From the NCBI GenBank assembly GCA_964570665.1, contig CAZMZH010000002.1:365642-429641 (forward strand): a DNA stretch of 64,000 bases, read 5' to 3'. Made by a program: the position numbers and the translations under genes. Numbering within the stretch: position 1 is the first letter of the stretch; every line of letters begins with the position of its first letter. A model generated the notes under the pieces. The model made no database searches, was not told the origin of the DNA, and worked only from the letters and a program-made list of their open reading frames with translations. This DNA comes from an uncultured Nitrospinota bacterium. Its GTDB lineage: Bacteria; Nitrospinota; Nitrospinia; Nitrospinales; JAJDAT01. This document shows positions 1 through 64,000 of this stretch, piece by piece.

Positions 1-467
1 CTATGAACTGGGCTGACTGTATAGCTAATGGTTCCCTCAACAGTTTCGCCGCACTTTTTAACGGTTTCCATGGCTTTTCTAATGTTACGGAAATCATTTA
101 GAGCGTCAAAAATTCTAAAAACGTTGATACCCACATCAACTGATTTTTTTACGAACCGCTCCACTACATCGTCCGCATAATGACGGTAGCCTAATAGGTT
201 TTGCCCTCGCAATAACATTTGGAAGGGTGTTTTGGGCATGCGTTTTTTAAGCTCTCTAGCGCGATCCCATGGACTTTCATTTAAAAAACGGACGCAACTA
301 TCAAAAGTGGCTCCGCCCCAATTTTCAAGGGAAAAATAACCCACTTGATCGAGCTTTGCCGCTATCGGGAGCATGTCTTCTGTACGCATGCGAGTCGCTA
401 ACAAAGATTGATGAGCGTCTCGAAGAATAGTATCTGTAATTTTAAGCGGCTTAGCCTCTTTTTCCAT
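1..467 (-). CDS. Carboxyltransferase subunit (oxaloacetate decarboxylase alpha / pyruvate carboxylase subunit B-like), N-terminal fragment running off the window edge
   Basis: Minus-strand frame open to position 1 and absent from the track because it is truncated. ATG at 467. My translation is [56 protein letters not shown]. The [11 protein letters not shown]...E.WGGATFD pattern is typical of the HMGL-like carboxyltransferase TIM barrel. Confidence 0.75.
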
Positions 468-623
468 CGCTTAAATCCTTTAATAAAATCGTTAGATATT
501 TTATAAAACGAAATTAACTTTAGTAAATATTTTTTAGCCAACCTAAAACTTAAAGCACCGTTTAATGCATAGATTAGGCAGGGATTAGTGGATATTAGAG
601 TATAAAAAAATGAAAATCAAATA

Positions 624-2096
624 TTATTTGCGCCATGTAAAAGGCATAAATAAAGCTAAAACTCCATAAATTTCTAGTCTTCCAATAAACATACAAAATA
701 TAATGGCCCATTTGCCTAGATTTGGAATATCCGCATAGTTTCCCATAGCCCCAACCTGACCCAATCCCGGCCCTATATTAAACAAGGACGCCACGGTTGC
801 AGAGATAGATGTTGTTGGGTCGCAACCCAACATAGATAGGAAAATTGAAACCATAAAAAAGATTCCCATATAAAGTCCGGCTAAACCAACTACATTTAAT
901 AATTGATTATTATCCACAGTTTTGGAGCCAACTTTGACGTGAAAAACTCCCCTTGGTTGGACAATCTTTTGTAGCTCTCTAATGATGACCTTGAAAATTA
1001 CTAAGATTCTTATTGATTTTAACGAACCACTGGTGGAGCCAACACACCCCCCAATCATCATCAAGCCCAATAAAAATATTCTTAAGAAATTCGGCCAGGC
1101 GTTAAAATCGTCGGTCGCAAATCCAGTGGTAGTATTTATGGAAACGGTTTGAAATGACGCTCTTCTTAATGCAGAGCCAAAACCATCGTGTGGATTTGTT
1201 TCCCAAAGTCCAAAGGTGACAAAGAGGACTCCAAAAATGATTAATCCTACATAAAACCGCAGCTCTGGATTTTTAAGAGCGGATTTGAAGCTCCCATGCA
1301 TTACATCGTATTGAATCGCAAAGTTAATACCGCCTAAAAACATAAAAAGCATGATTACGCATTCAACATACAAACTGTTAAATGCGGAGACACTGGCAGT
1401 GTGAGGAGAAAACCCTCCCGTCGCAACTGTAGAAAAAGTATGACAAATTGCGTCAAACCATCCCACTCCTCCAAATCTCAAAAATAGAATTTCGATCGCA
1501 GTTAAAGCTAAGTAAACCTTCCAAAGAATTTTAGCAGTTTCGGCTAATCGTGGTTGCACTCTTTCAACAGCCGCCCCTCCAGGGACCTCTGCTTTGAATA
1601 GGTGAAAACTACCTATCCCAAGAGCTGGAAAAACGGCAAGGGAAAGCATAATGATTCCCATACCTCCTAACCATTGAGTAAGATTACGCCAAAACAAAAC
1701 TCCTTTAGGTAGAGGATCTATTTCTCTTATTATTGTGGCCCCTGTAGTGGTAAAGCCACTCATGCTTTCAAAAAATGCGTCGATGAATTCTGGGCAAACA
1801 CCGGTCAAATAGTAAGGGATTGCTCCAATTAAGGAAATACATACCCAGGAAAACGAGACAATGGCAAAGCCTTCTCGATCTCTTAAATTGTCTAATCCTG
1901 ACGGGAGCAATTTCCACATGGAGATTCCAAGCGAAAAAGTCAGAATAAATGTCCACAAAAAAGCTTGTACTGAGGACATATTTCCATCAATTGCGGTTTC
2001 GCTAAAGCTTATGGAAACTGCTAAGGGGATTAGAAAAATCCCCGACAGTAAGATAAGTAAAATACCTACAACGTTAAATACGGCTTTTAGGTTCAT
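624..2096 (-). CDS. trkH: Potassium uptake protein TrkH (membrane subunit)
   Basis: 490-aa polytopic membrane ORF 5 bp downstream of trkA on the same strand. Repeated M1-P-M2-like segments with TTTG/TVATGGF/NTTTGF selectivity-filter-like motifs. Confidence 0.85.
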   Translation of the reverse strand: MNLKAVFNVVGILLILLSGIFLIPLAVSISFSETAIDGNMSSVQAFLWTFILTFSLGISMWKLLPSGLDNLRDREGFAIVSFSWVCISLIGAIPYYLTGVCPEFIDAFFESMSGFTTTGATIIREIDPLPKGVLFWRNLTQWLGGMGIIMLSLAVFPALGIGSFHLFKAEVPGGAAVERVQPRLAETAKILWKVYLALTAIEILFLRFGGVGWFDAICHTFSTVATGGFSPHTASVSAFNSLYVECVIMLFMFLGGINFAIQYDVMHGSFKSALKNPELRFYVGLIIFGVLFVTFGLWETNPHDGFGSALRRASFQTVSINTTTGFATDDFNAWPNFLRIFLLGLMMIGGCVGSTSGSLKSIRILVIFKVIIRELQKIVQPRGVFHVKVGSKTVDNNQLLNVVGLAGLYMGIFFMVSIFLSMLGCDPTTSISATVASLFNIGPGLGQVGAMGNYADIPNLGKWAIIFCMFIGRLEIYGVLALFMPFTWRK

Positions 2097-2101
2097 CAGT
2101 C

Positions 2102-3460
2102 CTAAAAAAACCTTCTTTTTCCAAAGAGTTTTTCTATTTTATCGATTGAATGAGGAAGGGCTACTACGATAACCGAGTCACCTGATTGAATCGAGCATTC
2201 TTGATCGGGAACAATCATTTCTCCATTTCGTAGAATGGCTCCAATAATTGCATCTTCAGGAAATTTGATCTTCTCGATTTTTTTATCAATTATGGAAGAT
2301 TTAGGGTTTGCTACAATTTCTAAAACTTCTGCCTCATTTTCAATAAGTTTGTAAACCGAACGAACTTGTCCTCTCCTAAGATGCTTTAGGATAGCTCCAA
2401 CCGTTATCAATCGAGGATTTATTGCGATGTCCATTCCAATTGAATCTAAAATAGGAACGTAATCGGGATCATTAGTTATCACCAATACTCGTTTTGCTCC
2501 CTGCTTTTTGGCTAATAACGCGGAAAGTATGTTATGTTCGTCGTCATCGGTAAGAGCCATAAAAAAATCGGCGTCTTGAACATTTATTTCATTGAATAAA
2601 TCTGGGTCGGTTCCACTACCATGTAGAACGACTGTTTTAGAGAGTTCATCTACCGCTAAGTCGGCTTTTTCAATCGAAGGTTCGATTATTGAAATATCGT
2701 TAAAGTTTTTTTCCAGTTTTTGGGCAAGATTGATAGATACCGAATTTGCCCCAACAATTACAATTTTATGTGTTTCCTCTATTTTTTTATTCAACATAGG
2801 AAGAATTAGGGGCAAGAATTCTTTCTGAACAAGCATATAAATCTTATCGCCAACATGAATCTCATCTGTTTCTTTGGGAATGATAAGGTTGCTATCTCGG
2901 ACGATAGCGACGATCAAGAATGAATTAAATTCGTTAACCGCCTTTAAGGCTTCAATTTTTTTATTAGCCAAGGGAGCATCTTCGTGGATTTCGAACCCTC
3001 TTAATAAAATTTCCCCATCCGCGAATTCAGCGACATTGACAGCTCCAGGAGTAGCCAATATTTTTTGAATAAAATCGACAATAATTTGGCCGGGAGTTAT
3101 GGCTTGGTCAATAAATAATTGTTCAGAAGGGAAGACGGAGTTTTCTGAAGTAAACTCCATTGTTTGAAAGCGGGCAAACCGTTTTTTAACTGAAAATTTG
3201 TCGGCTAACATACAGACGAAAAGATTAATTTCGTCTTTATTTGTGACGGCAATAACCATTTCCGCTTGTTTAATTCCAGCACGCAAAAGAACGGTAGGAA
3301 AACAAGCGTTTCCTTGTACACTTAGAACGTCAAGCTTTTCGCCAATTTGCTTTATTTTTTTTTGGTCGGCGTCAACTATAGAAATGTCGTGACCTTCCTG
3401 AGACAACTCCTCAGCAAGATTAAAACCGACTACTCCAGCTCCAACTATGACAATATTCAT
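2102..3460 (-). CDS. trkA: Trk system potassium uptake protein TrkA (tandem RCK/NAD-binding domains)
   Basis: 452 aa. Two Rossmann starts (MNIVIVGAGVVG and KIVIVGANSV), each followed by a TrkA-C-like segment. Classic trkA-trkH order. Confidence 0.9.
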   Translation of the reverse strand: MNIVIVGAGVVGFNLAEELSQEGHDISIVDADQKKIKQIGEKLDVLSVQGNACFPTVLLRAGIKQAEMVIAVTNKDEINLFVCMLADKFSVKKRFARFQTMEFTSENSVFPSEQLFIDQAITPGQIIVDFIQKILATPGAVNVAEFADGEILLRGFEIHEDAPLANKKIEALKAVNEFNSFLIVAIVRDSNLIIPKETDEIHVGDKIYMLVQKEFLPLILPMLNKKIEETHKIVIVGANSVSINLAQKLEKNFNDISIIEPSIEKADLAVDELSKTVVLHGSGTDPDLFNEINVQDADFFMALTDDDEHNILSALLAKKQGAKRVLVITNDPDYVPILDSIGMDIAINPRLITVGAILKHLRRGQVRSVYKLIENEAEVLEIVANPKSSIIDKKIEKIKFPEDAIIGAILRNGEMIVPDQECSIQSGDSVIVVALPHSIDKIEKLFGKRRFF

Positions 3461-3623
3461 GACATTTGCCTGAAATGAAAATATGAGTCAAAAAGTTGAA
3501 ATGGATAAATTGAATGTGGCTTGGAGGCCATTATTATTAAATTGAGTTTTCGAAAATCTTACGTGTTGCTATTTTCAATAGAATATTTAAAAAATGACCG
3601 CTTAATATTGAAGTTTGGAAATT

Positions 3624-4475
3624 TTATTGATTTGGGTTCAAAAACTCTAAAAACTCCGATTGTTCAGAAAGCATAATCGTGGTTTCGGTTTTAAGAGAAT
3701 TTTTATAAGCTTCCATGGATCTAATGAATTCGTAAAACTTTGGATCTCTTTGAAATGCGTCCGCATAAATTTTGGCTGCAAGACCGTTTCCTTCACCTTT
3801 AAGAGTCTTTTCCTGTTTATATGCTTCAGCAAACAAGATAACCTTTTCTTTGTCAGTTTGCGCCCGAATTTTTGTGGCTTCCTCTGTTCCCTCAGATCGA
3901 TATTCTTTGGCGATTCTTTCTCTTTCGGTGCGCATTCGGTCAAAAATTGAGTTTGCTATTTCAGGAGGTAAATCGGCTCTCTTAATTCTTACGTCCACAA
4001 CTTCTATGCCATATTCGCTGGCTTTTTCGTTAGATTTTTTGGCGACAACATCCATAATAGCTTCGCGGGTTTTTAAGATAATATCGATTAAATTATGTGT
4101 ACCCATTTCTACTCGTAGTTCGGAATATATAATGTCGTCTAAACGGGACCGAGCGCCTCTTTGATCGCGTACAGTTTGGAGAAATTTTAAAGGGTCGTTC
4201 ACTCGCCACATCGAATAACTATCTATCAGTAAGTTCTTTTTATCTTTAGTTATTAATTCTGCTGGCGCAGAGTCGTTGGATAGTAAGATACTTGGAAAAT
4301 ATTTTACCTGTTGAATAAATGGGATTTTAAAATGTAAGCCTGGAGTTGTAACGACCTTAACAGGGCGTCCCATCTGAAGCAATATGGCAGTTTTCGTCAT
4401 ATGAACGGTAAAAACCGAATAATATATTATTAGAATCAATGCCCCTAAGATGGTCAATATTACTTTTTGTGCCAT
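3624..4475 (-). CDS. hflC: HflC (SPFH/band-7 protease modulator)
   Basis: 283 aa with an N-terminal TM helix then an SPFH domain (GRPVKVVTTPGLHFKIPFIQ). Lies directly downstream of hflK. Confidence 0.85.
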   Translation of the reverse strand: MAQKVILTILGALILIIYYSVFTVHMTKTAILLQMGRPVKVVTTPGLHFKIPFIQQVKYFPSILLSNDSAPAELITKDKKNLLIDSYSMWRVNDPLKFLQTVRDQRGARSRLDDIIYSELRVEMGTHNLIDIILKTREAIMDVVAKKSNEKASEYGIEVVDVRIKRADLPPEIANSIFDRMRTERERIAKEYRSEGTEEATKIRAQTDKEKVILFAEAYKQEKTLKGEGNGLAAKIYADAFQRDPKFYEFIRSMEAYKNSLKTETTIMLSEQSEFLEFLNPNQ

Positions 4476-4518
4476 AGTTTTTATCCAGATAAATTTAAAC
4501 GGTTATTCAAAAACCGAT

Positions 4519-5574
4519 TTATTTTCCTTGTAGTAATGGAGAAGGTGTTTGTCCTAATGGTAAAATTGGAAGGACATTTCCCGTTTTTTGCCCAACCACA
4601 ACTTTTTTCATATTAGGAAGGATTTCCTCCATGGTTTCTAAATAAATCCTTTTGCGCGTAATTTCTGGAGCTTTTTTATATTCTTCATATAAAGCTAGGA
4701 AACCTTGTGCGTCACCTTGAGCTCTTTGAATTTTTTCTTCTCTGTAACCTTCTGCCTGTCGAATAATCTGTGCTGATTTACCGCGCGTTTCAGGGATGAC
4801 TGCTTTTCGATAACCTTGAGCCTGATTTATCATACGTTCCTTGTCTTCACGCGCGCTAACAACATCTTTAAAAGACGCAGCAACTTGAGTTGGAGGATGC
4901 ACATCTTGTAATTGCGTGGTAACAATTTGAATGCCGGCTTTATATTTATCCAACAAACTTTGTATTTGTTCTTTTGCGAATATTTGAATCTCGCTTTTTC
5001 CTGTGGTTAAAGCTTCATCAATATTTTTACTGCCCACTATTCCACGAATAGCCGTTTCGGCCACATTACGAATCAACTTTTGGCGGGTTTCAATATTAAA
5101 AAGATAATCGGCCGCATTTCGAATTTGGTATTGTACGACTAAATCAATGTCGACTATGTTTTGGTCGCCAGTTAACATTAGCGATTCTACTGGGACGTCT
5201 CGGACTTTTTGAGGTGGACCTGAATTTAGGATTCGAAACCCTACTTCAATCCTTCGTACTTTTTTGACTTTAGGGGTATTTACATGCTCAAAAGGCGACG
5301 GTAATTTAAAATGTAAACCTGGGCCAGTTGAACGTACATATTTGCCAAAACGGGTTACAACGCCTTCTTCGTCTGGTTGAACGGTATAAAATACTCCCGG
5401 CACAAGCCAAATAAGTAGTAAAAGAATTCCCATTCCAAGAAAAGACGATGGTTTTAGATTTGGAATTTTAATCTGTGGAATTTCCATCTGTGGTCCACCC
5501 GAAGGGTTTTTTTTCGGACCACCGCCAGAACCCTCCCTGGGCCCCTTTGGATCATGTAAATCATCCCATGGCAT
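4519..5574 (-). CDS. hflK: HflK (SPFH/band-7 protease modulator)
   Basis: 351 aa. Gly/Pro-rich N-terminus, one TM helix, SPFH domain (VQPDEEGVVTRFGKYVRSTGPGLHFKLP). Paired with hflC. Confidence 0.85.
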   Translation of the reverse strand: MPWDDLHDPKGPREGSGGGPKKNPSGGPQMEIPQIKIPNLKPSSFLGMGILLLLIWLVPGVFYTVQPDEEGVVTRFGKYVRSTGPGLHFKLPSPFEHVNTPKVKKVRRIEVGFRILNSGPPQKVRDVPVESLMLTGDQNIVDIDLVVQYQIRNAADYLFNIETRQKLIRNVAETAIRGIVGSKNIDEALTTGKSEIQIFAKEQIQSLLDKYKAGIQIVTTQLQDVHPPTQVAASFKDVVSAREDKERMINQAQGYRKAVIPETRGKSAQIIRQAEGYREEKIQRAQGDAQGFLALYEEYKKAPEITRKRIYLETMEEILPNMKKVVVGQKTGNVLPILPLGQTPSPLLQGK

Positions 5575-5790
5575 AGTGCATTATCCTTAAGTATAGTGAG
5601 GCTGGTACGCTAACAAACCGATAAAATATTGTCAAACTTTTCTATTAAGCGCATACTTTTATTGAGAAAAAATCACCCTTCAATAATAAATGCTTTTAAT
5701 AGAAAACCAATTTTTGAATTTCAGGGTTAGACGATTAAAAAACGAATATTAAATTAATTCGTCTCTTATAAGTTGTAATTTTATTTTGAT

Positions 5791-6657
5791 CTAATTGATA
5801 TTTTTTTGTGAACTAAGAATGGACTCCATTGTTTTTTCGGCTTCCTCGTAACTTAAACCTTTAAATTGACAGCCCATAAAATAGGAGTGGTCGATCAATG
5901 TTTCTTCTTCGCTCATACCTGCTTGGTCAATATCGTATAAGTATTCATAAATTGGGTTTTCAACTGAAGTATAAAATAATTCTAAGTCTTTATCGGCAAT
6001 GGGCTGGCTTAAAATTGTTTTAAGGGCGTCTTCTTCGAGGGAAAAGTTATCTTTAATAGCATTTAAAGCGTCTTGTTTGGAAGAACCCTTTTCCAGCTCG
6101 ACTGCAAGAGCGCTTTCGATCGCCCGGTTCCGTTGACCGTACAAGAAATGTGTGTATTGAGAAGGACGACCCACCATAAAATCAAGGTTGAAAAAATGAA
6201 GTTGAACCCAATCGTCAAAATCAACCTCGCCGCTTCTTGTAATATTATAGTTTTCAGCTTTATCCGGAGCGTCTTTTAATAATTGATTGTATATCTTACA
6301 AAATCGTTCAATGCAATCGTATACAACCGCTTGATAATAGGAATTCATCCTGTACCAATTATTTGTTGAGTTGTGTCCATTAATTAGCTTACGAAGCATC
6401 AATAAAATTTTATCTGAATCAGCATAAATTTGAGATAAAGGGAAAGCGGAACTCAAGTAAGCCTTGAGTTTTTCTTCATCTTTCTCATCGCTTAAAGTTC
6501 TCTGAAAATAAATTTTAGCGTGATCCAAAGAATGGTAAACCAACATTTCATGGTTAATTCCTCTTTGATAATCCATGTATTCTTTTAGCTTAGGATCTTT
6601 GGATTCTTCAGGATGGATATGGTCCGACTTAGTTATATCTTTGGCAAAAGCGAGCAT
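5791..6657 (-). CDS. Hypothetical cytoplasmic protein, no recognised domain
   Basis: Long 288-aa ORF in AT-rich DNA with no signal peptide or TM segment. I recognise no family motif. Confidence 0.55.
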   Translation of the reverse strand: MLAFAKDITKSDHIHPEESKDPKLKEYMDYQRGINHEMLVYHSLDHAKIYFQRTLSDEKDEEKLKAYLSSAFPLSQIYADSDKILLMLRKLINGHNSTNNWYRMNSYYQAVVYDCIERFCKIYNQLLKDAPDKAENYNITRSGEVDFDDWVQLHFFNLDFMVGRPSQYTHFLYGQRNRAIESALAVELEKGSSKQDALNAIKDNFSLEEDALKTILSQPIADKDLELFYTSVENPIYEYLYDIDQAGMSEEETLIDHSYFMGCQFKGLSYEEAEKTMESILSSQKNIN

Positions 6658-6793
6658 AATTTAATTGTATAGATTAAAAACATTTATTCTCTCGCGAATA
6701 GGTATTGATTTCAAGCGTTTTTAAAAATGTCTTTAAACTTTATATTTTTTGAATTCATCTATTTTTTTTAAAGTTCTTTTAATTGTGAAATTA

Positions 6794-6812
6794 TTGGGAA
6801 AACTTTTCCCAA
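6794..6812. repeat. Perfect 19-bp palindrome TTGGGAAAA-C-TTTTCCCAA in a divergent promoter region (function unknown)
   Basis: Read directly. 9-bp arms pair without mismatch around a central C. Located between the divergent genes at 6657(-) and 7056(+). Confidence 0.5.
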
Positions 6813-7055
6813 ATAGAGAATTTTCCATAGAGCAGGTTTTTAAAATAATGGGTTTAGATGTATAACTTTATGAAAAATAGGGGGTTAAGGTTTTTTTGTT
6901 GTAGTGCGATTTATTTTTTTTAAAGGAATAGAAATTGCTGGTTTAGTTAAAAAGTTAAATTAGGAGTCTTTTATTAAGAGAAAAGGTATGACCAGAGACT
7001 TTTAAATCATTTATTTTTTTTAGAAATAATGGTTTTCATAAAAAGGAGCATTAAT

Positions 7056-7391
7056 ATGCAATCAAAATTTTTCGCCATCTTTGTAGGAATGTTATTTTTT
7101 ATTTCTGTCAATGGGATTCCAGTTTTTGCGCAAAGCGATTTGGTTGAAAAGAGGCAAAACGCTCGTGCATTAGCAAAAGAAAAAAGACAAAATGCTAGGG
7201 CTGCGTTTAAGGAAAAGAAGCAAAGCGCTCGCGCGGTAGCAAAAGAAAAAAGACAAAATGCTAGGGCTGCGTTTAAGGAAAAGAAGCAAAGCGCTCGCGC
7301 GGTAGCAAAGGAAAAGAGAAAAAATGCAAGAGCTGAGTTTAAAGAAAAGAAGAAAAGCGCTAGGGAAGATTTTCTAAATTCACGCGAGTAG
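7056..7391 (+). CDS. Small secreted basic protein made of seven tandem 11-residue repeats
   Basis: AAGGAG 8 nt upstream of the ATG at 7056; the track start at 7029 has no RBS. Signal peptide MQSKFFAIFVGMLFFISVNGIPVFA|Q. The rest is KEKRQNARAAF/KEKKQSARAVA-type 11-mers. Confidence 0.65.
   Translation: MQSKFFAIFVGMLFFISVNGIPVFAQSDLVEKRQNARALAKEKRQNARAAFKEKKQSARAVAKEKRQNARAAFKEKKQSARAVAKEKRKNARAEFKEKKKSAREDFLNSRE
7143..7373 (+). repeat. Tandem coding repeat: 7 x 33 bp, including two identical 66-bp units at 7173-7238 and 7239-7304
   Basis: Direct reading shows the 66-bp string gcaaaagaaaaaagacaaaatgctagggctgcgtttaaggaaaagaagcaaagcgctcgcgcggta twice back to back, flanked by degenerate copies. 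Confidence 0.9.
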
Positions 7392-7405
7392 TTTGTTTCA
7401 ATGAG

Positions 7406-7927
7406 CTATTTTTTTAGTGAAGAGGGAGCTGGTTTAGGTTTTACCGGAGGCTGAAGAGATTTAGCGTAAAATTTTAAAATTGACGCTGTCTGTTTTCGAT
7501 AATTTGAAATTGCTTCTATAGTTTGAGGATCTAAATTCTTCAATTTATCGAGGTTTTTTTCAGCTTTAAGAAAGGATTTTTTTAAGCTTTCGAATTGGGC
7601 TTTTGCATTTATCAACTCATGGCGCTTTTGCTGTTCGGTAATCAATTTTTCCAATTCTTTCCCTTGTTGTTGAAGAGAATTGTATAAAGCGACTTCAATA
7701 TTCCCGAAATCTTGGTTCAGTTTATTTTGAAAACTTGAAAAACTGTTTTCTAAACTTTGTAATTGTACTTTTTGCAATGTGGAGTTTGAATATATTCCGC
7801 CCACAAGCAAAAGCAAAACTCCGGCATATAAAAGAATTTTTAGCGATACGTACTCCTTTTTCCTTTCTTGAATCTCTTGGTCCAGTTTTAAGATAGATTC
7901 TTGAATTTCTGAAAAGTCGTTTTTCAT
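7406..7927 (-). CDS. Hypothetical single-pass membrane protein with coiled-coil regions
   Basis: 173-aa ORF with one hydrophobic helix (LLYAGVLLLLVGGIYS), heptad-like Q/E/K/L-rich flanks and a Pro/Lys-rich C-terminus. No family recognised. Confidence 0.5.
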   Translation of the reverse strand: MKNDFSEIQESILKLDQEIQERKKEYVSLKILLYAGVLLLLVGGIYSNSTLQKVQLQSLENSFSSFQNKLNQDFGNIEVALYNSLQQQGKELEKLITEQQKRHELINAKAQFESLKKSFLKAEKNLDKLKNLDPQTIEAISNYRKQTASILKFYAKSLQPPVKPKPAPSSLKK

Positions 7928-8015
7928 ATTCTTTAAAAAAGTAAAAAGGTTACGTATAGTTTAATTTTATTTGTGTTGGTTTACAAAACAAAGGAAATTG
8001 AGGTTTCTAGTTTAA

Positions 8016-8789
8016 TTATGTCATTGAATTTAAATAAAGCCATATTAATTGGTCGCCAGAAAAAATTGCGATAAGAGTTGCGCCAGCTAAAAAAGGGCCG
8101 AATGGAACTTTACTTTTTCGTCCTTTTTTCCCTAAAAGAACTAGAGGTAAACCATATATTGTACCTAGCAAAGAACCAGAAAAAATTATTAATAAGGTTT
8201 TTTTCCAAGCTAATAGAGCTCCCGCAGCCGCCATATATTTAATATCTCCGCCTCCCATTCCTTTTCCCCCACTTAAAACTGCTATTAGGTAGAAAAGGCC
8301 TCCCCCCACCAAAAAACCAATTAGAGAAGGTAGTAATCCATTCATATATGTACCGGCGACAAAGCCAAATAAAATCCCTGGAAGTGTAATGACGTCCGGA
8401 ATTATTTGATGTTGCCAATCAATAATTGTTATTACCACAAGAGTGGGAACAACAATTAAAAAAATCATTGTTTCCCAGCTTAGTCCAAATTTTAAGTAAA
8501 CTCCCGCTACAAGTATCCCATTAATTAATTCTACAATTGGATAAATAACGGAAATTTTAGATCCACATTTTCGACATTTTCCTAGAAGAGCTAAATATCC
8601 TAATAGAGGAACATTGTCTCTCCAGGAAATTTTATTTTTGCAAGCAACACAATGAGACGAAGGAAAAACGATAGACTCTTCACGCGGTAAACGATAAATG
8701 CAAACGTTGCAGAAACTGCCTATTGCCAGTCCAAAAATAAAAAAGTAAGTCGTTAAAAGCCACGTGGGAAGAGAATTGAGAAATTCCAT
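8016..8789 (-). CDS. pilD: Prepilin peptidase / N-methyltransferase (type IV leader peptidase, A24 family)
   Basis: 257-aa polytopic protein. N-terminal Cys pairs (CNVCIYRLP ... CVACKNKISWRDNVPLLGY ... CRKCGSKIS) and GGGDIK-type aspartyl protease motifs. Confidence 0.85.
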   Translation of the reverse strand: MEFLNSLPTWLLTTYFFIFGLAIGSFCNVCIYRLPREESIVFPSSHCVACKNKISWRDNVPLLGYLALLGKCRKCGSKISVIYPIVELINGILVAGVYLKFGLSWETMIFLIVVPTLVVITIIDWQHQIIPDVITLPGILFGFVAGTYMNGLLPSLIGFLVGGGLFYLIAVLSGGKGMGGGDIKYMAAAGALLAWKKTLLIIFSGSLLGTIYGLPLVLLGKKGRKSKVPFGPFLAGATLIAIFSGDQLIWLYLNSMT

Positions 8790-8930
8790 TTTACGTTGCG
8801 AAAGTTTTATTGGGTTTGGTAGCTTTGGTTCGACTATTGAAAGGGCTCATAAAAAATATCAAAAACTAAACATTTGAAAAAAGTTAACCTGAGGGCGAAA
8901 TTGATGGGCTAAATCTCTAGAGTTTAACAT

Positions 8931-9413
8931 TTAGAATGTTGCATCGTCGGATAAGTTATTAATGATGGTTAATATAACGCTATCGCAATATCCTTTTCGT
9001 TTCAGCTTATGAACTAATTTTTTTTTAAATTTTTCGTGTTCTTGCGAACCCATCTGTATCGATAATTTTTCAGCAATTGATTTAGCTAAAATTAACTCTT
9101 CGCCTTCTTGGAATAAAACATTTAGAGCTTGAGAAACATTCTCAGTAGATATTCCTCTTCGGATTAATTCTTTTTCAATTCTTAGGTTGCCTTCTTTTTT
9201 AAAACTTTTGCGATACTCGGCGTAGCTTAAGGCTAGTTTTTTGTCATTTAAGTAATCTAAGTTTTCTAAATATTCTAACGTGCTTTCTATCGCTGTTTTA
9301 TCGAAAAATTTTTGTGTCAGATAAATTTCTATTTCTTTTACAGATCGAGGTTTCCTTGCAAGATATTTTAAAGCTAGTTTTTTGCTTTTATTAAAATCTG
9401 AATCATTTTTCAT
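8931..9413 (-). CDS. recX: Recombination regulator RecX
   Basis: 160 aa immediately downstream of recA. Three-repeat helical pattern (ALKYLARKPRSVKEIEIYL ... YLNDKKLA ... IEKELIRRGIS). Confidence 0.8.
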   Translation of the reverse strand: MKNDSDFNKSKKLALKYLARKPRSVKEIEIYLTQKFFDKTAIESTLEYLENLDYLNDKKLALSYAEYRKSFKKEGNLRIEKELIRRGISTENVSQALNVLFQEGEELILAKSIAEKLSIQMGSQEHEKFKKKLVHKLKRKGYCDSVILTIINNLSDDATF

Positions 9414-9473
9414 TGATACCAGATGTTTAAATAGATTTTTAAAACCGAAAGTCTAAATAAAGTATTGAAAAGT

Positions 9474-10568
9474 TTAATTTTCCTTTTTACTTTTTTTCTT
9501 TTTTTCAGAAGTTTCTGATGGTTCCGAATGTTCCACTCCGGATACGGTAGGTTCTATAGTGCCATCATGGGATGGAATTGCTAATTTTTGACGAATAACG
9601 ATTTCTACCTCGTTTAAAATATCTTTGTTTTCTTTAAGGAAGTTTTTGGCGTTTTCCCTACCTTGGCCAATTCGAGTTTCTTTGTATGAGTACCAAGTGC
9701 CGCTTTTTTTGATCAAATCGTGAGCCACTCCAAGGTCTAAAATATCCCCTTCTTTTGAAATGCCTTTTCCATAAAGGATATCAAATTCGCAATCCCTGAA
9801 AGGTGGGGCAACTTTATTTTTGACAACCTTAACTCGCGTACGGTTCCCTATAACACTATCCCCATCTTTTAAGGCTGCAATACGGCGAATGTCTAACCGA
9901 ACAGAACAATAAAACTTTAGAGCGTTTCCGCCAGTTGTGGTTTCAGGGTTGCCAAACATGACGCCAATTTTCATTCTTATTTGGTTAATAAAAATAAGTG
10001 AGCAGCGCGATTTACTAACAACTCCGGTTAATTTTCTCATTGCTTGAGACATTAATCTAGCTTGTAGGCCCATATGGGAGTCTCCCATATCGCCGTCTAA
10101 TTCAGCTTTTGGAACTAAGGCGGCAACAGAATCTACAACGACTACATCTACAGCTCCGCTTCTCACTAAGACTTCGGCTATTTCAAGTGTTTGCTCTCCT
10201 GTATCTGGTTGAGATAGCAGCAAGTCGTCTAAATTAACCCCTAAATTTTGCGCATAGTGTGGATCTAATGCATGTTCGGCGTCGATAAAGGCCGCTACGC
10301 CGCCAGCTTTTTGGGCTTCGGCTATTACATGCAGCGTAAGACTGGTTTTCCCGGAAGATTCTGGGCCGAAAATCTCAGTGATTCTTCCTCGTGGAACTCC
10401 GCCAACACCTAGAGCTGAGTCTAAAGAAATAGACCCTGTGGAAATAACTTGGATCCCTTTTTGAGCTTCGGCTTGGCCTAATTTCATTATGGAGCCTTTA
10501 CCGAATTGCTTTTCAATTTGCATAAAAGCCATTTCCAAAGCTTTATTTTTATTTTCGTCCGCGGCCAC
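9474..10568 (-). CDS. recA: Recombinase RecA
   Basis: 364 aa with [23 protein letters not shown], Walker [13 protein letters not shown], and [33 protein letters not shown] start preceded by GGAGGT. Confidence 0.97.
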
Positions 10569-10912
10569 CTTTAACCTCCTATTTACAATCTATAATCCGA
10601 AATTAAGTTTATTTTTATGATAACAACCAAATAGTTTCTTGTATCCAGTATCTTTCGGGATAAATGCAATTTTAAAAAGTATAATTTCCGATACTTCAAT
10701 ATCGCCAAAACCGATCCAAAAATTCGAGACCGATTCTATAAAAAACTTCAAAGTTAAATGAGTATTTTCTGGTTTAACCCAAGAGGCGTTTAAGTTAAGC
10801 CTTTTGAATTGATCCTTTATTCTTCTCTTAACTCTTTAAAAATTTTTGATTGGAGTTAACAGAGAAAAAACCCGAAAGGTTTCCAATTAGAAAACTGAAA
10901 AGGAGCGTCGAC

Positions 10913-10930
10913 TTCCTTAAAATTAAGGAA
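10913..10930. repeat. Perfect inverted repeat TTCCTTAA-AA-TTAAGGAA in the recA/cheB intergenic region (function unknown)
   Basis: Read directly. 8-bp arms with a 2-nt spacer. Confidence 0.45.
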
Positions 10931-11271
10931 AATTTGAAAAACTACCGTTTTTGGAGCTGATTTCTATCGTTCTAATTTTTCTTAAAGAATAGAGTTTAAA
11001 TTTGAGATCTTTTAAGAAGTCTCATTCAAGTTATAGCCTTCGAAATGCTAAATGGCAAGGGAATTATGGTTCAATTTCGCACCTTAAGGGAATTAGAAAA
11101 AATTGGATTTTAAACATTAACATAAGAGTTCAAAATAAATGGTATTTCAAGGTGTTATCTGCTATTTTCATAAAATAAGGAAATATGAATGCGAAGAATC
11201 GAAGCCATTTTTATATAGTATGGGTTAATTTTTGTTTTATAAGCATTTAATGTCAATTAATTAGGTGATTG

Positions 11272-12294
11272 ATGTCTAGTTTAAAAGTTTTAATAGTAGA
11301 AGACAGTTTAATAGTTCAAGAGGTTTTAAAGGAATTATTTTCATCTGACCCAGATATTGAAGTGGTTGGGGTCGCTGGAAATGGCCAAGAAGGAGTTCAT
11401 CAAGCTGAAAAATATAAGCCAGACATTATTACACTTGATATTAATATGCCAATAATGAATGGGTTGGATGCTATTGAAGAAATAATGGGTAGTCAACCAG
11501 TTCCTATTTTAGTAATTTCCAGCTCAGAAGACGCTAAAACGGCATTTGATGCTTGTTCAAGAGGAGCGCTAGAAGTATTTCCTAAAAGTAAATTAGATAC
11601 TGCTACAGCGGATGTTTTAATACATAAAGTTAAATTGTTATCCAAAATAAAAGTTATTCGTCGGTTCAAGAAGAAAAAAAGCCGAATTGCTATTTCGGAT
11701 TTCAATGGATCCGAAGTAACTGTATCGAAATTTGAAAAAGTAGTGGCAATAGCTTGTTCAACGGGAGGTCCAAAGGCTCTTTCGGTAATTTTATCTGAAT
11801 TAAATTCTCATTATCCTTTTCCAATAGCGATTGCGCAACATATGGAAAATGGTTTTGGAGCTGGGTTTGCGTCTTGGTTGAACGACATTTCTACAAATCC
11901 TGTTAGCGAGGCTAAAGAGGGGGACTATTTAATGCCCGGAAAGATTTATATCTGTCCGCCTGAATCTAATATGCAAATATCGCCAGACGGTAAAATTAAT
12001 TTTCTTGGAGCCACTGGAACGTCTTCTTTCAGGCCATCCTGCGATATTTTGTTAGCGTCTTTAGCCTATTCATTTCGAGAAAAAAGTGTGGGATTGATAT
12101 TGTCTGGAATGGCAGATGATGGAGTCGCTGGAATAGAGAAAATTAAGATTAATGGGGGAACCACTATCGCCCAGGACGAAGAAAGTAGCGTTGTGTTTGG
12201 CATGAATTCCCGGGCCATAAATGCCGGAGTTATTGAAAAAATTTTACCATTAAATAAAATTGCAATACATCTTAATCAATTAGCGCAGAGTTAA
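11272..12294 (+). CDS. cheB: Chemotaxis response regulator protein-glutamate methylesterase CheB (REC + CheB_methylest)
   Basis: REC domain (VLIVEDS ... DIITLDINMP) followed by a methylesterase domain (VVAIACSTGGPKAL ... AQHM ... GMADDG). ATG at 11272; the track starts 3 nt earlier at a TTG. Confidence 0.9.
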   Translation: MSSLKVLIVEDSLIVQEVLKELFSSDPDIEVVGVAGNGQEGVHQAEKYKPDIITLDINMPIMNGLDAIEEIMGSQPVPILVISSSEDAKTAFDACSRGALEVFPKSKLDTATADVLIHKVKLLSKIKVIRRFKKKKSRIAISDFNGSEVTVSKFEKVVAIACSTGGPKALSVILSELNSHYPFPIAIAQHMENGFGAGFASWLNDISTNPVSEAKEGDYLMPGKIYICPPESNMQISPDGKINFLGATGTSSFRPSCDILLASLAYSFREKSVGLILSGMADDGVAGIEKIKINGGTTIAQDEESSVVFGMNSRAINAGVIEKILPLNKIAIHLNQLAQS

Positions 12295-12297
12295 TTA

Positions 12298-13788
12298 ATG
12301 GCTATTGACGTATCAAATCAAGCGATGGATATTTTGCCTTTTAGGCAACTTTTAATTGAAAAAGTTTCTAGAGGTTATAAAGAAGATACGTTTAACCAAT
12401 TGCCTTCAGCAATAATTCAACGAATGGAATTGACCCAGATTGATAGGTTAGCTGAATATTTTTTTCTTTTAAAAAATGACGAAGCTGAAATTACAAAGTT
12501 GGTAAATTTATTGACCGTCAATGAAACTTATTTTATGCGGGAGCGGGGACATTTTAATATTTTGACTAACCGTTTATTTCCAGAGTTTATCCAAAATAGA
12601 AAAAATGACGAAAAATTTAGAATACTAAGCGCAGGATGTTCGTCCGGAGAAGAATTATATTCGGCTTTAATTTCCTTAACGTTAAAATTTGGTAAAGAAA
12701 TACTAAAGATGATTCATGCGGAGGGAATTGATATTGATTCGGAAGTCTTAGAAAGGGCTAAAAAAGGGATTTATAATCAAAATTCATTCAGGAATGTTGA
12801 CTCGTACTTTATGGACGCTTTTTTTTCTGAGCATGAAAGTGGATACAGAATTGCCGACAACTTTATAAATTCAGCTTATTTTAATAAAGTAAATTTAGCG
12901 GATTCTAATCCTTCTTTTGATGGAAAGTGGAACGTGATTTTTTATCGCAATGTTTCGATCTATTTTGTTCCTGAAATCAGAAAAATAATATTTAAAAAAT
13001 TAGCAAATGCATTGAAAGAACCAGGATATTTATTTGCTGGAGTTGTTGAAACGAGCCATCATAATTTTGGTGTTTTAGCGCTTGAAGAGATTGACGATAA
13101 TTATTTATTCAATAATGTAAGTCCGGTTTATAAAGAAAATAAAATACGACCTGAGAGTCCTAAAAAAGCAAAAAGAAAACTGTCTCCCAAAAAAAAGACC
13201 TTAACATCTTTATCTAGCGCCCAAGAAACGAAGATTAAAATAGAAAAATCGACTAAAAAAACCGCTAAACAAGATTCTTACGAGGAACTTTTTCAAAAAA
13301 CCTTAGGGTTTGCGAAAAACGGACAAAGGCAAAAAGCTTTGGATAACATTGAGATTTTATTTTCTAAAGAGGTTCCTAATGTTAACGATTATTTATTACG
13401 GGCTAATATTTTAGTTAATTTAGAGAGGTTAGACGAAGCTTTTCAGGATTGTTTAAATGTTTTAGAGATTGAAGAATGGAATCGTCAAGCCTATCTGCTT
13501 TTAGGAATTATTTGTCGTTTGCAAAAAAATCTCTCCGAGGCAGTTAAGCGTTTTAAGGGAGCGATTTATATTGAATCGTCTTGTTGGTTGTCGCATTTTT
13601 ATCTTGCCGAAATATTTGTAGAAACGGAAAACTATAAGGACGCTAAAAGAGAATATTCTATATCGAAAAAATTGTTGTTAGAGTTGGGTAGCTCTGAGTG
13701 CGGTTTGATGTTATTCCCACTGTCCTTTAATCAGGAGCAGTTAGTGGATCATTGTCAGCGTAAATTAAGAGAATTGGAAAAGAACTAA
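12298..13788 (+). CDS. cheR: Chemotaxis protein methyltransferase CheR with C-terminal TPR domain
   Basis: NETYFMRE and SAM-binding ILSAGCSSGEELYS motifs. The C-terminal ~170 aa have a TPR-like helical repeat pattern. Starts 3 bp after cheB. Confidence 0.88.
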   Translation: MAIDVSNQAMDILPFRQLLIEKVSRGYKEDTFNQLPSAIIQRMELTQIDRLAEYFFLLKNDEAEITKLVNLLTVNETYFMRERGHFNILTNRLFPEFIQNRKNDEKFRILSAGCSSGEELYSALISLTLKFGKEILKMIHAEGIDIDSEVLERAKKGIYNQNSFRNVDSYFMDAFFSEHESGYRIADNFINSAYFNKVNLADSNPSFDGKWNVIFYRNVSIYFVPEIRKIIFKKLANALKEPGYLFAGVVETSHHNFGVLALEEIDDNYLFNNVSPVYKENKIRPESPKKAKRKLSPKKKTLTSLSSAQETKIKIEKSTKKTAKQDSYEELFQKTLGFAKNGQRQKALDNIEILFSKEVPNVNDYLLRANILVNLERLDEAFQDCLNVLEIEEWNRQAYLLLGIICRLQKNLSEAVKRFKGAIYIESSCWLSHFYLAEIFVETENYKDAKREYSISKKLLLELGSSECGLMLFPLSFNQEQLVDHCQRKLRELEKN

Positions 13789-13803
13789 AACTTTATTGCG
13801 ACT

Positions 13804-16155
13804 ATGGCTTTTGATAAGAAAAAATTTATTCACAAATTTGTCGATGAAGCTAACGATCATATAGATAAGTTGAACGACGGTTTAGTGAGTTTGGAATCTA
13901 ACCCAGGAGATCAAGAGACCGTAAGCGAAATTTTTCGATCGGCGCATACGATTAAAGGTTCTTCTAGAATTTTAGGATTAATATCCATCAGTGTGGTTGC
14001 GCATAAACTGGAAGATGCTCTTTCAGCTTTAAGAGATGGAAAGATTTCTCAAAGCAAAGCTTTATTTAATTTGTTTTTTAAAGCGGCCGATTTAATTTCA
14101 GAATTTGTTCAAAGAGTTTCCGAAGGAGAAGAAGTAGAAGACGATACGACTGAAATTTGCGAACGTTTAGAGAAAGCCGCTTCAGGCGAAATGGAAAGTG
14201 AACCCGCGCCTTCTCCATCTTTAGAAAAAGTAGCTGATAAAAAAGAGGACCCTCCCCATGAGGTAAAAGTAAAAGAACCGATTCATGAAGAAAAAACTCC
14301 AGTTGTAAAAAAAGAAGAAGAGCAAGTTTCTATAAAAAAAGAACAGCCTTCTCCGGATTTAGCCTCACCAAAAGATATTTCGGTCGCTTCTCCATCCCCT
14401 AAGCCGCAAGCTCAAAAGCCGTTAAAGAAACCTCGCGTTTCTGAAACAGTTCGAGTTAAAACAGAAAAGTTAGATGAAACTGTTAATTTGATGGGTGAAA
14501 TTGTTTCAAATCATATCCGCTTAAAGCAAAATTGGGTCGATATAAATGAAATAGGAAAAATTTCTAAGAAATATTTGGAAAATTTTTCAGGATTTACTTA
14601 TGAAGATGGAAAACTGAGTCCTGAAGATAGTCGGGACTTATTTGAACAATTCCAAGGTATTTATGGGAAATTAAGACAACTTTCGGTTTGGACTAAAGAT
14701 GTTCTAAACTTTCAGACTCTTTTGACGGATCAGTTGCGCGAAAAAGTCTTAAAAATGAGAATGTTGCCATTGTCTACCGTTTTAGACGCTTTTCCAAGGA
14801 TGGTTCGAGACATATCCTCTACATGCGGTAAAGAAGTTAATTTTTTAGTCGAAGGCGGCGAAACGGAATTAGATAAAAAAATTATCGAAAAAATTGGCGA
14901 CCCTCTACTGCATATGATCCGAAACAGTGTAGATCATGGTATTGAAGCTCCTGGCGATCGAATCAGGGATGGCAAACCTGAAGCTGGAACTATTAGATTA
15001 AAAGCTTCTTATGAAGGCGGTAATGTTTTGATTGAGCTCCGCGATGATGGTTCCGGAATTCCCTTAAAAAAGATCAAAGAAAAGGCCATCGCAAAAAAGT
15101 TGTTCGGGGAAGAAATGCTGAACAATATGACCGAAAATGAGATCGTTAATTTGATTTTTAGGCCTGGATTCAGCACTAGCGCTTCGGTTACGGATGTTTC
15201 TGGACGAGGTGTAGGAATGGATGTCGTTCGGGAAAATATTGTTATGAACTTAAAGGGATCGATTCAAGTTGAAACTGTGGAGGGAAAAGGAACTTGTTTT
15301 TTTATCCGGTTGCCATTAACTCTAGCAGTGATGCGCGTTCTGTTGATTTCCGTTTCAAAATATAAATTTGCTCTTCCTCTAGATTTTGTAAAAGAAATAG
15401 TCAAAGCAAATAAAGACCAGATAATTAAAGTTGTGGATAAAAGAGCGATTTCTTTAAGAGAAGAAATCATTCCCATTGTAAATTTAGATTTTGCGCTAGA
15501 TTTACCTGAAAAGAGTAAAGAAAATTCGGAAGAGCTTAATATCGTCCTTGTAGAGATGGGTAATGAATGCCTGGGATTAGTAGTCGATACAATTTTAAGC
15601 GAAGAGGATATGGAAATTAAGTCATTACCCAATCATATGAAAAGTAATGAAATCGTATCGGGAGTTACCTTATCTGGTAAAAACGAGGTTGTTTTGGCTT
15701 TGCACGTGCCCAAATTATTTTTTATAGCTAAAGATGAAAATCCCGAAAAATTAGCCCCTGATTCCAATCGCGAAATTATTGAAGAGCCAAAACGTAATAT
15801 ATTAGTTGTTGACGACTCCGAAAGCGCAAGAGAAGTACAAAAGAGTATTTTAGAGTCTTCTGGTTATAATGTTGCGATTGCGGTAGATGGCATGGATGGT
15901 TATAGGGTAGCGCAAGAAGAGCAATTTGATTTGGTGATATCCGATATTGAAATGCCGAGAATGAATGGATTTGATTTTATCAAAAAACTAAAAATGGAAG
16001 ATTCATATCGACATACGCCGGTCATTGTCGTCAGTTCTCGAAATGAGGAATTATATAAAAGAAAAGGAATGCAGGCTGGGGCGGATGCATTTATTGTGAA
16101 AGGTGGATTTGATCAGACTAGATTATTAAAAATGGTACAAAACTTGATACATTAA
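13804..16155 (+). CDS. cheA: Hybrid histidine kinase CheA with C-terminal receiver (Hpt - linker - dimerisation/HATPase - CheW-like - REC)
   Basis: Hpt motif FRSAHTIKGSS, N-box DPLLHMIRNSVDHGIE, G1 DDGSGI, G2 GRGVGMDVV. CheW-like segment, then REC (ILVVDDSES ... DLVISDIEMPRMNG ... FIVKG). A Pro/Glu/Lys-rich linker replaces a P2 domain. Confidence 0.92.
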   Translation: MAFDKKKFIHKFVDEANDHIDKLNDGLVSLESNPGDQETVSEIFRSAHTIKGSSRILGLISISVVAHKLEDALSALRDGKISQSKALFNLFFKAADLISEFVQRVSEGEEVEDDTTEICERLEKAASGEMESEPAPSPSLEKVADKKEDPPHEVKVKEPIHEEKTPVVKKEEEQVSIKKEQPSPDLASPKDISVASPSPKPQAQKPLKKPRVSETVRVKTEKLDETVNLMGEIVSNHIRLKQNWVDINEIGKISKKYLENFSGFTYEDGKLSPEDSRDLFEQFQGIYGKLRQLSVWTKDVLNFQTLLTDQLREKVLKMRMLPLSTVLDAFPRMVRDISSTCGKEVNFLVEGGETELDKKIIEKIGDPLLHMIRNSVDHGIEAPGDRIRDGKPEAGTIRLKASYEGGNVLIELRDDGSGIPLKKIKEKAIAKKLFGEEMLNNMTENEIVNLIFRPGFSTSASVTDVSGRGVGMDVVRENIVMNLKGSIQVETVEGKGTCFFIRLPLTLAVMRVLLISVSKYKFALPLDFVKEIVKANKDQIIKVVDKRAISLREEIIPIVNLDFALDLPEKSKENSEELNIVLVEMGNECLGLVVDTILSEEDMEIKSLPNHMKSNEIVSGVTLSGKNEVVLALHVPKLFFIAKDENPEKLAPDSNREIIEEPKRNILVVDDSESAREVQKSILESSGYNVAIAVDGMDGYRVAQEEQFDLVISDIEMPRMNGFDFIKKLKMEDSYRHTPVIVVSSRNEELYKRKGMQAGADAFIVKGGFDQTRLLKMVQNLIH

Positions 16156-16241
16156 TTTTTAGATATACCTGAGCCAAGATTGATAGCAAAAGCTTTGGCT
16201 TTTTTCAAAATTTGTAAAATAAGTTGGAAGGCGAAAAAGTA

Positions 16242-18491
16242 ATGGGTTCTACCACCATATTAATTGTAGACGACGACAGTTTTGTTCGCGAAATATTGGT
16301 TGATATATTGGAGTCCGAAGATTTTAAAACTGATACGGCGGAAAATGGTTTAGATGCGCTCAATAAATATAAGGAAAATGCTTCCAAAATAGATGTCATT
16401 GTTTCCGATATTAATATGCCCATTATGGGTGGAGTTGATTTGATTAAAGCGCTTCGTAACGATGTCAAATCTGAAGTTCCAGTTGTTGTTTTGTCTGGAA
16501 ATAACGAAGTTGCCATTGCTATTGACGCAATTAATAGTGGGGCCAGCGAATATATTTTGAAGGACGAGAACTTGCAAGAGACTATCGTTTTGGCCTTAAA
16601 CAAGGCTTTGGAAAACAAACGAATTGTAGATGAAAATCGAGCTTTAGTTCACAACATAACCCAAAAGAATGAAGAAATGGGCGGCATAATTCAGCGAATG
16701 AATGATTTGGGAACCGCTCTTTCTGCAGAGAAAAATTTTCAAAACTTAATGGAGATTATTATTTCCAACGCTCGCGAATTAACTCATGCGGATGCAGGTA
16801 CTTTATATTTAATTGAAGATGAGAAACTATCATTTAAAATAGTTCAAAACGATACTCTAAAAATCCATCTAGGAGGAAAATCCAGCGAAGAAATTAAGTT
16901 TCCTCCAGTTGAAATAAAGGAATCTAATGTTTCAGGCTATTCTGCTTTAAAAAAAGAAGTTGTAAATATTCCAGACGTCTATTCTTCAGAATTGTTCGAT
17001 TTTACCGGCCCTAAAAAATTTGATCAAACTTCTAACTATAGATCGAAATCGATGTTAGTTGTTCCCATGGTAAATCGGATGAATGACGTTGTTGGGGTGC
17101 TTCAATTGCTTAATTCTAAAGATCCTGACACAGGTGAAGTTGTTACATTTTCGGAAAGTTCTGAAGAATACATAAAGGCTTTAGGGTCTCAGGCTGCTGT
17201 AGCCGTAAATAATTTGTTGTTAGAAGCGAAAGCGGAAAAACTTTTTGAAGAGATCTTAAATATAAAAAATTACAATGAAAGCATTCTTGAAAGTCTCACT
17301 AATGGCGTTATAACTTTAGATGCGAATAACCAAATAATTAAATGTAATGCTGCAGTATTAAGAATTTTAGAAACTCAAGAAGATCAAATTGTTAATCAAT
17401 CGGCCCAGAAATTTTTTGCGCAAAATAACCGGTGGGTGTTGGATAATTTAAAGCGAGTTATTCAAATGGGATCCCCCGCCATAGTGATGGATACCGAGTT
17501 AATTTTTGATAATGATCGAGTGGTTCCTCTAAATCTTACTGCAGTTCCTTTGAAAAACGCGAAGTCGGAATTAATTGGATCCATGTTAGTTTTAGAAGAT
17601 ATTACTTCTGAAAAGCGCATGAAAGGAACCCTCGCCAGGTACATGGATAAAGATGTCGCTGAACAATTGATGGAAGGCGGAGAAGATATGCTCGGCGGTC
17701 AAAGCCAGGAAGCTTCGGTTTTGTTTTCCGATATCCGAAGTTTTACTACGCTTACCGAGAAATTAGGTCCAGCGGGAACGGTGGCAATGTTAAATGAATA
17801 TTTTACGGAGATGGTTGATTATATTTTTAAGTATAAGGGAATACTTGATAAATATATAGGAGACGCAATTTTAGCTGTTTTTGGAGTTCCTTTTACAAAT
17901 GAGCAAGATCCCGAAAATGCCGTAAATGCTGCCATTGGAATGGTGAAATCTCTGACGGAATTTAATGCGAAAAGAATTCTAGAGAATAAAGATCCTATTG
18001 ATATTGGTATTGGGGTTAATACGGATACTGTCTTGGCTGGAAATATTGGATCTGAAAAAAGGATGGATTATACCGTAATTGGCGATGGAGTTAACTTAGC
18101 TGCCAGATTAGAAGGGGCTACAAAGTCTTATGGGGCAAAGATTTTGATTAGCGAATCCACAAAAAATAAGTTAACCCAAGACCATATATACCGCGAAGTT
18201 GACAAATTAGTTGTTAAAGGAAAAACTAAACCCGTTAGTGTTTTTGAAGTTTTAGATTTTCATAACGAATCAACTTTTCCTAAAATGAAGGAATGTTTAG
18301 AAATATTTAACGAAGGATATCAATCTTATCTTAAGCGAAATTGGGACGAAGGCGTTATGTTCTTTGAAGAAGTATTGACGCTCAATCCAAATGATAAGCC
18401 GGCATCTTTATATGTTGAACGATTGCGCCTTTATAAAGAGAATCCGCCTGCGGATGATTGGGACGGTTCTTTCGTGATGACCACTAAATAA
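16242..18491 (+). CDS. Response regulator fused to GAF, PAS and a class III nucleotidyl (probably adenylyl) cyclase domain
   Basis: REC (ILIVDDDS ... VIVSDINMPIMGG ... YILKDE). GAF-like region (ARELTHADAGTLYL ... MLVVPM), then a PAS-like region. Cyclase core has ASVLFSDIRSFTTL, KYIGDAILAVFG and YTVIGDGVNLAARLEG, followed by a TPR-like tail. ATG at 16242 preceded by GGAAGG; the track starts at an upstream TTG. Confidence 0.85.
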   Translation: MGSTTILIVDDDSFVREILVDILESEDFKTDTAENGLDALNKYKENASKIDVIVSDINMPIMGGVDLIKALRNDVKSEVPVVVLSGNNEVAIAIDAINSGASEYILKDENLQETIVLALNKALENKRIVDENRALVHNITQKNEEMGGIIQRMNDLGTALSAEKNFQNLMEIIISNARELTHADAGTLYLIEDEKLSFKIVQNDTLKIHLGGKSSEEIKFPPVEIKESNVSGYSALKKEVVNIPDVYSSELFDFTGPKKFDQTSNYRSKSMLVVPMVNRMNDVVGVLQLLNSKDPDTGEVVTFSESSEEYIKALGSQAAVAVNNLLLEAKAEKLFEEILNIKNYNESILESLTNGVITLDANNQIIKCNAAVLRILETQEDQIVNQSAQKFFAQNNRWVLDNLKRVIQMGSPAIVMDTELIFDNDRVVPLNLTAVPLKNAKSELIGSMLVLEDITSEKRMKGTLARYMDKDVAEQLMEGGEDMLGGQSQEASVLFSDIRSFTTLTEKLGPAGTVAMLNEYFTEMVDYIFKYKGILDKYIGDAILAVFGVPFTNEQDPENAVNAAIGMVKSLTEFNAKRILENKDPIDIGIGVNTDTVLAGNIGSEKRMDYTVIGDGVNLAARLEGATKSYGAKILISESTKNKLTQDHIYREVDKLVVKGKTKPVSVFEVLDFHNESTFPKMKECLEIFNEGYQSYLKRNWDEGVMFFEEVLTLNPNDKPASLYVERLRLYKENPPADDWDGSFVMTTK

Positions 18492-18554
18492 TAATTTTGC
18501 GACAAAAGATAATTTCGATTATTCATATTAGTTTGAAAAGTATGGAGGATTGCT

Positions 18555-19115
18555 GTGGGCGAAGAAATTGAAAAAAGAAAAAGCGATCGAATACTTGAAG
18601 CGATAAAAAAACGTTTGGATGAAAAACAAACTATCCAAGTCGAAGAGAAAAAGGTTGAACTTGTCGTGTTTACATTAAACGACGCCTTTTATGCGTTTTA
18701 TGGACAAGACGTTAAAGAAATCCTTTCAGTATTAACCATTTATTTTGTTCCAGGCACTCCAAAATACATTTTGGGAATCGTTAATGTTCGCGGAGATATT
18801 CAATCGGTATTAAATATTAGGACATTTTTAAATATCCCAGAAAATGAGTTGGTTGAGGCAAAAGGAAGAATTGTAATTGCCGAGAAAAATGATGTGCGAT
18901 CTGGAGTTCTAGTAGATTCTGTTGTTGATGTTGTTGATGTGCCAGAAGAGTCTATTAAACAGGCAATTTCAACCTTGAACGAAGATATTCGATATTTTGT
19001 TGTCGGAGAGACAACCTACAAAGAACATAACGTAGTGTTATTGGATATTGGAAAGGTTTTTGAAAAAATATCTGAAGGTAAGATTGAATCATCAGTTGAA
19101 ACTCCAAGCAAATGA
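18555..19115 (+). CDS. cheW: Chemotaxis coupling protein CheW
   Basis: 186 aa with the CheW-like fold pattern (LVVFTLNDAFYAF ... ILGIVNVRGDIQSVLNIR ... VLVDSVVDVVDV). GTG start with GGAGG upstream. Confidence 0.85.
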   Translation: MGEEIEKRKSDRILEAIKKRLDEKQTIQVEEKKVELVVFTLNDAFYAFYGQDVKEILSVLTIYFVPGTPKYILGIVNVRGDIQSVLNIRTFLNIPENELVEAKGRIVIAEKNDVRSGVLVDSVVDVVDVPEESIKQAISTLNEDIRYFVVGETTYKEHNVVLLDIGKVFEKISEGKIESSVETPSK

Positions 19116-19603
19116 ACGAAACTGCAATCAAAGCAATTAAAGAAAATGATTTAGTTGCCGAAGACGAAATTCGCTTATTGATTTTTAAAATTATGGGCGT
19201 TTGTTTTGGCGCAGACATGGAACAAATTGAGGAGATGGTTGACTTTTCCCAGGCCCAACAAGAGGACTGGGATATTAGACATTTTACAGAAGCAATTTCT
19301 TTTAGAGATATTGAGGTTGAATACAAAAAGCCAAAAGTAGTATTGATAAAAGATAGCGATCAAGATGTTGGTATTGTTATTGATCAGCCTGAAAATATAG
19401 TGAATATTAATTTTCAATCGATAAGATTACTACCTCCTCTTTTAGAAAATCAGGATACTGTAGATGCAATATGGGCGGCTTTATTTTTGGGAGAAGATTT
19501 AATTTTACTAGTGGATTTTTATCGTCTTCAAGATTGCCTACCCGAGGTAGAAAATTTGGAGTCGTTGGAAAAAACTAAAGATCTTGAAATTGAGTCTAAG
19601 TAA
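19112..19603 (+). CDS. Divergent CheW-like coupling protein
   Basis: 163 aa with an ATGA overlap onto the preceding cheW. Weak but recognisable CheW pattern (LLIFKIMGVCFGADMEQIEEMV ... VGIVIDQPENIVNI). Confidence 0.65.
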   Translation: MNETAIKAIKENDLVAEDEIRLLIFKIMGVCFGADMEQIEEMVDFSQAQQEDWDIRHFTEAISFRDIEVEYKKPKVVLIKDSDQDVGIVIDQPENIVNINFQSIRLLPPLLENQDTVDAIWAALFLGEDLILLVDFYRLQDCLPEVENLESLEKTKDLEIESK

Positions 19604-19768
19604 ATTTAAATTGTATAAAAATTAAGAGGGAATTTTGACGACAACGCGCAAACTTTTTATAGCCTGTAGTATTACGGTTAAAAGCTTTGACCATATCCGT
19701 TTTAATAATATTTCACAGGCAGCAAGCAGTCGTTTGATTAATAACGAATTGGTCCGGGAGGACGTTAA

Positions 19769-22204
19769 ATGAAAAACTGGTCTTTAAACAAAAAAGCTAT
19801 ATTTGTATTTAGTTTGATGATCGTAGTTATGGGATTTTGCGCCTACGTCATTTTTGACTCCTTGAGTTCAGCTCAAAAAGACGCGGATATCACCAACGCT
19901 TTGGGAAGACAAAGAATGCTGAGTCAGGCTATGGGTAAAGCCGCTTTGGGTAACGCTATGGCTAAAAGCCGCAAGCAGAATATAGTTCAACGCGTAAAGT
20001 CTCTGGATCATTATATTACTCAAATGCGAGGAACTTATACAAAGCAGGTAATTGGGCCAGCTAAAGAAAATGGTCTTGCAATTAGCATGGACCCCGAATC
20101 CGAAGGGCATCCGGCAATTCCTTTTCCCGCTACTTTGACGCGAATGGTGAACGCTAAGTTTGGAGCTGGCAGAGATTTTACTATCGATATTATTTCTCCA
20201 GATCCTGTAAACCCTGATAAAGGGTTAATCACGGATTTTGATAAAGAAGCTTATGAGTTTTTAACAAAAAAATCGAAAAGTGTTTTTACAAGAACTTTTG
20301 AATTGGACGATAAATTATATATCAGATTATATACCGCCGATAAGGCTACCGTTCAAGTTTGCGCTGATTGTCATATGGCTTTGAAGGGCGGAAAACGTTT
20401 TGCAATTGGAGATATTTTAGGTATCAGAAAGTACAATTTGTTGTTTTCAGCCGATATTTCTAGAGGGCGAAACGAATTAAACGCAAGCTTAACGGAGTTT
20501 GACCACGCTAAACAAATTTTTAAAGATACTTTAAAGGCTATGAGAAAGGGAGGGGAATATCCTGCAGATATGGGATTTAAAAAGTCGGTATCCGTAAACG
20601 CCATAAATAACGAAACAATTCAAGATAATCTTGAAGAAGTGGATAGAGTTTTTAACAAGTTTTTGGCGGCAGTGGATAACCTTCTTACTTCGGAAGTAAA
20701 TTCTCCAAGATATAGAGACGCGCAACAAGAAATTGTAAGTTTATCAAATGAATTGCGAGATAAGAGCAATAAGATTGTGGATTTGTATAATCGACTAGCC
20801 AATGAAAATCAAAAGCGTATAAAAAGTATAGTCATAGTTTTTGTTATTTTGATTTTAGCGGCTTTGATTAGCATAGCTTATTTCTTTTCTACTTCTGTTG
20901 TAAAACCGGTCCGTAAAATTTCTGGAGTTATGGGCGAAGTAGCCAAGGGAAATTTTATGCAGGAAAACTTGCCAGTGGTTTCTGAAGACGAAATTGGAGT
21001 ATTGTCCGATACTTATAATACGATGTTAGGCACCATGCGGCAAATTGTTAATCAGGCTAAAGATATAGCCGATGGCGATTTATCGAAAACTTATGAGTTG
21101 AAAGGAGAACTTTCTGTTGCTTTTGGGAAGATGACCAATGAGCTTAGAGACAAGCAAAACGCTGATATCGAATTTAAAGAAATGGCGACAGAGAGAGAAT
21201 CGCAGGCGGAAGATTTAAAGAATAAGGTCGACGCCATTTTGGAATGCGTTAGCGCTGCGGCAAAAGGAGACTTGAGCAAACATATAGATGTGAAGGGAGA
21301 ATCTGCCATCGGCCAAATGGGAGAAGGTCTGGAAATGTTTTTTGATAATTTGTCGACTAACATGAAGGGGATAGCTAACATGGCAAACGATTTGGCATTT
21401 TCCGCAAAAGAGATTTCAAGTTCTGTCCAAGATCAGGCATCGGTTTCCGCCGAGCAATCGGCGTCTGTAACTGAAATTTCTTCCACCGTAGAAGAACTTT
21501 CGGCTTCGTCAAATCAAGTCGCGGAGAATGCAGATTCTGTAGCCCGTATTTCAGCCGATTCGTTGCATGACTCTGAACGGGGTATGAAAGCTATTGGGTC
21601 TTTAAAGCTTAAGATGGATGAGATTTCTGAGGATAATCAGGGAGGAATGAAAGAAATTGTCGAATTAGGTAGAAAATCTAATGAAATTGGTAAAGTTATG
21701 GAAATAATTAACAATATTGCGGATCAAACCAAGTTAATTGCGTTTAATGCCGCTATAGAAGCCTCTAGCGCAGGTGAAGCGGGAAAACGTTTTGGAGTTG
21801 TAGCGGTTGAAATTCGCCAATTAGCAGATAATGTTATGGATTCGACGGGCGAAATCCAAAGCAAAATTGATGAAATTCAACAGGCTATTAATAGGTTAGT
21901 TATAAATTCAGAGCAAGGATCCAATCGAATTAAAGAAGGAAATATGTTGGCTGGACAAACAATTGAAGAATTAGAAAGATTGGTCGATAGAGCTAAAAGC
22001 GCTGCTGATGCGGCGTCTCAAATTTCTCTTTCGACAAAACAACAAAAAACGGGCACTGAACAAGTATTGTCGGCATTAAAAGAAATTGTTAATGGAACGC
22101 GGCAATCGTCGTCTGCGATTAAGCAAACCTCGAATGTGACGCATAAATTATCTGAAATGTCAGAAAGACTGAACGAACTAGTTAGTAGGTTTAAACTAGA
22201 TTAA
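19769..22204 (+). CDS. Methyl-accepting chemotaxis protein with a PilJ/NarX-type N-terminal motif and a CXXCH-containing periplasmic sensor domain
   Basis: TM1 (aa ~10-30), a ~320-aa periplasmic region with GRQRMLSQAMGKA and CADCH (nt 20360-20374), then TM2, HAMP-like segments and a signalling hairpin (IADQTKLIAFNAAIEASSAGEAGKRFGVVAVEIRQLAD). Confidence 0.9.
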   Translation: MKNWSLNKKAIFVFSLMIVVMGFCAYVIFDSLSSAQKDADITNALGRQRMLSQAMGKAALGNAMAKSRKQNIVQRVKSLDHYITQMRGTYTKQVIGPAKENGLAISMDPESEGHPAIPFPATLTRMVNAKFGAGRDFTIDIISPDPVNPDKGLITDFDKEAYEFLTKKSKSVFTRTFELDDKLYIRLYTADKATVQVCADCHMALKGGKRFAIGDILGIRKYNLLFSADISRGRNELNASLTEFDHAKQIFKDTLKAMRKGGEYPADMGFKKSVSVNAINNETIQDNLEEVDRVFNKFLAAVDNLLTSEVNSPRYRDAQQEIVSLSNELRDKSNKIVDLYNRLANENQKRIKSIVIVFVILILAALISIAYFFSTSVVKPVRKISGVMGEVAKGNFMQENLPVVSEDEIGVLSDTYNTMLGTMRQIVNQAKDIADGDLSKTYELKGELSVAFGKMTNELRDKQNADIEFKEMATERESQAEDLKNKVDAILECVSAAAKGDLSKHIDVKGESAIGQMGEGLEMFFDNLSTNMKGIANMANDLAFSAKEISSSVQDQASVSAEQSASVTEISSTVEELSASSNQVAENADSVARISADSLHDSERGMKAIGSLKLKMDEISEDNQGGMKEIVELGRKSNEIGKVMEIINNIADQTKLIAFNAAIEASSAGEAGKRFGVVAVEIRQLADNVMDSTGEIQSKIDEIQQAINRLVINSEQGSNRIKEGNMLAGQTIEELERLVDRAKSAADAASQISLSTKQQKTGTEQVLSALKEIVNGTRQSSSAIKQTSNVTHKLSEMSERLNELVSRFKLD

Positions 22205-22495
22205 ATTATAGTTTTTTAGGGATATCTTGAACTTTTTACCAATTAAACTTTGGTCTAACATTGTCGAAGTAAAGCGATCTAGAAATAACTGAATATTTTT
22301 TCGTATCGCATAAATTGAGTTACTCAAGGTTTTTGATTTTCTTTTAACCGGAGTAATATTGTTTTGTTTTAAAATTTGACGTTTTATTACTGTTTTAAAG
22401 GTTTCTGCAGTTATTTCTCCCGCAATCAGTTTCTTTTTTAGGCCCTGAACTCCTTTTGGGTTTAATCTAGTGTTTAATGTTACTGATTTGCCCAT
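22196..22495 (-). CDS. Hypothetical small basic protein (trimmed from the 150-aa track ORF)
   Basis: Internal ATG at 22495 is preceded by GGAAGGAAG. The longer form would overlap the divergent lipoprotein gene start. No family recognised. Confidence 0.3.
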   Translation of the reverse strand: MGKSVTLNTRLNPKGVQGLKKKLIAGEITAETFKTVIKRQILKQNNITPVKRKSKTLSNSIYAIRKNIQLFLDRFTSTMLDQSLIGKKFKISLKNYNLI

Positions 22496-22635
22496 AAAAC
22501 TTCCTTCCAAATAACGTTTTGCGTCAAAATTCCGATAAATATTATAAGGTGCAAAGCTAATGCCATTTTTTGTTTTATTAATTTTGCTTGCTAGTTTTAA
22601 AACCGCAAAAAGCGTGCAATATATTCTGATTTTGG

Positions 22636-23484
22636 GTGGAGGAAGCAATAATTAGCCTATTTTTAAAAAATACTAAGAAACATTTGTTCTTGGCGGCAGG
22701 AATTTTGGTGCTTTGGGCATCATTATTAGGTTGTGGTCAAAGCGAAGAAGAAATTATCGTAGTTGCTTCCGCTTTAAGATTAGATACGACCGCAGGCTTA
22801 CCCTACGATCAAATGGTTTTAGAAATTAGTTTTGAGCCTAATTTAAAAATTGATTCTTCGAAAAAAGACAAAGGTTCTAACGATAAAGATTTTTTGCTAC
22901 AACGCACGGAAGACGTAAAAATCCTTCCAGAATCTGAAATTAATCTCAATTATTTAAATCTTGATCGTTTTGAAGATTCTTTAGCGTATAAAAATAAAGC
23001 TGAGTTGGACGCAAGGCCAAATATAGGTATTGCCGAAAGGTTGCGTGTGGCTGATAAAAAACTTATTTTTGGAGGAAAGGGGTTTGATACTCGGGATTTT
23101 GAGGAATTAAATGATGGAAAGTTAAGCGGAGACTTTTCAACTTATATCAATCCTCCAAGGGAAAAATCAGCAAATCTTGGCGCCAAAGGCATTACAAACA
23201 TGAACCAAAAATTGCGACCAGAGGAAAAAAGCCTAATTTTTCATGGGGCTTTTTCTGCTTTAACGGAAACAGAAATCGAAATATCCTTAAACAATGAGGA
23301 AAATCAGAAAAAGAAGAAAAGTGTTAGAAATAATTTTCAAGAAACAAAAAAAATTCCTGAAACTTTAGTTCATTTAAAAAAGAGCCCTGAAGGGTTGATT
23401 CAGCTAAGACCTACAAGCAGCTCTTTGGACTTATTAAGGGAAAATCCGAGTATTATAAAAGACCGTTTTAGTAAAACTCCCTAA
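22636..23484 (+). CDS. Hypothetical lipoprotein
   Basis: 282 aa with an N-terminal signal and lipobox (ILVLWASLLG|C). GTG start. No domain recognised. Confidence 0.5.
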   Translation: MEEAIISLFLKNTKKHLFLAAGILVLWASLLGCGQSEEEIIVVASALRLDTTAGLPYDQMVLEISFEPNLKIDSSKKDKGSNDKDFLLQRTEDVKILPESEINLNYLNLDRFEDSLAYKNKAELDARPNIGIAERLRVADKKLIFGGKGFDTRDFEELNDGKLSGDFSTYINPPREKSANLGAKGITNMNQKLRPEEKSLIFHGAFSALTETEIEISLNNEENQKKKKSVRNNFQETKKIPETLVHLKKSPEGLIQLRPTSSSLDLLRENPSIIKDRFSKTP

Positions 23485-23493
23485 GAATTTTTA

Positions 23494-23682
23494 TTAATTC
23501 TCAACTTTTTCAGTCAAAGAATTTGTATTTGATATTCCTTGATCGATTGTTTTATTAGTTTTTGATGTTCTTTCCGGGTTTTGATACCAATAGAAAAAAA
23601 CCCAAAAGCCAATCATGAAGGCCCAAATAAAAATTTTACGGGTTTTACTAATTTCAGGTTTTTTATATGATTTTTCTTCCAT
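23494..23682 (-). CDS. Small single-pass membrane protein, hypothetical
   Basis: 62-aa ORF 36 bp downstream of the FGE-like gene on the same strand. One aromatic-rich TM helix (IFIWAFMIGFWVFFYWY). Confidence 0.35.
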   Translation of the reverse strand: MEEKSYKKPEISKTRKIFIWAFMIGFWVFFYWYQNPERTSKTNKTIDQGISNTNSLTEKVEN

Positions 23683-23718
23683 TTTTTTGTTGTTGGAGAA
23701 ATGAAAAAGTTATTTTAT

Positions 23719-24807
23719 TTAAGGTTTAAAACTTGAAGAGATATTTTCTTTAATATCTTTCGCGCAACGAAAGCCAAAACTATTATTTTTTACTTCGGGA
23801 GTAAAAAAACTGCGGTTAAATGTAGGAGCGCTTAATCCACACCCATAAGATAAACAATCGAACCAAGATCCTCCCTTCAATACTCTATTCCTTTTTCCAT
23901 ATTCTGGACGGGGGATGGTGTTGCCTTCATGCGGTAGATAGAAGCTATCTACCCATTCCCAGACATTCCCGGACATATCGTGCAATCCATATGGGCTTTT
24001 CCCTTGAGGGTAAGAGCCTATTGGTTTAGTTCCTGTGGAACCAATATAAGGATTGTTTGACCTATCTAGGCTCCATTTGTTTCCCCAGGGATAGATTAAT
24101 CCGTTTTCCCCTCGAGCTGCTTTTTCCCACTCTTCCTCAGTAGGCAATCGTTTTCCCGACCAATTGCAGTAATTAGTTGCATCAAACCAATTTACATAAA
24201 TTACGGGGTGTTTTTCCTTTCCTTTGGGTATTTGTCCTTTTGCCCAGTGGTAAGGGGGCTCTGAGTTTGTTGCATCAACATATTTTTTATAATCTTGATT
24301 GGTTATTTCGAACAGATCTATATAAAACGCTTTCGTTTCCGTTATAAACTCAGGAGATTCATCATCCCACCGGTCATTAGAACCCATGATGAACTCCCCC
24401 TTTGGAATAAAGGCCATGTTTTCAGGAGTGAGTTTATTAGCTTTTGATTTCACCTTTTTTGTAAGCTTAAAATCTGGTTGGTGAGTTATATCTGGGGTTA
24501 TTTGAAGGTTATTAGAAGCAATTTTAAGTCTTTTTGGAGTTTTATTTTTTAAGCTTGATCTAAATGGCGATACTGGAATAGCGCTTTTTCTATTTGAGTG
24601 ACACTGTTTGCAGGAGTCCAACTCAAGTTTATTTTTTTTAATATTAGTCAGGTTTTCTGGCAGGTGACAACTCGTTTGGCAAGTTTGGTTAGAACTTTTA
24701 AAATGAGAAAATTTTTCAAAACCGAAAACAGAAGAAACTATATTAAATATAAAGAAGGCCTGAAAAATAAAAAAAATATAAAAAGTTAAGCGTATTTGAT
24801 TTAACAT
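23719..24807 (-). CDS. Formylglycine-generating-enzyme family protein (FGE-sulfatase/SUMF1 fold) with N-terminal membrane anchor and heme-c-type Cys motifs
   Basis: FGE motifs RLPTEEEWEKAARG, YPWGN, GNVWEWV, RVLKGGSW. A C-x4-C pair (CLSYGC) sits where the FGE copper-binding Cys pair lies. The N-terminus has a hydrophobic helix plus CQTSCH (24664-24681) and CKQCH (24598-24612). Confidence 0.8.
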   Translation of the reverse strand: MLNQIRLTFYIFFIFQAFFIFNIVSSVFGFEKFSHFKSSNQTCQTSCHLPENLTNIKKNKLELDSCKQCHSNRKSAIPVSPFRSSLKNKTPKRLKIASNNLQITPDITHQPDFKLTKKVKSKANKLTPENMAFIPKGEFIMGSNDRWDDESPEFITETKAFYIDLFEITNQDYKKYVDATNSEPPYHWAKGQIPKGKEKHPVIYVNWFDATNYCNWSGKRLPTEEEWEKAARGENGLIYPWGNKWSLDRSNNPYIGSTGTKPIGSYPQGKSPYGLHDMSGNVWEWVDSFYLPHEGNTIPRPEYGKRNRVLKGGSWFDCLSYGCGLSAPTFNRSFFTPEVKNNSFGFRCAKDIKENISSSFKP

Positions 24808-24865
24808 TTAAAAGGAGCGTTGATTTTAAATAGTGGGATAATTCATTAAATATGAATGATATAAA

Positions 24866-25705
24866 ATGGGATTAAGCGAGTCAAAGCAAAAATTTTTTCA
24901 AATGGATCAATCTGACTGGCGTTTTATGGGTGGCGGTTTGGCGGAAGGCGCCGATAATATGGCTGAAGATATGGCCTGTCTGCAGTCATGCGAACATGGG
25001 AATTCTCCTCCAACGATTAAACTTTATGGTTGGAAAAATCCTACCCTAACGGTTGGTTATTCCCAAAAGCCTAATAAATTAATAAATATAGGAAAAGCTC
25101 GACAATTGGATATTCCCATTATTCGCAGGCCGACAGGAGGGAGGGTGCTTTTGCATAATCAAGAGCTAACATATAGTTTGATTGCTCCAAATGAGCATCC
25201 TCTTTTTGGAGGAGATATAAAGAATTCTATGTGCGTTATTTCAGAGTTATTAACAGAGTGTCTTGTGAAATTAGGTTGTTCTAGAACCGATATCAAGTTT
25301 GCCCTTCCTACCCGGTCCAGAAGCCAACTCGGACCAGCTTGTTTTTCTTTAGCAAACCATTATGAATTGACTTGCTGCGGAAAAAAAATAATTGGGAGCG
25401 CCCAGAGGCGAATGAAGCGGGCGTTTTTACAACATGGTTCTCTTATTTTAGAGTTTAATAGGCCCTTTTTAAATTCGCTACTATTTTTTGAAAATTCTCA
25501 GTTAGCTCAAGATAATTTAACGAAATTGATAGAGTCTTCCATTGCTATTGATGAGTATTTTGGTTCTCCAATCTTATTTGAACGCGTTTTTAATGTCTTT
25601 AAAGATGGTTTTTCCAATTTTTTAAGAAGTGAATTAAAATCAGGAATGTTGACTCATGAAGAAATGGAATATAGAGGACAATGGTTAAAAGATTGTAGGC
25701 TGTGA
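24866..25705 (+). CDS. Biotin/lipoate A/B protein ligase family protein (LplA/LipM-like octanoyl/lipoyl transferase)
   Basis: 279 aa with ADNMAEDMA, PPTIKLYGWKNPTLTVGYSQ, IIRRPTGGRVLLH and KIIGSAQRR, which contains the conserved Lys. Start may be the second Met at 24902. Confidence 0.75.
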   Translation: MGLSESKQKFFQMDQSDWRFMGGGLAEGADNMAEDMACLQSCEHGNSPPTIKLYGWKNPTLTVGYSQKPNKLINIGKARQLDIPIIRRPTGGRVLLHNQELTYSLIAPNEHPLFGGDIKNSMCVISELLTECLVKLGCSRTDIKFALPTRSRSQLGPACFSLANHYELTCCGKKIIGSAQRRMKRAFLQHGSLILEFNRPFLNSLLFFENSQLAQDNLTKLIESSIAIDEYFGSPILFERVFNVFKDGFSNFLRSELKSGMLTHEEMEYRGQWLKDCRL

Positions 25706-25834
25706 ATTTATGCCATTTCTTCGGAAGTTTTTTTTTATATAACGTTATGATACAATTACCGTCTTTGGAATTGTCTGTTTTTCTAAAAAACCCTATAAAA
25801 GGGTTCCATTTTCTCATTTTTATGTTGTGGAAGA

Positions 25835-26695
25835 ATGATAAAGTTTAGATTTTGGGGAGTAAGAGGTAGCGTTCCTTCTGGGAGCCCTGATACCGCAAAA
25901 TTTGGCGGTAATACTACTTGCCTAGAAGTTCGTTGCAATGAAGAATTGCTGATTTTTGATAGCGGCACCGGAATACGATATTTGGGTAATGAACTGATGA
26001 AGAGCTTGCCTATAAAAGGCAAGATTTTTTATTCCCATGTTCATTGGGATCACATTCAAGGGTTACCTTTTTTTACTCCACTTTACGTTCCCGGTAATGA
26101 GTTTCAAATTTATGGCGGCTCTAGTATGCCTGTTACGATTGAAGAGACTCTAAAAAAACAAATGACAGCCCCTTGTTTTCCAGTGCCAATGGATATAATG
26201 GGAGCAAAAATTGAGTTTTTTGACGTTGCTCCTGGAGATATTGTTAATGGGGAGAGTTACCAAGTTTCATTTGCTAGTCAGAACCACCCCAATAATTCTT
26301 TTGCTTTTAGGATAGATTGTGAGGATCAATCGATAGTATTTGCTACCGATACAGAACATTATGAAGATAAAATGGACGAAAACCTGCTTAAGCTGTGCCA
26401 AGGTGCCGACTATTTAATTTATGATAGCCAGTACACTTATGACGAATATCATGGATTAAACGGTCAGATGTCTCGAAAAACTTGGGGACATAGTACAGCT
26501 GAAGAAGGTTTAAAGTTAGTTAAAGAAGCTGGCGTTAAAAACTTTGTCCTTTTCCATCATGATCCAACCCATAACGATGAATTTATTTGTAGACTTGAAC
26601 GAAATGCCAAGGAGGTTTTTCCAAATTCCATCGCCGCTTATGAAGGATTGGAAATTGAAGTGGGCAAACCCATCCCTGATTCTTTGTTTAGTTAA
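25835..26695 (+). CDS. MBL-fold metallo-hydrolase
   Basis: 286 aa with N-terminal FWGVRGSVP ... GGNTTCLEV, the HVHWDH metal motif, and later D/H ligands (TDTEH, FHHDP). Confidence 0.8.
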   Translation: MIKFRFWGVRGSVPSGSPDTAKFGGNTTCLEVRCNEELLIFDSGTGIRYLGNELMKSLPIKGKIFYSHVHWDHIQGLPFFTPLYVPGNEFQIYGGSSMPVTIEETLKKQMTAPCFPVPMDIMGAKIEFFDVAPGDIVNGESYQVSFASQNHPNNSFAFRIDCEDQSIVFATDTEHYEDKMDENLLKLCQGADYLIYDSQYTYDEYHGLNGQMSRKTWGHSTAEEGLKLVKEAGVKNFVLFHHDPTHNDEFICRLERNAKEVFPNSIAAYEGLEIEVGKPIPDSLFS

Positions 26696-27923
26696 ACTTT
26701 CCTTTTTTCTTTTTTTAGTCTTTTTTTTAGATAGTTGTTCCTCTACTAAAAAGATACTTGGCCCAGATCCCCAATCCCATCGTTATGTAGACCTTACAAA
26801 GAAATATTTTCCCGATTTGCCCACTGGTATTCGCAAAGCGCTTTTTTTCTTTGTCAATTCTGATAAAAAAATCGATTGGATGGCTTTGACCAGGCCAAGA
26901 GAAAAATACCCTAACCCTAGCCTTCATTTTTTTTTAAATAATAAAAATAAACCGTTTACGCGAATTAATCGAACCGGTTTTAATAATCCGTTAAAAGTTA
27001 AGCAGCTTGATATTTCTCCAGGGGATTTGACTAGAGATAGAGCGGAGGATTTGCTTTTGCTAGGCAATACTGGAAAAGGTAATCGTGCTCTAGTTTTTTT
27101 TAATAATAAAAAAGGGTACTTTTATCGCCCTCCAAAAGAGATAACTCCGAAAATTGATCCTTCCATGGATCGAGGTTTGCTTGTTGACCTGGATTATGAC
27201 GGAGATTTAGATATGTTTTTTACTCGAAGGGGTAAGGGAAGAGTAAAAAACTCTAACTCAGTACAATTTTTTGTAAATAATGGAAAAGGAGGTTTTATTG
27301 ATAGGACGTCCCTGCTATTTCCCAAAATAAATCATCCTATTTCTGGACTTTCTATAGCGGATTATGATGGAGATCAAGTTTTTGATATATTTTTATTGAA
27401 TTCTAATGGAAAAAATACGCTTTGGATAAATAATGGCTCTGGTAAGTTTAAGGACGCCTCATCTTATTCTCTTCCAAATATTCCAGCACATTACGCCTTT
27501 GCCGATTGGGCAGATTTTGATCAAGATGGGGATAACGATTTATTAGTTACCACTACAAATTTAACCAAACGGTTTTCGAGGTTTGAAGGCGAATATAGCT
27601 TTTTCTTAGAGAACGATGGGAAGGGTCATTTTACCAAGCGTTCATTAAAGCTTTTACCTAAATACCCATCAACGCGCGTTTATTTGTTAGACGCGGATGG
27701 TAATGATATTCCAGATATTATTATTATAAGTAAAAAAGGAGCTCACCTTTTGGTTGGCCATGGAGGTTGGAAGTTTTCCGATGAAACCTTGAGAAGATTC
27801 CCCAAGGATAGGAGACTTGATGAAATGACCTTTGGAGATGTTGATGGCGACGGTTATTTGGATATTTTTAGCGTGGATTCGAAAAAGGGAGTGGGAAAAC
27901 TGTGGGTTAGCCGTTTTGAATAA
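26640..27923 (+). CDS. FG-GAP/VCBS-repeat lipoprotein (start uncertain)
   Basis: Repeated Ca-binding-like loops DLDYDGDLDMFF, IADYDGDQVFDIFL, WADFDQDGDNDLLV, LLDADGNDIPDIII, FGDVDGDGYLDIF. A lipobox-like FFLDS|C follows a hydrophobic stretch. The first plausible ATG (26640) overlaps the MBL gene by 56 nt. Confidence 0.7.
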   Translation: MKDWKLKWANPSLILCLVKLSFFLFLVFFLDSCSSTKKILGPDPQSHRYVDLTKKYFPDLPTGIRKALFFFVNSDKKIDWMALTRPREKYPNPSLHFFLNNKNKPFTRINRTGFNNPLKVKQLDISPGDLTRDRAEDLLLLGNTGKGNRALVFFNNKKGYFYRPPKEITPKIDPSMDRGLLVDLDYDGDLDMFFTRRGKGRVKNSNSVQFFVNNGKGGFIDRTSLLFPKINHPISGLSIADYDGDQVFDIFLLNSNGKNTLWINNGSGKFKDASSYSLPNIPAHYAFADWADFDQDGDNDLLVTTTNLTKRFSRFEGEYSFFLENDGKGHFTKRSLKLLPKYPSTRVYLLDADGNDIPDIIIISKKGAHLLVGHGGWKFSDETLRRFPKDRRLDEMTFGDVDGDGYLDIFSVDSKKGVGKLWVSRFE

Positions 27924-27951
27924 GCTTCATGCTTAAACGACAGAGTATTTT

Positions 27952-28482
27952 TTATTTAATTAATGTTTTACGCAAGACATTTAAAGAGTTTAGAAGAGTT
28001 ACAGTATGGTTTTCATAATCTAATTCTCCCGAAACCCAATCTTTAAAATCTTGGAATAGAGTCGACCCCGCGTCTCTTATTTGACTTTTTTTAATATCGA
28101 TGACGTCTAATACCGAACTGGCAAGTATTCCGGCACGGATATCCTCGTTTTCTAATATCATTATTCGATTATTTGCGTTTCTTTCCTCAGAAGGTAATCC
28201 TAAAAAGTCTCCAATCTCTATAACCGATTCAATTTCTCCTCGGATATTTACTAATCCCAATATGTGTTTAGGCGCAGTTGGAACAGGGTTGATCTTCTTA
28301 ATAGGAATAATTTCAGAAACGTCTAAACCCTTTAAAGCAAAATAAGCTCCTCGGATTTCAAATATCACTAAAATTATTAGCGGTTCTTTAATTAATCCCG
28401 CGATTCCTTTTTTCTCACGGATTTTCTTGATCCGTTTAACAATTTTTGAGGTTTTTTCTTTTGGATTTTGATTCGACTCCAT
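27952..28482 (-). CDS. cheW: CheW paralog (third CheW-like gene in the window)
   Basis: 176 aa, clearly similar to the CheW at 18555 (ILGLVNIRGEIESVIEIGDFLGL ... ILASSVLDVIDI). Basic N-terminal extension. Lies 30 bp downstream of the caspase gene. Confidence 0.85.
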   Translation of the reverse strand: MESNQNPKEKTSKIVKRIKKIREKKGIAGLIKEPLIILVIFEIRGAYFALKGLDVSEIIPIKKINPVPTAPKHILGLVNIRGEIESVIEIGDFLGLPSEERNANNRIMILENEDIRAGILASSVLDVIDIKKSQIRDAGSTLFQDFKDWVSGELDYENHTVTLLNSLNVLRKTLIK

Positions 28483-28512
28483 CTATGCCTCTTTTATCGT
28501 GATAAAGCGCGT

Positions 28513-29964
28513 TCAATCTTCAATAAATAATTTCCAAGTGTAATCTGGGGTTGCCGATAATAAATCCATAGAAAGCTTTAAAATGTCCCCTTTTCGGAAA
28601 CATGGCTTTGACTCCAAATAAGAATCTTTGGGAATTCCATCTTTATCATAAAAAGTAAGCCGAATACCAGGCCTTCCTTTTATAAACCATCCCGATCCAG
28701 ATTCAGTTTTACATAATAATCGCACGTTTAAACATTTATGGGTACCGCATTCTGTTTCTTCAACCTTTAATACCTGTACGGCTTTATTCGCAGGAAGTTT
28801 CAAATTATATTTTATAGGATTTTGTAATTTTTTTCGAATTTCAAGCCGAGTCAATTGATTTATGCGTTCTGTTTTTTCGCGGCCTTGCTTTACGGATGCA
28901 ATTTTTTCTTGAAGTTCAAGTTTTAATAAAGCTAATTCTTGAAGTAGTTTTTCTTGTTTTTTTAGTTCTTCCTTTTGACTTACTTCAAGATTATGTTTTT
29001 TTTTCTTTAAATTTTTCGTTAAGTCAACCACACGATCGGAAATAGAAATTGGAAAAACAAAATCTCCTTGATCTAGGACGGCGTCTCGTAATTTCCCATA
29101 TTGTGGAACTTGACTACCTTTAGAATAATTGGTAACTGCATTTTCTAAAAATTGTCCCAACTCAGACCCAGTAATATAACCATCTCGATTTAAGTCGCCA
29201 TCGCCATTAAAAGCGCGAACGAATTGTCTCCGAAAAATGCTTTCGTCTGGAACTGATTGATTGGCTCGACCGGCGGCAATAAATTGTCGAACTGGTTTTC
29301 CAGTTTTTTCTTTTATAATCTGCGGGATTCCACGGCTAGTGGCGAATATAGACCCGGCAAAACAACTGTCGAATATAAACAATGCGTGCTTAGATTGAAT
29401 TGCTCTTGCGTATACCTCTATATTTTGCATGCTCATGGCTTTGCGTAAAAAGCCTCTTTTATCCGTATTTGGATTCGGAGTGTCTCTTGGAACAATAAAG
29501 CCCATTTCTGTTCCTCCATATTGAGGAACTAATGTGTATCCATGACCTGCAAAATAAAATAGTAGTCTATTTCCCTCGGCAAGACCATATCGGTCTACAA
29601 AGCTATCAAAGGCTTGATTTAGCTTTTCGCGTGTCGGATCTATAACAGTTTCAACTGAAAATCCTAATATTTCAAGAACTTCTTTTACCGATGCGATGTC
29701 TGAAATGACTCCAGGTAAGGCAGGCCATAAGCCTTTGTAGTCGCTTACCCCAATTAACAGCGCGTGACTTTCGTTGTATAAGCCAATAGTCGCTCCTTCT
29801 CCATCAATAATTGGGATGGGGATAATTCCTCGATCTAAAGGATCGCTCTGCTTACTTAAGTTTTGAGATTTTGATAAGCTGGATGGGATTTGTTCCAAAT
29901 TAGGCCCAGCGCATCCTAAAGAACAGATTAAGAAAGCGGCGGAAATTTGGAGCGGCAATTTCAT
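28513..29964 (-). CDS. Caspase-family (peptidase C14) lipoprotein with EF-hand-like loop, coiled coil and Cys-containing C-terminal domain
   Basis: Start moved to the ATG at 29964 (MKLPLQISAAFLICSLG|C lipobox). HALLIGVSDY, catalytic His in LFYFAGHG and Cys in IFDSCFAGS. The 12-residue loop DLNRDGYITGSE (29161-29196) fits the EF-hand pattern. A K/E/L/Q-rich coiled coil is followed by ~100 aa with 4 Cys. Confidence 0.85.
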   Translation of the reverse strand: MKLPLQISAAFLICSLGCAGPNLEQIPSSLSKSQNLSKQSDPLDRGIIPIPIIDGEGATIGLYNESHALLIGVSDYKGLWPALPGVISDIASVKEVLEILGFSVETVIDPTREKLNQAFDSFVDRYGLAEGNRLLFYFAGHGYTLVPQYGGTEMGFIVPRDTPNPNTDKRGFLRKAMSMQNIEVYARAIQSKHALFIFDSCFAGSIFATSRGIPQIIKEKTGKPVRQFIAAGRANQSVPDESIFRRQFVRAFNGDGDLNRDGYITGSELGQFLENAVTNYSKGSQVPQYGKLRDAVLDQGDFVFPISISDRVVDLTKNLKKKKHNLEVSQKEELKKQEKLLQELALLKLELQEKIASVKQGREKTERINQLTRLEIRKKLQNPIKYNLKLPANKAVQVLKVEETECGTHKCLNVRLLCKTESGSGWFIKGRPGIRLTFYDKDGIPKDSYLESKPCFRKGDILKLSMDLLSATPDYTWKLFIED

Positions 29965-30034
29965 TGGTCTAAGATAAAAAGTTTTTCTACATGATATCTT
30001 GAATTTATTTAAAACCCCAAGAGGTTTATAAAAA

Positions 30035-31123
30035 TTAATGAAATCCAAATATGGGTTCGGTAAGGTTTTGCAGATAAGGAGTATTTTCTAAAGCTTCGGC
30101 CCCAATCGCGCTGATTTTATTTTCTTCTAAAGTGAGCGTTTTCAGTTGTGCTGAATTTGGAGATTTGGCAATAGCGCTTGCGCCTTCGTCTCCAATAAAG
30201 TTGTAGTTTAAATCAAGATTTTCTAGTTTTTTTAAATTTTGTGATTTGGATATTACTATCGCTCCTATATCTCCAATTTTATTGTTGGATAATTTTAAAG
30301 ACTTTAATTGAGAAAAAGCTGGAGAATTTGCGATTTGAGTAATAGCTGCATCGGTTAGGTCGTTATAGGCTAAATTCAATTTAACTAATTGGGAAGCGAA
30401 AGGAGTTTCTAATAGGGCCTCAATTCCTATATCGCCAATGTACTGATTTTCCAAATTACTTAAAGTTCCTTTTTTTTGCATGTCGGAGAATTTAACTTTG
30501 TGCTCAAACTTTAAGAGCGCCTTCTTTCCACTCGATTCAATAGGATTGTATGAAAGATATAATTTTATCAAATTATTTAGTTTGTTTGAGGAAGTTACTT
30601 TAAGAGTTCCGTCGGCGCCAATGTTGTTATAACTTAGGTTTAGTTCTTTTAGCGCAGACATGTTATTCGAATTGGCCAAAAGCGTAGCGCCTTTATCGCT
30701 AATATTATTCCGGTATAAACTTAGCGATTTTAACTTCGAAAAAATTGGCGATTGGGCAATCGCGCTAACTCCGATGTCAGTAATGTTATTGTTGCCTAGC
30801 TCAAGGGTTTGTAGCCCTGTTAACTTATTTGATGTAGCTAATTCCTTGAGACCTTCGTCGCCAATTCCTGTGTCGTATAAAATCAAAGTGTCGAGGTCTT
30901 TAAGTAAAGACGACTGAGATAAAAATTTTGCGCCTTCTATTCCTATTAGTTTTGATTTAATTCTTAACGTATGTTTATTTCTTCTAATCTTTTTCTTAAC
31001 GTATTTTTCTAATTTTTCAATAGTTACTGGCGCCGATGCTCCGAAAGAAAATAAGCAACATATTAAAATCCAAGCCCAGGATTTTACTTGCAAAGTGGTT
31101 TTTTTACCTTTTTGTATAATCAT
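30035..31123 (-). CDS. Secreted leucine-rich-repeat protein, ribonuclease-inhibitor (RNI/NLR) type repeats
   Basis: Signal peptide (WAWILICCLFSFGASA|P), then about ten ~24-25-aa repeats L..L.L..N.IGD.GA..IA.S... Its ATG directly abuts the stop of the upstream LRR gene (TAAATG). Confidence 0.85.
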   Translation of the reverse strand: MIIQKGKKTTLQVKSWAWILICCLFSFGASAPVTIEKLEKYVKKKIRRNKHTLRIKSKLIGIEGAKFLSQSSLLKDLDTLILYDTGIGDEGLKELATSNKLTGLQTLELGNNNITDIGVSAIAQSPIFSKLKSLSLYRNNISDKGATLLANSNNMSALKELNLSYNNIGADGTLKVTSSNKLNNLIKLYLSYNPIESSGKKALLKFEHKVKFSDMQKKGTLSNLENQYIGDIGIEALLETPFASQLVKLNLAYNDLTDAAITQIANSPAFSQLKSLKLSNNKIGDIGAIVISKSQNLKKLENLDLNYNFIGDEGASAIAKSPNSAQLKTLTLEENKISAIGAEALENTPYLQNLTEPIFGFH

Positions 31124-32134
31124 TTAATTTTCTTGACGTCCTTCCAATTCTCGACCCGACAAAACTTCTCCTGGATCAAAGGGGAAAATAGTATTAGTCA
31201 AGTTTTTTAAATAGGGCGATTCTTTTATTAGTTGAATACCTTTGTCGCCTACTTCATTTCCCCAGATTTCCAAAATCGACAAGGATTTGAGATGAGCAGA
31301 TTTGGATAAATCCTTTGCTCCTTGAAGGACAAATCCATTCCATTGTAGATTCAATTTTTTTAGTTTGGAAAAAGCTTTTGTGTTTGCTAAATGTCGAATT
31401 CCTTCGTTGCCTAGTTTGTTTTGCCTCAAATTTAGTTCAATTAAGCCGTTAATCTTAGCGGATGTTTTCCAATGTTTTATTCCTTTAGGGCCTATATTAT
31501 TTTTCGAAACGTCTAGTATTCTTAAATTAGGCAAATTAGAAGATTCTGCAATCGCGGCAATTCCTTCGTTTCCAATGTGGTTGTCCCCTAATAATAATAC
31601 CTTTAGAGAATTAAATTTTGCTTTTGCAATTGCTTTTGCTCCATCGGAACCAATTTGGTTTCCAGAAAGATCCAGAAATTCTAATCGCGTCAGGTTTTGC
31701 GACTTAGCGATTCCATCGACGATTCCTTTATCTCCAATTTTATTACCCCAGAGATTTAAATAAGTTAATATTTTTACATTATTAGAAAAAGCCAAAGCAA
31801 TTGCGCCATCTGATCCAATATTATTATGGAATAAGTCTAGCGATTTAAGGTTAGTGAGATAAGGAGAATCCGCTAAATTTTGTGCGCCTTGATCGGTTAT
31901 CTCGTGGGTTTGTAGACGGAGAGTTTTCACATGGCGTATCATTTTTGATTGAGCTAAAGCTTTTATCCCTGAATCTTTTAGAATTCCACTTCCTCCCATA
32001 TCCAAATGAGTATTGTTTTTGGTTAAATCGTTAAATATAAATTGATTAACGTCAAATGCATGGGTTAAGAGAGGAAATACGGTAAAACATGTAAAAAAGA
32101 AGCACGCTGCTTTAACTTCTTTAATTTTTCTCAT
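31124..32134 (-). CDS. Secreted leucine-rich-repeat protein, RNI/NLR type repeats
   Basis: Signal peptide (ACFFFTCFTVFPLLTHA|F), then about ten repeats such as LKSLDLFHNNIGSDGAIALAFS and LEFLDLSGNQIGSDGAKAIAKA. Confidence 0.85.
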   Translation of the reverse strand: MRKIKEVKAACFFFTCFTVFPLLTHAFDVNQFIFNDLTKNNTHLDMGGSGILKDSGIKALAQSKMIRHVKTLRLQTHEITDQGAQNLADSPYLTNLKSLDLFHNNIGSDGAIALAFSNNVKILTYLNLWGNKIGDKGIVDGIAKSQNLTRLEFLDLSGNQIGSDGAKAIAKAKFNSLKVLLLGDNHIGNEGIAAIAESSNLPNLRILDVSKNNIGPKGIKHWKTSAKINGLIELNLRQNKLGNEGIRHLANTKAFSKLKKLNLQWNGFVLQGAKDLSKSAHLKSLSILEIWGNEVGDKGIQLIKESPYLKNLTNTIFPFDPGEVLSGRELEGRQEN

Positions 32135-32154
32135 ATTATTTTGATCTTTGAGGA

Positions 32155-34308
32155 TTAAGGGAAATTGTGGACTATAAGGTTTACTTCCAAACCATCTTGC
32201 AAATAACCAAAGTTAGCGATACCGGCAATTGTGGTTACAATACCTTGAGGGTCTATTTTTCTAATTCGATTATTTCCTCGATCAGTGACATAGAGATTGC
32301 CCATTGAGTCAAATGCCATATCGCGAGGATTTTGAAAATTGGCTTTAACGGCAAGACCGCCGTCGCCTGAAAAACCGCCGTCGCCAGTACCCGCGACTGG
32401 AATAATTTGACCTTTTTTATCAATTTTCCTGATGCGATGCGTTTGTTGTTCGCAAATGTATAGTTCGTTGTCAGGGGATATCGCTAAGGCTCCCGGAGAC
32501 CGAATGCCTGCCGAAATAGCGGGACCATAGTCGCCATGATCTCTAAAATCCCCGTTACCTGCAATGATTTCAACTTTATTATTAGAGTTGATTTTGTATA
32601 TTTTCCCAACGCCGGAATCTGATACATATATGTTATTTGCGGAATCAATTGCTATTCCATTAGGATGAATATCGCCGGGCAAGGCATCCCAAGCTTTTTC
32701 TGCTACTTTTGATATGATTCCATTGGTGGCTATTTTTCGGATAAATCGATTAGATCTGTCCGCTATATATAGTTCATCCTCAGTACCCACCGCAATCGCT
32801 CTTATAGTTACAAATGAAGCGTCTAAAGCTTGGCCTTCGTCCCCGCCGGTTCCAGCCAAGGCATTTCCAGCAAAAGGCTTTATTTGCCCCTTCGAATCAA
32901 TATTTATGATGCGCCAGCCGTTACCATTTCTTTCAACGGCATATATGTCTCCATTGTTTCCTCTAGCGACAAAATTTGGCCTTAATAAAGAAGTTTCAAG
33001 CGCTAGTCCTGAGGTCCCGCTTGAGCTAGCCTTGCCAGTTCCTGCAAAGGCATGAATATTCCCGTCGGCGTCAATTTTTCGCAACCTGTTTTGCATTTGG
33101 TCTGCGAATATAATTTCATTTTTTTCGTTGAAGGTTATCCCTGAAGGACCTTCAAGTGTTGCTCCGAGCGCGGGTCCTCCATCTCCTTTCAATAAAGATT
33201 TTCCATTCCCGGCAATGGTTTTGACACGACCAGAAAGAAAATCGACTTTTCGAATTCGGAAATGGGATCTATCCACCACGAGTAGGCTTTTTTGATCTGA
33301 TCCAATAGCCAAAGAAAATGGTAAATGTAAATTGGATTGAGAAGCGACGCCTTGATCGCCGTTATAATGAGTTAATCCTGTTCCCATAAATGTAGTTATA
33401 ATTCCATCAGGGTCTACTTTTCGAACGCGATTATTATTGCGATCGGCAATATAAATATTGCCTTTATTATCTGCGGCAACATCGGTAGGGAAAGCTAAAT
33501 CTCCTTGATTTGCGGGTCCATAATCTCCTCGAATGGCAAAAAGACCTGTTCCGGCAACAGTATAGACGGTTCCATCCGGATCAATTTTTCGGATGCGGTT
33601 ATTCCCACGATCTGCAACAAATAAATTACCTTGGTTGTCGAATGTAAGCCCAAAGGGGAATTTAAAAAAAGCTTCGTCGGCAGGACCGAAATCTCCTCCA
33701 TAACTAGGAACTCCCATTCCTGCATAGGTAGTAATTATTCCATTAGTATCTACCTTTCGGATACGGTTATTGGACCGATCTGAAATATAAATTTGTCCAG
33801 ACTTATCGATGGCTACATCAGATGGGAAATGAAGGCTGGTTTCAGTTGCCTTCATGTTATCTCCCGAATAATCTGGAATTCCATTACCGGCAATTGTTGT
33901 AATAATTCCATCTGGATCAATCTTTCGTACACGATGGTTATTACGATCGGCTATGTAGAGATTTCCTGTTGAATCAAAAGCTAAGCCAGCTGGAAAGTTT
34001 AGCGATGCATTGATTGCTGGTCCTTCATCTCCCGAAAATCCTGCGCGCCCATTACCCGAAATAGTGGTTACTATTCCGTTTTGATCAATTTTTCGAATTC
34101 TATTTTGAGAACGATGGGAAATATAAATATTTCCTTTTGGGCCGATAGCAATACCGTCAACCAAAGTAAAAATTACAGAAGTGGCTTTTTGCCCATCGCC
34201 TATTTTTTTGTAGGGAAATGAGTCCGCCGAAAAAGCTTTGAAAGGAACCCCAAGCGCAAGAAGCCCAATTATTACGGCTAGTTTTCTAAAATAAATTAAG
34301 TTTTGCAT
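32155..34308 (-). CDS. Secreted NHL-repeat protein, about 12 blades (two six-bladed beta-propellers)
   Basis: Signal peptide (AVIIGLLALGVPFKAFSA|D). Twelve recognisable repeats of the form P.G.A.D..GN.YIADR.NNRIRKID.DG.ITT.AG.G..G.SGD.GPA. Confidence 0.9.
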   Translation of the reverse strand: MQNLIYFRKLAVIIGLLALGVPFKAFSADSFPYKKIGDGQKATSVIFTLVDGIAIGPKGNIYISHRSQNRIRKIDQNGIVTTISGNGRAGFSGDEGPAINASLNFPAGLAFDSTGNLYIADRNNHRVRKIDPDGIITTIAGNGIPDYSGDNMKATETSLHFPSDVAIDKSGQIYISDRSNNRIRKVDTNGIITTYAGMGVPSYGGDFGPADEAFFKFPFGLTFDNQGNLFVADRGNNRIRKIDPDGTVYTVAGTGLFAIRGDYGPANQGDLAFPTDVAADNKGNIYIADRNNNRVRKVDPDGIITTFMGTGLTHYNGDQGVASQSNLHLPFSLAIGSDQKSLLVVDRSHFRIRKVDFLSGRVKTIAGNGKSLLKGDGGPALGATLEGPSGITFNEKNEIIFADQMQNRLRKIDADGNIHAFAGTGKASSSGTSGLALETSLLRPNFVARGNNGDIYAVERNGNGWRIINIDSKGQIKPFAGNALAGTGGDEGQALDASFVTIRAIAVGTEDELYIADRSNRFIRKIATNGIISKVAEKAWDALPGDIHPNGIAIDSANNIYVSDSGVGKIYKINSNNKVEIIAGNGDFRDHGDYGPAISAGIRSPGALAISPDNELYICEQQTHRIRKIDKKGQIIPVAGTGDGGFSGDGGLAVKANFQNPRDMAFDSMGNLYVTDRGNNRIRKIDPQGIVTTIAGIANFGYLQDGLEVNLIVHNFP

Positions 34309-34358
34309 AATCCAGTTTTAAGAATTTATAAACCTTATATTCTATTGCTAATTGACCA

Positions 34359-34385
34359 AAATTCTAAAGCAAAATTTTAGAATTT
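34359..34385. repeat. Inverted repeat AAATTCTAAA-N7-TTTAGAATTT upstream of the NHL/LRR/caspase gene run (function unknown)
   Basis: Read directly. 10-bp perfect arms with a 7-nt spacer, 51-77 bp upstream of the NHL gene start at 34308 on the minus strand. Confidence 0.45.
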
Positions 34386-34454
34386 ATATAAAACGGAAAA
34401 TAACGAGAGGATTCAATATATTATTGAATAGGTATAGAAATTTCTGTCTCTTTG

Positions 34455-36743
34455 CTAGCTTTTAGAATTGAAGGTGCTTCGATTATATTCTTCTAATGCT
34501 TGTTTGTTTTGCTTTATCGAAAGAGTGGGTAAAAGTGGTTTTCTTTCCAAGGACCCATATTGGAGCTGGAATTGATTGAAAGTGGCCAACTTTTCCTTAT
34601 ATTCGTCTGTTTTTTTATCTGCGTTTTTTAAATAATGTTTTAGGTGGATTGCGAACATAAAAGGCGAGTTTTCTACTTTTAAATAATAATCAGATAACAT
34701 TCTATGAATATAAGGGTTGTTAGGAGCAATCAATAACCCTGAATAAAGAGTATCAATGGCTTTTTGAGGTTGATTTAATTTACCCAATGCTACACCGAGT
34801 TCTAAATATAATGATGCGTCTGTTGTGTTCCATAGATTTAATTTTGAATAGCTATTAATTACTTTTTCCCAACGGTGATTTAAAAAATGACTTCTTGCAT
34901 TATTTTTTTCTGAATTAAATTGATTTTGTTTTTCTTTAATTAAAGTCATTAATCGATCTAACTCAATTTTTAAAGCCGCTACTTTGATCTTGTCCGATTC
35001 TAATTTAAGCCAGCGTTGAATTATGCATATTTTTATTGCTTGATTCCTGTTGGTTTGATCGAAAAGTTTCGCCAGTAAAGTAAATATTTTTGGATCTTCC
35101 ATTTCCATAAGCGAGCCTATAACTAAAGTGCGAAACTCCTTAGATTGGTCTCCAGTTTTTTGATAAATCATTGATAGGATTTTAAATGGAAGAGGGTGGA
35201 ATGGGTTTATCTCAAATGCGAGATTTGCAATTTTTGCGGCTTCTATCAGTTGATCGTTTTTTAAAAGGGCTGCCGAGTAAACATCGTAAACTGTCGATAA
35301 TAGAACGGACCCTTTGTTATGCTGTGTGTCGATATTTATTTCATCATTCCAAAGCTTTGAAGCAATGATTTCTATTTTGTTGAGATTAAAAGTCCTGGCG
35401 TTTTTAAAATAAGCAATGCCCATTTGGAAATAATCGGAGATTCGGATTTTCCCTTCCGGAGTGGGATATGTTTTCATAACTAGGCTCAATATTAAAACGC
35501 ATATTAATACGGGAATGCCTTGGGACCACTTTTTATGTTTAAGTTTTTTTGAAATCCAATAAATAGCATAGGCAGAAAATATTGCTAGAAATGGAATTAC
35601 AGGTAATCGAAATCTTGAAGTTGCGTAAAATGGCAGAAACATTAATAAGTGCGTAAAAAAGTAAGCATGTAATAATGTCCATTGTCTTTTTTTCTTTTTT
35701 GTTAAAATAATTCCTACGATTCCAAACGATCCAAAAAAAGCAAAGGGAATTGAACTCCATTGGAGAATGGGAGAAATCTCCTGGAAAAGGTAAAAGTTTA
35801 AAGTTGTGGGGGCTTCATAGTTGTTGAATAGAAAAAATATTTTTCTTAAATACAATTCAAGAAAACTTTTTGGATTTTCCCACGCGTTTTGAATTAAAAA
35901 ATTTATGGTTGAAGTGGTAGTTAAGGGATTGTCTTTGATAAAATTATTAAATATTGGGGAATGACGATAACCGCGCCCTGGATAATCGGGTGTATTCGAC
36001 ATGAGCAAAGTTTCGGGTCCCCCTTGATCGTAAAATACCAAGTGATTATGTACTAGATACCCCCTATAAAGTAGAGGTGTGGAAAATAAGATGAAAACGA
36101 TTGTGAATAATCCAATTAAAGTTTTTCTATTTTCAACTTGATTTTGGAGAGCCCTCCAAATGAAAAAAAAGCCAACGGGAATTAATAGCAAATTGTTCGA
36201 TCTGCATTGCATGACTAAAGATAATAGAGTGGCGCTTAAAGCGATTCGGGCCACAGTTGGTTTATAAGAGGCCCAAAGGATTCCATAGCAGGAGAAGACC
36301 GTTAAAAAGGTTGTCAAAGAAGCGCGATATAGCGATCCTTCATAAAGCCAATTAGGTCCATAAAAAGTAAACAATAGAGCGGCAAGGAGTCCAACGATAG
36401 GTTTAAAAAAATAATTTGATATTTTATATATTAAAAGCGCCGACACGGTTCCTAATAAAAATTGGGTGAGCCATACTGCCTTATACGTTTCGCCAAAGAG
36501 CAAATAAATTACTCCAAGAAAATACTTGTAAAGCGGAGAAAAAACGTCTGATTGGTCAGGGTCTTTGGCTAGAAAATTTCCATTGGCAAACTCTTTTCCT
36601 CCTTTATCAAAGATATCTTGATCCCAGGCTTGTGGCACAAAGTCAAAGAAGGGATTGTTCTGAAATTGGAAATAATAGGCGATTCGAACGGCGAGAGATA
36701 ATACGATAATAATTAAAGGAAAAAATCGGGACGGAATCGACAT
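34455..36743 (-). CDS. Putative GT-C fold membrane glycosyltransferase (GT39/ArnT/PMT-like) fused to a C-terminal TPR domain
   Basis: 762 aa. About 11 TM helices in the first ~430 aa with an acidic first loop (AWDQDIFDKG), then a soluble helical-repeat (TPR-like) half. The family call is by architecture only. Confidence 0.6.
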   Translation of the reverse strand: MSIPSRFFPLIIIVLSLAVRIAYYFQFQNNPFFDFVPQAWDQDIFDKGGKEFANGNFLAKDPDQSDVFSPLYKYFLGVIYLLFGETYKAVWLTQFLLGTVSALLIYKISNYFFKPIVGLLAALLFTFYGPNWLYEGSLYRASLTTFLTVFSCYGILWASYKPTVARIALSATLLSLVMQCRSNNLLLIPVGFFFIWRALQNQVENRKTLIGLFTIVFILFSTPLLYRGYLVHNHLVFYDQGGPETLLMSNTPDYPGRGYRHSPIFNNFIKDNPLTTTSTINFLIQNAWENPKSFLELYLRKIFFLFNNYEAPTTLNFYLFQEISPILQWSSIPFAFFGSFGIVGIILTKKKKRQWTLLHAYFFTHLLMFLPFYATSRFRLPVIPFLAIFSAYAIYWISKKLKHKKWSQGIPVLICVLILSLVMKTYPTPEGKIRISDYFQMGIAYFKNARTFNLNKIEIIASKLWNDEINIDTQHNKGSVLLSTVYDVYSAALLKNDQLIEAAKIANLAFEINPFHPLPFKILSMIYQKTGDQSKEFRTLVIGSLMEMEDPKIFTLLAKLFDQTNRNQAIKICIIQRWLKLESDKIKVAALKIELDRLMTLIKEKQNQFNSEKNNARSHFLNHRWEKVINSYSKLNLWNTTDASLYLELGVALGKLNQPQKAIDTLYSGLLIAPNNPYIHRMLSDYYLKVENSPFMFAIHLKHYLKNADKKTDEYKEKLATFNQFQLQYGSLERKPLLPTLSIKQNKQALEEYNRSTFNSKS

Positions 36744-36787
36744 TTCATAAAAAGCGCAAGAATGCGTTTAGGAAAATAAAGAGCGTT

Positions 36788-38038
36788 TTATTGTGGCTTG
36801 GAGGTTTTACTTGGGTTGGAAAAAGCGTCGTTATATTTTGCGCCAATGGATTTCCAATCGTAATCTTGAATAATTTCAAATGATTTTTTACCCATTGTTT
36901 GCAAACAATCTTTAGAATAAACAGACATCAATGCTTTAGTTAAAGCGGCTACATCTTTAGGTTGGACAATGATTCCATTTATATCGTGTTTAACCATATC
37001 GGAAATACCTCCGACATCGCTTGCGATAATAGGTTTTCCTGCAGCCATGGCTTCCATAACGACTACCGGAGCCCCTTCGGTTTCTCCAAGACTGTCGACG
37101 ATAGAAGGAAGTATAAGCAGATCGGAGTTTTTTAAATAATTTCGAACTTCGGTTTTTGATTTCATTCCAACAAAGCTTATTTTACTCGTTAATTTAAGTC
37201 GATTAGCTTCCTCTTCGCATTCAGGTTTCATGAACCCGTCTCCTACGATTATCAATCGGGCGTCGGTTTCAATATTAGACCAATCCGCGAATGCGCGAAT
37301 TAAATATGGCAAACCTTTCTTTTCGGTGATTTTTCCCACAAAGAGCACATTTTTTTTAGTGGTATCAATATTTAGGTCTTCTGGGGAAATCTTTTCAGAA
37401 GAATCAAAAAATTGAACCGGAACTCCCATAGGTAAAATTTTAGATCGAATTCTCCTATCAGGAGCTAAAGATTCCAAGACCTCTTGATTTTTTTGGCTTA
37501 CCGGCAAAAAAATATCTGTGTTATCGACGATAAAGCGAGTTAAGAGTTTTCCAAAAGGAATTCGGGCTAATAAAAAGACGTCGGCTGCGTGAATGGTGAC
37601 GGCGTGAAAATAGCCGTACCTCTTTTTAAAAAAGGCTGAAATAAGGCCTTGAGGAACTAACCAATGAGAGTTGACTGTCGTTGCTTTAGTCTTTCTGAGG
37701 GTACGCAAAAAAGCGATCGTTCCCCAGAACATTAAAAATGGAACCTGAATTTTGGCTAATAGGCTTTGACGGATATTGGCTAGCATTCCTTTTCCGTTTG
37801 CTAATATTTGCTTAGATTTTGGCCAAAAAAAAGGAAACCGAAAAACAGATATAGATTCCATCGTTTCATGAGTTGCCGCATCTGGGTCATGAGGCGCCAA
37901 GACATGAGTTGAATAAAACTTGCTCATTTCCTGCGCTAGGCAATATACGAAGTCGGCAGGAGTTTTGTCTCCAAGCCATCTAGGAAAGGTTGAAGTGAAT
38001 ATCAAAAGAGTTTCTTTATTTTGATCGCTATCTGGCAT
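36788..38038 (-). CDS. Glycosyltransferase family 4 (GT-B, group 1)
   Basis: 416 aa with the C-terminal E-x7-E type motif (GETEGAPVVVMEAMAAGKPIIASDVGGISDMV). Confidence 0.85.
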   Translation of the reverse strand: MPDSDQNKETLLIFTSTFPRWLGDKTPADFVYCLAQEMSKFYSTHVLAPHDPDAATHETMESISVFRFPFFWPKSKQILANGKGMLANIRQSLLAKIQVPFLMFWGTIAFLRTLRKTKATTVNSHWLVPQGLISAFFKKRYGYFHAVTIHAADVFLLARIPFGKLLTRFIVDNTDIFLPVSQKNQEVLESLAPDRRIRSKILPMGVPVQFFDSSEKISPEDLNIDTTKKNVLFVGKITEKKGLPYLIRAFADWSNIETDARLIIVGDGFMKPECEEEANRLKLTSKISFVGMKSKTEVRNYLKNSDLLILPSIVDSLGETEGAPVVVMEAMAAGKPIIASDVGGISDMVKHDINGIIVQPKDVAALTKALMSVYSKDCLQTMGKKSFEIIQDYDWKSIGAKYNDAFSNPSKTSKPQ

Positions 38039-38090
38039 TCAATTTTTGATGTTGTGGGAGGAAAATAGGTGGAAAAAAGTGAGATTTGAA

Positions 38091-39038
38091 TCAATCTTTT
38101 TTCTCTAGTTCGATTTTTTTTATTCTGAGCTGAATATCTTCTAATAATTGGCGATTAATGGATATCAATTCCGCAGCTATTCCCATCATGAATACTTGAA
38201 AGCCGACAATCAATAAAATTGCAGAAAGTATTAGAGATTGTATGTGTCCGGCGGTTTGCCCCATAAAAAAATAAAATAAATATCTACACCCTATTAGAAA
38301 CCCACTGGCACAAGCAATACCGCCTGCAATAGTAAAAACCCTTAAAGGCTTATACATAGAATAAATTTTTAACATAGTGACTGCAGATCTCATTAAATAG
38401 GTTCTAATGTTGGGAAATAAACGAGATTCTCGCAGTTTTGGATTTGTTTTTACTGGCGCATGCGTGATTGCTAAGTTTTTTCTACCTGCGCTGATAATGG
38501 TTTCTAATGTGTAGGTAAAGTCAGAAACGACATTAATCTGCATCGCGGCTTCTCTAGAATATGCGCGAAATCCGCTGGTTGCGTCAGGAACTTGGGTGCC
38601 GGATATCCAACGTACGACCTTACTACCAAATTTTTGAAGGAATATTTTTTGAGGTGAAAAATGTTTTATAGTTTCTACTTGTCTATCGCCTATTACGATA
38701 TCAGCCCGCTTTTCTAGTATAGGTTTAATAAGATTTGGAATATCTGCTCCATTATATTGATTATCTGCATCGGTGTTTACAATAATATCCGCTCCTAGCC
38801 GAAGGCATTCGTCGATTCCATATTTAAACGCTTTTGCCAACCCCTTATTGCTTGTAAGGCTAATGACATGATCTACGTTATTAGATTTCGCCACTTCGAC
38901 GGTTTTATCGGTACTTCCGTCGTCAATGATCAGAATTTCAATTGAGGTTACTCCTTCAATTTTTTCCGGGAGATCTTTTAAAGTTTCCGGAAGCGTTTTT
39001 TCCTCGTTTAAGCAAGGGATTTGTATTATGAGTTTCAC
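38091..39038 (-). CDS. GT2 polyprenyl-phosphate glycosyltransferase (DPM1/ArnC/GtrB-like) with C-terminal TM helices
   Basis: IQIPCLNEEKTL ... ILIIDDGSTDKT ... NTDADNQY catalytic pattern, plus two C-terminal TM helices. GTG start. Confidence 0.8.
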   Translation of the reverse strand: MKLIIQIPCLNEEKTLPETLKDLPEKIEGVTSIEILIIDDGSTDKTVEVAKSNNVDHVISLTSNKGLAKAFKYGIDECLRLGADIIVNTDADNQYNGADIPNLIKPILEKRADIVIGDRQVETIKHFSPQKIFLQKFGSKVVRWISGTQVPDATSGFRAYSREAAMQINVVSDFTYTLETIISAGRKNLAITHAPVKTNPKLRESRLFPNIRTYLMRSAVTMLKIYSMYKPLRVFTIAGGIACASGFLIGCRYLFYFFMGQTAGHIQSLILSAILLIVGFQVFMMGIAAELISINRQLLEDIQLRIKKIELEKKD

Positions 39039-39242
39039 GCGAAATAGAACCGAGATTCTTGGATGGAAATATTTTTTGTTGATCCGGAGTTGGAAACACC
39101 GGAGTTTGATATGGCCTTTATATTATCATATTGCAGACAAAGGATTTGACATAAATAGAGAGGAAAGTAAAATATTCCAATTAGATTTAAGCTAGGTTTT
39201 TTCTCCCCAATAATCTTCTATTTTTAAATCTGCATTGTCTTA

Positions 39243-40517
39243 ATGACAAAACTCGACGATTTATTTTCCATTTTGAATAAAGTTCTGCAAATCCCATGGA
39301 ATTGGACCTTAGCGATTCTTTTTTTAATGTTTGGAATCGTTACGATAGATCTAGATTCTTTAGAGTGGAGTATCGCAACTATTCTGTTTTATGCTTTACC
39401 GCTGGGTTGCCAGATCTTTAAGAATCCAGTTATTCGATATGGAGCTTTGTGGTTAGGGGTTTTTATGGCTTTGCAAACATTGTTAACTCCTTATGTTCAT
39501 TATCATATTGAATATAGGACTTTGCAGGCAAATATAAATACAGAAACCGAAACCGAAGGGGAAATTCAAAAAATTTCAACTGATGAAATGGGGTTTCGAG
39601 TTTATCCAAAAGTTGATTATAGCGATAAAAAAGGATTTAGGATATTTGCTTTAGGAGGGTCAACTACTGAACAAATCCTCATCGACGATCAAAAAACTTG
39701 GCCGCATTTAGTTCAATTAAAGTTGTCTAATCAATTTGGAAGAAAATTTGAAATTATAAATACAGGCGTTTCGGGAACGCGTGCTAGGAATCATTTTGCC
39801 AAGCTAAAAAAAATTATCCAGTACAGTCCAGACATGGTAATTTTTTTGGTAGGAATCAATGATTGGAATAAGCAAATAACCGATTCCGTAAGGGTTCATA
39901 AAATGGAGCCCTATTTTTTAAAGAAAACATTATTGGCAAAAGCGCTTAAGGCTGCGGATGTTTTTATTGGCGGACCTTTAAAAGAAAAACTGTTTGGTAA
40001 CCAAAATGAAGAAGTTAAAGAGACCAATTTAGAGAGCCAATCAAAGAAAATAGGGGAAGAGAAAAAAAAGGATTCGTTGAATAGGCCGAATAAGTTCTCG
40101 TGGAAACCTAAAGAAGTTTCCGAAGAGTTTAAAAAATATTTGGAAAAAATTCAGGAAACTTGTTTTGAGAAGAAACTTTTTTGCGTATTTTTGACTCAGC
40201 CAAGCGGTTATCAAGAAACTGCTAGCGCTGACTATAAGCGCTTATTTTGGATGACGCCGCCTTTTTCAAATTATACTCTTGATTTTGAATCCATGATTCA
40301 TTTATCAAGTTTGTATAATAATTATATCAAGGAGTTTACAAGCCGAAATGAAATTCCGATTTGCGATATAGCTAAAAACTTGGAAGCTTCACCGGAGGTT
40401 TTTTATGACGATTGTCATTTTACACTCGAAGGCTCTGGGAGGGTAGCCAAACTGGTTTCCCCTTGTTTGGCGAAAATTTTAGAAAATAAAAATTTAATGG
40501 CTAGATCGAATACTTGA
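39243..40517 (+). CDS. Membrane-anchored SGNH/GDSL-type hydrolase (esterase/acyltransferase-like)
   Basis: Three N-terminal TM helices. Block I RIFALGGSTTEQ, block II GVSGTRA, block III GINDW, block V DDCHFT. Confidence 0.7.
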   Translation: MTKLDDLFSILNKVLQIPWNWTLAILFLMFGIVTIDLDSLEWSIATILFYALPLGCQIFKNPVIRYGALWLGVFMALQTLLTPYVHYHIEYRTLQANINTETETEGEIQKISTDEMGFRVYPKVDYSDKKGFRIFALGGSTTEQILIDDQKTWPHLVQLKLSNQFGRKFEIINTGVSGTRARNHFAKLKKIIQYSPDMVIFLVGINDWNKQITDSVRVHKMEPYFLKKTLLAKALKAADVFIGGPLKEKLFGNQNEEVKETNLESQSKKIGEEKKKDSLNRPNKFSWKPKEVSEEFKKYLEKIQETCFEKKLFCVFLTQPSGYQETASADYKRLFWMTPPFSNYTLDFESMIHLSSLYNNYIKEFTSRNEIPICDIAKNLEASPEVFYDDCHFTLEGSGRVAKLVSPCLAKILENKNLMARSNT

Positions 40518-40555
40518 TGAAATATTTAGAAGATTTATATGGATAAGCGAAAAAT

Positions 40556-41245
40556 ATGCAAGACTTGAGTATATCAATTCCTTTTTATAACGAAGAACCG
40601 AATGTTAGACGAGTTTTGGAAGATAGTATTCAAATCTTGACTGCCAATAACGTGGATTTTGAAATTATAGCCATAGATAATGGATCTTCAGACCAGACGG
40701 GTAAAATAATTGCAGAGATGGCAAGGAATAATTCTCGGATCAAGCCTTTACGTGTTGAGGTGAATCAAGGCTATGGGAATGGGATTCTAGCGGGATTGAG
40801 AGCGTCGAAAGGTAGATTTATAGGATATATGGATGGCGATGGGCAAATTGACCCTGAGGCCGTTCTTGGATGTTATAAAGAATTACAAATAAGCGATCAT
40901 TTTGATTTGGCTAAAGGTTTTCCAAGAGGAATTCCCGGAAGTTTTATACGCCGATATATTTCTAAGTTTTACAACGCGTTTATTACTAGCTTATTCCGCA
41001 TAGAAACATTAGGCATTAATTGCAAACCAAAAATTTTTAAAAGGGAATTGTTTGAAAAGCTAAACTTAGAATCAAAAGATTGGTTTATTGACGCAGAAAT
41101 AATGATAAAAGCGACGCGTCTCAATGTGCGTTATATAGATTATCCAATCCAATTTAAGGAAAGGTTAGAAGGAAAGTCGAATGTTCAGATTAAGACAGCC
41201 TTTGAATTTTTATTTAATTTTATACGTTATATATTATTCAAGTAA
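40556..41245 (+). CDS. GT2 glycosyltransferase (DPM1-like, soluble)
   Basis: LSISIPFYNEEPNV ... IIAIDNGSSDQT ... YMDGDGQ pattern, 229 aa. Confidence 0.8.
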   Translation: MQDLSISIPFYNEEPNVRRVLEDSIQILTANNVDFEIIAIDNGSSDQTGKIIAEMARNNSRIKPLRVEVNQGYGNGILAGLRASKGRFIGYMDGDGQIDPEAVLGCYKELQISDHFDLAKGFPRGIPGSFIRRYISKFYNAFITSLFRIETLGINCKPKIFKRELFEKLNLESKDWFIDAEIMIKATRLNVRYIDYPIQFKERLEGKSNVQIKTAFEFLFNFIRYILFK

Positions 41246-41254
41246 CGCCAACTT

Positions 41255-42244
41255 TTAAGAAACTTTCATTTTTCCCAGCCCCAATAAGCTAGATTTTTGG
41301 TTTCGAAATGTTTCTACATAACGACGGTACCATTCGACAGTGATTTTTAGACCTTCCCTAAAAAGAATTTTAGGTTTCCATTTGAGGCGTTCCCAGGCTA
41401 GTTGGTTTTCTGCGCTCATTCTCCAGATCTCAATCGGTCTGTAAGGCAATTCTCCAATTTTCAGGGTTGAATTAGATTCTGATAATTCGTGGATAGCCAG
41501 GGTCAAGTCTTTAATGCTTATTTCTTCCTTACTTCCTAAGTTAGTCATTTTCCCTATAGTTTCTTTGGATTCCGCAGCCATGACCAAACCCTCAATAATG
41601 TTTGAAACAAAGTTGAACTCGCGAGTTTGCTTACCTTCGGTTGTAACAATGTCTTTGCCCAATAAGCAATTCATAATAAGCTCAGGAATAACCGCTTTTT
41701 CGCTTTGGTAGGGACCAAAAGTATTAAATGGCCTTAACACCGTTATAGGCAATCCAGTGACTTCGTATTTCATTTTGCAATATAGTTCGCCTGTATATTT
41801 TCCAACAGCATAAGGAGAAATGGGTTGAGGTAAAAACTCCTCTCGAAATGGAACTGAATCTTGCTTTCCATAGACTTCCGAAGATGAAGTATAAACAAAT
41901 CGTTTATAATCTTTACAGCTTTCTAATAAATTAGCTGTTCCTTTACCATTTGTATCCAAGTTTTCGTTGATGTGTCTGAAGCTATCCCCAACATGGTTGT
42001 ATGCGGCTAAGTGAAAAATTTTATCAAAACGATTTTCCCGGATAGCTCCTAAAGAGTCTAAATTTCGTATATCGCCTTCGATAAAATTAATTTTATCCCA
42101 GATATCTAAAAGCCGGACGTTTTCGACTTGGCTCAAATACTTTGTTAATACAAAAACTTCAGCGTCCAACTCGACACATTTTCTAGTCAAATGGGAACCA
42201 ATAAAACCGCTTGCTCCCGTAATAAGTATTTTTTCTTTTTTCAT
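41255..42244 (-). CDS. NAD-dependent sugar-nucleotide epimerase/dehydratase (extended SDR)
   Basis: ILITGASGFIGSHL Rossmann motif and YAVGK (YxxxK) catalytic motif, 329 aa. Confidence 0.85.
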   Translation of the reverse strand: MKKEKILITGASGFIGSHLTRKCVELDAEVFVLTKYLSQVENVRLLDIWDKINFIEGDIRNLDSLGAIRENRFDKIFHLAAYNHVGDSFRHINENLDTNGKGTANLLESCKDYKRFVYTSSSEVYGKQDSVPFREEFLPQPISPYAVGKYTGELYCKMKYEVTGLPITVLRPFNTFGPYQSEKAVIPELIMNCLLGKDIVTTEGKQTREFNFVSNIIEGLVMAAESKETIGKMTNLGSKEEISIKDLTLAIHELSESNSTLKIGELPYRPIEIWRMSAENQLAWERLKWKPKILFREGLKITVEWYRRYVETFRNQKSSLLGLGKMKVS

Positions 42245-42951
42245 TATTCTTTAACTGTATAAAAATCTAGAATTAATTTTTCGGCGCGTTCTAACTCGTG
42301 GTCTGTGTTGAAGGTAATTTTAGGACCGTCGTGTTTATACCCCGAAAGGTTTTTTTCTTCGATTAGGAGTTTAAATAAGGACACCAGCCCGACAGGGTCT
42401 TGAAGCATTTCAGGGGTGATTTTACTAAATATTTCTTTTTCGAGAATAGCATAACCCACATAATAATCAAGGACAGGCTTTTCTTCAAATGAAGCCAAAA
42501 GGTTCCCGTTTCCAGACCAATCCACGAGACCAAAGGGAGATACGAATGGAGCCGTCAAGATAGTAGCTGCTGTACTATATTGTTCGTGTGTTTTAAAAAA
42601 TTCTTCGAAATTAATATCTGCAATAGTATCGCCATAGGATAGTAAAATGCGGTCATCAAATAGATTTTTTAAATCGTAGATTCTTTGAAGGGGGGTTGCA
42701 TCTGCGCCTGAATCCACATAATGGATATTGAATTGTTTTTTAGTTTTGAAATAGTCGACTATTTTTTGTCCTAAATGTCCAATGCATAGATAAAAATCGT
42801 TGAATCCTTTTTGGACGTACAATTCCAAAAGTCTTTCGATAATGGGTTTTCCAGAAAGTTCAATTAGAGGTTTAGGAATTTGTTCCGTAAGAGGGCGTAG
42901 TCGGACCCCTTTACCTCCGCAAAGTATAGCTACTTTAGATAGTTTTTCCAT
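42244..42951 (-). CDS. Sugar-phosphate nucleotidyltransferase (NTP_transferase family)
   Basis: VAILCGGKGVRLRPLTEQIPKPL N-terminal signature, 235 aa. TAATG overlap with the downstream epimerase gene. Confidence 0.8.
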   Translation of the reverse strand: MEKLSKVAILCGGKGVRLRPLTEQIPKPLIELSGKPIIERLLELYVQKGFNDFYLCIGHLGQKIVDYFKTKKQFNIHYVDSGADATPLQRIYDLKNLFDDRILLSYGDTIADINFEEFFKTHEQYSTAATILTAPFVSPFGLVDWSGNGNLLASFEEKPVLDYYVGYAILEKEIFSKITPEMLQDPVGLVSLFKLLIEEKNLSGYKHDGPKITFNTDHELERAEKLILDFYTVKE

Positions 42952-42969
42952 TATTAGTCCATGACTCTT

Positions 42970-44679
42970 TTACATTTTTGGAGAATTACTTTTATTTTTT
43001 TCTAAATACTCATAAATAACAGTTTTTGGACTAGGAGGTTGGCAACTTATGAAGTAATGATTTTGAATGTTATAGGAATTTTCAAAACCTGAATTGCAAC
43101 TGGTTAAAGTAATTTTTTTATAAGTGTGTGTTTTTAAATAGTTGTTAACATAATCGGTCATTTGTATTCTTTCCTCTTTTGTACTTTGTCTCCCTCTAAT
43201 AGAGAATAGTCTATCACGCCTCGGAATGATCCATTTTGGAGGAGACTTAAACGGAAAAACATTTCCCCATTCCATGCCAGTATAATAGCTTAAAGAATCT
43301 CCTTCATGTGCAATCACAAACGTATCTTTTGGGTCGCCATGTTTTTTTAAATAGATAGCGATTTCTTTTAAGGCCCCATTATAATCTCCGCTTAACTCTT
43401 TAGCGTAGTTCGACAATAGATAATAGGCCTTATTGGTACCTCGGATACTTCTATCCCACCGATTTAATAATCCTGAAGATAAGATTTTTAAATTTAATTT
43501 TTCAGCGACACTTTTTCGGAAAATGATCTGATCATAAAGAAACCATGGCGCAATATGAAGCCAATTTGTAAATAATAATATCGCCGTCGTAGAACCCGCT
43601 AAAAAGTAATTTATTTTTGACAGTTGGTAGACTATTTCCGCTAATAGAATCGCCCAAATTGCAACTGTTCCTAAAATATAGTTGAACAAGGGAATAGTGT
43701 GTAGAGTTGCCACTAATATAGAACAACCGATGCATAAGCAAAATAAAGTTTTAAATTTATCCCAATTCAATTCGAAACGAGAGTTATATTTTTTTAATAA
43801 CCATGCAGTTATTATCAAAATAAAAGGGAAAATATAGGAATTAATTTGGCCTAGGTATCCAACGGTAAATTCAATAATTGTCCCAGTATTCTTTTCATAA
43901 TCCTTATTGAAATAATTGGAATAAAACTCTTTAACTTTTTTTCGAACCGGAAGAAAGTATTTTATGAACCAAGGTAGCGTTAGGCCTGCAATAATACAGT
44001 AGGATAAAATGAGCTTTTTATAAAAATTTTTATTTCGAATTGTAATGACGCTAAACAAAGTGAGTCCTGCAAACAATCCAAAAAACTGGGAATACATGGA
44101 ATAAAAAAGGAGAACTGAACTTATACAGAAAAGATATATGTGCTCTTCATTGTTTTTCCAAAGTTGGATAAAAAAAATAATCGTTAAAATTCCGAGTAAA
44201 ATTGAAGGTCCAAAGTATCGAGAGGTTCTCATGTATAGGATATATGGAACCGAAAATGTAAAAAATATTGCAGATAGTCGAGATATTTGAATATTTTTAT
44301 GTATGAGATAGGAGAGGTGGTATATGGCAAATATACTCAATAGGCCACACATGGCAGAAGGAAAAACGCCGCCAAAAGTCGTTTGACCAAACACTGCAAT
44401 GGAGCCAGCAATTAGATACATACCTAGCCATGGATGGTAACCCCAAACCCCGTCAACGGCAAACCGGTTATCAAAAAAAGGAGGCGTATCTCCTAATATA
44501 TAAGGGACCCCATATTCTAAGATATGGATAGCGTGAATTAAATAATCGCCTTGGTCTAATCCAAGATAATAATTATCTAAATTAAAAAAGTATAGGAAGG
44601 CTCCGATAAAAGTGAGAGCGCTTAAGAAATACTTATCTTCAAAAATTTTTTTCATAAATAAGAAATTAAAACAAGTCAT
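42970..44679 (-). CDS. Polytopic membrane protein, putative second GT-C-type (ArnT/PMT-like) glycosyltransferase
   Basis: 569 aa with ~11 TM helices, an acidic early loop (LGLDQGDYL) and a soluble C-terminal ~170 aa. ATGA overlap with the upstream epimerase gene. Family call is by architecture and context only. Confidence 0.45.
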   Translation of the reverse strand: MTCFNFLFMKKIFEDKYFLSALTFIGAFLYFFNLDNYYLGLDQGDYLIHAIHILEYGVPYILGDTPPFFDNRFAVDGVWGYHPWLGMYLIAGSIAVFGQTTFGGVFPSAMCGLLSIFAIYHLSYLIHKNIQISRLSAIFFTFSVPYILYMRTSRYFGPSILLGILTIIFFIQLWKNNEEHIYLFCISSVLLFYSMYSQFFGLFAGLTLFSVITIRNKNFYKKLILSYCIIAGLTLPWFIKYFLPVRKKVKEFYSNYFNKDYEKNTGTIIEFTVGYLGQINSYIFPFILIITAWLLKKYNSRFELNWDKFKTLFCLCIGCSILVATLHTIPLFNYILGTVAIWAILLAEIVYQLSKINYFLAGSTTAILLFTNWLHIAPWFLYDQIIFRKSVAEKLNLKILSSGLLNRWDRSIRGTNKAYYLLSNYAKELSGDYNGALKEIAIYLKKHGDPKDTFVIAHEGDSLSYYTGMEWGNVFPFKSPPKWIIPRRDRLFSIRGRQSTKEERIQMTDYVNNYLKTHTYKKITLTSCNSGFENSYNIQNHYFISCQPPSPKTVIYEYLEKNKSNSPKM

Positions 44680-45611
44680 AAATCCAAATTTTGGATCATG
44701 TCTTTAATTCCTTGTTTAAGATTAAAGGAAGGGGACCAATTTAGAAGGCGTTTGATTTTTGTTGGATCGCCTAAATTTCTCAAAATTTCATTTTTCGGAA
44801 CTTCTTTTCCGGAAAACTCAATTTCAATGGGATTTTTTAATTGATTAACAAACTCTAAGGCAAAATTTCTTAAGGAAGTTTCCGTGCCGGTACAAATATT
44901 AAATATTTCTCCTACAGCGGCTTTCTTAGTTGATAACTTTACAATGGCTTCAATTACATCGTCAATGTAAATAAAATCGCGAGTTTGTCCGCCATGAGTC
45001 ATTTGGAACGTTTTACATTGTTTAGCCGCATTAATTAAGTCTGCAACAAAACTTAACGAACATTGGGCTCCATAAACGGAAAATAATTTCGTGGAGACAA
45101 TTGGAAAATTGTACGTATCTGACAACAAGGAACCTTGCATGGAAGCGCAAGCTTTGGAATAAGCGTAAGGGGTGTTAGGCTTTAAAGTAGATTCTTCTGA
45201 GTAGGGTACGTTTCCATTTCCATATTCCCCAGCAGTGCCAAATTGCATGAAACAATCGCAGTTTCCATCTTTTAACGATTCGATAAGATTTAAAGTTCCC
45301 GTTACATTAGTTTCGTAAGTTGATTTTAAGGCTGAAAGGTCGCGAGTTCTTGAAATAATACCGGCTAAATGAAAAACTTTACGAGGCTTTACTTTATCGA
45401 AGGTTTCCTTAATTTGTTTGGTGTTTAAGATGTCTAAAGGAAAGACTTTTACCTGCTTTAAAACTTCTGGATTTAAATAGTTATTTTTTTCTGGATTTCT
45501 TAATCCAATTGAAACGTCAGCCTTGAGTTCAATTAACTTTTTAGTGAGTTGAGAGCCAATGACTCCACCTGCGCCTGTAATAAAAATCGGAATATTTTTT
45601 AGGCTAGACAT
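44676..45611 (-). CDS. NAD-dependent epimerase/dehydratase (extended SDR)
   Basis: IFITGAGGVIGSQL and YAYSK (YxxxK), 311 aa. Confidence 0.85.
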   Translation of the reverse strand: MSSLKNIPIFITGAGGVIGSQLTKKLIELKADVSIGLRNPEKNNYLNPEVLKQVKVFPLDILNTKQIKETFDKVKPRKVFHLAGIISRTRDLSALKSTYETNVTGTLNLIESLKDGNCDCFMQFGTAGEYGNGNVPYSEESTLKPNTPYAYSKACASMQGSLLSDTYNFPIVSTKLFSVYGAQCSLSFVADLINAAKQCKTFQMTHGGQTRDFIYIDDVIEAIVKLSTKKAAVGEIFNICTGTETSLRNFALEFVNQLKNPIEIEFSGKEVPKNEILRNLGDPTKIKRLLNWSPSFNLKQGIKDMIQNLDL

Positions 45612-45667
45612 TCTGCCTTTATATTGAATATGTAGTAAGGAGTGGCGTTATAAGACAATGGATTTGA

Positions 45668-45886
45668 TCAATTAATTCTTCGAATTGGGATCTCTTTTTT
45701 TAGATTTTCTATCAGTTCGTTGACGTCATCAATATAATCCGGAGAAATTAGCAGCTCAATTAGGCCTCGGCCCTGGTCAAGAGTTCTTACCACAGCTAAA
45801 TGATCGTAAGCTTCTACCACAGAAACTATGTACGCTATATCTTTTTTATCAACTTCGTATTGGTAGTTTAAAGAATCGCAGTGCAT
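45668..45886 (-). CDS. Small conserved protein, DUF4911-like
   Basis: 72 aa (IAYIVSVVEAYDHLAVVRTLDQGRGLIELLISPDY) resembles the DUF4911 family as I recall it. Not verified by search. Confidence 0.45.
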   Translation of the reverse strand: MHCDSLNYQYEVDKKDIAYIVSVVEAYDHLAVVRTLDQGRGLIELLISPDYIDDVNELIENLKKEIPIRRIN

Positions 45887-45896
45887 TCGAAATAAT

Positions 45897-47807
45897 TTAA
45901 GTTTTTACGGACAAAGCGGGAAGATCTAGTTTTTTGTTTTGCGGTGTTCTTACTTTATTTTGCCTTTGTAACTCTATCATTAAAATATTAATGGCCGAAG
46001 GGGTTACGCCAGAAATTCTCAAAGCTTGACCTAAAGTGAGAGGACGAATTTCTTTTAATTTTTGCGCTTCTTCAATAGAAAGACTGCTTACCAAATCAAA
46101 GTCAAAATCCTGGGGAATAGAATAATTTTCCAGTTGCTTTTGTTTAACTACCATTTGATTTTGACGACTAATAAAACCTTGATATTTTATTTGGATTTCG
46201 ACTTGCTCGCCAGCTACCGAATCTAATGAAGAGCCATTAAAAGTTTTAATTAGGTTTTCATAAGTAATATCTGGACGCTTTAGTAGTCCACCTAAAGTTG
46301 TGGGGGAACGTAATTCGTTAATCCCCAATTGGGATAACCTGTTTAAAGTTTCTTTATTTGGGACAATGGTTATAGAAGTTAATCTTTTAATTTCCTTTTC
46401 AACGGAAGATTTTTTTTCTATAAGCTTTTCATAATTGCTTTGATCGATCAAACCCAAGTGATATCCTTTTTCTGTAAGTCTTAAATCGGCGTTATCTTGT
46501 CTTAAAAGCAATCGGTATTCTGCTCTAGAAGTGAACATCCGGTAAGGTTCGCGCGTTCCTTTTGTAATCAAGTCATCGATCAAAACCCCCACATAGGCGT
46601 CCATTCGAGACAAAATGAATTCGGGCATTCTTTTCACATAACAACCTGCGTTTATACCCGCGATCAGTCCTTGTCCTGCGGCTTCTTCATACCCCGAAGT
46701 GCCGTTTATTTGTCCGGCAAGGAATAATCCTTTTACTTTTTTAGTTTCAAGAGTTGCTTTCAATTGAGTTGGTGGAACAAAATCGTATTCAACAGCATAA
46801 CCAGGTCGAACGATTTCTGCGTTTTCTAATCCTGGTATAGTATGGACGTATTGGCGTTGAATTTCTTCGGGAAGACTAGTAGATATACCATTTGGATAAA
46901 CCCAATCCGTATCAAGACCCTCAGGTTCCAGAAATATTTGATGCGATTTTTTTTCTGGAAATTTGACTATTTTATCTTCTATAGAGGGGCAGTAACGAGG
47001 ACCTACTCCTTGAATCTCGCCGCTATAAAGAGGCGATAAATGTATGTTATTTTTTATGACTTCCGCAGTTTGCGAGTTGGTATGCGTTATATAGCATGGA
47101 ACCTGTTGTCGATTAATAAAAGGTGTAGAAAATGAAAATGGTTTTGGAACCGTATCCCCATTTTGTATTTCGCATTTATCGAAATCTATAGAGCTAGCCA
47201 AAATTCTTGGTGGGGTGCCAGTTTTTAATCGGGCTAGATTAAATCCACAGGCTAAAAAAGATTCTGAAAGTTTTGAAGATGGTTTTTCGCCAAATCGACC
47301 GCCGCCGATTTTTTTATTTCCAATATGCATCAAACCATTCAAAAAGGTTCCTGTTGTGATGACTAAAGCTTTGCAACGATATTCTGAACCTTCCGAAGTC
47401 CGTAAACCTTTCAAAATTCCATTTTCGATCAAAAGTTCTTCAGCTTGCTCTTGAGCAATGCGTAAACCAGGTTGATTTTCTAGAACTCGGCGCATTTCTT
47501 GGCGATAGAGTTTTTTATCCGCTTGGGCTCTAGGGCCTTGTACAGCGGGCCCCTTAGAAGAATTCAACATCCTATATTGAATTCCTGTTTTATCTATACA
47601 TTTGGCCATTTCGCCGCCAAGGGCATCGATTTCCCTTACCATATGCCCTTTCCCAACCCCTCCAATTGCGGGGTTGCATGGCATAAGAGCAATTTTTTCC
47701 AAATCGAGCGTTAAAACCAAGGTGGAGCAGCCCATTCTTGCGGCTGCAAGAGCCGACTCGCAGCCAGCATGGCCTGCGCCAATCACAATGACGTCGTAAT
47801 CATTCAT
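45897..47807 (-). CDS. mnmG: tRNA uridine 5-carboxymethylaminomethyl modification enzyme MnmG (GidA)
   Basis: [26 protein letters not shown] motif, [42 protein letters not shown] at 47807; the track begins at an upstream TTG. Confidence 0.95.
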
Positions 47808-48106
47808 ATTTAAGCGTTGATCCAAAGTTAAGATTTTTTTCCAATAATACTATAAAAAACAATTTAAAAAAACGTTTCTAACTCTTATATTGAACATGTT
47901 TTCAATTATTTTGGAATATCTTTTCGAGTGACTTTATTTTTTTTTGAGAAAACGGTATGATGTGTCCGCCAAAATATTGAATCCATGTAGGGAGAATATA
48001 AAACTATTTTCCTAGTCAATCTCTCCGATTAATTTTTTCCAACCTTTAGTAGATTTCTTTTTTCATTTTTAATGTTAAACCATTTCCAAATCATAGTGAG
48101 AAAAAC

Positions 48107-49684
48107 ATGTCCTCGAAATTAAAAGCTACTGCGAAAGAGCAAAGGGATAATCCCAGCGATGCTGAATCAAAATTATGGGAACAATTACGTCGTGGTCAAA
48201 TAGACGGTCATAAGTTCCGGCGTAAACATGTTTTTCGTAGCTTTATTGTTGATTTTGCTTGTTTGGAAAGGCGTGTAGTTATAGAAATTGAAACAGACGA
48301 TAAAGATCGGGAATCTACCGAAGAGAAGAAAAAAGATCAATGGCTAAAAAGCAGAGATTACATTGTATTGTATTTTAAGGAGATAGAATTAATTCAAGAT
48401 CCTAGAGGAGTTATTCCAACAATAGAAAGAGGTTTGAAGGGATTGCCTCCTGTTGAAAAAGATGTTGTGTCGAAAAAGAAAGCGACTAAAGGATCTAAAG
48501 AAACCACAGAAGAACCTGAAAAAATCAAGGCGACTCCTAAAGCTTCGAAGTCTAAAGACCAAAAAGTAAAAAGTGTTGTCGCTGAAAAAAAAGCTACCCC
48601 AAAAAAAGCCGCTCCAAAGAAAGCTGAAAAGGTTAAAGAGCCTAAAACGACCGTAAAGAAAGAAGAAAAAACTTTAAAACCAAAAGCCAAAGCGAAAACA
48701 AAAACGGAATCTAACCTAAAAGAACCTGTTATCGCTAAAAAAGAAGAGCCTAAAGCTCATGTTGAACCCGTCAAAATAGTTGAAAGTTTAAAAGATTCGA
48801 AATCAGAAACAACTCCTAAAGCTGAGAAAGTGGAGGCAATTCAGGCTGATACAATTCCAAAAACCAAAATTGAAACTGAGTTTGTTAAAGAAAGCGAATC
48901 GGTTCCCGTTGTAACTGAAACTAAATCGCAAAATACTATTGCGACTGAAACTGAAAAACTCTTGGAAAAAATCCAAGCGAACGATTCCTTATCTGGCCTC
49001 ACGGTTAGCGATGTTGATTTTTCCAATATGGAGTTTAAGGATAATGCTAATTTTTCGGGAGTTATTTTCTCTGGAGCAACAAACTTTTCAGGAGCCTGTT
49101 TTAAAAAAGGAGCTGATTTTTCAGACGCTCAATTTACAAGTTCTTCAGGACCTAATTTTAGTAAAGTTACATTTATAGAGGGCGGTAAGGTAGACTTTGT
49201 AGACACTTTTTTTAGTAAGGATAGTGTGGCCGATTTTACTTCTATCAAGGCGGAAACGCCGCAGAATATTCGATTTGAAAATGTTTTCCTTGGTAGGGCT
49301 TCTTTCCTAAATACGGAAGTTTCCCAATTTCAATTTAAAAATATTCAACTATGTCAGTTGCCTCTTAAGGATGAAGATTGGTTTGATTTCTTTTCATTTC
49401 TCAAAAGAAATATTATTGGAATTAAAACTTGGTCTGAGTTTAAAGCCCAGGTTAAAAACTTTTTACCAATCGCCCTATCGCCAGAACCTGTCAAAAGATT
49501 AGGATTAGTTGATGAGGTATGGAATGAAGTTGCGAAGAATGGTCAGACTCGATTAATGGACTCAGAATATTATCGACAGGTTAACGAATTATATAAGCAA
49601 TTTCGAAAAAACTTTCAACGAAACAAAGTTTATTCTTTAACAGTTGATTTAAGGTATGGAGAATACGAGACTTCTCAAAAATAA
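48107..49684 (+). CDS. Fusion protein: DUF559 (Vsr-like endonuclease fold) + Lys/Pro/Ala/Glu-rich linker + pentapeptide-repeat domain + unknown C-terminal region
   Basis: N-terminus ESKLWEQLRRGQIDGHKFRRKHVFRSFIVDFACLERRVVIEIE matches the DUF559 pattern. The middle has KKATPKKAAPKKAEKVKEPK-type low complexity. Later come pentapeptide repeats (VSDVDFSNMEFKDNANFSGVIFSGATNFSGACFKKGADFSDAQF). Confidence 0.75.
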   Translation: MSSKLKATAKEQRDNPSDAESKLWEQLRRGQIDGHKFRRKHVFRSFIVDFACLERRVVIEIETDDKDRESTEEKKKDQWLKSRDYIVLYFKEIELIQDPRGVIPTIERGLKGLPPVEKDVVSKKKATKGSKETTEEPEKIKATPKASKSKDQKVKSVVAEKKATPKKAAPKKAEKVKEPKTTVKKEEKTLKPKAKAKTKTESNLKEPVIAKKEEPKAHVEPVKIVESLKDSKSETTPKAEKVEAIQADTIPKTKIETEFVKESESVPVVTETKSQNTIATETEKLLEKIQANDSLSGLTVSDVDFSNMEFKDNANFSGVIFSGATNFSGACFKKGADFSDAQFTSSSGPNFSKVTFIEGGKVDFVDTFFSKDSVADFTSIKAETPQNIRFENVFLGRASFLNTEVSQFQFKNIQLCQLPLKDEDWFDFFSFLKRNIIGIKTWSEFKAQVKNFLPIALSPEPVKRLGLVDEVWNEVAKNGQTRLMDSEYYRQVNELYKQFRKNFQRNKVYSLTVDLRYGEYETSQK

Positions 49685-50090
49685 ATTTTTTAACAGTTTT
49701 AGGCCATTATTAGCTTTTGACGCAAAGATCTAATCCTCTTCGAATTTCCTGTTATTTTTATTCTTAAAATAAGCCCCTTTAATAATTGAATTAAAAAACC
49801 TTTTTATAGTTTTTTGATGAAAGCTGTCTGTCGGTGTTCCTGTACTTATTCTTAGGATTAGCGCTGAAAAAAAATGCAAACGCGTTGAATGGCAAAATCA
49901 GTTAGCTGCATCTAACTAAAATGCTTTTTCTAACAAACCTCTAATATGTTAAGATTAATTACTGAAAAATCCCTAGTATTTATTGATTGATTTTTCCCAA
50001 AAATTGAAATGGCGATTTTTCTGTTGAAAACCTTTTGTTATTGCGGGATTTAAGACGGTAAAAAAGTCAAACAGTCATTGATTTCCGATA

Positions 50091-50170
50091 GCGAGGGTGG
50101 CGGAACTGGCAGACGCGCTGGATTTAGGATCCAGTGGGCAACCGTGGGGGTTCGAATCCCCCCCTTCGCA
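50091..50170 (+). tRNA. tRNA-Leu (anticodon UAG), type II with 11-nt variable arm, no encoded CCA
   Basis: Folded by hand. Acceptor GCGAGGG/CCTTCGC has one G-U. D-stem GCG/CGC. Anticodon stem CTGGA/TCCAG with loop TTTAGGA. T-stem GGGGG/CCCCC with loop TTCGAAT. Discriminator A. Confidence 0.88.
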
Positions 50171-50198
50171 TGAACCTTTAGGACTTAATTATTTAAAA

Positions 50199-51518
50199 AT
50201 GGATATAGAAATTCAGGATATTGATTCCTGTAACAAAAAAATCAAAATTACCATTCCAAACGCTATTTATAAAAATAAGGTCAAAGCCTATATTGATAGA
50301 GTTGGTCGCGACGCTAAAATACCAGGATTTCGAAAAGGGAAAATTCCCCAAGCAATGTTGGAGAAAACGGTTGGTCCCGAAGCTAAAAGGGAAGTTCTTA
50401 CCCAATTAATTTCCGAAAAGCTTTTTGCTGCCTTGGAGGAAAAAGGATTAAAGGCCGTAGGAGCTCCTAAGCTTTTAAATGTTGAGGCTGAAGAAGGAAC
50501 TGACGTTGAGGTGTCGGCAGATGTTGAGATTTTTCCTGAGTTTGAGGTAACTGACTATTCTGGAATTGAAGTGAGTATGGAAATTCCTCGTGTTACTGAC
50601 GAAGATGTGGATTCGGTTGTGGAGGCCTTTCGTTCCAGAAATGCAAAAAGTATTCAAGTTGATGGTCGGGCAATTCAAACGGGAGATTTCGTGAAAATTG
50701 ATTTTAAAGGTTATTTGGATGGAAAACCATTCGAAGGTGGAGAAGCTAAAGACCATGTTCTCGAAGTGGGAGCCAATCGATTTATTGCGGGTTTTGAAGA
50801 ACAGCTTATAGGATTGGAAGCTGGAGAGAACAAAACCATTAAAATGAAATTTCCAGACGACTATCAGAGTAAAGAATTAGCGGGAAAAGATACAGAATTT
50901 GAAATCTTTGTTAAGGGGATCCAGGAAAAAGAACTGCCAGAGCTTAATGACGATTTTGCAAAGAATGCCGATCCGGAAAATAAATTCGATACTATAGAAG
51001 AAATGAAAAATCAAATTAGGAATAGGTTAGAAAGCGAATCTCGTAAAACTGCTAGCCGCGCTACCAAGAAGGAACTGGGTGATAAATTAGTCGATTTAAA
51101 CCCAATCAATTTGCCAGAAGCTTTAATAACGGAACAAATTAGATTTATGGTTAATAAGGCAAATTCATCTTCCGGCGGAGAATCAGTTCATGAAGGCGAT
51201 CCTATTCCTTCTGAAGAAGATGAAAAATATCGGAAAAACGCAATTAAGATTTTACAAGAGGAATTAATTGTTGGAAAATTAGCTGAGGATCTTGAAATTA
51301 AAGTAGATTCCGAGCAGTTGGATCAGGAAGTTAATAATATTATGAGTATGGTGGGTGGACAGGACGTTAAGAAAATGAAAAAAGAATGGAGTCAAAATGG
51401 AACTTTAGCTAGACTTCAAGTGAAAATGGTTCGAGAAAAAACCTTAGATCTGCTTTTAGAAAAGGTTAAAGTCAACGAAGAAATTGTTGACAGGGATAAA
51501 GGAATTGCAGATAATTAA
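50199..51518 (+). CDS. tig: Trigger factor
   Basis: MDIEIQDIDSCNKKIKITIP ... IPGFRKGKIP motif, FKBP-like middle domain (GDFVKIDFKGYLDGKPFEGG). Start moved to 50199 because the track ORF begins inside the tRNA. Confidence 0.92.
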   Translation: MDIEIQDIDSCNKKIKITIPNAIYKNKVKAYIDRVGRDAKIPGFRKGKIPQAMLEKTVGPEAKREVLTQLISEKLFAALEEKGLKAVGAPKLLNVEAEEGTDVEVSADVEIFPEFEVTDYSGIEVSMEIPRVTDEDVDSVVEAFRSRNAKSIQVDGRAIQTGDFVKIDFKGYLDGKPFEGGEAKDHVLEVGANRFIAGFEEQLIGLEAGENKTIKMKFPDDYQSKELAGKDTEFEIFVKGIQEKELPELNDDFAKNADPENKFDTIEEMKNQIRNRLESESRKTASRATKKELGDKLVDLNPINLPEALITEQIRFMVNKANSSSGGESVHEGDPIPSEEDEKYRKNAIKILQEELIVGKLAEDLEIKVDSEQLDQEVNNIMSMVGGQDVKKMKKEWSQNGTLARLQVKMVREKTLDLLLEKVKVNEEIVDRDKGIADN

Positions 51519-51623
51519 AGATTGTAAGTTATCCTTTTTGTTTCAATTGGTTATAAGTTTACTCGCCAGTTTTAGCTCCTTATCCCTTTAGCAAAATCAT
51601 TCATAACGTCGAAAGAGAGAATC

Positions 51624-52271
51624 ATGAACCCGATTTCCAATCAGCTAATCCCAATCGTTGTCGAGCAAACAAGCCGCGGCGAACGGTCTTATGATATTTA
51701 TTCCCGGTTATTAAAAGATCGGATAATTTTTTTAGGTACCGCTATTGACGATCATATTTCAAATTTGATCATCGCTCAATTGCTGTTTCTGGAATCTGAC
51801 GAACCTGATCAAGATATTTATTTGTATATTAATAGCCCTGGTGGACACGTAAGCTCCGGGTTGGCAATATATGATACGATGCAATATATTAAGCCGGATG
51901 TGCAGACTATTTGTTGTGGGCAAGCGGCTAGTATGGGGGCTCTTCTTTTGGCGACTGGAACAGCAGGGAAAAGATTTAGTTTACCCAATTCAAGAGTAAT
52001 GATTCATCAACCCTCCGGTGGTTTTCAGGGGCAACATTCAGACATTGAAATCCAGGCACAAGAGATCTCAAAAATTAGAAAGGTTTTGGATGGGATATTA
52101 GCCAAGCATACCGGTCAGGACTCAAAGCAAATTCATAAGGACACAGAACGCGATAATTACATGACAGGAGAAGAAGCAAAAACCTATGGTTTGATTGATC
52201 ATGTAATTGAAAAGCGAGATGAAGAAAAAAGTAAGACTAATGGATCTGGAGATTCAAAAGGCGACTCGTAA
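51624..52271 (+). CDS. clpP: ATP-dependent Clp protease proteolytic subunit ClpP
   Basis: [19 protein letters not shown], catalytic [19 protein letters not shown]. 215 aa with an acidic/Ser-rich tail. Confidence 0.97.
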
Positions 52272-52314
52272 ATTTATATAATCGCTTAAACCTTCCATCG
52301 TTTGAGGAAAATCT

Positions 52315-53562
52315 ATGGCAAAAAAAAGCGCCAATAGTGGGAATTTTAGGTGTTCCTTTTGTGGGAAAAGCCAAGAAGAAGTTAAAAAGCTTATAGCTGG
52401 ACCAACCGTCTATATTTGCGACGAATGCATTGAGCTTTGTAACGAAATAATGGTTGAGGAATGGGCACAGGAGAAAAAAGAAGATTTTAAACATTTGCCC
52501 AAACCAAAGGATATCTACGATCATCTCAACCAATTTATTATTGGTCAAGAACGTTCCAAACGGATTTTATCCGTTGCGGTTCATAATCATTATAAAAGGA
52601 TCGATTCCAATGTTGATTTAGATGGCTTGGAGCTTCAAAAAAGTAACGTTCTTTTGCTAGGACCCACCGGTTCTGGAAAAACGTTAATGGCCCAGACTTT
52701 AGCAAAAATTTTGGATGTTCCTTTCACGATTGTTGACGCCACAACACTAACCGAAGCAGGGTATGTTGGCGAGGATGTTGAAAATATAATCCTTAAATTA
52801 TTACAAAGCGCGGATTACGACGTTGAAAAAGCCGAACGAGGTATTATTTATATTGATGAAATCGATAAAATAAGCCGCAAATCGGAAAACCCTTCTATCA
52901 CACGTGATGTTTCTGGCGAAGGCGTTCAACAGGCGTTACTGAAAATAATTGAAGGTACCAATGCTAGTGTTCCTCCACAAGGAGGTCGTAAGCATCCCCA
53001 CCAAGAGTTTTTGCAGGTAAATACCACTAATATATTATTTATTTGTGGTGGAGCTTTTGTCGATTTAGATCGTGTTATACGCAATCGCATTGGTAAAAAG
53101 ACTCTTGGTTTTGGTCAAGAATTACGATCAAAAGAGGATGGGACAGCCAGCGAGGTGTTATCTCAGGTGCAGCCCGAGGACTTATTGAAGTATGGTTTAA
53201 TTCCTGAGTTTGTAGGTCGGTTTTCTATTACGGCGACCTTAGATGAATTGGATGTTTCCGCATTGATGCAAGTTTTGACCGAGCCTAAGAATGCTTTAGT
53301 TAAGCAGTATCAAAAAATGTTTGAATTTGAGCGCGTAAAGCTTAAGTTTACAGAAGGAGCTGTTCGAGCTGTTGCAGAACAAACTTATAAGAGGAAGACA
53401 GGAGCTAGAGGATTAAGGTCCATTTTGGAAGAGTCTATGCTAGATATCATGTTCGATCTTCCATCGAGAGAGGATATTGAAGAAGTTATTTTTAACGAAG
53501 AAGTTTTTTCAAAAGGCGAGCATCCTCTAATGGTCTATTCAAAGAAAAAGCAAGCAAGCTAA
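52315..53562 (+). CDS. clpX: ATP-dependent Clp protease ATP-binding subunit ClpX
   Basis: Zinc finger [30 protein letters not shown], Walker [19 protein letters not shown]. Confidence 0.97.
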
Positions 53563-55970
53563 TGAGTTCGGAAAAGATCTCGCTACCTCTATTACCTTTG
53601 AGGGATATAGTTGTTTTCCCTTTTATGGTTATTCCTCTTTTTGTTGGTCGTGGAAAATCCATTCGTGCCCTAGAATTCTCTATGGCCGAGCAAAAACATA
53701 TCTTTCTTGCTACCCAAAAAAACCCTAACGCAAATTCCCCCTCTCCTAGCGAAATTTATGAGGTAGGTTGTATTGCCAATATCCTCCAGATATTGAAATT
53801 GACCGATGGAACCATGAAGGTTTTAGTTGAAGGCGTTCAAAGAGGTCGGGTTTTAAGTTATCAAAAAAATCCAAATTTTTTCGAAGTAGAAGTCGAAAAA
53901 ATCCATGAAGAAACCAAAGTAACGCCTGATATTAAGGCGTTAATGCGTACCATGGGCGGAATGTTTGAGGAATATGTAAAACTAAATCAAAAGATTCCGT
54001 TGGAAGCAATTTCTTCAACGAATAATATTACCGAGCCAAACCGGTACGTAGATACTATCGCTTCTTATATGGTTTTCCAAACAGATGAGAAGCAAGAAAT
54101 ATTAGAAATTCTCGACCCTAGCGAAAGATTGAATAAGATTTTGGGCGCGATGAAGTCCGAGATGGAAGTATTGAAGATTGAAAAAAGAGTTCATGGCCGC
54201 GTTAAAAAACAGATGGAGAGGAGCCAAAAAGAGTTTTACCTTAATGAACAAATCAAGGCCATTCAAAAAGAGCTTGGAAAACGAGATGAGTTTAAAACCG
54301 ATTTAGACGAACTTCGCCAAAAAATTAAAAAAGCGAAAATGCCTAAATCCATTAATGAAAAGGCCGACAAAGAGCTAAAACGTCTTGAATTAATGCAGCC
54401 AATGTCAGCCGAGGCGACGGTAGTTCGTAATTACTTGGAATGGTTAATAGATCTGCCCTGGAAAAAACCGGGAGCCCTAAATATTGATATTAAAGGATCT
54501 AGGAAAATATTAGACGAAGACCATTATGGTTTAGAAAAAGTAAAAGAAAGAATCATTGAACACCTCGCGGTACTCAAGTTAGTGAAAAAAATCCGCGGAC
54601 CAATTATTTGCTTAGTAGGTCCTCCTGGTGTGGGTAAAACCTCGCTTGGAAAATCTATCGCTAGAGCTATGAAAAGAAAATTTGTTCGAGTTTCTTTAGG
54701 TGGGATTCGCGATGAAGCTGAAATTCGAGGTCATAGGCGAACTTATATTGGGGCGTTGCCTGGAAAAATTGTTCAAGGAATGAAAAAAGCTGGGTCTACA
54801 AATCCAGTTTTTATGTTAGATGAGATTGATAAAATGAATTCCGATTTTCGAGGAGATCCATCTTCCGCGATGTTGGAGGTTTTAGATCCAGAGCAGAATG
54901 CTAATTTTAACGATCATTACCTTGAAGTTGATTACGATCTGTCCGAAGTTTTTTTCATTTGTACGGCAAATGTTTTACATGCAATTCCACAGCCTTTAAA
55001 AGATCGCATGGAAGTAATTCATTTACCGGGTTATACGGGAGACGAAAAAGTTTCTATTGCTGAAAAGTTTTTGATTCCTAAAAAGATAGATGAGCATGGA
55101 TTGCCCAAAAAGAACATTACTTTTTCAAAAAGCTCAATCGAAAAGATAATTCAGGATTATACTCGCGAAGCTGGAGTTAGAAACCTGGAAAGAGAAATTG
55201 CTGGAGTATGTCGGAAATTGGCTAAAAAAGTCGTTGAGACAGGAAAGAAAATAAAGATTTCTATTATTCCTTCGGCGATTTCTAAATATTTAGGTGTTGA
55301 AAAATTTAAAAGAAATCAGGACGAGATTGCCCAAGATATTGGGGTTGCTACTGGATTAGCATGGACCGAGTTTGGGGGCGAATTATTGTCAATTGAAGTG
55401 ATTGTTACCCCAGGAAAAGGCCAATTATCTCTTACTGGCAAATTGGGCGATGTGATGAAAGAGTCGGCCCATGCGGCTATGAGTTATGTACGGTCCCGAG
55501 CTAAAGAATTAGGTTTATCGCAGACTTTTTACCAAAAGTTTGATTTCCATATTCACGTTCCCGAAGGAGCAATACCAAAAGACGGACCTTCTGCTGGAAT
55601 TACTATGGCAGTTGCGCTTATTTCCGCTCTTACAAAAAACCCAGTCCGTAAAGATTTAGGGATGACAGGTGAAGTAACTCTAACGGGTCGGGTTTTGCCT
55701 ATCGGCGGCCTTAAAGAAAAAACTTTGGCGGCTAATCAAGCCAAACTTAAGCGGCTTATAATTCCGCAAGATAACGAAAAAGACTTACAAGAAGTTCCCG
55801 CAAAAATTAAAAAGAATATAGAGTTTTATCCGGTAAGGTCAATGGATGAAGTAATAAAACTATCATTCGTTAATTCTTTTAAATCTCCAAAAGCCGGTGG
55901 AAAAAAAGCAAATAAATCCCCTGCAAAACGTTCCCGTAGAACTTCTACTTCGGAAGCAAGATTGAATTAA
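53562..55970 (+). CDS. lon: ATP-dependent protease Lon (LonA)
   Basis: [14 protein letters not shown]-domain, Walker [10 protein letters not shown], protease motif [12 protein letters not shown]. 802 aa. ATGA-type overlap with clpX. Confidence 0.97.
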
Positions 55971-56001
55971 AGGTTTTTCTTTTAATCGGTTCCTCTCCTC
56001 T

Positions 56002-56823
56002 TTATTTTATTGTAATTCCTGCATAGCCAACGACACGATTCATATCGCCGTTAACTTCCCCGGAAGTTTTGTAGTTTATCAAATCTGCTTTCTTGGATCC
56101 CATTCGAGAACAAGCGGTTAACATAGAAACTGCAGGATGGACCCCACACATAGTAATTTGTTTTTCGCGCACTGTTTCGTATAGTCCTTTTGGATCTAAA
56201 TTTAAAATACAATCAATTGCCTTACGGTCTTTTTTGACGGTATTATCGTGAGACTCAAAGTGTGACATATCCGAACTGGCAACTGTTAGAACTTCTTCGC
56301 CATATTTTTTTATGGAATCTGCAATAGCTTGGCCAATTTTTGTTGACTGATCAAATCCAATACGCTTCAAACATATGGGAACAATTTTAATATTTTTTTG
56401 AAAAAATTGGAGAAAAGGCAATTGTGTTTCAAGAGAATGTTCTTTGATATGGGCTTTGCTATCTTTTCTAAAAAAAGGTTCGTTATCCGCTAGAATTTCG
56501 GCAAGATTATTATCGATTTCAACCGAGCCAAAAGGAGATTGCCAAAAGCCTTGGGTCATAATGGATGCATCAGGACCTTCTCCAGTATGATTGGGACCAA
56601 TTAAAATTATGGTCTTAGGTATTTTAATGGATGAATAAACCGATCCAGCAACCTTGCCGGAGTATATGAAACCAGCATGAGGAGAAATAACTCCTAAAAC
56701 AGATTCTTTCTCTAAGGAGATATTTGTGTAAGTTTTGATGTCATTAACGAGCTTGATGGGATCGGCGGAATAAAAACGACCTGCAACGGCAGGGTTTCTA
56801 ATTGTATTTTTTCCCATGGTCAT
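56002..56823 (-). CDS. MEMO1-family protein (AmmeMemoRadiSam system protein B-like)
   Basis: 273 aa with AVAGRFY, ISPHAGFIYSG, GPNHTG and SSDMSHF motifs characteristic of the Memo family. Confidence 0.8.
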   Translation of the reverse strand: MTMGKNTIRNPAVAGRFYSADPIKLVNDIKTYTNISLEKESVLGVISPHAGFIYSGKVAGSVYSSIKIPKTIILIGPNHTGEGPDASIMTQGFWQSPFGSVEIDNNLAEILADNEPFFRKDSKAHIKEHSLETQLPFLQFFQKNIKIVPICLKRIGFDQSTKIGQAIADSIKKYGEEVLTVASSDMSHFESHDNTVKKDRKAIDCILNLDPKGLYETVREKQITMCGVHPAVSMLTACSRMGSKKADLINYKTSGEVNGDMNRVVGYAGITIK

Positions 56824-56864
56824 TTTGGTTTCTCTACTTAATCATAGAAGAATATTTTAAATCG

Positions 56865-57020
56865 TTAGGAATCTTTTTTTTCATTTCTAGCTTCAATAAT
56901 ATCTGCAACTACTATAATTAATTTTACAAACCCTATAGCGAGCGCCATACCAAATATAAGTTGTAACAAAGGGGGTAGCGATTCTACAAAGCTGATTATG
57001 GCGTCTTTGATTTCATTCAT
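56865..57020 (-). CDS. Possible 51-aa single-pass membrane peptide (not in track, below its size cutoff)
   Basis: My translation is MNEIKDAIISFVESLPPLLQLIFGMALAIGFVKLIIVVADIIEARNEKKDS. It sits between the Trx-NHL and Memo genes on the same strand. No RBS or homolog checked. Confidence 0.3.
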   Translation of the reverse strand: MNEIKDAIISFVESLPPLLQLIFGMALAIGFVKLIIVVADIIEARNEKKDS

Positions 57021-57071
57021 GGATTTAATATTTCTTAATAGGGTTTTAAATTATTTTAACTATTTTATTAT

Positions 57072-58535
57072 TTATTTAATAAATATTTCGGTTTTTTCCG
57101 TTATTAAATCAATTTTTAAAATACGATGATTATTTGTATCTGAAACAAATAACGAGTTACCAACTTCGATGACCCCTGCGGGTTCCCATAGTTTGGAGCA
57201 GTTGGTATCGTCGCACACAATATTTACCGACGCTTGAACAACGACAACTTCTTGAGTTTTTAAATCTAACGTTTTAATTTTATTGTTATAAGAATCTGCA
57301 ATGTATATTTTCCCATTAGAGTAAAAAACTCCTAAAGGATGTTGGAGTAAGGCTTCTTTGCCGCGACCGTCTTTGTCGCCAAAATCAAACAAGCCAGTCC
57401 CAACATAAGTTGCAATAAAACCGGCTTTATCAATTCGAACGCTTCGAATGGCGCTGGTTTCGCTATCGGCCAAAAATAACTTATCTTCTCCATAGCTTAA
57501 GCCACTTGGTTGCGCGAAAGCTCCCTCCGATCTGAGACCATTCAAAAGAGCTTCTTGTCCAGTGCCTGCAAACCTTGAGACAATTTTTTGTTTAATGTCT
57601 AAGGCTCCAATTTGATGGGTTCCAGCGTTGGCAAAATAAACCTGGTCTCCAACGAGTTGAACGTCCCAGGGTGAACTAAGGGCTGCTGAAGTTGCAATCG
57701 ATTGTCCTTGTAATGGAGGGCCTTGGGTTCCAGTTCCAGCGCTTGTTGATACCATTCCAGTATTTAAATTTATATGGCGAATCATGTGGTTTTCTGTATC
57801 GGCAATCCAAATAGCGCCATTTTCGTAATGCAATCCCTGAGGTCGAAAAAATTCAGATTCTTCAAAACTCCCATTCTTTTTTCCAATGTTCCCAGTTCCA
57901 ATTCTCCGAGTAATTTCTCCTTTTCGATTAGCGGTTACAATTTGATTATGATTAGAATCGGCAATAGCAAACTCATTATCTTCTGTGCTATACGAGATTT
58001 TCCCAGGAAACTTTAAAGCTCCTTCGTTTGATTGTTTTTCCTGTTGTTTTAAAAGATCCTCTGCATTTCCTTCCAAAGCTCCTTTTTTTTCGAAATCCTC
58101 CAGTAACTGGGCCATCGTCATTTCAAGCATTTTAGGATCGGGTTCCCCAGGTAGTTGCCCAAGGATATAACCATCGGGAGAAATAAATATCAATGTGGGC
58201 CAAGCTCTGACTGTATATTGTTTCCAGATAGAAAAATCAGTATCGTGGACAATGGGGTGCGCAATTTCATATCTTTCGATAGCTTTTTGAACATTATCGA
58301 CATTTTTTTCACCTGGAAATTTTGGGCTGTGTACCCCAATTACCGCTAAAGATTTTGGGAATCGGTTTTCCAAATTTTTTAATGTGGGGATTATATGAAT
58401 GCAATTTATACAACAAAAGGTCCAAAAATCAAGGATGGTAACTTTTCCTTTTAGGTCTGGTAAATCAAGAGGTTTGTGTACATTGAACCAAGGTAAATTA
58501 TTTGCGTTTAGGGCTGGGGCGTGAACTGTTTGCAT
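57072..58535 (-). CDS. Thioredoxin-like domain + six-bladed NHL propeller protein (NHLRC2-like)
   Basis: Trx-fold N-terminus with WTFCCINC (a CCINC motif as I recall for human NHLRC2) and WPTLIFISPDG, followed by ~6 NHL blades (NHMIRHINL, HQIGALD, SAIRSVRID, NKIKTLDL, HRILKIDL). Confidence 0.8.
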   Translation of the reverse strand: MQTVHAPALNANNLPWFNVHKPLDLPDLKGKVTILDFWTFCCINCIHIIPTLKNLENRFPKSLAVIGVHSPKFPGEKNVDNVQKAIERYEIAHPIVHDTDFSIWKQYTVRAWPTLIFISPDGYILGQLPGEPDPKMLEMTMAQLLEDFEKKGALEGNAEDLLKQQEKQSNEGALKFPGKISYSTEDNEFAIADSNHNQIVTANRKGEITRRIGTGNIGKKNGSFEESEFFRPQGLHYENGAIWIADTENHMIRHINLNTGMVSTSAGTGTQGPPLQGQSIATSAALSSPWDVQLVGDQVYFANAGTHQIGALDIKQKIVSRFAGTGQEALLNGLRSEGAFAQPSGLSYGEDKLFLADSETSAIRSVRIDKAGFIATYVGTGLFDFGDKDGRGKEALLQHPLGVFYSNGKIYIADSYNNKIKTLDLKTQEVVVVQASVNIVCDDTNCSKLWEPAGVIEVGNSLFVSDTNNHRILKIDLITEKTEIFIK

Positions 58536-58897
58536 AATCCTATATCTAGGTAAAATTATAAATTTGGCGTTGACTGTAGCGGGGATTGTAAACCGAGGGA
58601 AATTGATAACGCAAATTTGTTTTGTATCTATAGGTTAGATGAAAATATTACAACTGTTAAAAAGAACATTTCGTAGTTAAAATCCTTTTTCTGAACTCTT
58701 GTTAAGTAATAACTATGAATTATTTCTTAGATTAATCGTTTCTTACCCTATGTGCCTTTCTGTATAATAGATTAATAGCAAATTATTAATTTATAAGAAA
58801 ATTTGAAGAGAGCGGTTTCTTGAAGTTAAATTAATTTTATTGCCATTAGGTTGAATGCGCTTAGATCGCGTTATTTGAGAAAAATTTTGGGGGAAAT

Positions 58898-59392
58898 ATG
58901 GTGGCGAGGGCAGTTTTAATATTTTTTTATTTCATTCTATTTTCTGGACAGTCCGCTGTTGCGGGCTCTTTGCAGGACCGTTTTATTGATAATAAAAATG
59001 ATACGATTTCCGATTCAAAAACGGGTCTTATGTGGCAAAAGAAAGATTCTTATCACGATAGAAAATCGGGACTGAATTGGTATGACGCATTAGACTATGC
59101 AGAACGGAAAAACGGACAAAAATTTGCGGGTTTTATTGATTGGAGACTCCCTACCATGGCAGAAATAAAAGCCATTTGGGATTTTAACTTGCCTAATTTA
59201 AGTAAAGACGAAGAGCATATTGGCTTGCCAAAACAATTTGCAGGCAAGGGAAGTTATTATTTGTGGGCAAGCGACGAAAGAGGTTTAGATTTTGCCTGGT
59301 ATTTTGGTTTAGGTCAGGCTGAAGATTATTTTAACTTAAAAGATTCGAGCGATTTGGGGCAGGGCGTTAAATTAGTTCGAAAAGAAAAATAA
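58898..59392 (+). CDS. Secreted DUF1566 (Lcl C-terminal / C-type-lectin-like fold) protein
   Basis: Signal peptide, then TISDSKTGLMWQKKDS ... LNWYDALDYAE ... FIDWRLPTMAEIKAIW, the DUF1566 signature as I recall it. Confidence 0.7.
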   Translation: MVARAVLIFFYFILFSGQSAVAGSLQDRFIDNKNDTISDSKTGLMWQKKDSYHDRKSGLNWYDALDYAERKNGQKFAGFIDWRLPTMAEIKAIWDFNLPNLSKDEEHIGLPKQFAGKGSYYLWASDERGLDFAWYFGLGQAEDYFNLKDSSDLGQGVKLVRKEK

Positions 59393-59448
59393 ACAAGTGG
59401 TCTTTAAGGTGTTTTGCCAAAGGCCGTTTTATTTGCGAGGTAGCCGCA

Positions 59449-61173
59449 ATGAATCCTTTTAAATCCTTACTGTCTCTCAACAAAAATGGGTTGACGTGGA
59501 TTTGGTTAGTATTTTTTTGTTCTTTGTATTTGATCCAACCTAAATTGGTTTTAAGCCATAGTGTAGGCGAGAAGAAACACGATTTAGATAATATGGTTCC
59601 AAAACCCGACGGGATGATCCAGTTTGATAAGGATAGTAAGCCTGGCCAAGAATACTTAAAAGAAAAATCAGAAAAAGACGATCCTTTTCGAACGATGGGC
59701 GCCCACGATTTGATGGGCCATGATATGGGTAAAAGCCAACTTGCTCCCGGTAAAGCCTTATTAGCTAGAGGCAAAGCTATTTATATGCATATGTGCGTGT
59801 TTTGCCACGGGAAGGATGGAAATGGAGGCGGTCCTGCAATGAGCTTTTTATATCCCTGGCCTCGTGATTTTAGATCGGGGATTTTTAAATTTCGTTCGAC
59901 ACCAACAGGAACTTTGCCTCATGATAGAGATATTTATCGGACTATCATTAGAGGTATTTCTGGAACTTCAATGCCTAATTGGTCTGCGGCCCTTTCGCCT
60001 CAAGACACTTGGGCTTTGGTAAATATGATAAAAAGTTTTTCTCCTAGATTTAAGTCTGAACCTCCAGGAAAAGCGGTCGCAATTTCTGAACCTCCCAAAG
60101 CTTCCGCAGAGTCCATTACAAGAGGTCAAGATTTATTCTTGAAGCATAAATGCGCGAATTGCCATGGAAAATCTGGGAGAGGCGACGGCAAATTGGCAGA
60201 GTCTTTGATGGATGCTTGGAAGCATGCTGTATTTGTTCATGATATTACCAATCCAGCATATTTGAAAGCTGGCCATGATGCAAAATCTATCTTCCGTACT
60301 CTTTCTACAGGTTTGGATGGAACTCCGATGGAATCATATGCCCATCTTCCTGAGAAAGACCGCTGGGATTTAACAAATTTTATTCGTTCGCGTTTTACTA
60401 AAGAAATAAAAAATGCCGCTTTCGAAACAGATGTATATTCTAAAAAAGTTAATTTTGAATTAGATACAGAAGTTTATAGTCCTGTTTGGGAAGGAGTTGA
60501 ATCCACCGATATTGTTTTGCGGCCGCTTTCTGCAAGACGCGGCGCAGTTGAAACCATTAATTTTTCTGCGGTAAATAATGGAGAGCAACTTGCTGTGCGT
60601 TTAAGATGGAAGGACCCAACGCCGGACGAAGATCAAACCTTAGGCGATCAATATTTGGATCAAGCGGCGATGCAATTTGCTCTTGGTTCTGTAACGTTGC
60701 ACACCCATGGTCATAACGAACCATTTTGGGGAATGGGTAATCGTGGAAAGCCTGTAAATATTTGGCATTGGCGCTCTGGTTTAGAAAAAGCTTTAGAAAA
60801 AGCGGAAGATGAAGAATATCACGGCGATGTTGATATGGACGCTCTGATTTTTGGAGGCCAATATTCAAGTCCTGCCGCAGCTTTGAATAGACCTCAAGAA
60901 ACTGCGATTACAGAGTTAAACGCAGAAGGATTTGGTACGATCACTCCTCAACCTTCAGATAACCAGCATGTTATTGGATCTGGTCGATGGAAAGACGGCG
61001 AGTGGACGGTGGTATTTTTGCGGGATATGATTCCTTTAGGTAAGTGGGATATAAATTTAACCAGAAAAGATCCTATCCTAGTTGCGTTTGCAGTTTGGGA
61101 TGGGTTGAAAGAAGATAGAAATGGCCGTAAGGTGGTTAGCGTTTGGCAACGTTTGAATATCTTGGCTAAATAG
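59449..61173 (+). CDS. Membrane-anchored/secreted diheme c-type cytochrome fused to an EB_dh-like (ethylbenzene dehydrogenase gamma/DOMON-type) heme-binding domain
   Basis: N-terminal hydrophobic helix. Two class-I heme motifs CVFCHGKDGNGGG and CANCHGKSGRGDG with distal Met regions (GTSMPNW, GTPMESY). The C-terminal ~230 aa has QAAMQFALG ... WGMGNRGKPVNIWHWRSG resembling EB_dh. The C-terminal call is from memory. Confidence 0.7.
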   Translation: MNPFKSLLSLNKNGLTWIWLVFFCSLYLIQPKLVLSHSVGEKKHDLDNMVPKPDGMIQFDKDSKPGQEYLKEKSEKDDPFRTMGAHDLMGHDMGKSQLAPGKALLARGKAIYMHMCVFCHGKDGNGGGPAMSFLYPWPRDFRSGIFKFRSTPTGTLPHDRDIYRTIIRGISGTSMPNWSAALSPQDTWALVNMIKSFSPRFKSEPPGKAVAISEPPKASAESITRGQDLFLKHKCANCHGKSGRGDGKLAESLMDAWKHAVFVHDITNPAYLKAGHDAKSIFRTLSTGLDGTPMESYAHLPEKDRWDLTNFIRSRFTKEIKNAAFETDVYSKKVNFELDTEVYSPVWEGVESTDIVLRPLSARRGAVETINFSAVNNGEQLAVRLRWKDPTPDEDQTLGDQYLDQAAMQFALGSVTLHTHGHNEPFWGMGNRGKPVNIWHWRSGLEKALEKAEDEEYHGDVDMDALIFGGQYSSPAAALNRPQETAITELNAEGFGTITPQPSDNQHVIGSGRWKDGEWTVVFLRDMIPLGKWDINLTRKDPILVAFAVWDGLKEDRNGRKVVSVWQRLNILAK

Positions 61174-62507
61174 TGGATCGTTTTTTTATCCTAAATAATT
61201 CTAAGGCCCAGAAACAAGATTTTTTAAAAATCTTGTTTCTGGGCCTTTTTTGTTTTGTTGGACTCTATGAGGGGGGAAACGTTTTTGCAAATGAAGTAAA
61301 AGGTTTAGAAGAAGTCGCTCGATTATTAAAGTTTCATAGGCCAATATTATCTTCCCAACCTCCGTCTGATCGTTTTGAGAAAAAGGTTTTATTATTTTCT
61401 AACTCTCAGCCTGTTTTGTTTTCTATTCCTGGTTTCCAGTCGTTTAATTGCGGAAAATGCCATAAGCCTGAGGCGCTAATTGAAAAAGCGACTCAAAGAA
61501 TTATTAGAATAATAGTCCGTATGAAAAAAGTCCTTCCTCAAGTTGGAGAGATTCCACTTCGCCAGTATATTATCCAAACCTACTCAAACCCCCTGCTGCA
61601 GGCTAAGCAATTTGCCCATGCAACCTTTGACACGATTAGATTATTTCCAAGGACCATCATTGTTGATGCAGAGGTATATGGCCATGAGACTCAGTATCAT
61701 GAAATTCTTCATTTGACTCAACCTTTTGTAGGCCATCCTAACGAGTTAGAGGCATATGGGCTAAATATTCGCTCTGATCCTCGTTTTATGTTTTTAAATT
61801 TCCCTTACTTTGAAAATGTTTTTAAAGGATTTTTTAAAGCTGATTTTGGCGGGATGTTAAATAGATTCTATGGGCGGGATCTCAGAGGTTTTAAAGGAGT
61901 GCCGGAACAAATTCTTCAGTTTAGCGAACCTTTTGAATCTGAAACTTTGGAGGCTGTCGCAAAGTCTATTGAACAAATGGAACCAGTTCTTGATAAAGCT
62001 TCCACAATTATTCGTCAGTATCCTTTAGAATCCGCATATCTCAGTGAACAAACGGGAGTGAGATCTTTAATTCTTGATTTGGCGGCAGTTCTAACTTTAA
62101 AGTTACCACAATTAAAAACTTCTCAAGAAACCACTAGAAAAGCTTTTGATTTATTAAATCAACAGTTTGATAAAACTGATAATACGAACTTAGGATATGT
62201 CATTGACCGGAAAAATGAAGCGTTAACCATTTTAAAATATCAGAACAAAGTTAAGAATGACATCGAACGACTTTCTTTATATTTTCATTTTCTAAAAAAA
62301 CGATTTTTTTCTAAAGAAGGTATTCTTGATTTAACCCCTATAGACACAGAAGATTTCAAAAATTACGTGGATAGGAAATTAAAAAATATTGAAAAAATGT
62401 TGGAAATTGATGGAATAACTGAAATTGAAATCGCTGGCGGGAAGGAAATAATTGATTCAATAAAAAAAGAACTCCAAGCGAAAGAAGAATCGCTTGGAGT
62501 TCAATAG
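61173..62507 (+). CDS. Hypothetical protein with HExxH and CXXCH motifs (start uncertain)
   Basis: 444-aa frame open from a GTG that overlaps the cytochrome stop (TAGTG). Signal-like N-terminus FLKILFLGLFCFVGLYEGGNVFA|N, then CGKCH and YHEILHLTQP. The hairpin at 61203-61256 lies inside the first 30 codons. Confidence 0.55.
   Translation: MDRFFILNNSKAQKQDFLKILFLGLFCFVGLYEGGNVFANEVKGLEEVARLLKFHRPILSSQPPSDRFEKKVLLFSNSQPVLFSIPGFQSFNCGKCHKPEALIEKATQRIIRIIVRMKKVLPQVGEIPLRQYIIQTYSNPLLQAKQFAHATFDTIRLFPRTIIVDAEVYGHETQYHEILHLTQPFVGHPNELEAYGLNIRSDPRFMFLNFPYFENVFKGFFKADFGGMLNRFYGRDLRGFKGVPEQILQFSEPFESETLEAVAKSIEQMEPVLDKASTIIRQYPLESAYLSEQTGVRSLILDLAAVLTLKLPQLKTSQETTRKAFDLLNQQFDKTDNTNLGYVIDRKNEALTILKYQNKVKNDIERLSLYFHFLKKRFFSKEGILDLTPIDTEDFKNYVDRKLKNIEKMLEIDGITEIEIAGGKEIIDSIKKELQAKEESLGVQ
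61203..61256 (+). terminator. Perfect 45-nt palindrome (20-22 bp stem) followed by a T-tract: intrinsic-terminator-like hairpin
   Basis: Hand pairing gives 61205-61224 with 61226-61245 with no mismatch (GGCCCAGAAACAAGATTTTT/AAAAATCTTGTTTCTGGGCC), plus AA/TT extension. TTTTTTGTTTT follows. It starts 30 nt after the cytochrome stop codon. Confidence 0.6.
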
Positions 62508-62536
62508 TTTTTCTAAATACTTTTTTGTTTTCTAGC

Positions 62537-63067
62537 TTATATATTTTCGCCTGAAGTAATCATTGCCGGGCCTTTTACATGGTCGGCCAAAGTTTCATTT
62601 TGTACTTTGTCTTGTAATTTAATGAGGGCGTCAATTACCATTTCTGGTCGTGGAGGACATCCGGGAATATAAACATCCACTGGAATCAGAGTATCGATTC
62701 CCATAACTGTGGAATAATTGTCATAAAATCCACCGGAAACTGTGCAAACTCCGTAAGCTACAACCCATTTAGGCTCGGCCATTTGATTATAAACTTTTGT
62801 CAAAATGGGAGCTTGTTTATGGCTAATTGTTCCAACCACCATTAACAAATCTGCTTGTCGGGGAGAAAACCTAGGAAAAGCGGCTCCAAAACGATCAAGA
62901 TCGTACCGAGGCCCTGCCACTGACATAAACTCCATACCGCAACACGCGGTAATGAACGGGTAAATAAAGAAAGAATATTTTCTAGCCCAGTTAATAGCTT
63001 GGGTCATTTGAGTAACTATGACATTATTCCCTAAGCTCATTTCTAGGTCGGATCGAGCGCCAGCCAT
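62537..63067 (-). CDS. nuoB: NADH-quinone oxidoreductase subunit B homolog (NuoB/20-kDa N2 cluster subunit), genomically isolated
   Basis: 176 aa with ACCGMEF, SPRQADLLMVVGT, GVCTVSGG and PGCPPRPE, so all four N2 cluster Cys positions are present. No nuoA or nuoC flank it. Confidence 0.88.
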   Translation of the reverse strand: MAGARSDLEMSLGNNVIVTQMTQAINWARKYSFFIYPFITACCGMEFMSVAGPRYDLDRFGAAFPRFSPRQADLLMVVGTISHKQAPILTKVYNQMAEPKWVVAYGVCTVSGGFYDNYSTVMGIDTLIPVDVYIPGCPPRPEMVIDALIKLQDKVQNETLADHVKGPAMITSGENI

Positions 63068-63267
63068 GCAGAACTCCTTTTTATATAAATGGTGACTCTA
63101 TAACGATTTTAGTATATCATCATAAAAAGATTTCAAAAAAAAATCAAACAATAACTTTAATTCGATAATATTAATTATTGGATTTATTTTTTTTCATAAA
63201 AGCGTTAGATTTTTCTGGTAGTTTTTTAACGTTCTTTATTTTTAGAATTTTTGGGAGAATTTAATTT

Positions 63268-63837
63268 ATGACATATTTTTCCGCCGAACAACCGCGGTTC
63301 ATGTCAAAGTCCGAATCCGAAAAATTGTTTCAAGCCCAACTTAGCAAAGATGGTAAAACTTTAGATGTAACGGCGATGCATTTAGAGGAAATTGGGGCAA
63401 AGGATGTATCTAATAGCGAGTTAGTCTCAGAAATTACTTCCCTCGAATTTGGAAACAATTTGTGCGGTGCAAAAGGCGCTCGGCATATTGCAAAATCAAA
63501 ATATCTTACTAATTTAACTTCGCTTAATCTTTTTTATAATAGGATTTTAGACGAAGGTTGTAAGCATATTGCAGTCTCAGATAATCTTCTTTCCTTAAAG
63601 AATCTAAATTTATCCGATAACGAGATTGGAGATGAAGGCGCCGTCATGTTGGCAAAGTTTTTACCTTTATTTACTAATTTAGTTAGGTTAGATATGAGGT
63701 ACAACCGGCTTAAAGAAGAGGGTAAAGATGCAATGAGAGAAGTTCAAAAGGTGATGGGATTGAAACATCTCCTACTAGATAAAGATGAAGGATATAATAT
63801 AGAGGAAAAAGGAAGTCGCACGCGGTTTGGTTATTAA
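63268..63837 (+). CDS. Cytoplasmic RNI-type leucine-rich-repeat protein (no signal peptide)
   Basis: 189 aa with repeats LTSLNLFYNRILDEGCKHIAVS, LKNLNLSDNEIGDEGAVMLAKF and LVRLDMRYNRLKEEGKDAM. The N-terminus is hydrophilic. Confidence 0.8.
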   Translation: MTYFSAEQPRFMSKSESEKLFQAQLSKDGKTLDVTAMHLEEIGAKDVSNSELVSEITSLEFGNNLCGAKGARHIAKSKYLTNLTSLNLFYNRILDEGCKHIAVSDNLLSLKNLNLSDNEIGDEGAVMLAKFLPLFTNLVRLDMRYNRLKEEGKDAMREVQKVMGLKHLLLDKDEGYNIEEKGSRTRFGY

Positions 63838-64000
63838 TTTGAAATTTCTTTAAGCGGGGCCAGTTTAGAGTTTTCAAATATGGTCCTGATATCTCCAAAA
63901 TGTATTCCTGTGATTTCTAGCGACTTGTCCAACCTTTGTCCCTTATATACCGTTGTCCATACGGTACTTCCCATTTCCTGAACATTTTGGATAAGTCTAT
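63834..64000 (-). CDS. C-terminal 54 codons of an unidentified gene entering from beyond the window
   Basis: Minus-strand frame open from the window edge to a TAA at 63836-63834 (..RLIQNVQEMGSTVWTTVYKGQRLDKSLEITGIHFGDIRTIFENSKLAPLKEISN). It overlaps the LRR gene stop by 4 nt. Too short to identify. Confidence 0.3.
   Translation of the reverse strand, partial: RLIQNVQEMGSTVWTTVYKGQRLDKSLEITGIHFGDIRTIFENSKLAPLKEISN

What the first reader, a model, noticed from the sequence alone, without database searches (positions are those of the whole stretch)
11272..22204. Wsp/Pil-Chp-like chemosensory operon whose response-regulator output is a class III nucleotidyl cyclase
Seen:
- Seven co-directional genes have gaps of 3, 15, 86, 63, -4 and 165 bp.
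- They are CheB, CheR-TPR, a CheA-REC hybrid, REC-GAF-PAS-cyclase, CheW, a CheW-like protein and an MCP.
- The window contains no stand-alone CheY, no CheZ/C/D/X and no flagellar genes.
- The cyclase REC keeps DD, the phospho-acceptor D (VSDINMP) and K.
- The cyclase core keeps both metal Asp (FSDIRSF, YIGDA) and the Asn/Arg pair (GVNLAARLE).
- Its specificity positions look like Lys...Thr, as in class IIIb adenylyl cyclases.

Established:
- Wsp has the same parts list (CheA-REC, two CheW, CheR with TPR, CheB) but outputs to a REC-GGDEF protein.
- In Pseudomonas aeruginosa the Pil-Chp system controls cAMP through the class III cyclase CyaB by an indirect, incompletely understood route.

Inference: the REC domain is fused directly to the cyclase inside the operon, and the MCP carries a PilJ-type N-terminal motif. 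That acts as a Rosetta-stone-like argument for a direct chemosensory-to-cAMP (or cGMP) pathway. I am not aware of a characterised example.
Basis: partly seen in the sequence, partly recalled or inferred. Interest (0 to 1): 0.75.

Follow-up and report, generated by a model that had tools for sequence, protein, structure and literature searches.

The report
Chemosensory operon with adenylyl cyclase output
This is a Wsp-type (non-motility) bacterial chemosensory operon in which the usual c-di-GMP-making output protein has been replaced by a receiver-fused class III adenylyl cyclase. The receptor array therefore most likely sets cAMP levels directly, an arrangement listed once in a 2012 genome survey but never studied experimentally.

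Summary
Seven co-directional genes (11272-22204, +) encode CheB, CheR-TPR, CheA-REC, REC-GAF-PAS-cyclase, CheW, a weak CheW-like protein and an MCP, with every quoted motif and gap present.

The cyclase has all class IIIb adenylyl cyclase residues, invariant in 19 homologues. The che-cyclase linkage recurs in Ca. Nitronauta litoralis with the same gene order. It also recurs in a third assembly with a rearranged order plus a downstream cNMP-binding gene.

The REC plus linker of the cyclase is 49-55% identical to the REC of a REC-GGDEF (WspR-like) protein and of a REC-histidine-kinase. Both sit in the same slot after CheA-REC in sibling clusters. It is only 29-33% identical to the REC of distant orphan REC-GAF-PAS-cyclases. 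This is therefore an ACF/Wsp-type system with a swapped effector.

The PilJ/Pil-Chp likeness is not supported. The MCP sensor is a Tll0287-like (DUF3365) c-heme domain with an invariant CxxCH motif, recently proposed as an NO sensor.

A REC-cyclase in a CheR-TPR cluster was already catalogued in 2012 (strain NaphS2). Some close orthologues are orphans.

Verdict: real, a new variant of a known kind, moderately interesting. Phosphotransfer and the product are untested.

The parts
10569..11271 (.). 700-bp AT-rich non-coding region between recA (-) and cheB (+); presumed promoter region of the operon
   Evidence: Sequence read. The consensus scan gives only weak sigma-70-like sites, no more than in shuffled sequence. 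No Rfam family found. The promoter itself is not identified.
11272..12294 (+). CheB methylesterase (REC + CheB_methylest), adaptation enzyme
   Evidence: Pfam, (187 and 73 bits). NCBIfam CheB subfamily 319 bits against a cut-off of 293. 48% identical to the L001 orthologue.
12298..13788 (+). CheR methyltransferase fused to C-terminal TPR repeats
   Evidence: Pfam CheR 138 bits, plus several sub-threshold TPR families at aa 365-423. CheR-TPR is reported as typical of ACF clusters (PMC3447774).
13804..16155 (+). Hybrid CheA: Hpt (His in AHTIKGS), low-complexity linker with no P2 detected, dimerisation, HATPase, CheW-like P5 and C-terminal REC
   Evidence: Pfam; sequence. Its roughly 45-53%-identical homologues lie in Wsp-like clusters.
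16242..18491 (+). Output response regulator: REC - long helix - GAF - PAS - class IIIb adenylyl cyclase - C-terminal three-helix TPR-like cap (749 aa)
   Evidence: Pfam. Invariant residues. PDB sequence matches. AlphaFold2 model with mean pLDDT 78.7, helix 111-162 joining REC to GAF and helix 305-339 joining GAF to PAS. Foldseek TM about 0.8 to the Cya2, CyaC and CyaB catalytic domains.
16257..16580 (+). REC domain of the cyclase (aa 6-113; D10, D11, phospho-acceptor D56, S84, K107)
   Evidence: 49-55% identical to the REC of the REC-GGDEF in L089 and the REC-HK in L171.
16740..17207 (+). GAF domain (aa 167-322), of the cyclic-nucleotide-binding GAF type by similarity
   Evidence: Best PDB matches are the Anabaena CyaB2 GAF tandem 1ykd (E 1e-19) and the PDE5, PDE2 and PDE10 GAFs. 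The ligand is not determined.
17277..17603 (+). PAS domain (aa 346-454)
   Evidence: Pfam PAS/PAS_9/PAS_4.
17703..18233 (+). Class III cyclase catalytic domain (aa 488-664): metal Asp D497 and D541, Lys537/Thr611 specificity pair, Asn618/Arg622
   Evidence: Residue-by-residue alignment to P. aeruginosa CyaB 3r5g (DKFVGD/DKYIGD; MDYTIIG/MDYTVIG).
18555..19115 (+). CheW coupling protein
   Evidence: Pfam 87.8 bits. 60-64% identical to the L001 and L084 orthologues.
19112..19603 (+). Second, divergent CheW-like coupling protein (analogous to the WspB/WspD pair)
   Evidence: Pfam CheW 26.6 bits against a cut-off of 23.5. A homologous weak-CheW gene follows CheW in all six related clusters examined: 27% identical in L001 and 36-45% identical in L084 and L168-L171.
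19769..22204 (+). Transmembrane MCP: periplasmic sensor (aa ~30-345), TM, HAMP plus two further HAMP-like segments, 40H-type signalling domain
   Evidence: Pfam. The alignment to E. coli Tsr shows 14-residue insertions on each arm. Best NCBIfam match is P. aeruginosa CtpM.
19967..20383 (+). Tll0287-like (DUF3365) sensor domain, called sCache_heme in a 2026 preprint, with CxxCH at 20360-20374
   Evidence: Pfam 37.6 bits against a cut-off of 24.1. CADCH translated. C198, C201 and H202 are invariant in 4 orthologous or paralogous MCPs. Family properties are from bioRxiv 10.64898/2026.02.01.703092.

Best explanation
The locus is an ACF-class (Wsp-type) chemosensory operon whose output slot holds a receiver-fused adenylyl cyclase instead of a receiver-fused diguanylate cyclase.

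Proposed mechanism:
1. A transmembrane 40H chemoreceptor carries a periplasmic c-type-heme Tll0287-like (DUF3365) domain. By analogy with characterised family members it is likely a sensor of NO or redox state.
2. Together with CheW and a second CheW-like protein, the receptor controls the hybrid kinase CheA-REC.
3. The CheA Hpt histidine passes phosphate to Asp56 of the REC-GAF-PAS-cyclase.
4. The change is carried along a 50-residue helix through the GAF and PAS domains to the class IIIb catalytic domain, which must dimerise to be active. This alters cAMP synthesis.
5. CheR-TPR and CheB methylate and demethylate the receptor, so the cAMP output adapts.
6. The GAF domain, closest to cNMP-binding GAFs, and the PAS domain add cytoplasmic inputs. 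cAMP feedback as in Anabaena CyaB1 is possible.

Shown here: the gene set, the domain architecture, intact catalytic and phospho-acceptor residues, conserved linkage, and REC-module homology with Wsp-type outputs.

Inferred: phosphotransfer, activation rather than inhibition, cAMP as the product, the NO/redox stimulus, and the downstream effectors.
For: Architecture and residues:
- Domains and gaps are as described.
- Catalytic D497/D541, K537/T611 and N618/R622, and REC D10/D11/D56/K107, are invariant in 19 homologues. The pattern is the same as in the P. aeruginosa class IIIb adenylyl cyclase CyaB. Fold TM is about 0.8 to CyaB, CyaC and Cya2.

Linkage:
- The identical 7-gene order occurs in Ca. 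Nitronauta litoralis, where the cyclase is 59% identical (L001).
- All seven genes occur again in GCA_029261555.1, but in the order W-W'-MCP-B-R-A-cyclase, followed by a 116-aa cNMP-binding gene (L084).

Sibling clusters (CheA about 46-53% identical) have the same core and a variable gene after CheA-REC:
- REC-GGDEF (L089).
- REC-HK plus Hpt-REC-GGDEF (L171).
- REC-HK-REC-Hpt (L170).
- A single REC (L169).

REC module:
- The cyclase's REC plus linker (aa 1-146) is 49-55% identical to the REC of the L089 REC-GGDEF and the L171 REC-HK. It is 29-33% identical to the REC of distant orphan REC-GAF-PAS-cyclases.
- Of the 37 closest single-REC representatives taken from a library of 1.84 billion proteins, 8 are REC-HK, 5 carry a cyclase domain, 4 are REC-GGDEF, 3 are REC-SpoIIE and 2 are REC-HD-GYP. 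This matches the output palette described for ACF pathways (PMC3447774).

Other:
- There is no other REC in the 64 kb window.
- The sensor domain is above Pfam threshold with an invariant CxxCH. Signalling-linked members of this family bind NO, not O2 (preprint).
Against: - No experiment supports this. Phosphotransfer, the sign of regulation and the product are all inferred.
- A 56%-identical orthologue with the same REC type (L173) and a 51%-identical paralogue in the same assembly (L086) are not next to che genes. More distant REC-GAF-PAS-cyclases are also orphans (L002, L003, L087, L172, L008, L026) or follow a conventional hybrid histidine kinase (L036). The REC-cyclase can therefore work with other kinases.
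- Formal class assignment of CheA with MiST models was not possible.
- Adjacency was verified directly in only three loci; the other co-occurrences rest on contig-length coincidence.
- The taxon of the window is inferred from best hits only.
- No cAMP receptor gene was found in the window.
Confidence: 0.65

Rival explanations
1. The cyclase gene merely sits inside the operon. Its REC is phosphorylated by a different histidine kinase. The real output of the chemosensory system is CheA's own REC, CheB, or an unlinked CheY-like protein.
For: Close and distant homologues of the REC-GAF-PAS-cyclase occur without che genes (L173 at 56% identity, L086, L087, L002, L003, L172). One follows a PAS-rich hybrid histidine kinase (L036). 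Some sibling ACF clusters have no output gene after CheA (L168).
Against: The linkage survives a gene-order rearrangement (L084 against the window and L001). The REC is of the same subfamily as those of the REC-GGDEF and REC-HK in the same slot of sibling clusters. The gap to cheA is short (86 bp) with no terminator-like site in it. There is no other REC in the window.
Confidence: 0.17
2. It is a Pil-Chp-like (Tfp-class) system that controls type IV pilus function. cAMP is a side branch, as in Pseudomonas aeruginosa.
For: A sub-threshold PilJ N-terminal match covers the ITNALGRQRMLSQ helix (20.1 bits). A prepilin peptidase gene lies 2.5 kb upstream on the other strand (8016-8789). The cyclase catalytic domain resembles CyaB.
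Against: CheA has one Hpt domain, not the multi-Hpt ChpA type. There are no PilG/PilH-like single REC genes. CheR carries TPR repeats and the response regulator is multidomain, both ACF hallmarks (PMC3447774). The sensor domain is Tll0287-like above threshold. recA and recX lie between pilD and the operon. The nearest CheA relatives sit in Wsp-like clusters.
Confidence: 0.06
3. The cyclase domain does not make cAMP. It makes cGMP or another product, or it is catalytically dead and the protein serves as a phosphate sink or scaffold.
For: Its best sequence match in the PDB is the Cya2 catalytic domain, which is a guanylyl cyclase. Activity was not measured.
Against: Cya2 has Glu and Gly at the specificity positions (DEFMGD; KYGVVG). 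This protein has Lys537 and Thr611, as in the adenylyl cyclase CyaB. Both metal Asp residues and the Asn/Arg pair are invariant in 19 homologues.
Confidence: 0.07

Closest known systems
Wsp system of Pseudomonas (WspA-F, WspR); ACF class of Wuichet & Zhulin 2010
   Same: MCP, two CheW-type proteins, CheR with TPR, CheB, a CheA-REC hybrid and a REC-fused nucleotide cyclase as the only response-regulator output. A sibling cluster (L089) with CheA 46%, CheW 50% and CheB 43% identical carries a REC-GGDEF whose REC plus linker is 49% identical to that of this cyclase.
   Different: The effector is GAF-PAS-class III adenylyl cyclase (cAMP expected) rather than GGDEF (c-di-GMP). The receptor sensor is a periplasmic c-heme Tll0287-like (DUF3365) domain. 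The gene order is B-R-A-output-W-W'-MCP.
Pil-Chp / PilG / FimL-FimV / CyaB route to cAMP in P. aeruginosa
   Same: A chemosensory system upstream of a class IIIb adenylyl cyclase. The catalytic domain aligns with CyaB (3r5g) at E 9e-33, with the same Lys/Thr pair and TM about 0.8.
   Different: There the link is indirect, through the single-domain PilG and accessory proteins (my knowledge, and abstracts seen). ChpA has many Hpt domains, and CyaB has a membrane MASE2 domain and no REC. Here REC and cyclase are one polypeptide, and the system is ACF-like, not Tfp-like.
Anabaena CyaB1/CyaB2 (GAF-GAF-PAS-cyclase, class IIIb)
   Same: GAF-PAS-cyclase core with a C-terminal helical extension. The GAF is closest to the CyaB2 GAF tandem 1ykd. 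Cyanobacterial homologues align over residues 127-749 at 36-37% identity (L077, L078, L082, L083).
   Different: One GAF instead of two, and an N-terminal REC. cAMP binding by this GAF has not been shown.
'REC - CHD mononucleotidyl cyclase' in the CheR-TPR cluster of delta proteobacterium NaphS2 (CheR-TPR D8FCI6; Munoz-Martinez et al. 2012, PMC3447774, Table S2)
   Same: A receiver-cyclase fusion encoded in a CheR-TPR (ACF-type) chemosensory cluster. This is the only published mention I found.
   Different: It is listed as REC-CHD without GAF/PAS, in a Desulfobacterota strain, and appears only as a table entry with no analysis or experiment. I could not retrieve that sequence to compare it.
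Receiver-regulated class III cyclases of two-component type (for example Spirulina/Anabaena CyaC)
   Same: Cyclase activity governed by an attached REC domain (my knowledge). The Spirulina CyaC catalytic domain (1wc0) matches at E 2e-21. L036 shows a hybrid HK followed by a REC-HAMP-GAF-PAS-cyclase.
   Different: The phosphodonor there is a conventional or intramolecular histidine kinase, not a receptor-coupled, methylation-adapted CheA.
c-heme sensor domains of chemoreceptors (Geobacter GSU0582/GSU0935; the Tll0287/DUF3365 family, named sCache_heme in a 2026 preprint)
   Same: A periplasmic sensor with CxxCH fused to HAMP and MCP signalling domains.
   Different: Those receptors are not known to feed a cyclase. 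The ligand here is untested.

Membership tests
ACF-class chemosensory system (Wuichet & Zhulin 2010; MiST) | Core MCP + CheA + CheW encoded together, with CheB and CheR | tested here: met
   Pfam.
ACF-class chemosensory system (Wuichet & Zhulin 2010; MiST) | Multidomain response regulator (REC fused to an output domain) in the cluster, and no single-domain CheY | tested here: met
   REC-GAF-PAS-Guanylate_cyc. Only three REC domains in 64 kb. Feature as described in PMC3447774.
ACF-class chemosensory system (Wuichet & Zhulin 2010; MiST) | CheR fused to TPR repeats | tested here: met
   CheR 138 bits plus several TPR families at aa 365-423, each below its own cut-off. The same architecture occurs in all related clusters.
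ACF-class chemosensory system (Wuichet & Zhulin 2010; MiST) | No CheC/CheD/CheX/CheZ/CheV auxiliary genes | tested here: met
   None found among the ORFs scanned in the window.
ACF-class chemosensory system (Wuichet & Zhulin 2010; MiST) | CheA (P3-P4-P5 core) assigned to the ACF class by class-specific HMMs or phylogeny | not testable with these tools
   No MiST models are available. As a surrogate, the CheA homologues at 46-53% identity lie in Wsp-like clusters with REC-GGDEF, REC-HK or single-REC outputs.
ACF-class chemosensory system (Wuichet & Zhulin 2010; MiST) | Receptor of a compatible heptad class (WspA is 40H, from my knowledge) | tested here: inconclusive
   14-residue insertions on both arms relative to 36H Tsr imply 40H. 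The best NCBIfam match is CtpM. No heptad-class HMM was run.
Wsp system in the strict sense | Output is WspR, a REC-GGDEF diguanylate cyclase | tested here: not met
   The output carries Guanylate_cyc, not GGDEF. It works like Wsp but is not a Wsp orthologue set.
Tfp (Pil-Chp) class | ChpA-type CheA with multiple Hpt domains | tested here: not met
   A single Hpt at aa 9-97.
Tfp (Pil-Chp) class | PilG/PilH single-domain response regulators in the cluster | tested here: not met
   No stand-alone REC in the window.
Tfp (Pil-Chp) class | PilJ-type N-terminal sensor domain (PF13675) | tested here: not met
   20.1 bits against a cut-off of 26.6, covering only aa 32-87.
Class IIIb adenylyl cyclase | Class III catalytic domain fold | tested here: met
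   Pfam 92 bits. Foldseek TM 0.78-0.82 to Cya2, CyaC and CyaB.
Class IIIb adenylyl cyclase | Two metal-binding Asp residues and the Asn/Arg transition-state pair | tested here: met
   D497, D541, N618 and R622 are invariant in 19 sequences.
Class IIIb adenylyl cyclase | Substrate-specifying Lys, and Thr in place of the canonical Asp | tested here: met
   K537 and T611 are invariant and align with the same residues of CyaB 3r5g.
Class IIIb adenylyl cyclase | cAMP synthesis (and bicarbonate response) | not testable with these tools
   Needs an enzyme assay.
Phosphorylatable response-regulator receiver | Acidic pair, phospho-acceptor Asp, Ser/Thr and Lys | tested here: met
   D10, D11, D56 and K107 are invariant. 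S84 seen in VVLSGN.
Tll0287-like / DUF3365 c-heme sensor domain (named sCache_heme in a 2026 preprint) | Match to PF11845 and a conserved CxxCH | tested here: met
   37.6 bits against a cut-off of 24.1. CADCH at 20360-20374, invariant in 4 MCPs. The motif is 99% conserved in the family (preprint).
Tll0287-like / DUF3365 c-heme sensor domain (named sCache_heme in a 2026 preprint) | Covalent heme and NO binding | not testable with these tools
   The single-sequence AlphaFold model was unusable (pLDDT 40.6). Spectroscopy is needed.

The most novel reading that the evidence does not exclude
A methylation-adapted chemoreceptor array is wired directly, by CheA-to-REC phosphotransfer, to a class IIIb adenylyl cyclase. 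cAMP would then be set by a chemotaxis-style sensor with gain and adaptation rather than by a one-step sensor. The likely hosts are relatives of marine nitrite-oxidising Nitrospinota. There the input would be periplasmic NO or redox state, read by a c-heme Tll0287-like (DUF3365) receptor, and a cNMP-type GAF domain could add cAMP feedback. This would be the first demonstrated direct route from a chemosensory system to cAMP. It would also be a natural counterpart to the indirect Pil-Chp/CyaB route.
Probability: 0.5. Interest if true: 0.65.

Novelty: new variant of a known kind. Interest (0 to 1): 0.5.

Why it matters
Chemosensory pathways with non-motility outputs are common in genomes, but only a few outputs have been studied: c-di-GMP through WspR, and transcription or development in Myxococcus and Rhodospirillum.

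How a chemosensory system controls cAMP is still unclear in Pseudomonas, the one case that has been studied. A system in which the receiver and the cyclase are one protein gives a simple, reconstitutable model of four parts: receptor, CheW, CheA and REC-cyclase.

The REC-module comparison also shows concretely how ACF outputs evolve. The same receiver and linker are attached to GGDEF, histidine kinase, PP2C phosphatase, HD-GYP or cyclase domains.

If the hosts are nitrite oxidisers, an NO- or redox-sensing receptor driving cAMP would bear on how these organisms regulate their physiology. The published Nitrospinota genome analyses I checked do not mention chemosensory or cAMP signalling.

Tried and rejected
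It returned mostly REC-less GAF-PAS-cyclases and none of the close relatives. None of the 80 loci had che genes next to the cyclase; L036 has a hybrid HK.
- The metagenome-contig scan with the single protein matched mainly generic REC domains. Only L089 was useful. L088 is an unrelated flagellar-type cluster beside a FecR/CHASE2-cyclase pair.
- The word-indexed protein search with the REC domain alone returned fragments. It was replaced by the exhaustive representative search, whose ranking was polluted by multi-REC proteins, so only single-stretch hits were used.
- The single-sequence AlphaFold model of the MCP sensor domain failed (pLDDT 40.6), so no fold search was run on it.
- NCBIfam gave no class-level information.
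- Cluster look-ups gave no taxon names. The Nitrospinota origin of the window rests on best named hits only: Ca. Nitronauta litoralis, and a caspase-like protein 58% identical to one from Nitrospina sp..
- Wuichet & Zhulin 2010 could not be read.
- Rfam found no family and the consensus scans no convincing promoter in the 700-bp leader.
- Rejected: PilJ/Tfp membership; a guanylyl cyclase reading; a functional link to pilD.

Full report
**Observation.** The ORF list, start-codon inspection and Pfam confirm seven co-directional genes on the + strand:
- CheB, 11272-12294
- CheR with C-terminal TPR repeats, 12298-13788
- a hybrid CheA, 13804-16155 (Hpt, dimerisation, HATPase, CheW-like, REC; no P2 detected)
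- a 749-aa REC-GAF-PAS-Guanylate_cyc protein, 16242-18491
- CheW, 18555-19115
- a weak CheW-like protein, 19112-19603 (26.6 bits against a cut-off of 23.5)
- an 811-aa MCP, 19769-22204

All quoted peptide motifs are present. No terminator-like site falls in an intergenic gap of the cluster. A 700-bp non-coding region precedes cheB.

tblastn with REC queries finds only the three REC domains of CheB, CheA and the cyclase in the 64 kb window. Pfam scans of 55 of the 56 ORFs of at least 120 aa found no CheY, CheZ/C/D/X/V or flagellar family above threshold.

**The cyclase.** In an alignment of 19 full-length REC-GAF-PAS-cyclase homologues, three sets of residues are invariant:
- the receiver residues D10, D11, D56 and K107
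- the catalytic residues D497 and D541 (metals) and N618 and R622 (transition state)
- the specificity pair K537 and T611

The residue-by-residue alignment with P. aeruginosa CyaB (3r5g) shows the same DK..GD and MDYT.IG patterns. The guanylyl cyclase Cya2 has Glu and Gly at those positions. This is therefore a class IIIb adenylyl cyclase by sequence.

The GAF domain is closest to cyclic-nucleotide-binding GAFs: the Anabaena CyaB2 tandem 1ykd at E 1e-19, and the PDE5, PDE2 and PDE10 GAFs.

An AlphaFold2 model built on the 19-sequence alignment has mean pLDDT 78.7. It shows a continuous helix (residues 111-162) from REC to GAF, another (305-339) from GAF to PAS, and a confident three-helix C-terminal cap. 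Foldseek gives TM about 0.8 to the Cya2, CyaC and CyaB catalytic domains. It matches the REC-GAF part to a dual-sensor histidine kinase solved with BeF3-.

**Conservation of the linkage.**
- The best named relative, Ca. Nitronauta litoralis (cyclase 59% identical), has the identical seven-gene order. A second Tll0287-like MCP lies downstream (L001).
- A 54%-identical cyclase in GCA_029261555.1 lies in a cluster with all seven genes, arranged as CheW, CheW-like, MCP, CheB, CheR-TPR, CheA-REC, cyclase. A 116-aa cNMP-binding gene follows (L084). Retaining the set through a rearrangement argues for function rather than inherited synteny.
- Contig lengths in the CheA and cyclase hit lists coincide for twelve more contigs. 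This suggests, but does not prove, further linked cases.
- Against universality, a 56%-identical orthologue (L173) and a 51%-identical paralogue in the same assembly (L086) have no che neighbours.
- The 40-46%-identical proteins (L002, L003, L087, L172, L008, L026) also have no che neighbours.
- In L036 a REC-HAMP-GAF-PAS-cyclase follows a PAS-rich hybrid histidine kinase.

**What kind of chemosensory system.** CheA homologues at 46-53% identity lie in clusters with the same core: CheW, weak CheW, MCP, CheB, CheR-TPR, CheA-REC. The gene after CheA varies:
- nothing (L168)
- a single REC (L169, Nitrospina sp.)
- REC-HK-REC-Hpt (L170, Anammoxibacter)
- REC-HK plus Hpt-REC-GGDEF (L171, Nitrospirae)
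- a 322-aa REC-GGDEF, that is, a WspR-like protein (L089)

The parts list and variable multidomain output match the description of the ACF family. CheR-TPR is reported as its marker (PMC3447774).

Relative to 36H Tsr, the MCP signalling domain has 14-residue insertions on both arms, implying a 40H receptor.

Features of the Tfp class are absent: there is one Hpt domain, there are no PilG/PilH genes, and the PilJ hit is below cut-off.

**The key comparison.** The first 146 residues of the cyclase (REC plus the start of the long helix) compare as follows:
- 55% (REC domain alone) or 50% (140 aligned residues, 81% positives) identical to the REC-HK that follows CheA in L171
- 49% identical to the REC-GGDEF that follows CheA in L089
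- 51-56% identical to orthologous cyclases
- only 29-33% identical to the REC of the distant orphan REC-GAF-PAS-cyclases, even though their GAF-PAS-cyclase parts are about 45% identical

An exhaustive search of 1.84 billion representative proteins with the REC domain, followed by Pfam on the 37 closest single-REC hits, gave:
- 8 REC-HK
- 5 with a cyclase domain, including REC-CHD and REC-GAF-CHD
- 4 REC-GGDEF
- 3 REC-SpoIIE
- 2 REC-(GAF)-HD-GYP
- 1 REC-GAF-Rce1-like

The receiver is therefore a shared chassis of ACF-type outputs, onto which different effectors have been grafted just after the linker helix. This is the strongest available evidence, short of biochemistry, that this REC is the cognate partner of the neighbouring CheA.

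**The receptor.** The periplasmic region matches Tll0287-like (DUF3365) above threshold. It contains CADCH at 20360-20374. The CxxCH motif is invariant in the four related MCPs, as is the N-terminal ITNALGRQRML helix that produced the weak PilJ hit.

A 2026 preprint from the Zhulin and Crane groups reclassifies this family as a Cache domain with covalently bound c-type heme (sCache_heme). It finds the domain fused to MCPs, kinases and cyclic-nucleotide enzymes. It reports that a signalling-linked member binds NO tightly and does not form a stable O2 complex. NO or redox sensing is thus a reasonable but untested input.

**Mechanism proposed.** Receptor state controls CheA through the two coupling proteins. 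CheA-P donates to D56 of the cyclase. The signal travels along the helical spine through GAF and PAS and changes how the two catalytic domains pair, and with it cAMP output. CheR-TPR and CheB provide adaptation. CheA's own REC may act as a sink or relay. GAF and PAS add cytoplasmic inputs. The sign of regulation is unknown. The cNMP-binding gene after the cyclase in L084 is a candidate effector there. No such gene was found in the window.

**Comparison with the known, and novelty.** The system works like Wsp, but with cAMP in place of c-di-GMP. It fails the strict Wsp membership test because it has no GGDEF domain. It is not Pil-Chp-like, so the Rosetta-stone link to PilG-CyaB is only an analogy based on a shared class IIIb catalytic domain.

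The existence of a REC-cyclase in a CheR-TPR cluster was recorded in 2012 for strain NaphS2, as one table row and one legend entry. My searches found no experimental study of a CheA-to-cyclase pathway. Two Nitrospinota genome papers do not mention chemosensory or cAMP signalling.

I rate it a new variant of a known kind, of moderate interest. The architecture is not a surprise to specialists in ACF pathways. It does offer a clean, directly testable model for chemosensory control of cAMP, and a clear example of effector swapping on a conserved receiver.

**Caveats.**
- The taxon is inferred from best hits only.
- Class assignment is by surrogate, not by the MiST models.
- Only three loci were verified for adjacency.
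- All functional steps beyond sequence features are inferred.

Noticed in passing
window 27952-34308 (-): An orphan CheW (27952-28482) lies next to a caspase-like Peptidase_C14 protein (28513-30048), two leucine-rich-repeat proteins (30035-32134) and an NHL-repeat propeller protein (32155-34308), all on the minus strand. The caspase-like protein is 58% identical to a Peptidase_C14 gene about 2 kb downstream of the Nitrospina sp. ACF cluster in L169. A recurring CheW/che-caspase neighbourhood is unexplained.
   Followed up: partly
L084 12639-12989 (+): A 116-aa stand-alone cNMP-binding protein (Pfam 86.8 bits) is encoded directly after the che-linked cyclase. It is a candidate cAMP effector. 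No homologue was found in the window or in L001.
   Followed up: partly
L001 17045-19423 (+): Ca. Nitronauta litoralis has a second Tll0287-like MCP paralogue (41% identical) about 1.2 kb downstream of the operon. Its signalling domain is shorter, lacking 11 and 7 residues on the two arms, so it may belong to another heptad class.
   Followed up: no
L173 17240-18644 (-): In the assembly with the orphan 56%-identical cyclase, an MMPL/RND-type transporter fused to a cNMP-binding domain lies about 9 kb away. A weak Flagellin_N gene is also nearby.
   Followed up: no
window 8016-8789 (-): A prepilin peptidase (PilD; A24_N_bact + Peptidase_A24) lies 2.5 kb upstream of the operon. It is separated from it by recX (8931-9413) and recA (9474-10568). 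There is no evidence of a functional link.
   Followed up: no
window 7406-7927 (-): A 173-aa ORF gives a sub-threshold FliJ match (24.1 against 28.4 bits). It is probably a coiled-coil artefact. It is the only flagellar-family hit in the window.
   Followed up: no
window 10569-11271: An unusually long (700 bp) AT-rich non-coding leader precedes cheB. No Rfam family and no convincing promoter were found.
   Followed up: partly
window 50091-50170 (+): A tRNA-Leu overlaps the mechanical GTG start of the trigger-factor ORF (50097-51518). The real start is probably near residue 35. A tig-clpP-clpX-lon cluster follows (50097-55970).
   Followed up: no
window 59449-61173 (+): A protein with two cytochrome c domains fused to an ethylbenzene-dehydrogenase-type (EB_dh) heme domain. 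It is followed by a 444-aa ORF (61173-62507) with no Pfam family.
   Followed up: no
L088 8072-10849 (+): A FecR protein plus a CHASE2-Guanylate_cyc cyclase sit divergently beside a flagellar-type che cluster (CheA without REC, CheV, CheY). This is a different and probably coincidental che-cyclase neighbourhood. It resembles the CHASE2 cyclase cluster described for Campylobacterota in PMC9239204.
   Followed up: partly
window 22196-23484: Two ORFs directly after the MCP (150 aa on the minus strand, 282 aa on the plus strand) have no Pfam or NCBIfam family. An FGE-sulfatase gene follows (23719-24807, -), as one also does after the MCP in L001.
   Followed up: no

Follow-up and report, generated by a model that had tools for sequence, protein, structure and literature searches.

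The co-directional NHL, LRR, caspase-like and CheW genes of an uncultured Nitrospinota MAG are likely to form a composite locus, in which an NHL–LRR unit, a lineage-specific C14 peptidase and an accessory CheW share an orientation by chance in one Nitrospinota genus. The NHL gene is the conserved core of this locus, and the caspase and CheW genes are non-obligate partners of the NHL–LRR pair. The composite locus is itself of modest interest; its real lead is the conserved and uncharacterised NHL–LRR pair.

The genes lie in a 64,000-nt stretch of the MAG (the window), listed here in the order of transcription:

38091-39038, minus strand, GT2 gene, upstream context
36788-38038, minus strand, GT4 gene, upstream context
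34455-36743, minus strand, PMT_2+TPR gene (GT-C glycosyltransferase), upstream context, 146 bp from the NHL gene
32155-34308, minus strand, NHL protein gene, 717 aa (ORF call and Pfam)
31124-32134, minus strand, LRR1 gene, 336 aa (ORF call and Pfam LRR_6)
30035-31123, minus strand, LRR2 gene, 362 aa (ORF call and Pfam LRR_6)
28513-29964, minus strand, caspase-like C14 peptidase gene, 483 aa (ATG start)
27952-28482, minus strand, CheW gene, 176 aa (ORF call and Pfam)

ORF calls reproduced the five minus-strand genes of the preliminary description, with gaps of 20, 0, 70 and 30 bp from NHL through LRR1, LRR2 and caspase to CheW and with the LRR1 stop codon abutting the LRR2 ATG (junction TAAATG). 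The co-directional run is longer than had been described, comprising eight genes, since GT2, GT4 and PMT_2+TPR come before NHL. We treat these three genes as context only; their synteny is confined to the genus and its sister lineage. Pfam scans assigned all the expected domains (NHL, 5e-64; TEN_NHL, 1e-66; LRR_6, 2e-39 for LRR1 and 3e-32 for LRR2; Peptidase_C14, 3e-17; CheW, 1e-24). The longest caspase ORF begins at a TTG at 30048, and the window holds a further NHL gene (57072-58535) and a further LRR_6 gene (63268-63837).

Full-length NHL orthologues of 713-720 aa occur across Nitrospinota (53-85% identity), with a signal-like N-terminus in every orthologue ORF. An adjacent, co-directional, exported LRR_6 gene was found at 52 of 55 NHL-orthologue loci (53-77% identity), the remaining three being cut at contig ends, and at none of 29 NHL-paralogue loci (44-49% identity; Fisher p = 2e-19, uncorrected for phylogeny, the counts being non-independent because the 55 loci include many from related Nitrospinota). 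LRR1 orthologues (40-59% identity) lie directly 3' of NHL in other Nitrospinota, frequently with a 4-bp overlap, an arrangement common among the loci as a whole, while in another clade the LRR2 orthologues (47-51% identity) are encoded 3-8 kb downstream of the NHL-LRR1 pair. A signal-like N-terminus was seen in 60 of 65 LRR ORFs. At least four genomic contexts harbour the pair: it adjoins GT/PMT_2 genes in one, metal-resistance genes and a TPR-FGE-sulfatase in another, the trp operon together with proA in a third, and the present locus is the fourth. The LRR gene may be upstream of NHL, downstream of it, or both.

The relatedness of many of the sampled genomes would suit a reading in which all five genes are functionally unrelated and even the NHL/LRR adjacency merely reflects shared ancestry. 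We give this reading a slim chance, as the pair is kept in several flanking contexts and arrangements and persists at NHL identities down to 53%, and LRR adjacency is missing at all 29 paralogue loci. The NHL–LRR linkage proposed in the preliminary description is upheld, and, as far as sequence can tell, the pair is a conserved exported unit of Nitrospinota that has so far gone undescribed. Such a unit would shift between genomic contexts, often with translational coupling, and its proteins may act jointly, in the periplasm or at the outer envelope, in a complex that binds a protein or ligand.

The NHL protein contains ~12 NHL blades spaced ~56 aa apart (a motif every 56-57 aa over 689 mature residues), which probably fold as two six-bladed β-propellers. 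All curated NCBIfam models scored far under their cut-offs against it. It shares the NHL motif and export with other bacterial NHL β-propeller proteins (the PknD sensor domain, the ScyD/E/F family), but differs from these in its twelve blades, its conserved C-terminal tail (...DGLEVN..VHNFP) and its obligate LRR neighbour. Both LRR proteins are RNI-type, with at least 8 repeats of the L..L.L..N.IG..GA form; the repeat unit, previously given as 24-25 aa, is 27 aa (26-28) by repeat parsing. In ribonuclease inhibitor proper the repeats alternate between 28 and 29 aa. The closest homologues outside Nitrospinota are RNI-like LRR_6 proteins of Planctomycetes (TIGR02996-family) and eukaryotes (~30% identity), which have the same repeat type and LRR_6 match; LRR1 and LRR2 differ from them in that both are small, carry a signal peptide, consist of LRRs only, with a period of 27 aa, and are encoded beside an NHL propeller. 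The proposed export signals of the NHL, LRR1 and LRR2 proteins are recognisable as a basic n-region and hydrophobic core followed by cleavage sites (AFSA|D, THA|F and GASA|P, respectively).

The second component, the caspase-like peptidase, is organised as follows:

residues 1-18, signal peptide including Cys18
residues about 19-44, linker
residues 45-305, caspase-like domain with H141, C201, D89 and D199
residues 257-268, EF-hand loop D257-x-N-x-D-G-x-I-T-x-x-E268
residues 309-380, coiled coil
residues 385-483 (99 aa; 28516-28812, minus strand), orphan C-terminal domain

The Peptidase_C14 match is well above threshold (63.7 bits, cut-off 21.4; E 2.7e-17). As described earlier, the catalytic dyad is present (H141 in FAGHG, C201 in FDSCF), and it is invariant in an alignment of 24 family members. 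The N-terminal cleavage site reads S-L-G-C (...FLICSLG|C), with F-L-G-C in orthologues and L-F-G-C in L087; Cys18 is conserved, with a low-complexity linker after it, although positions -3/-2 are atypical of a lipobox ([LVI][ASTVI][GAS]C or L-[AS]-[GA]-C). The peptidase is probably a lipoprotein.

An AF2 model has a core (residues 60-200) of pLDDT 70-90 within a poor whole chain (mean pLDDT 58), and this modelled core has the caspase-hemoglobinase fold. The best solved relative by both sequence and fold is the paracaspase MALT1 (PDB 3V4O, 3UO8 and others; phmmer 6e-7; Foldseek 1e-10 over 140 residues at 2.1-2.8 Å), followed in Foldseek by metacaspases and caspase-9. MALT1 is a cytoplasmic eukaryotic protein with death and Ig domains, unlike the exported bacterial peptidase, and the likeness is limited to ~20-30% identity over a p20-like core. 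H141 and C201 align with MALT1 H415 and C464, and D89 and D199 with D365 and D462, which we take to be S1-pocket residues; from these acidic positions we predict cleavage after Arg or Lys. The features of an Asp-specific true caspase, a basic S1 pocket (Arg/Gln) and a QACxG motif, are not predicted here: the motif is FDSCF, D199 stands two positions ahead of the Cys, and D89 is at the position of MALT1 D365. True caspases are more distant from this C14 family than paracaspases and metacaspases are. The EF-hand loop is likewise invariant in the 24-sequence alignment and matches Pfam EF-hand_5, leading us to predict that activity is Ca2+-dependent.

This peptidase belongs to a family of more than 1000 exported C14 proteins, with signal peptides in all 24 aligned members and with C-terminal Pfam domains that include FGE-sulfatase, TPR, SH3_3, TonB_C, PEGA, cytochrome c and Lcl_C. 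The premise of generally cytoplasmic, STAND-coupled caspase homologues in prokaryotes was overstated, both for this uniformly signal-peptide-bearing family and for prokaryotic C14 proteins at large, in which N-terminal TM/signal segments and FGE-sulfatase fusions are common (Asplund-Samuelsson et al. 2012, PMC3501461). Like the orthocaspases or bacterial metacaspases of that survey, the present protein combines Peptidase_C14, an intact dyad, an export signal and a family-wide modular C-terminus (FGE-sulfatase, TPR); its subfamily differs in having an invariant EF-hand loop within the protease domain and a coiled coil after it, and the protein itself in its Cys lipid-anchor-like site and orphan C-terminal domain. 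We found no biochemically characterised member of the EF-hand-bearing subfamily in the literature. A search of 1.84 billion representative proteins found no homologue of the orphan domain beyond its own cluster; it is covered by 82-84% identical orthologues only. We read the caspase as one lineage's own member of a very large exported family whose C-terminal targeting domains can be swapped. In this genus it would be anchored via its N-terminal Cys and carries the orphan domain, and it probably works on its own as a periplasmic protease expressed from a separate promoter.

The proposal of a single NHL, LRR and caspase (plus CheW) module did not withstand a survey of gene neighbourhoods. At 77 other caspase-family loci, covering 0.99 Mb, there was no NHL, LRR or CheW neighbour, nor a recurrent neighbour of any kind. 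Outside one genus-level clade, NHL–LRR loci never carry caspase or CheW, except for a remnant in the sister lineage, where NHL, LRR1 and LRR2 are intact and caspase and CheW have been reduced to pseudogenes by an in-frame stop, frameshifts and a ~1 kb deletion, the sequence being identical in two independent assemblies. The NHL–LRR linkage is conserved across Nitrospinota, whereas caspase and CheW adjoin the pair in a single genus, so that a new surveillance system combining LRR and caspase is improbable here.

Within the genus, the five-gene order and tight spacing are kept in 4-5 species whose synonymous sites are saturated (dS about 0.9-1.7), with every gene under purifying selection (dN/dS 0.04-0.14), and this persistence leaves room for genus-specific functional coupling. 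An old NHL–LRR unit might have recruited the lipoprotein protease into an extracytoplasmic recognition-plus-protease system, in which the orphan domain, unique to this clade, could serve as an adaptor docking the LRR or NHL protein; this would be the proposal of the preliminary description confined to one genus. LRR2 adjoins LRR1 only in the clade that also carries the caspase. We nevertheless consider such recruitment unlikely. Synteny within the genus spans all 20 kb of the region, flanks included, full-length caspase orthologues are confined to 82-84% identical genomes, and because unrelated flanking genes are equally syntenic, the conserved order carries no specific signal. The sister lineage, moreover, lost caspase and CheW while keeping NHL-LRR1-LRR2, and LRR–caspase linkage was seen nowhere else among the surveyed loci.

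A conserved promoter-like block between LRR2 and caspase also counts against a genus-specific module and is consistent with the composite locus. Two intergenic blocks stood out in a six-genome alignment:

34309-34454, minus strand, intergenic region upstream of NHL, conserved block TTAGCAATAnAATATAAGGTTTAC
29965-30034, minus strand, intergenic region between LRR2 and caspase, conserved block TTGGGGTTTTAAATAAATTCnAGATATCATGTAnAAAAAC

A promoter scan placed a promoter-like site (TTTAGA-N18-TAGAAT, 34368-34339) in the first region. The second block reads TTGGGG-N18-TATCAT, and its region has 77% mean column identity in the six genomes, despite dS of at least 0.8 in neighbouring genes, making the block a candidate separate promoter for caspase-CheW. 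Together the two blocks suggest two transcription units, both promoters being read from conservation only. No terminator was found between LRR2 and caspase, so read-through co-transcription is possible.

LRR proteins encoded near a caspase-fold protease recall STAND/NLR caspase systems and inflammasomes, and a defence or programmed-death system of that kind could be imagined in which the NTPase has been lost or CheW serves as adaptor. The PADLOC 'caspase' model does match the domain (2e-13), and NCBIfam caspase_w_EACC1 matches weakly, but at 50 bits, far under its cut-off of 140. Pfam scans of the eight co-directional genes and flanks revealed no NTPase, the eight genes include no EACC1 or other conflict-system component, the protease is exported and CheW cytoplasmic, and the peptidase family resembles a housekeeping-like expanded exported set lacking a recurrent neighbour. 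This reading is largely refuted, and we hold it to be highly improbable. A STAND/NLR-coupled caspase system was accordingly rejected, the PADLOC match being to a generic caspase domain only, as was an inflammasome-like unit of LRR sensor and caspase, given the absence of linkage at 77 caspase loci and of an intact caspase at NHL–LRR loci outside the genus. The present locus further differs from those systems in that its LRRs are separate exported proteins, its protease is predicted to be Arg/Lys-specific, and its LRR–caspase linkage fails to recur elsewhere (0/77 and 0/78 loci).

The preliminary description had placed all parts outside the cytoplasm; four proteins do look exported, with signal-like N-termini, and no NTPase is present, but CheW is cytoplasmic. 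The CheW protein (87 bits to the Pfam model) is 42% identical (tblastn) to a CheW encoded at 18555-19115, within the following cluster:

11269-22204, plus strand, Che cluster of CheB, CheR, CheA-CheW-REC, REC-GAF-PAS-cyclase, CheW, CheW-like protein and MCP (Pfam)

CheA, MCP and two more CheWs lie 6-16 kb from the CheW gene, on the opposite strand and in a separate operon. The CheW at 27952-28482 is a paralogue of the CheWs of the Che cluster ~6 kb away, which is its probable functional home and with which it would work as an accessory cytoplasmic CheW.

Comparative genomics upholds part of the preliminary description, which read five adjacent genes as one extracytoplasmic NHL, LRR and caspase module ending in CheW: export and the NHL–LRR linkage stand, while the joining of these proteins with the caspase and CheW into one module is not supported by the sequence comparisons. 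ORF calls and junction sequences confirm five minus-strand genes separated by 20, 0 (TAAATG), 70 and 30 bp, and a Pfam scan agrees with the gene identities assigned earlier:

32155-34308, minus strand: NHL, 717 aa (Pfam NHL/TEN_NHL)
31124-32134, minus strand: LRR1, 336 aa (Pfam LRR_6, 2e-39)
30035-31123, minus strand: LRR2, 362 aa (Pfam LRR_6, 3e-32)
28513-29964, minus strand: C14 peptidase (the caspase), 483 aa counted from the ATG (Pfam Peptidase_C14, 3e-17)
27952-28482, minus strand: CheW, 176 aa (Pfam CheW, 1e-24)

Each of the first four proteins begins with a signal-peptide-like stretch, and both residues of the reported caspase dyad are there, H141 (FAGHG) and C201 (FDSCF). Two details needed revision: the LRR repeat, put at 24-25 aa, has a measured period of 27 aa (26-28), and the co-directional run extends to eight genes, not five, with GT2, GT4 and PMT_2+TPR glycosyltransferase genes upstream of NHL. 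Near the caspase N-terminus a Cys is conserved after ...SLG (FLG or LFG in relatives), a site that is plausible, from its sequence, as a non-canonical lipobox.

Full-length NHL orthologues (713-720 aa) are spread through Nitrospinota, a phylum of abundant marine nitrite oxidisers. Because a homologue search with LRR1 yielded matches of only ~30% identity (Planctomycetes, eukaryotes) and no self-match, LRR orthologues were traced via NHL neighbourhoods, using a locus set built from look-ups of three orthologues and a metagenome scan. An LRR_6 gene is directly adjacent and co-directional in 52 of the 55 loci with an NHL of at least 53% identity, the remaining three being cut at contig ends, versus none of the 29 loci of 44-49% identical NHL paralogues (Fisher p = 2e-19, loci being counted without phylogenetic correction). 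This neighbour is an upstream gene of ~262-270 aa, a downstream LRR1 orthologue (~324-344 aa, 40-59% identity), or both; the genes often overlap by 4 bp, and signal-like N-termini were found on all NHL ORFs and 60 of 65 LRR ORFs. Three contexts were distinguished: the trp operon, along with a small GT2 and a gene of the Aldedh family that is probably proA (about 20 loci); metal-resistance genes, with a conserved TPR+FGE-sulfatase protein after the pair and an LRR2 orthologue 3-8 kb further on (five loci); and, in the window's genus-level clade, GT2-GT4-PMT_2. Outside this clade, none of these NHL–LRR loci contains the caspase or CheW of the locus; at one of them (L124) an unrelated caspase paralogue lies 3 kb upstream. 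Most likely, the NHL and LRR proteins would form an exported ligand-binding complex. Our search of the literature on Nitrospina found no description of the conserved pairing, and nothing specific on Nitrospina with caspase or with NHL/LRR. The conserved exported pair, an NHL protein with a probable double propeller and an RNI-type LRR protein, offers studies of interaction and localisation a defined target.

Several further features were observed around these genes. The LRR1 query missed both itself and its 60-73% identical orthologues in the 5.8-billion-protein index, from which these LRR proteins seem to be absent or in which they seem to be masked, and the LRR genes have no precomputed Pfam match in the contig tables. 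Five loci of another clade (L089, L091, L093, L139 and L142; NHL 60-63% identical) keep the order NHL-LRR1-...-TPR+FGE-sulfatase (436-456 aa)-...-LRR2, and in three of the five there are Lcl_C proteins as well as one of the cytochrome c/EB_dh kind. Fusions to FGE-sulfatase, Lcl_C and cytochrome c domains also occur among the caspase paralogues. The window's own FGE-sulfatase-domain protein (23719-24807, minus strand) is exported and carries a heme-binding motif, CKQCH, close to the N-terminus. Orthology between it and the TPR-FGE-sulfatase of the other clade was considered and rejected, since the 32% identity is limited to the FGE domain; the two are paralogues and are not evidence for an ancestral larger cluster. 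The NHL proteins end in a conserved tail, ...(L/W)xDGxEVxIxx(H/Q)(N/D)FP-COOH (window 32158-32200, minus strand, and all homologous loci L087-L170), which is common to LRR-linked orthologues and LRR-less paralogues and may act in sorting or capping. A small GT2 (227-229 aa) occurs near NHL–LRR genes in the window (40556-41245, plus strand) and, for example, in L090 (8413-9096), and one BLAST cluster of it takes in 24 of 50 loci. Together with the upstream PMT_2+TPR GT-C enzyme, this is a hint that genes for periplasmic glycosylation travel with the NHL–LRR unit, though the recurrence of the GT2 may equally be plain synteny.

Evidence on the caspase and CheW comes from a sister lineage represented by two independent assemblies with the same sequence over the region (L087 and L088; NHL 77% identical). 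Here GT2-GT4-PMT_2-NHL-LRR1-LRR2 is intact, while the genes that follow are reduced to a remnant:

L087 14351-15512 (= L088 6793-7954): caspase+CheW pseudogene, the two genes being fused by a ~1 kb deletion

The caspase reading frame is shifted close to its start, interrupted by an in-frame TGA around codon 123, and also shifted by +1. Through the deletion, codon ~304 of the caspase adjoins codon ~77 of CheW, whose remnant carries a frameshift of its own. A genome that keeps NHL–LRR can therefore dispense with the caspase and CheW. As the caspase core is still 87% identical, the inactivation looks recent.

The exact proteins of the locus were found on Logan, NCBI and JGI contigs, and a scan of species-representative genomes returned relatives from Nitrospinales, Nitrospinia or Nitrospinota MAGs. 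Four to five genomes have a full-length caspase orthologue (82-84% identity), and in these synteny covers the entire ~20 kb region and takes in unrelated flanking genes (Lipase_GDSL, glycosyltransferases, FG-GAP, MBL, LplA, FGE-sulfatase, MCP). Purifying selection acts on each of the five genes (dN/dS 0.04-0.14 at dS about 0.9-1.7) and on the flanking genes alike, so that gene-order conservation inside the window's clade says little on function. In GCA_038154245.1 (L003/L007, 8798-9917) LRR2 is broken into two ORFs, of 220 and 148 aa. A Logan assembly (L004) whose caspase is identical to that of GCA_038154245.1 has LRR2 whole (362 aa); the split is either an assembly error or a strain polymorphism.

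A promoter and terminator consensus scan gave sites no commoner than in shuffled sequence, and is uninformative by itself; it placed no terminators between the genes. An alignment of six genomes, with synonymous sites at or near saturation, revealed conserved non-coding blocks directly upstream of NHL (34320-34368, minus strand, with TTTAGA-N18-TAGAAT) and between LRR2 and the caspase (29975-30015, minus strand, TTGGGG-N18-TATCAT). This suggests two candidate promoters, serving NHL-LRR1-LRR2 and caspase-CheW separately.

The terminal CheW is 42% identical to a CheW at 18555-19115, which belongs to a complete chemosensory cluster:

11269-22204, plus strand: chemosensory cluster (CheB, CheR-TPR, CheA-CheW-REC, cyclase, CheW, CheW-like protein, MCP)
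16224-18491, plus strand: REC-GAF-PAS-adenylate/guanylate cyclase within this cluster

The cluster looks like a Che pathway with cyclic-nucleotide output, and its MCP has a Tll0287-like sensor. We consider the CheW at 27952-28482 to be a cytoplasmic accessory CheW, outside any extracytoplasmic module.

The caspase itself has more than 1000 homologues, 55-62% identical across residues ~45-305, in Nitrospinota, Desulfobacterota, Bacteroidota, Acidobacteriota, Alphaproteobacteria and further phyla. In a 24-sequence alignment every member starts with a signal peptide, H141, C201, D89 and D199 are among the invariant positions, and a canonical EF-hand loop (D257-x-N-x-D-G-x-I-T-x-x-E268) is likewise invariant. 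So large an exported C14 family corrects the premise that prokaryotic caspases are mainly cytoplasmic and STAND-coupled. The nearest solved structure is the MALT1 paracaspase (phmmer 6e-7; Foldseek 1e-10), followed by metacaspases. In the alignment, D89 and D199 fall opposite D365 and D462 of MALT1, acidic residues of its S1 pocket, and on this basis the caspase is predicted to cut after basic residues, not Asp. The protease domain is followed by a coiled coil and a variable C-terminal domain (in Pfam terms FGE-sulfatase, TPR, SH3_3, TonB_C, PEGA, cytochrome c, Lcl_C, PDZ and others); for the last 99 residues of the window caspase, 1.84 billion representative proteins yielded no homologue. In an AF2 model built from a 24-sequence alignment (mean pLDDT 58), the p20 core alone is usable and the C-terminal domain is not interpretable. 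NCBIfam and PADLOC gave no curated family or defence system above threshold. Exported prokaryotic C14 proteins and FGE-sulfatase fusions are already in the literature (PMC3501461). The present analysis documents a very large and widespread family of this kind, MALT1-like, with an EF-hand loop and swappable C-terminal domains.

The association of the caspase with LRR and NHL genes does not extend to its relatives: beside 77 other caspase-family loci (0.99 Mb; 33 loci with at least 5 kb on both sides), no NHL, LRR or CheW relative was found even at E <= 1e-3, nor any recurrent neighbour. Some loci hold tandem arrays, and the sole recurrent neighbour "cluster" was discarded as a shadow ORF running antisense to the caspase gene. 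Most likely the caspase works independently, as a membrane-anchored periplasmic protease that would require Ca2+, cut after Arg or Lys and be targeted through its C-terminal domain. Alternatively, one Nitrospinales genus might have captured such a paracaspase-like protease into the phylum-wide NHL–LRR unit, its orphan C-terminal domain docking LRR/NHL in an NTPase-free recognise-then-cleave arrangement, possibly with a read-out by a co-transcribed CheW. If true, the five genes would transfer the logic of LRR sensor and caspase to the periplasm; comparison between genomes argues against it, and we regard this full scheme as very improbable, and a genus-specific functional capture of the caspase as such as unlikely. 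The locus comprises new members of known families plus the conserved NHL–LRR pairing.

Related domains recur elsewhere in the window. A third LRR_6 protein (63268-63837, plus strand, 189 aa) has 27-aa repeats, lacks a signal peptide and is distant from any NHL gene, and a thioredoxin/AhpC-TSA domain fused to NHL repeats (57072-58535, minus strand, 487 aa) represents another NHL architecture in the same genome. An MBL-fold hydrolase (25835-26695, plus strand) matches Pfam Anti-Pycsar_Apyc1 and Lactamase_B_2. Downstream of it lies an FG-GAP lipoprotein (26544-27923, plus strand), whose longest ORF overlaps the hydrolase gene by ~150 bp, so that its start is probably mis-set.

Follow-up and report, generated by a model that had tools for sequence, protein, structure and literature searches.

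The gene described here lies on the reverse strand of the window (by which we mean the whole 64-kb stretch of DNA that was analysed) at 28513..29964 (-), with its stop codon at 28513-28515; on the basis of the ORF list and its translation, the product is a 483-residue exported protease of the C14 caspase family. The host is a bacterium of the Nitrospinia/Nitrospinales. An identical protein is present in public collections (P0001), and five orthologues share 82-84% identity with it. The initial annotation had pointed out that the choice of start codon decides localisation, and the short version from the ATG at 29964, with its signal sequence and lipobox, proved to be the correct one. Three orthologous loci were compared for the start codon: in-frame stops lie 8 and 2 codons before the ATG in L002 and L003, respectively, and neither locus offers an alternative start for the long frame. 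Given these stops in two of the three loci, the TTG at 30048 was rejected; ATG 29964 is the true start, and the signal peptide stands. A cytoplasmic protein initiated at TTG 30048, with the hydrophobic stretch internal, is scarcely credible: an open frame reaches back to 30048 both in the window and in L004, and the JGI annotation gives a 511-residue version, but the extension overlaps the upstream gene, all six orthologues begin with MKL, and signal peptides are uniform across the wider family. Upstream of the start codon, a 49-nt intergenic block (29981..30029 (-)) is nearly invariant in four genomes between which synonymous sites are close to saturation, and may be a promoter or operator; the block matches nothing in Rfam and yields no RNA structure with support, and scans for promoters, terminators, Rfam families and RNA structures around the gene and this block returned nothing convincing.

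Export of the protein can be predicted firmly. The signal peptide (aa 1-18, MKLPLQISAAFLICSLG-C18; 29911..29964 (-)) has an LGC lipobox-like end; K2, the hydrophobic core and LGC18 are kept across the six orthologues, in which LGC[AG/AN]P is invariant. Cys18 is separated from the conserved RG with which the mature domain begins by a low-complexity tether (aa 19-44; 29833..29910 (-)), with AlphaFold pLDDT below 50 for aa 17-44 and a dN/dS of 0.2-0.5, against 0.03-0.07 in the domains. Because the signal peptide ends in a conserved LGC and is followed by a flexible tether of ~26 residues, the protein is probably lipidated and thereby anchored in the cell envelope. A signal-peptide-like N-terminus, judged by a crude test, is found in 102 of 112 homologues and ends just before the conserved RG[IV]xPVPIKD; most of these relatives would simply reach the periplasm by way of ordinary signal peptides (present in about 100 of the 112), the combination of LGC lipobox and ~26-residue tether being found only in the six orthologues and the tether missing from the signal-peptidase-I-type homologues. 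The protein had initially been called an extracytoplasmic lipoprotein. The extracytoplasmic part stands, given the start codon and signal peptide, and the lipobox holds in part: that of the window protein (ICSLGC) is atypical, with S at -3 and C at -4, and fails a strict PROSITE-type lipobox pattern which is passed by three of the five orthologues.

The caspase/hemoglobinase-fold protease domain occupies aa 45-306 (29047..29832 (-)). Its assignment to the caspase family, already made from the first inspection, is borne out by a match to Pfam PF00656 (Peptidase_C14) at aa 67-212 (E 2.7e-17; 63.7 bits against a gathering score of 21.4) and by an intact catalytic dyad: H141 (AGHG; codon 29542-29544) and C201 (DSC; codon 29362-29364) are invariant in 112 aligned homologues. 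The AlphaFold model has pLDDT mostly above 90 across aa 60-305, conservation within the family extends to F304, and only about 13 residues after the catalytic Cys are poorly ordered (211-223). The best fold match by Foldseek is MALT1 (E 6.5e-13, 22% identity), with GSU0716, metacaspase-9 and caspases 9 and 11 among the other matches; by sequence, too, the nearest solved relative is the MALT1 paracaspase (E 6e-7), whereas metacaspase-9 reaches only E 0.14. Neither the prodomain of type I metacaspases nor the long p20-p10 linker of type II is present, the N-terminus consisting of signal peptide and tether, and SMQNIE is found in the window protein at the place where one metacaspase-like plasmid homologue has IIDDEM, an indirect comparison with a single homologue. 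Searches with Pfam gave no matches to death or Ig domains in the window protein, which has its signal peptide on one side of the protease and, on the other, a helix followed by the orphan beta domain. Judged by its sequence, the protein is a C14 protease and can be called an "orthocaspase" (in the sense of PMC6426788); the closest likeness of its protease domain is to the MALT1 paracaspase. In the alignment with MALT1, the invariant D89 and D199 fall on D365 and D462; D240, which we take to correspond to E500, is invariant in the family alignment. With D89, D199 and probably D240 as putative acidic residues of the S1 pocket, cleavage would be expected after Arg or Lys, and the specificity at P1 should be basic.

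Within the protease domain lies a single EF-hand-like helix-loop-helix (aa 243-280; 29125..29238 (-)), with a 12-residue loop, DLNRDGYITGSE, at aa 257-268 (nt 29161-29196). The reading of this loop in the initial annotation, with D, N, D, G, I and E at positions 1, 3, 5, 6, 8 and 12, was exact. The loop satisfies the full 13-residue PROSITE EF-hand pattern, position 13 (L) included; in the match, DLNRDGYITGSEL, positions 1, 3, 5 and 12 carry oxygen donors, position 6 is Gly and position 8 is hydrophobic, and the pattern occurs just once in a six-frame translation of the window (mean of 30 shuffles, 0.07). The Pfam EF-hand models score below their gathering thresholds (EF-hand_5, 16.8 against 25.9; EF-hand_6, 14.9 against 25; EF-hand_1, 14.1 against 25.4), and no second EF-hand motif was found in the window protein with either Pfam or the PROSITE pattern, so that the motif is unpaired and embedded in the caspase fold. 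The description as a "canonical" EF-hand is thus apt for the pattern of the loop, but not for the Pfam thresholds or for the pairing of motifs.

The AlphaFold model (pLDDT about 90 in this region) places the loop between helix 243-255 and helix 266-280, with a short strand at 263-265; this strand corresponds to loop positions 7-9 and the exit helix runs from position 10, as in EF-hands, while the loop is preceded by G-D/E-G and not by a continuous entering helix. Two core strands, 288-292 and 303-305, come after the loop. On the model, then, the loop belongs to the caspase fold itself, situated between strand 5 and the last strand, and is not an appended module; its first placement, just after the protease core, needs correcting, in that it lies beyond the p20 match in Pfam but inside the fold.

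The loop is conserved family-wide, so that the first refuting condition named beforehand, a loop that varies among homologues, does not hold. Among 112 sequences, D1 is found in 112, D or N at position 3 in 111, D5 in 110, G6 in 93, Y7 in 110, T9 in 111 and E12 in 112, so the oxygen-donor positions 1, 3, 5 and 12 are 98-100% conserved across sequences which are only 40-60% identical; the dN/dS of the loop is 0-0.04. The PROSITE pattern is matched by 93 of the 112 homologues, and 13 of the 112, from a sister clade, have F or L at loop position 6, which falls outside it. The full loop also recurs in Rhizobium and Azospirillum, in C14 homologues that are only distantly related. Elsewhere among bacterial C14 homologues, the acidic residues of the loop have in many cases been lost, the turn G-x-[IV]-T-x-x-E-L being kept without them; Ca2+ is therefore not essential to the fold. 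When a profile of the loop region (aa 222-306) was compared with the PDB, the genuine EF-hand proteins retrieved were weak matches (E 0.0016 and above), and no caspase structure with the loop was found among the PDB matches of either single-sequence or profile searches with this region, which comprised only weak EF-hand and unrelated (e.g., RSC8) matches. The literature searched contains no description of a bacterial caspase fold with an EF-hand-type site in it; in one survey, an "EF-hand motif" is listed among the additional features for seven archaeal orthocaspases (PMC6426788).

Conservation across the family makes Ca2+ binding by the loop likely. The loop joins the two helices that follow strand 5 (alpha4 and alpha5 in caspase nomenclature), the first coming straight out of one substrate-binding loop and the second passing straight into another. 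The phylum Nitrospinota is mostly marine, and in an exported protein from such a phylum the putative site would probably be constantly occupied. We therefore favour a structural or compartment-sensing site, in which Ca2+, abundant outside the cytoplasm, would stabilise or license the fold after export; this role is more plausible than signal gating.

Signal gating, in which changes in free Ca2+ would switch the enzyme on or off through the angle between alpha4 and alpha5 and the ordering of the substrate loops, seems unlikely to us. The family-wide conservation of the loop and its EF-hand geometry in the model would fit such a switch. So would the course of the two helices, the first of which comes from the loop with the invariant D240 and the second of which runs on to the final loop on the substrate side, a link to the substrate side that belongs to caspase topology in general; that same topology, however, would put the site at the helix ends, far from the catalytic centre. 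Moreover, the protein is exported, and external Ca2+ is high and steady for a mostly marine phylum; there are no Ca2+-related neighbour genes and no conserved gene neighbourhood; and published work describes orthocaspases and paracaspases as Ca2+-independent (PMC5756287, PMC8283722).

We also doubt the converse explanation, that the loop is a structural turn which resembles an EF-hand and holds no metal, its acidic residues serving for hydrogen bonding or helix capping. Such a turn would accommodate the sub-threshold Pfam scores, the single and unpaired motif, the F or L at position 6 in the sister clade, and the homologues that keep G-x-[IV]-T-x-x-E-L and no acidic residues, but the near-complete conservation of all four donor positions across such divergent sequences would be hard to explain.

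Downstream of the protease domain, a charged helical stalk (aa 308-379; 28828..29043 (-); composition 15 K, 13 L, 10 E and 6 Q) is modelled by AlphaFold as one helix of 72 residues, and an equivalent helical linker is present ahead of variable C-termini in the homologues. The coiled coil with K/E/L/Q-rich heptads that had been proposed for this stretch is upheld by the model as far as the helix goes, but not in its heptad periodicity: the signal is weak, with hydrophobic residues at 9 of 21 a/d positions in the best register, and 32 of the 72 residues are charged. Its role would be that of a spacer or of a weak oligomerisation stalk, and its form that of a single alpha-helix or of a coiled coil that is weak.

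The stalk is followed by a C-terminal domain of 104 residues (aa 380-483; 28516..28827 (-)), predicted to be all-beta, with four Cys residues at 406, 411, 418 and 455 (ECGTHKC...LLC...PC). The model of this domain has six strands and a low pLDDT of 62. Its description as about 100 unassigned residues with four Cys was accurate: the four Cys are invariant in the six orthologues, and no convincing homologue outside its own cluster was found among 1.84 billion representatives, nor any match in Pfam or in a fold search (best E 0.13). The domain is under strong purifying selection, with a dN/dS of 0.02-0.07 like that of the protease domain. Two candidate relatives were considered. The sole outside match, P0126, a protein with 11 Ig I-set repeats, would have made the domain Ig-like, but gave a profile-profile probability of 0.7% and a different register, and was rejected. 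With the SH3-like module of the sister clade, of which the domain might be a diverged form, alignment was confined to a 10-residue motif (KTESG-SGWFI versus KMEDGVVGWFY; probability 3.4%, no BLASTP match), and the relationship is an unsupported lead. In relatives, the C-terminal domains comprise SH3-like (SH3_3), FGE-sulfatase, TPR, TonB_C, PEGA, peptidoglycan-binding, DUF1566 and cytochrome c domains. Since the orphan domain sits in this family slot of varied C-terminal domains, it is probably a targeting module: a lineage-specific, constrained beta domain of ~100 residues which would direct the protease to its target or to a location in the envelope. The earlier suggestion that it might be autoinhibitory is unsupported, its position in the variable slot favouring targeting.

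The four Cys of this domain probably form two disulfides, which are the rule in extracytoplasmic proteins. Four invariant Cys in so small a domain could instead be imagined as ligands of Zn or Fe, or as a redox sensor, with a C-x4-C pair at a predicted hairpin; we think this quite improbable, given that the protein is extracytoplasmic, that the spacing C-x4-C-x6-C-x36-C is unlike known zinc-ribbon or knuckle patterns, and that there are no conserved His partners nearby.

The caspase gene is directly preceded by two LRR genes and an NHL propeller gene, and the order NHL, LRR, LRR, caspase, CheW is kept in four genomes. This arrangement, together with weak matches to NCBIfam caspase_w_EACC1 (50 bits) and to the generic caspase model of PADLOC (48 bits), could mean that the caspase is the protease component of some system of conflict or defence, for example as a caspase of EACC1 type or in partnership with the LRR proteins encoded next to it. 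We regard this as very unlikely: the 50-bit score to NCBIfam NF047832, in an alignment which spans aa 66-277 and includes the loop, is set against a curated cut-off of 140, no other defence component was matched, and the four syntenic genomes are all close relatives, while three distant family members have unrelated neighbours; so far, LRR and caspase genes are independently distributed. The window protein is also exported, whereas the known defence caspases are, to our knowledge, cytoplasmic.

On balance, and with modest confidence, we read the protein as an exported C14 protease, probably lipid-anchored, with a Ca2+-type loop embedded in its fold, a helical stalk and a C-terminal domain that probably serves in targeting. 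As a variant within a known but little-studied protein family it is real but modest and no major surprise, and by itself it opens no long-standing question. Bacterial caspase homologues are abundant, yet the function or the mechanism of control is known for almost none; the only biochemically characterised orthocaspase in the literature searched is MaOC1 (PMC5756287, a 2017 review; later study, PMC7935541). A Ca2+-type loop conserved in more than 100 exported homologues marks a subgroup in which regulation may differ, and the modular layout of protease, helical stalk and exchangeable C-terminal domain suggests enzymes aimed at different envelope targets, the orphan domain being a strongly constrained example of a lineage-specific module. 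A bolder version, which we put forward only tentatively, would have a true Ca2+ switch common to a large clade of exported orthocaspases and the scattered homologues of Rhizobium and Azospirillum, with the orphan four-Cys domain as a newly evolved receptor for a substrate or for the envelope. The C14 family would then come under Ca2+ control by a third and independent route, which would contradict the view of orthocaspases as independent of Ca2+.

Closest to the window protein among known proteins are the exported "caspase family proteins" that occur in Nitrospinota and other bacterial phyla, such as P0051 of Nitrospina gracilis; they belong to the same family, with 40-62% identity over aa 45-306. 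They share with the window protein the RG...PVPIKD start, the His/Cys dyad, the EF-hand-like loop and the helical linker after the protease; they differ in having ordinary signal peptides instead of the LGC lipobox and tether, and known types of C-terminal domain instead of the orphan one. The architecture combining Peptidase_C14 with FGE-sulfatase has been surveyed previously (PMC3501461). MALT1 (PDB 3V4O, 3UO8, 8V4X) has in common with the window protein the VP-x-D-x-PNP segment, the motifs G-H-G and D-x-C, and the acidic residues that in MALT1 belong to the S1 pocket, but is cytoplasmic and flanked by death and Ig domains, both of which the window protein lacks; MALT1 is described as activated by dimerisation and independent of Ca2+ (PMC8283722), and the loop-region profile retrieved no EF-hand-type MALT1 sequence from the PDB. 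MaOC1 of Microcystis aeruginosa is, like the window protein, a prokaryotic C14 protease without a metacaspase-type p10, for which a basic P1 is expected, and its autoprocessing is reported to proceed without Ca2+ (PMC5756287, PMC7935541). The cyanobacterial homologues sampled have only a remnant of the loop, PPGDGVITAAE; for MaOC1 itself, the comparison draws on the published descriptions.

The metacaspases of types I, II and III (TbMCA2, Yca1, AtMC4) are C14 proteases with a basic P1 and depend on Ca2+, which they bind at an acidic cluster in p20 and at the 280-loop of p10, not at EF-hands (PMC5756287). Because these sites are different, the initial argument from the Ca2+ dependence of type I/II metacaspases cannot be transferred to the window protein, whose nearest solved relative is MALT1. 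The EF-hand and DxDxDG calcium loops (Rigden and Galperin, 2004, cited in PMC10888605) agree with the loop of the window protein in pattern and donor positions. The motif of the window protein differs from these loops in being single, set in an enzyme fold and below threshold in Pfam, and in having two glycines that break the entering helix. A comparable case is Slt35/MltB, a periplasmic lipoprotein of E. coli with a single, structural EF-hand-like site.

The caspase gene corresponds to the minus-strand ORF 28513..29964, which translates to 483 aa from the ATG at 29964 in a window of 36% G+C. The public data contain an exact copy of the window protein (P0001) together with five orthologues that share 82-84% identity with it; the orthologous contigs are labelled as Nitrospinales, Nitrospinota or Nitrospinia MAGs. 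The choice of start codon, flagged as a concern in the initial annotation, could be addressed by aligning the region upstream of the ATG with three orthologous loci: in-frame stops lie 8 codons (locus L002) and 2 codons (locus L003) upstream of the ATG, neither locus offers another possible start, and indels disrupt the frame relative to the preceding gene, so TTG 30048 is ruled out. Since the six orthologues also share the N-terminus MKL...LGC(A)(G/N)P, ATG 29964 is the true start, and the question is settled in favor of the shorter protein. Between this ATG and the stop of the adjacent LRR gene (30035) lies a 49-nt block, ATAAACCTCTTGGGGTTTTAAATAAATTCAAGATATCATGTAGAAAAAC (29981-30029, minus strand), nearly invariant in four genomes with near-saturated synonymous sites and immediately preceded in the orthologues by a 15-16-nt insertion; it has no Rfam match, an RNA fold is unsupported, and a role as promoter or operator of the caspase gene is possible.

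Assignment to the caspase family held up well: there is a Pfam Peptidase_C14 match (E 2.7e-17), His141 and Cys201 do not vary across 112 homologues, and the AlphaFold model shows a confident caspase fold (pLDDT mostly >90 for aa 60-305). The NCBIfam EACC1-type caspase model aligned to aa 66-277 at a score of 50, far below its cut-off of 140. The best solved match is the MALT1 paracaspase (E 6e-7 by phmmer; E 6.5e-13 and 22% identity by Foldseek), ahead of GSU0716, Arabidopsis metacaspase-9 and animal caspases; by sequence search of solved structures, the window protein is nearer to paracaspases than to metacaspases. With MALT1 residue numbers worked out from the H415/C464 spacing, the family-invariant D89 and D199 align with D365 and D462, both acidic S1 residues in MALT1, whose only other such residue, E500, presumably corresponds to the invariant D240. 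From these counterparts we infer that the window protein cuts after Arg or Lys.

A signal-peptide-like N-terminus (basic residues, then a hydrophobic run of 10 residues or more) is present in 102 of the 112 aligned homologues, so export is a trait of the whole family. The hydrophobic run typically closes with an A-x-A-type site directly before a conserved RG[IV]xPVPIKD; only the six orthologues have in its place an LGC motif and a tether of ~26 residues, which is little conserved (dN/dS 0.2-0.5) and modelled at pLDDT <50. The lipoprotein claim stands as regards the signal peptide and LGC end that follow from the ATG start, but the strict PROSITE-type lipobox pattern, matched by three of the five orthologues, fails in the window protein (Cys at -4, Ser at -3). 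Judged from sequence, export is firm and lipidation probable. The pair R45-G46 (29827-29832), which opens the mature domain and which 90% or more of family members keep, lies 27 residues past the anchor Cys in the lipoprotein variant; if the enzyme cuts after Arg, one may speculate that this is a self-release site.

AlphaFold models aa 308-379 as a single 72-residue helix (K15, L13, E10, Q6; 32 charged residues), similar to helical linkers ahead of the C-terminal domains of relatives. The K/E/L/Q-rich helix described initially is thus recovered, but its heptad signal is weak, with only 9 of 21 a/d positions hydrophobic in the best register, which indicates a spacer or stalk and at most a weak coiled coil. 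The window protein has Cys at positions 14, 18, 201, 406, 411, 418 and 455, and the four in the C-terminal domain are invariant in orthologues. This domain remains without assignment, as first reported: the Pfam scan gave no match, the low-confidence all-beta AlphaFold model for the six orthologues (pLDDT 62, pTM 0.56) had no significant PDB fold match, and a full HMMER search of aa 355-483 against 1.84 billion cluster representatives matched nothing outside its own cluster except, weakly, P0126, an Ig-repeat protein. Ig-type homology was rejected at a profile-profile probability of 0.7%. The sister clade's SH3-like C-terminal regions show a resemblance at motif level that lacks statistical support. 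Mean column identity among orthologues is 93%, and dN/dS (0.02-0.07) equals that of the protease domain, with synonymous divergence near-saturated. Other family members carry SH3_3, FGE-sulfatase, TPR, TonB_C, PEGA, DUF1566, PDZ, cytochrome c or peptidoglycan-binding domains in the same slot. An autoinhibitory role, one of the functions initially proposed, is unsupported; most plausibly, the domain would be a lineage-specific module for targeting or binding, stabilised by two disulfides.

Upstream on the caspase strand are two genes for RI-like LRR proteins (30035-31123 and 31124-32134), a tandem pair with LRR_6 repeats and hydrophobic, signal-peptide-like N-termini, then an NHL beta-propeller gene (32155-34308, minus strand) and glycosyltransferases. 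In L002 the second LRR gene is apparently two overlapping ORFs (4798-5460 and 5381-5917; 220 and 178 aa), which suggests a frameshift or pseudogene. A CheW-domain gene (27952-28482, minus strand), stand-alone and encoding a Lys-rich extension at the N-terminus, begins 30 nt downstream of the caspase stop codon; a Pfam scan of ten neighbouring genes found no further chemotaxis genes. A defence-system search hit nothing beyond a generic caspase model. The FG-GAP gene (26544-27923, plus strand), mechanically called at 459 aa from a TTG, overlaps a metallo-beta-lactamase-fold gene (25835-26695, plus strand) by ~150 nt; public gene calls of 427 aa place its true start probably downstream. This repeat-protein cluster (two LRR, NHL and FG-GAP) is syntenic in the orthologous genomes and neighbour order is conserved, these genomes being close relatives; the neighbours of three distant family members are unrelated, and we draw no functional link. 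In Nitrospina gracilis (L006, 7420-9603), the family member adjoins, tail to tail, a sensor gene of the CHASE2-guanylate cyclase-TPR type and has a Sel1-repeat gene among its upstream neighbours.

The loop DLNRDGYITGSE (aa 257-268, nt 29161-29196) has the sequence and position initially annotated and satisfies the 13-residue PROSITE EF-hand pattern, which has a single match when the window is translated in six frames, against 0.07 per shuffled window; taken alone this is only suggestive, and Pfam EF-hand models score the loop under threshold. Strong evidence for an EF-hand-type loop comes from conservation across the 112 homologues, whose overall identity is only 40-60%: D at position 1 and E at position 12 are found in all 112, D/N at position 3 and T at position 9 in 111, D at position 5 and Y at position 7 in 110, and G at position 6 in 93; 93 homologues match the pattern. 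Among orthologues, dN/dS along the protein is lowest in the loop segment (0-0.04).

In the model, helix 243-255 precedes the loop, whose positions 7-9 (aa 263-265) form a short strand and whose position 10 opens the next helix (aa 266-280). The core continues beyond it with strands 288-292 and 303-305, so the loop lies between two helices past strand 5 (alpha4 and alpha5 in caspase nomenclature), not after the protease core as initially placed. A PDB search with a profile of aa 222-306 gave weak matches, all to genuine EF-hand proteins (secretagogin, calmodulin, calcineurin B and Entamoeba CaBP among them), and retrieved no caspase-family chain. Ten distant C14 homologues sampled from plasmids included full loops in Rhizobium lusitanum (DSNRDGYLTGTE) and Azospirillum TSA2s (DANGDGIVTNAE) and degenerate or partial ones in R. 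leguminosarum (SRNADGYVTGSD) and two cyanobacteria (PPGDGVITAAE), with the acidic residues gone in the other five, TIR-adjacent actinobacterial caspases among them; the loop is thus a widespread yet dispensable elaboration of a conserved turn. On Pseudarthrobacter and Rhodococcus plasmids (L011, 227-1587; L016, 213-1575), caspases without the acidic loop residues stand in small operons with a TIR-domain protein and a short hypothetical protein, which resemble a module of defence type, separate from the exported family.

Ca2+ binding would be the simplest explanation of loop conservation. Nitrospinota are mostly marine, and at an exported protein the site would meet high, steady Ca2+; in the caspase topology, moreover, the alpha4-alpha5 turn is at the helix end opposite the active site. 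An allosteric switch of the protease might be envisaged, given that alpha4 starts from the D240-bearing loop and alpha5 runs to the last loop on the substrate side, but presumably steady external Ca2+ and the remote turn make it less favoured than a structural or post-export licensing role.

The initial observation is therefore confirmed, and its interpretation is supported in part: within the known family of caspase homologues that bacteria export, this gene has a new architecture, set apart by the lipobox, tether and orphan domain. The family-wide embedded loop is the most useful lead, being easily testable; we found no description of an EF-hand-type loop within the caspase fold across a family in the literature searched, and a survey records an "EF-hand motif" among the additional features of some archaeal orthocaspases (PMC6426788). 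The initial argument from Ca2+-dependent metacaspases is not transferable to this paracaspase-like protein: metacaspase sites are different, comprising clustered acidic residues in p20 plus the p10 280-loop, and paracaspases and the single characterised orthocaspase are reported to be Ca2+-independent (PMC5756287, PMC8283722). Real EF-hands share the helix-strand-helix arrangement predicted here, whereas the window loop differs from the canonical form in being single and preceded by G-[ED]-G, and the sister clade, its nearest outgroup (P0005, P0008-P0020), has Phe or Leu in place of Gly at position 6 (e.g., DYNKDFYVTASE), unusual in a Ca2+ loop, with all acidic positions kept.
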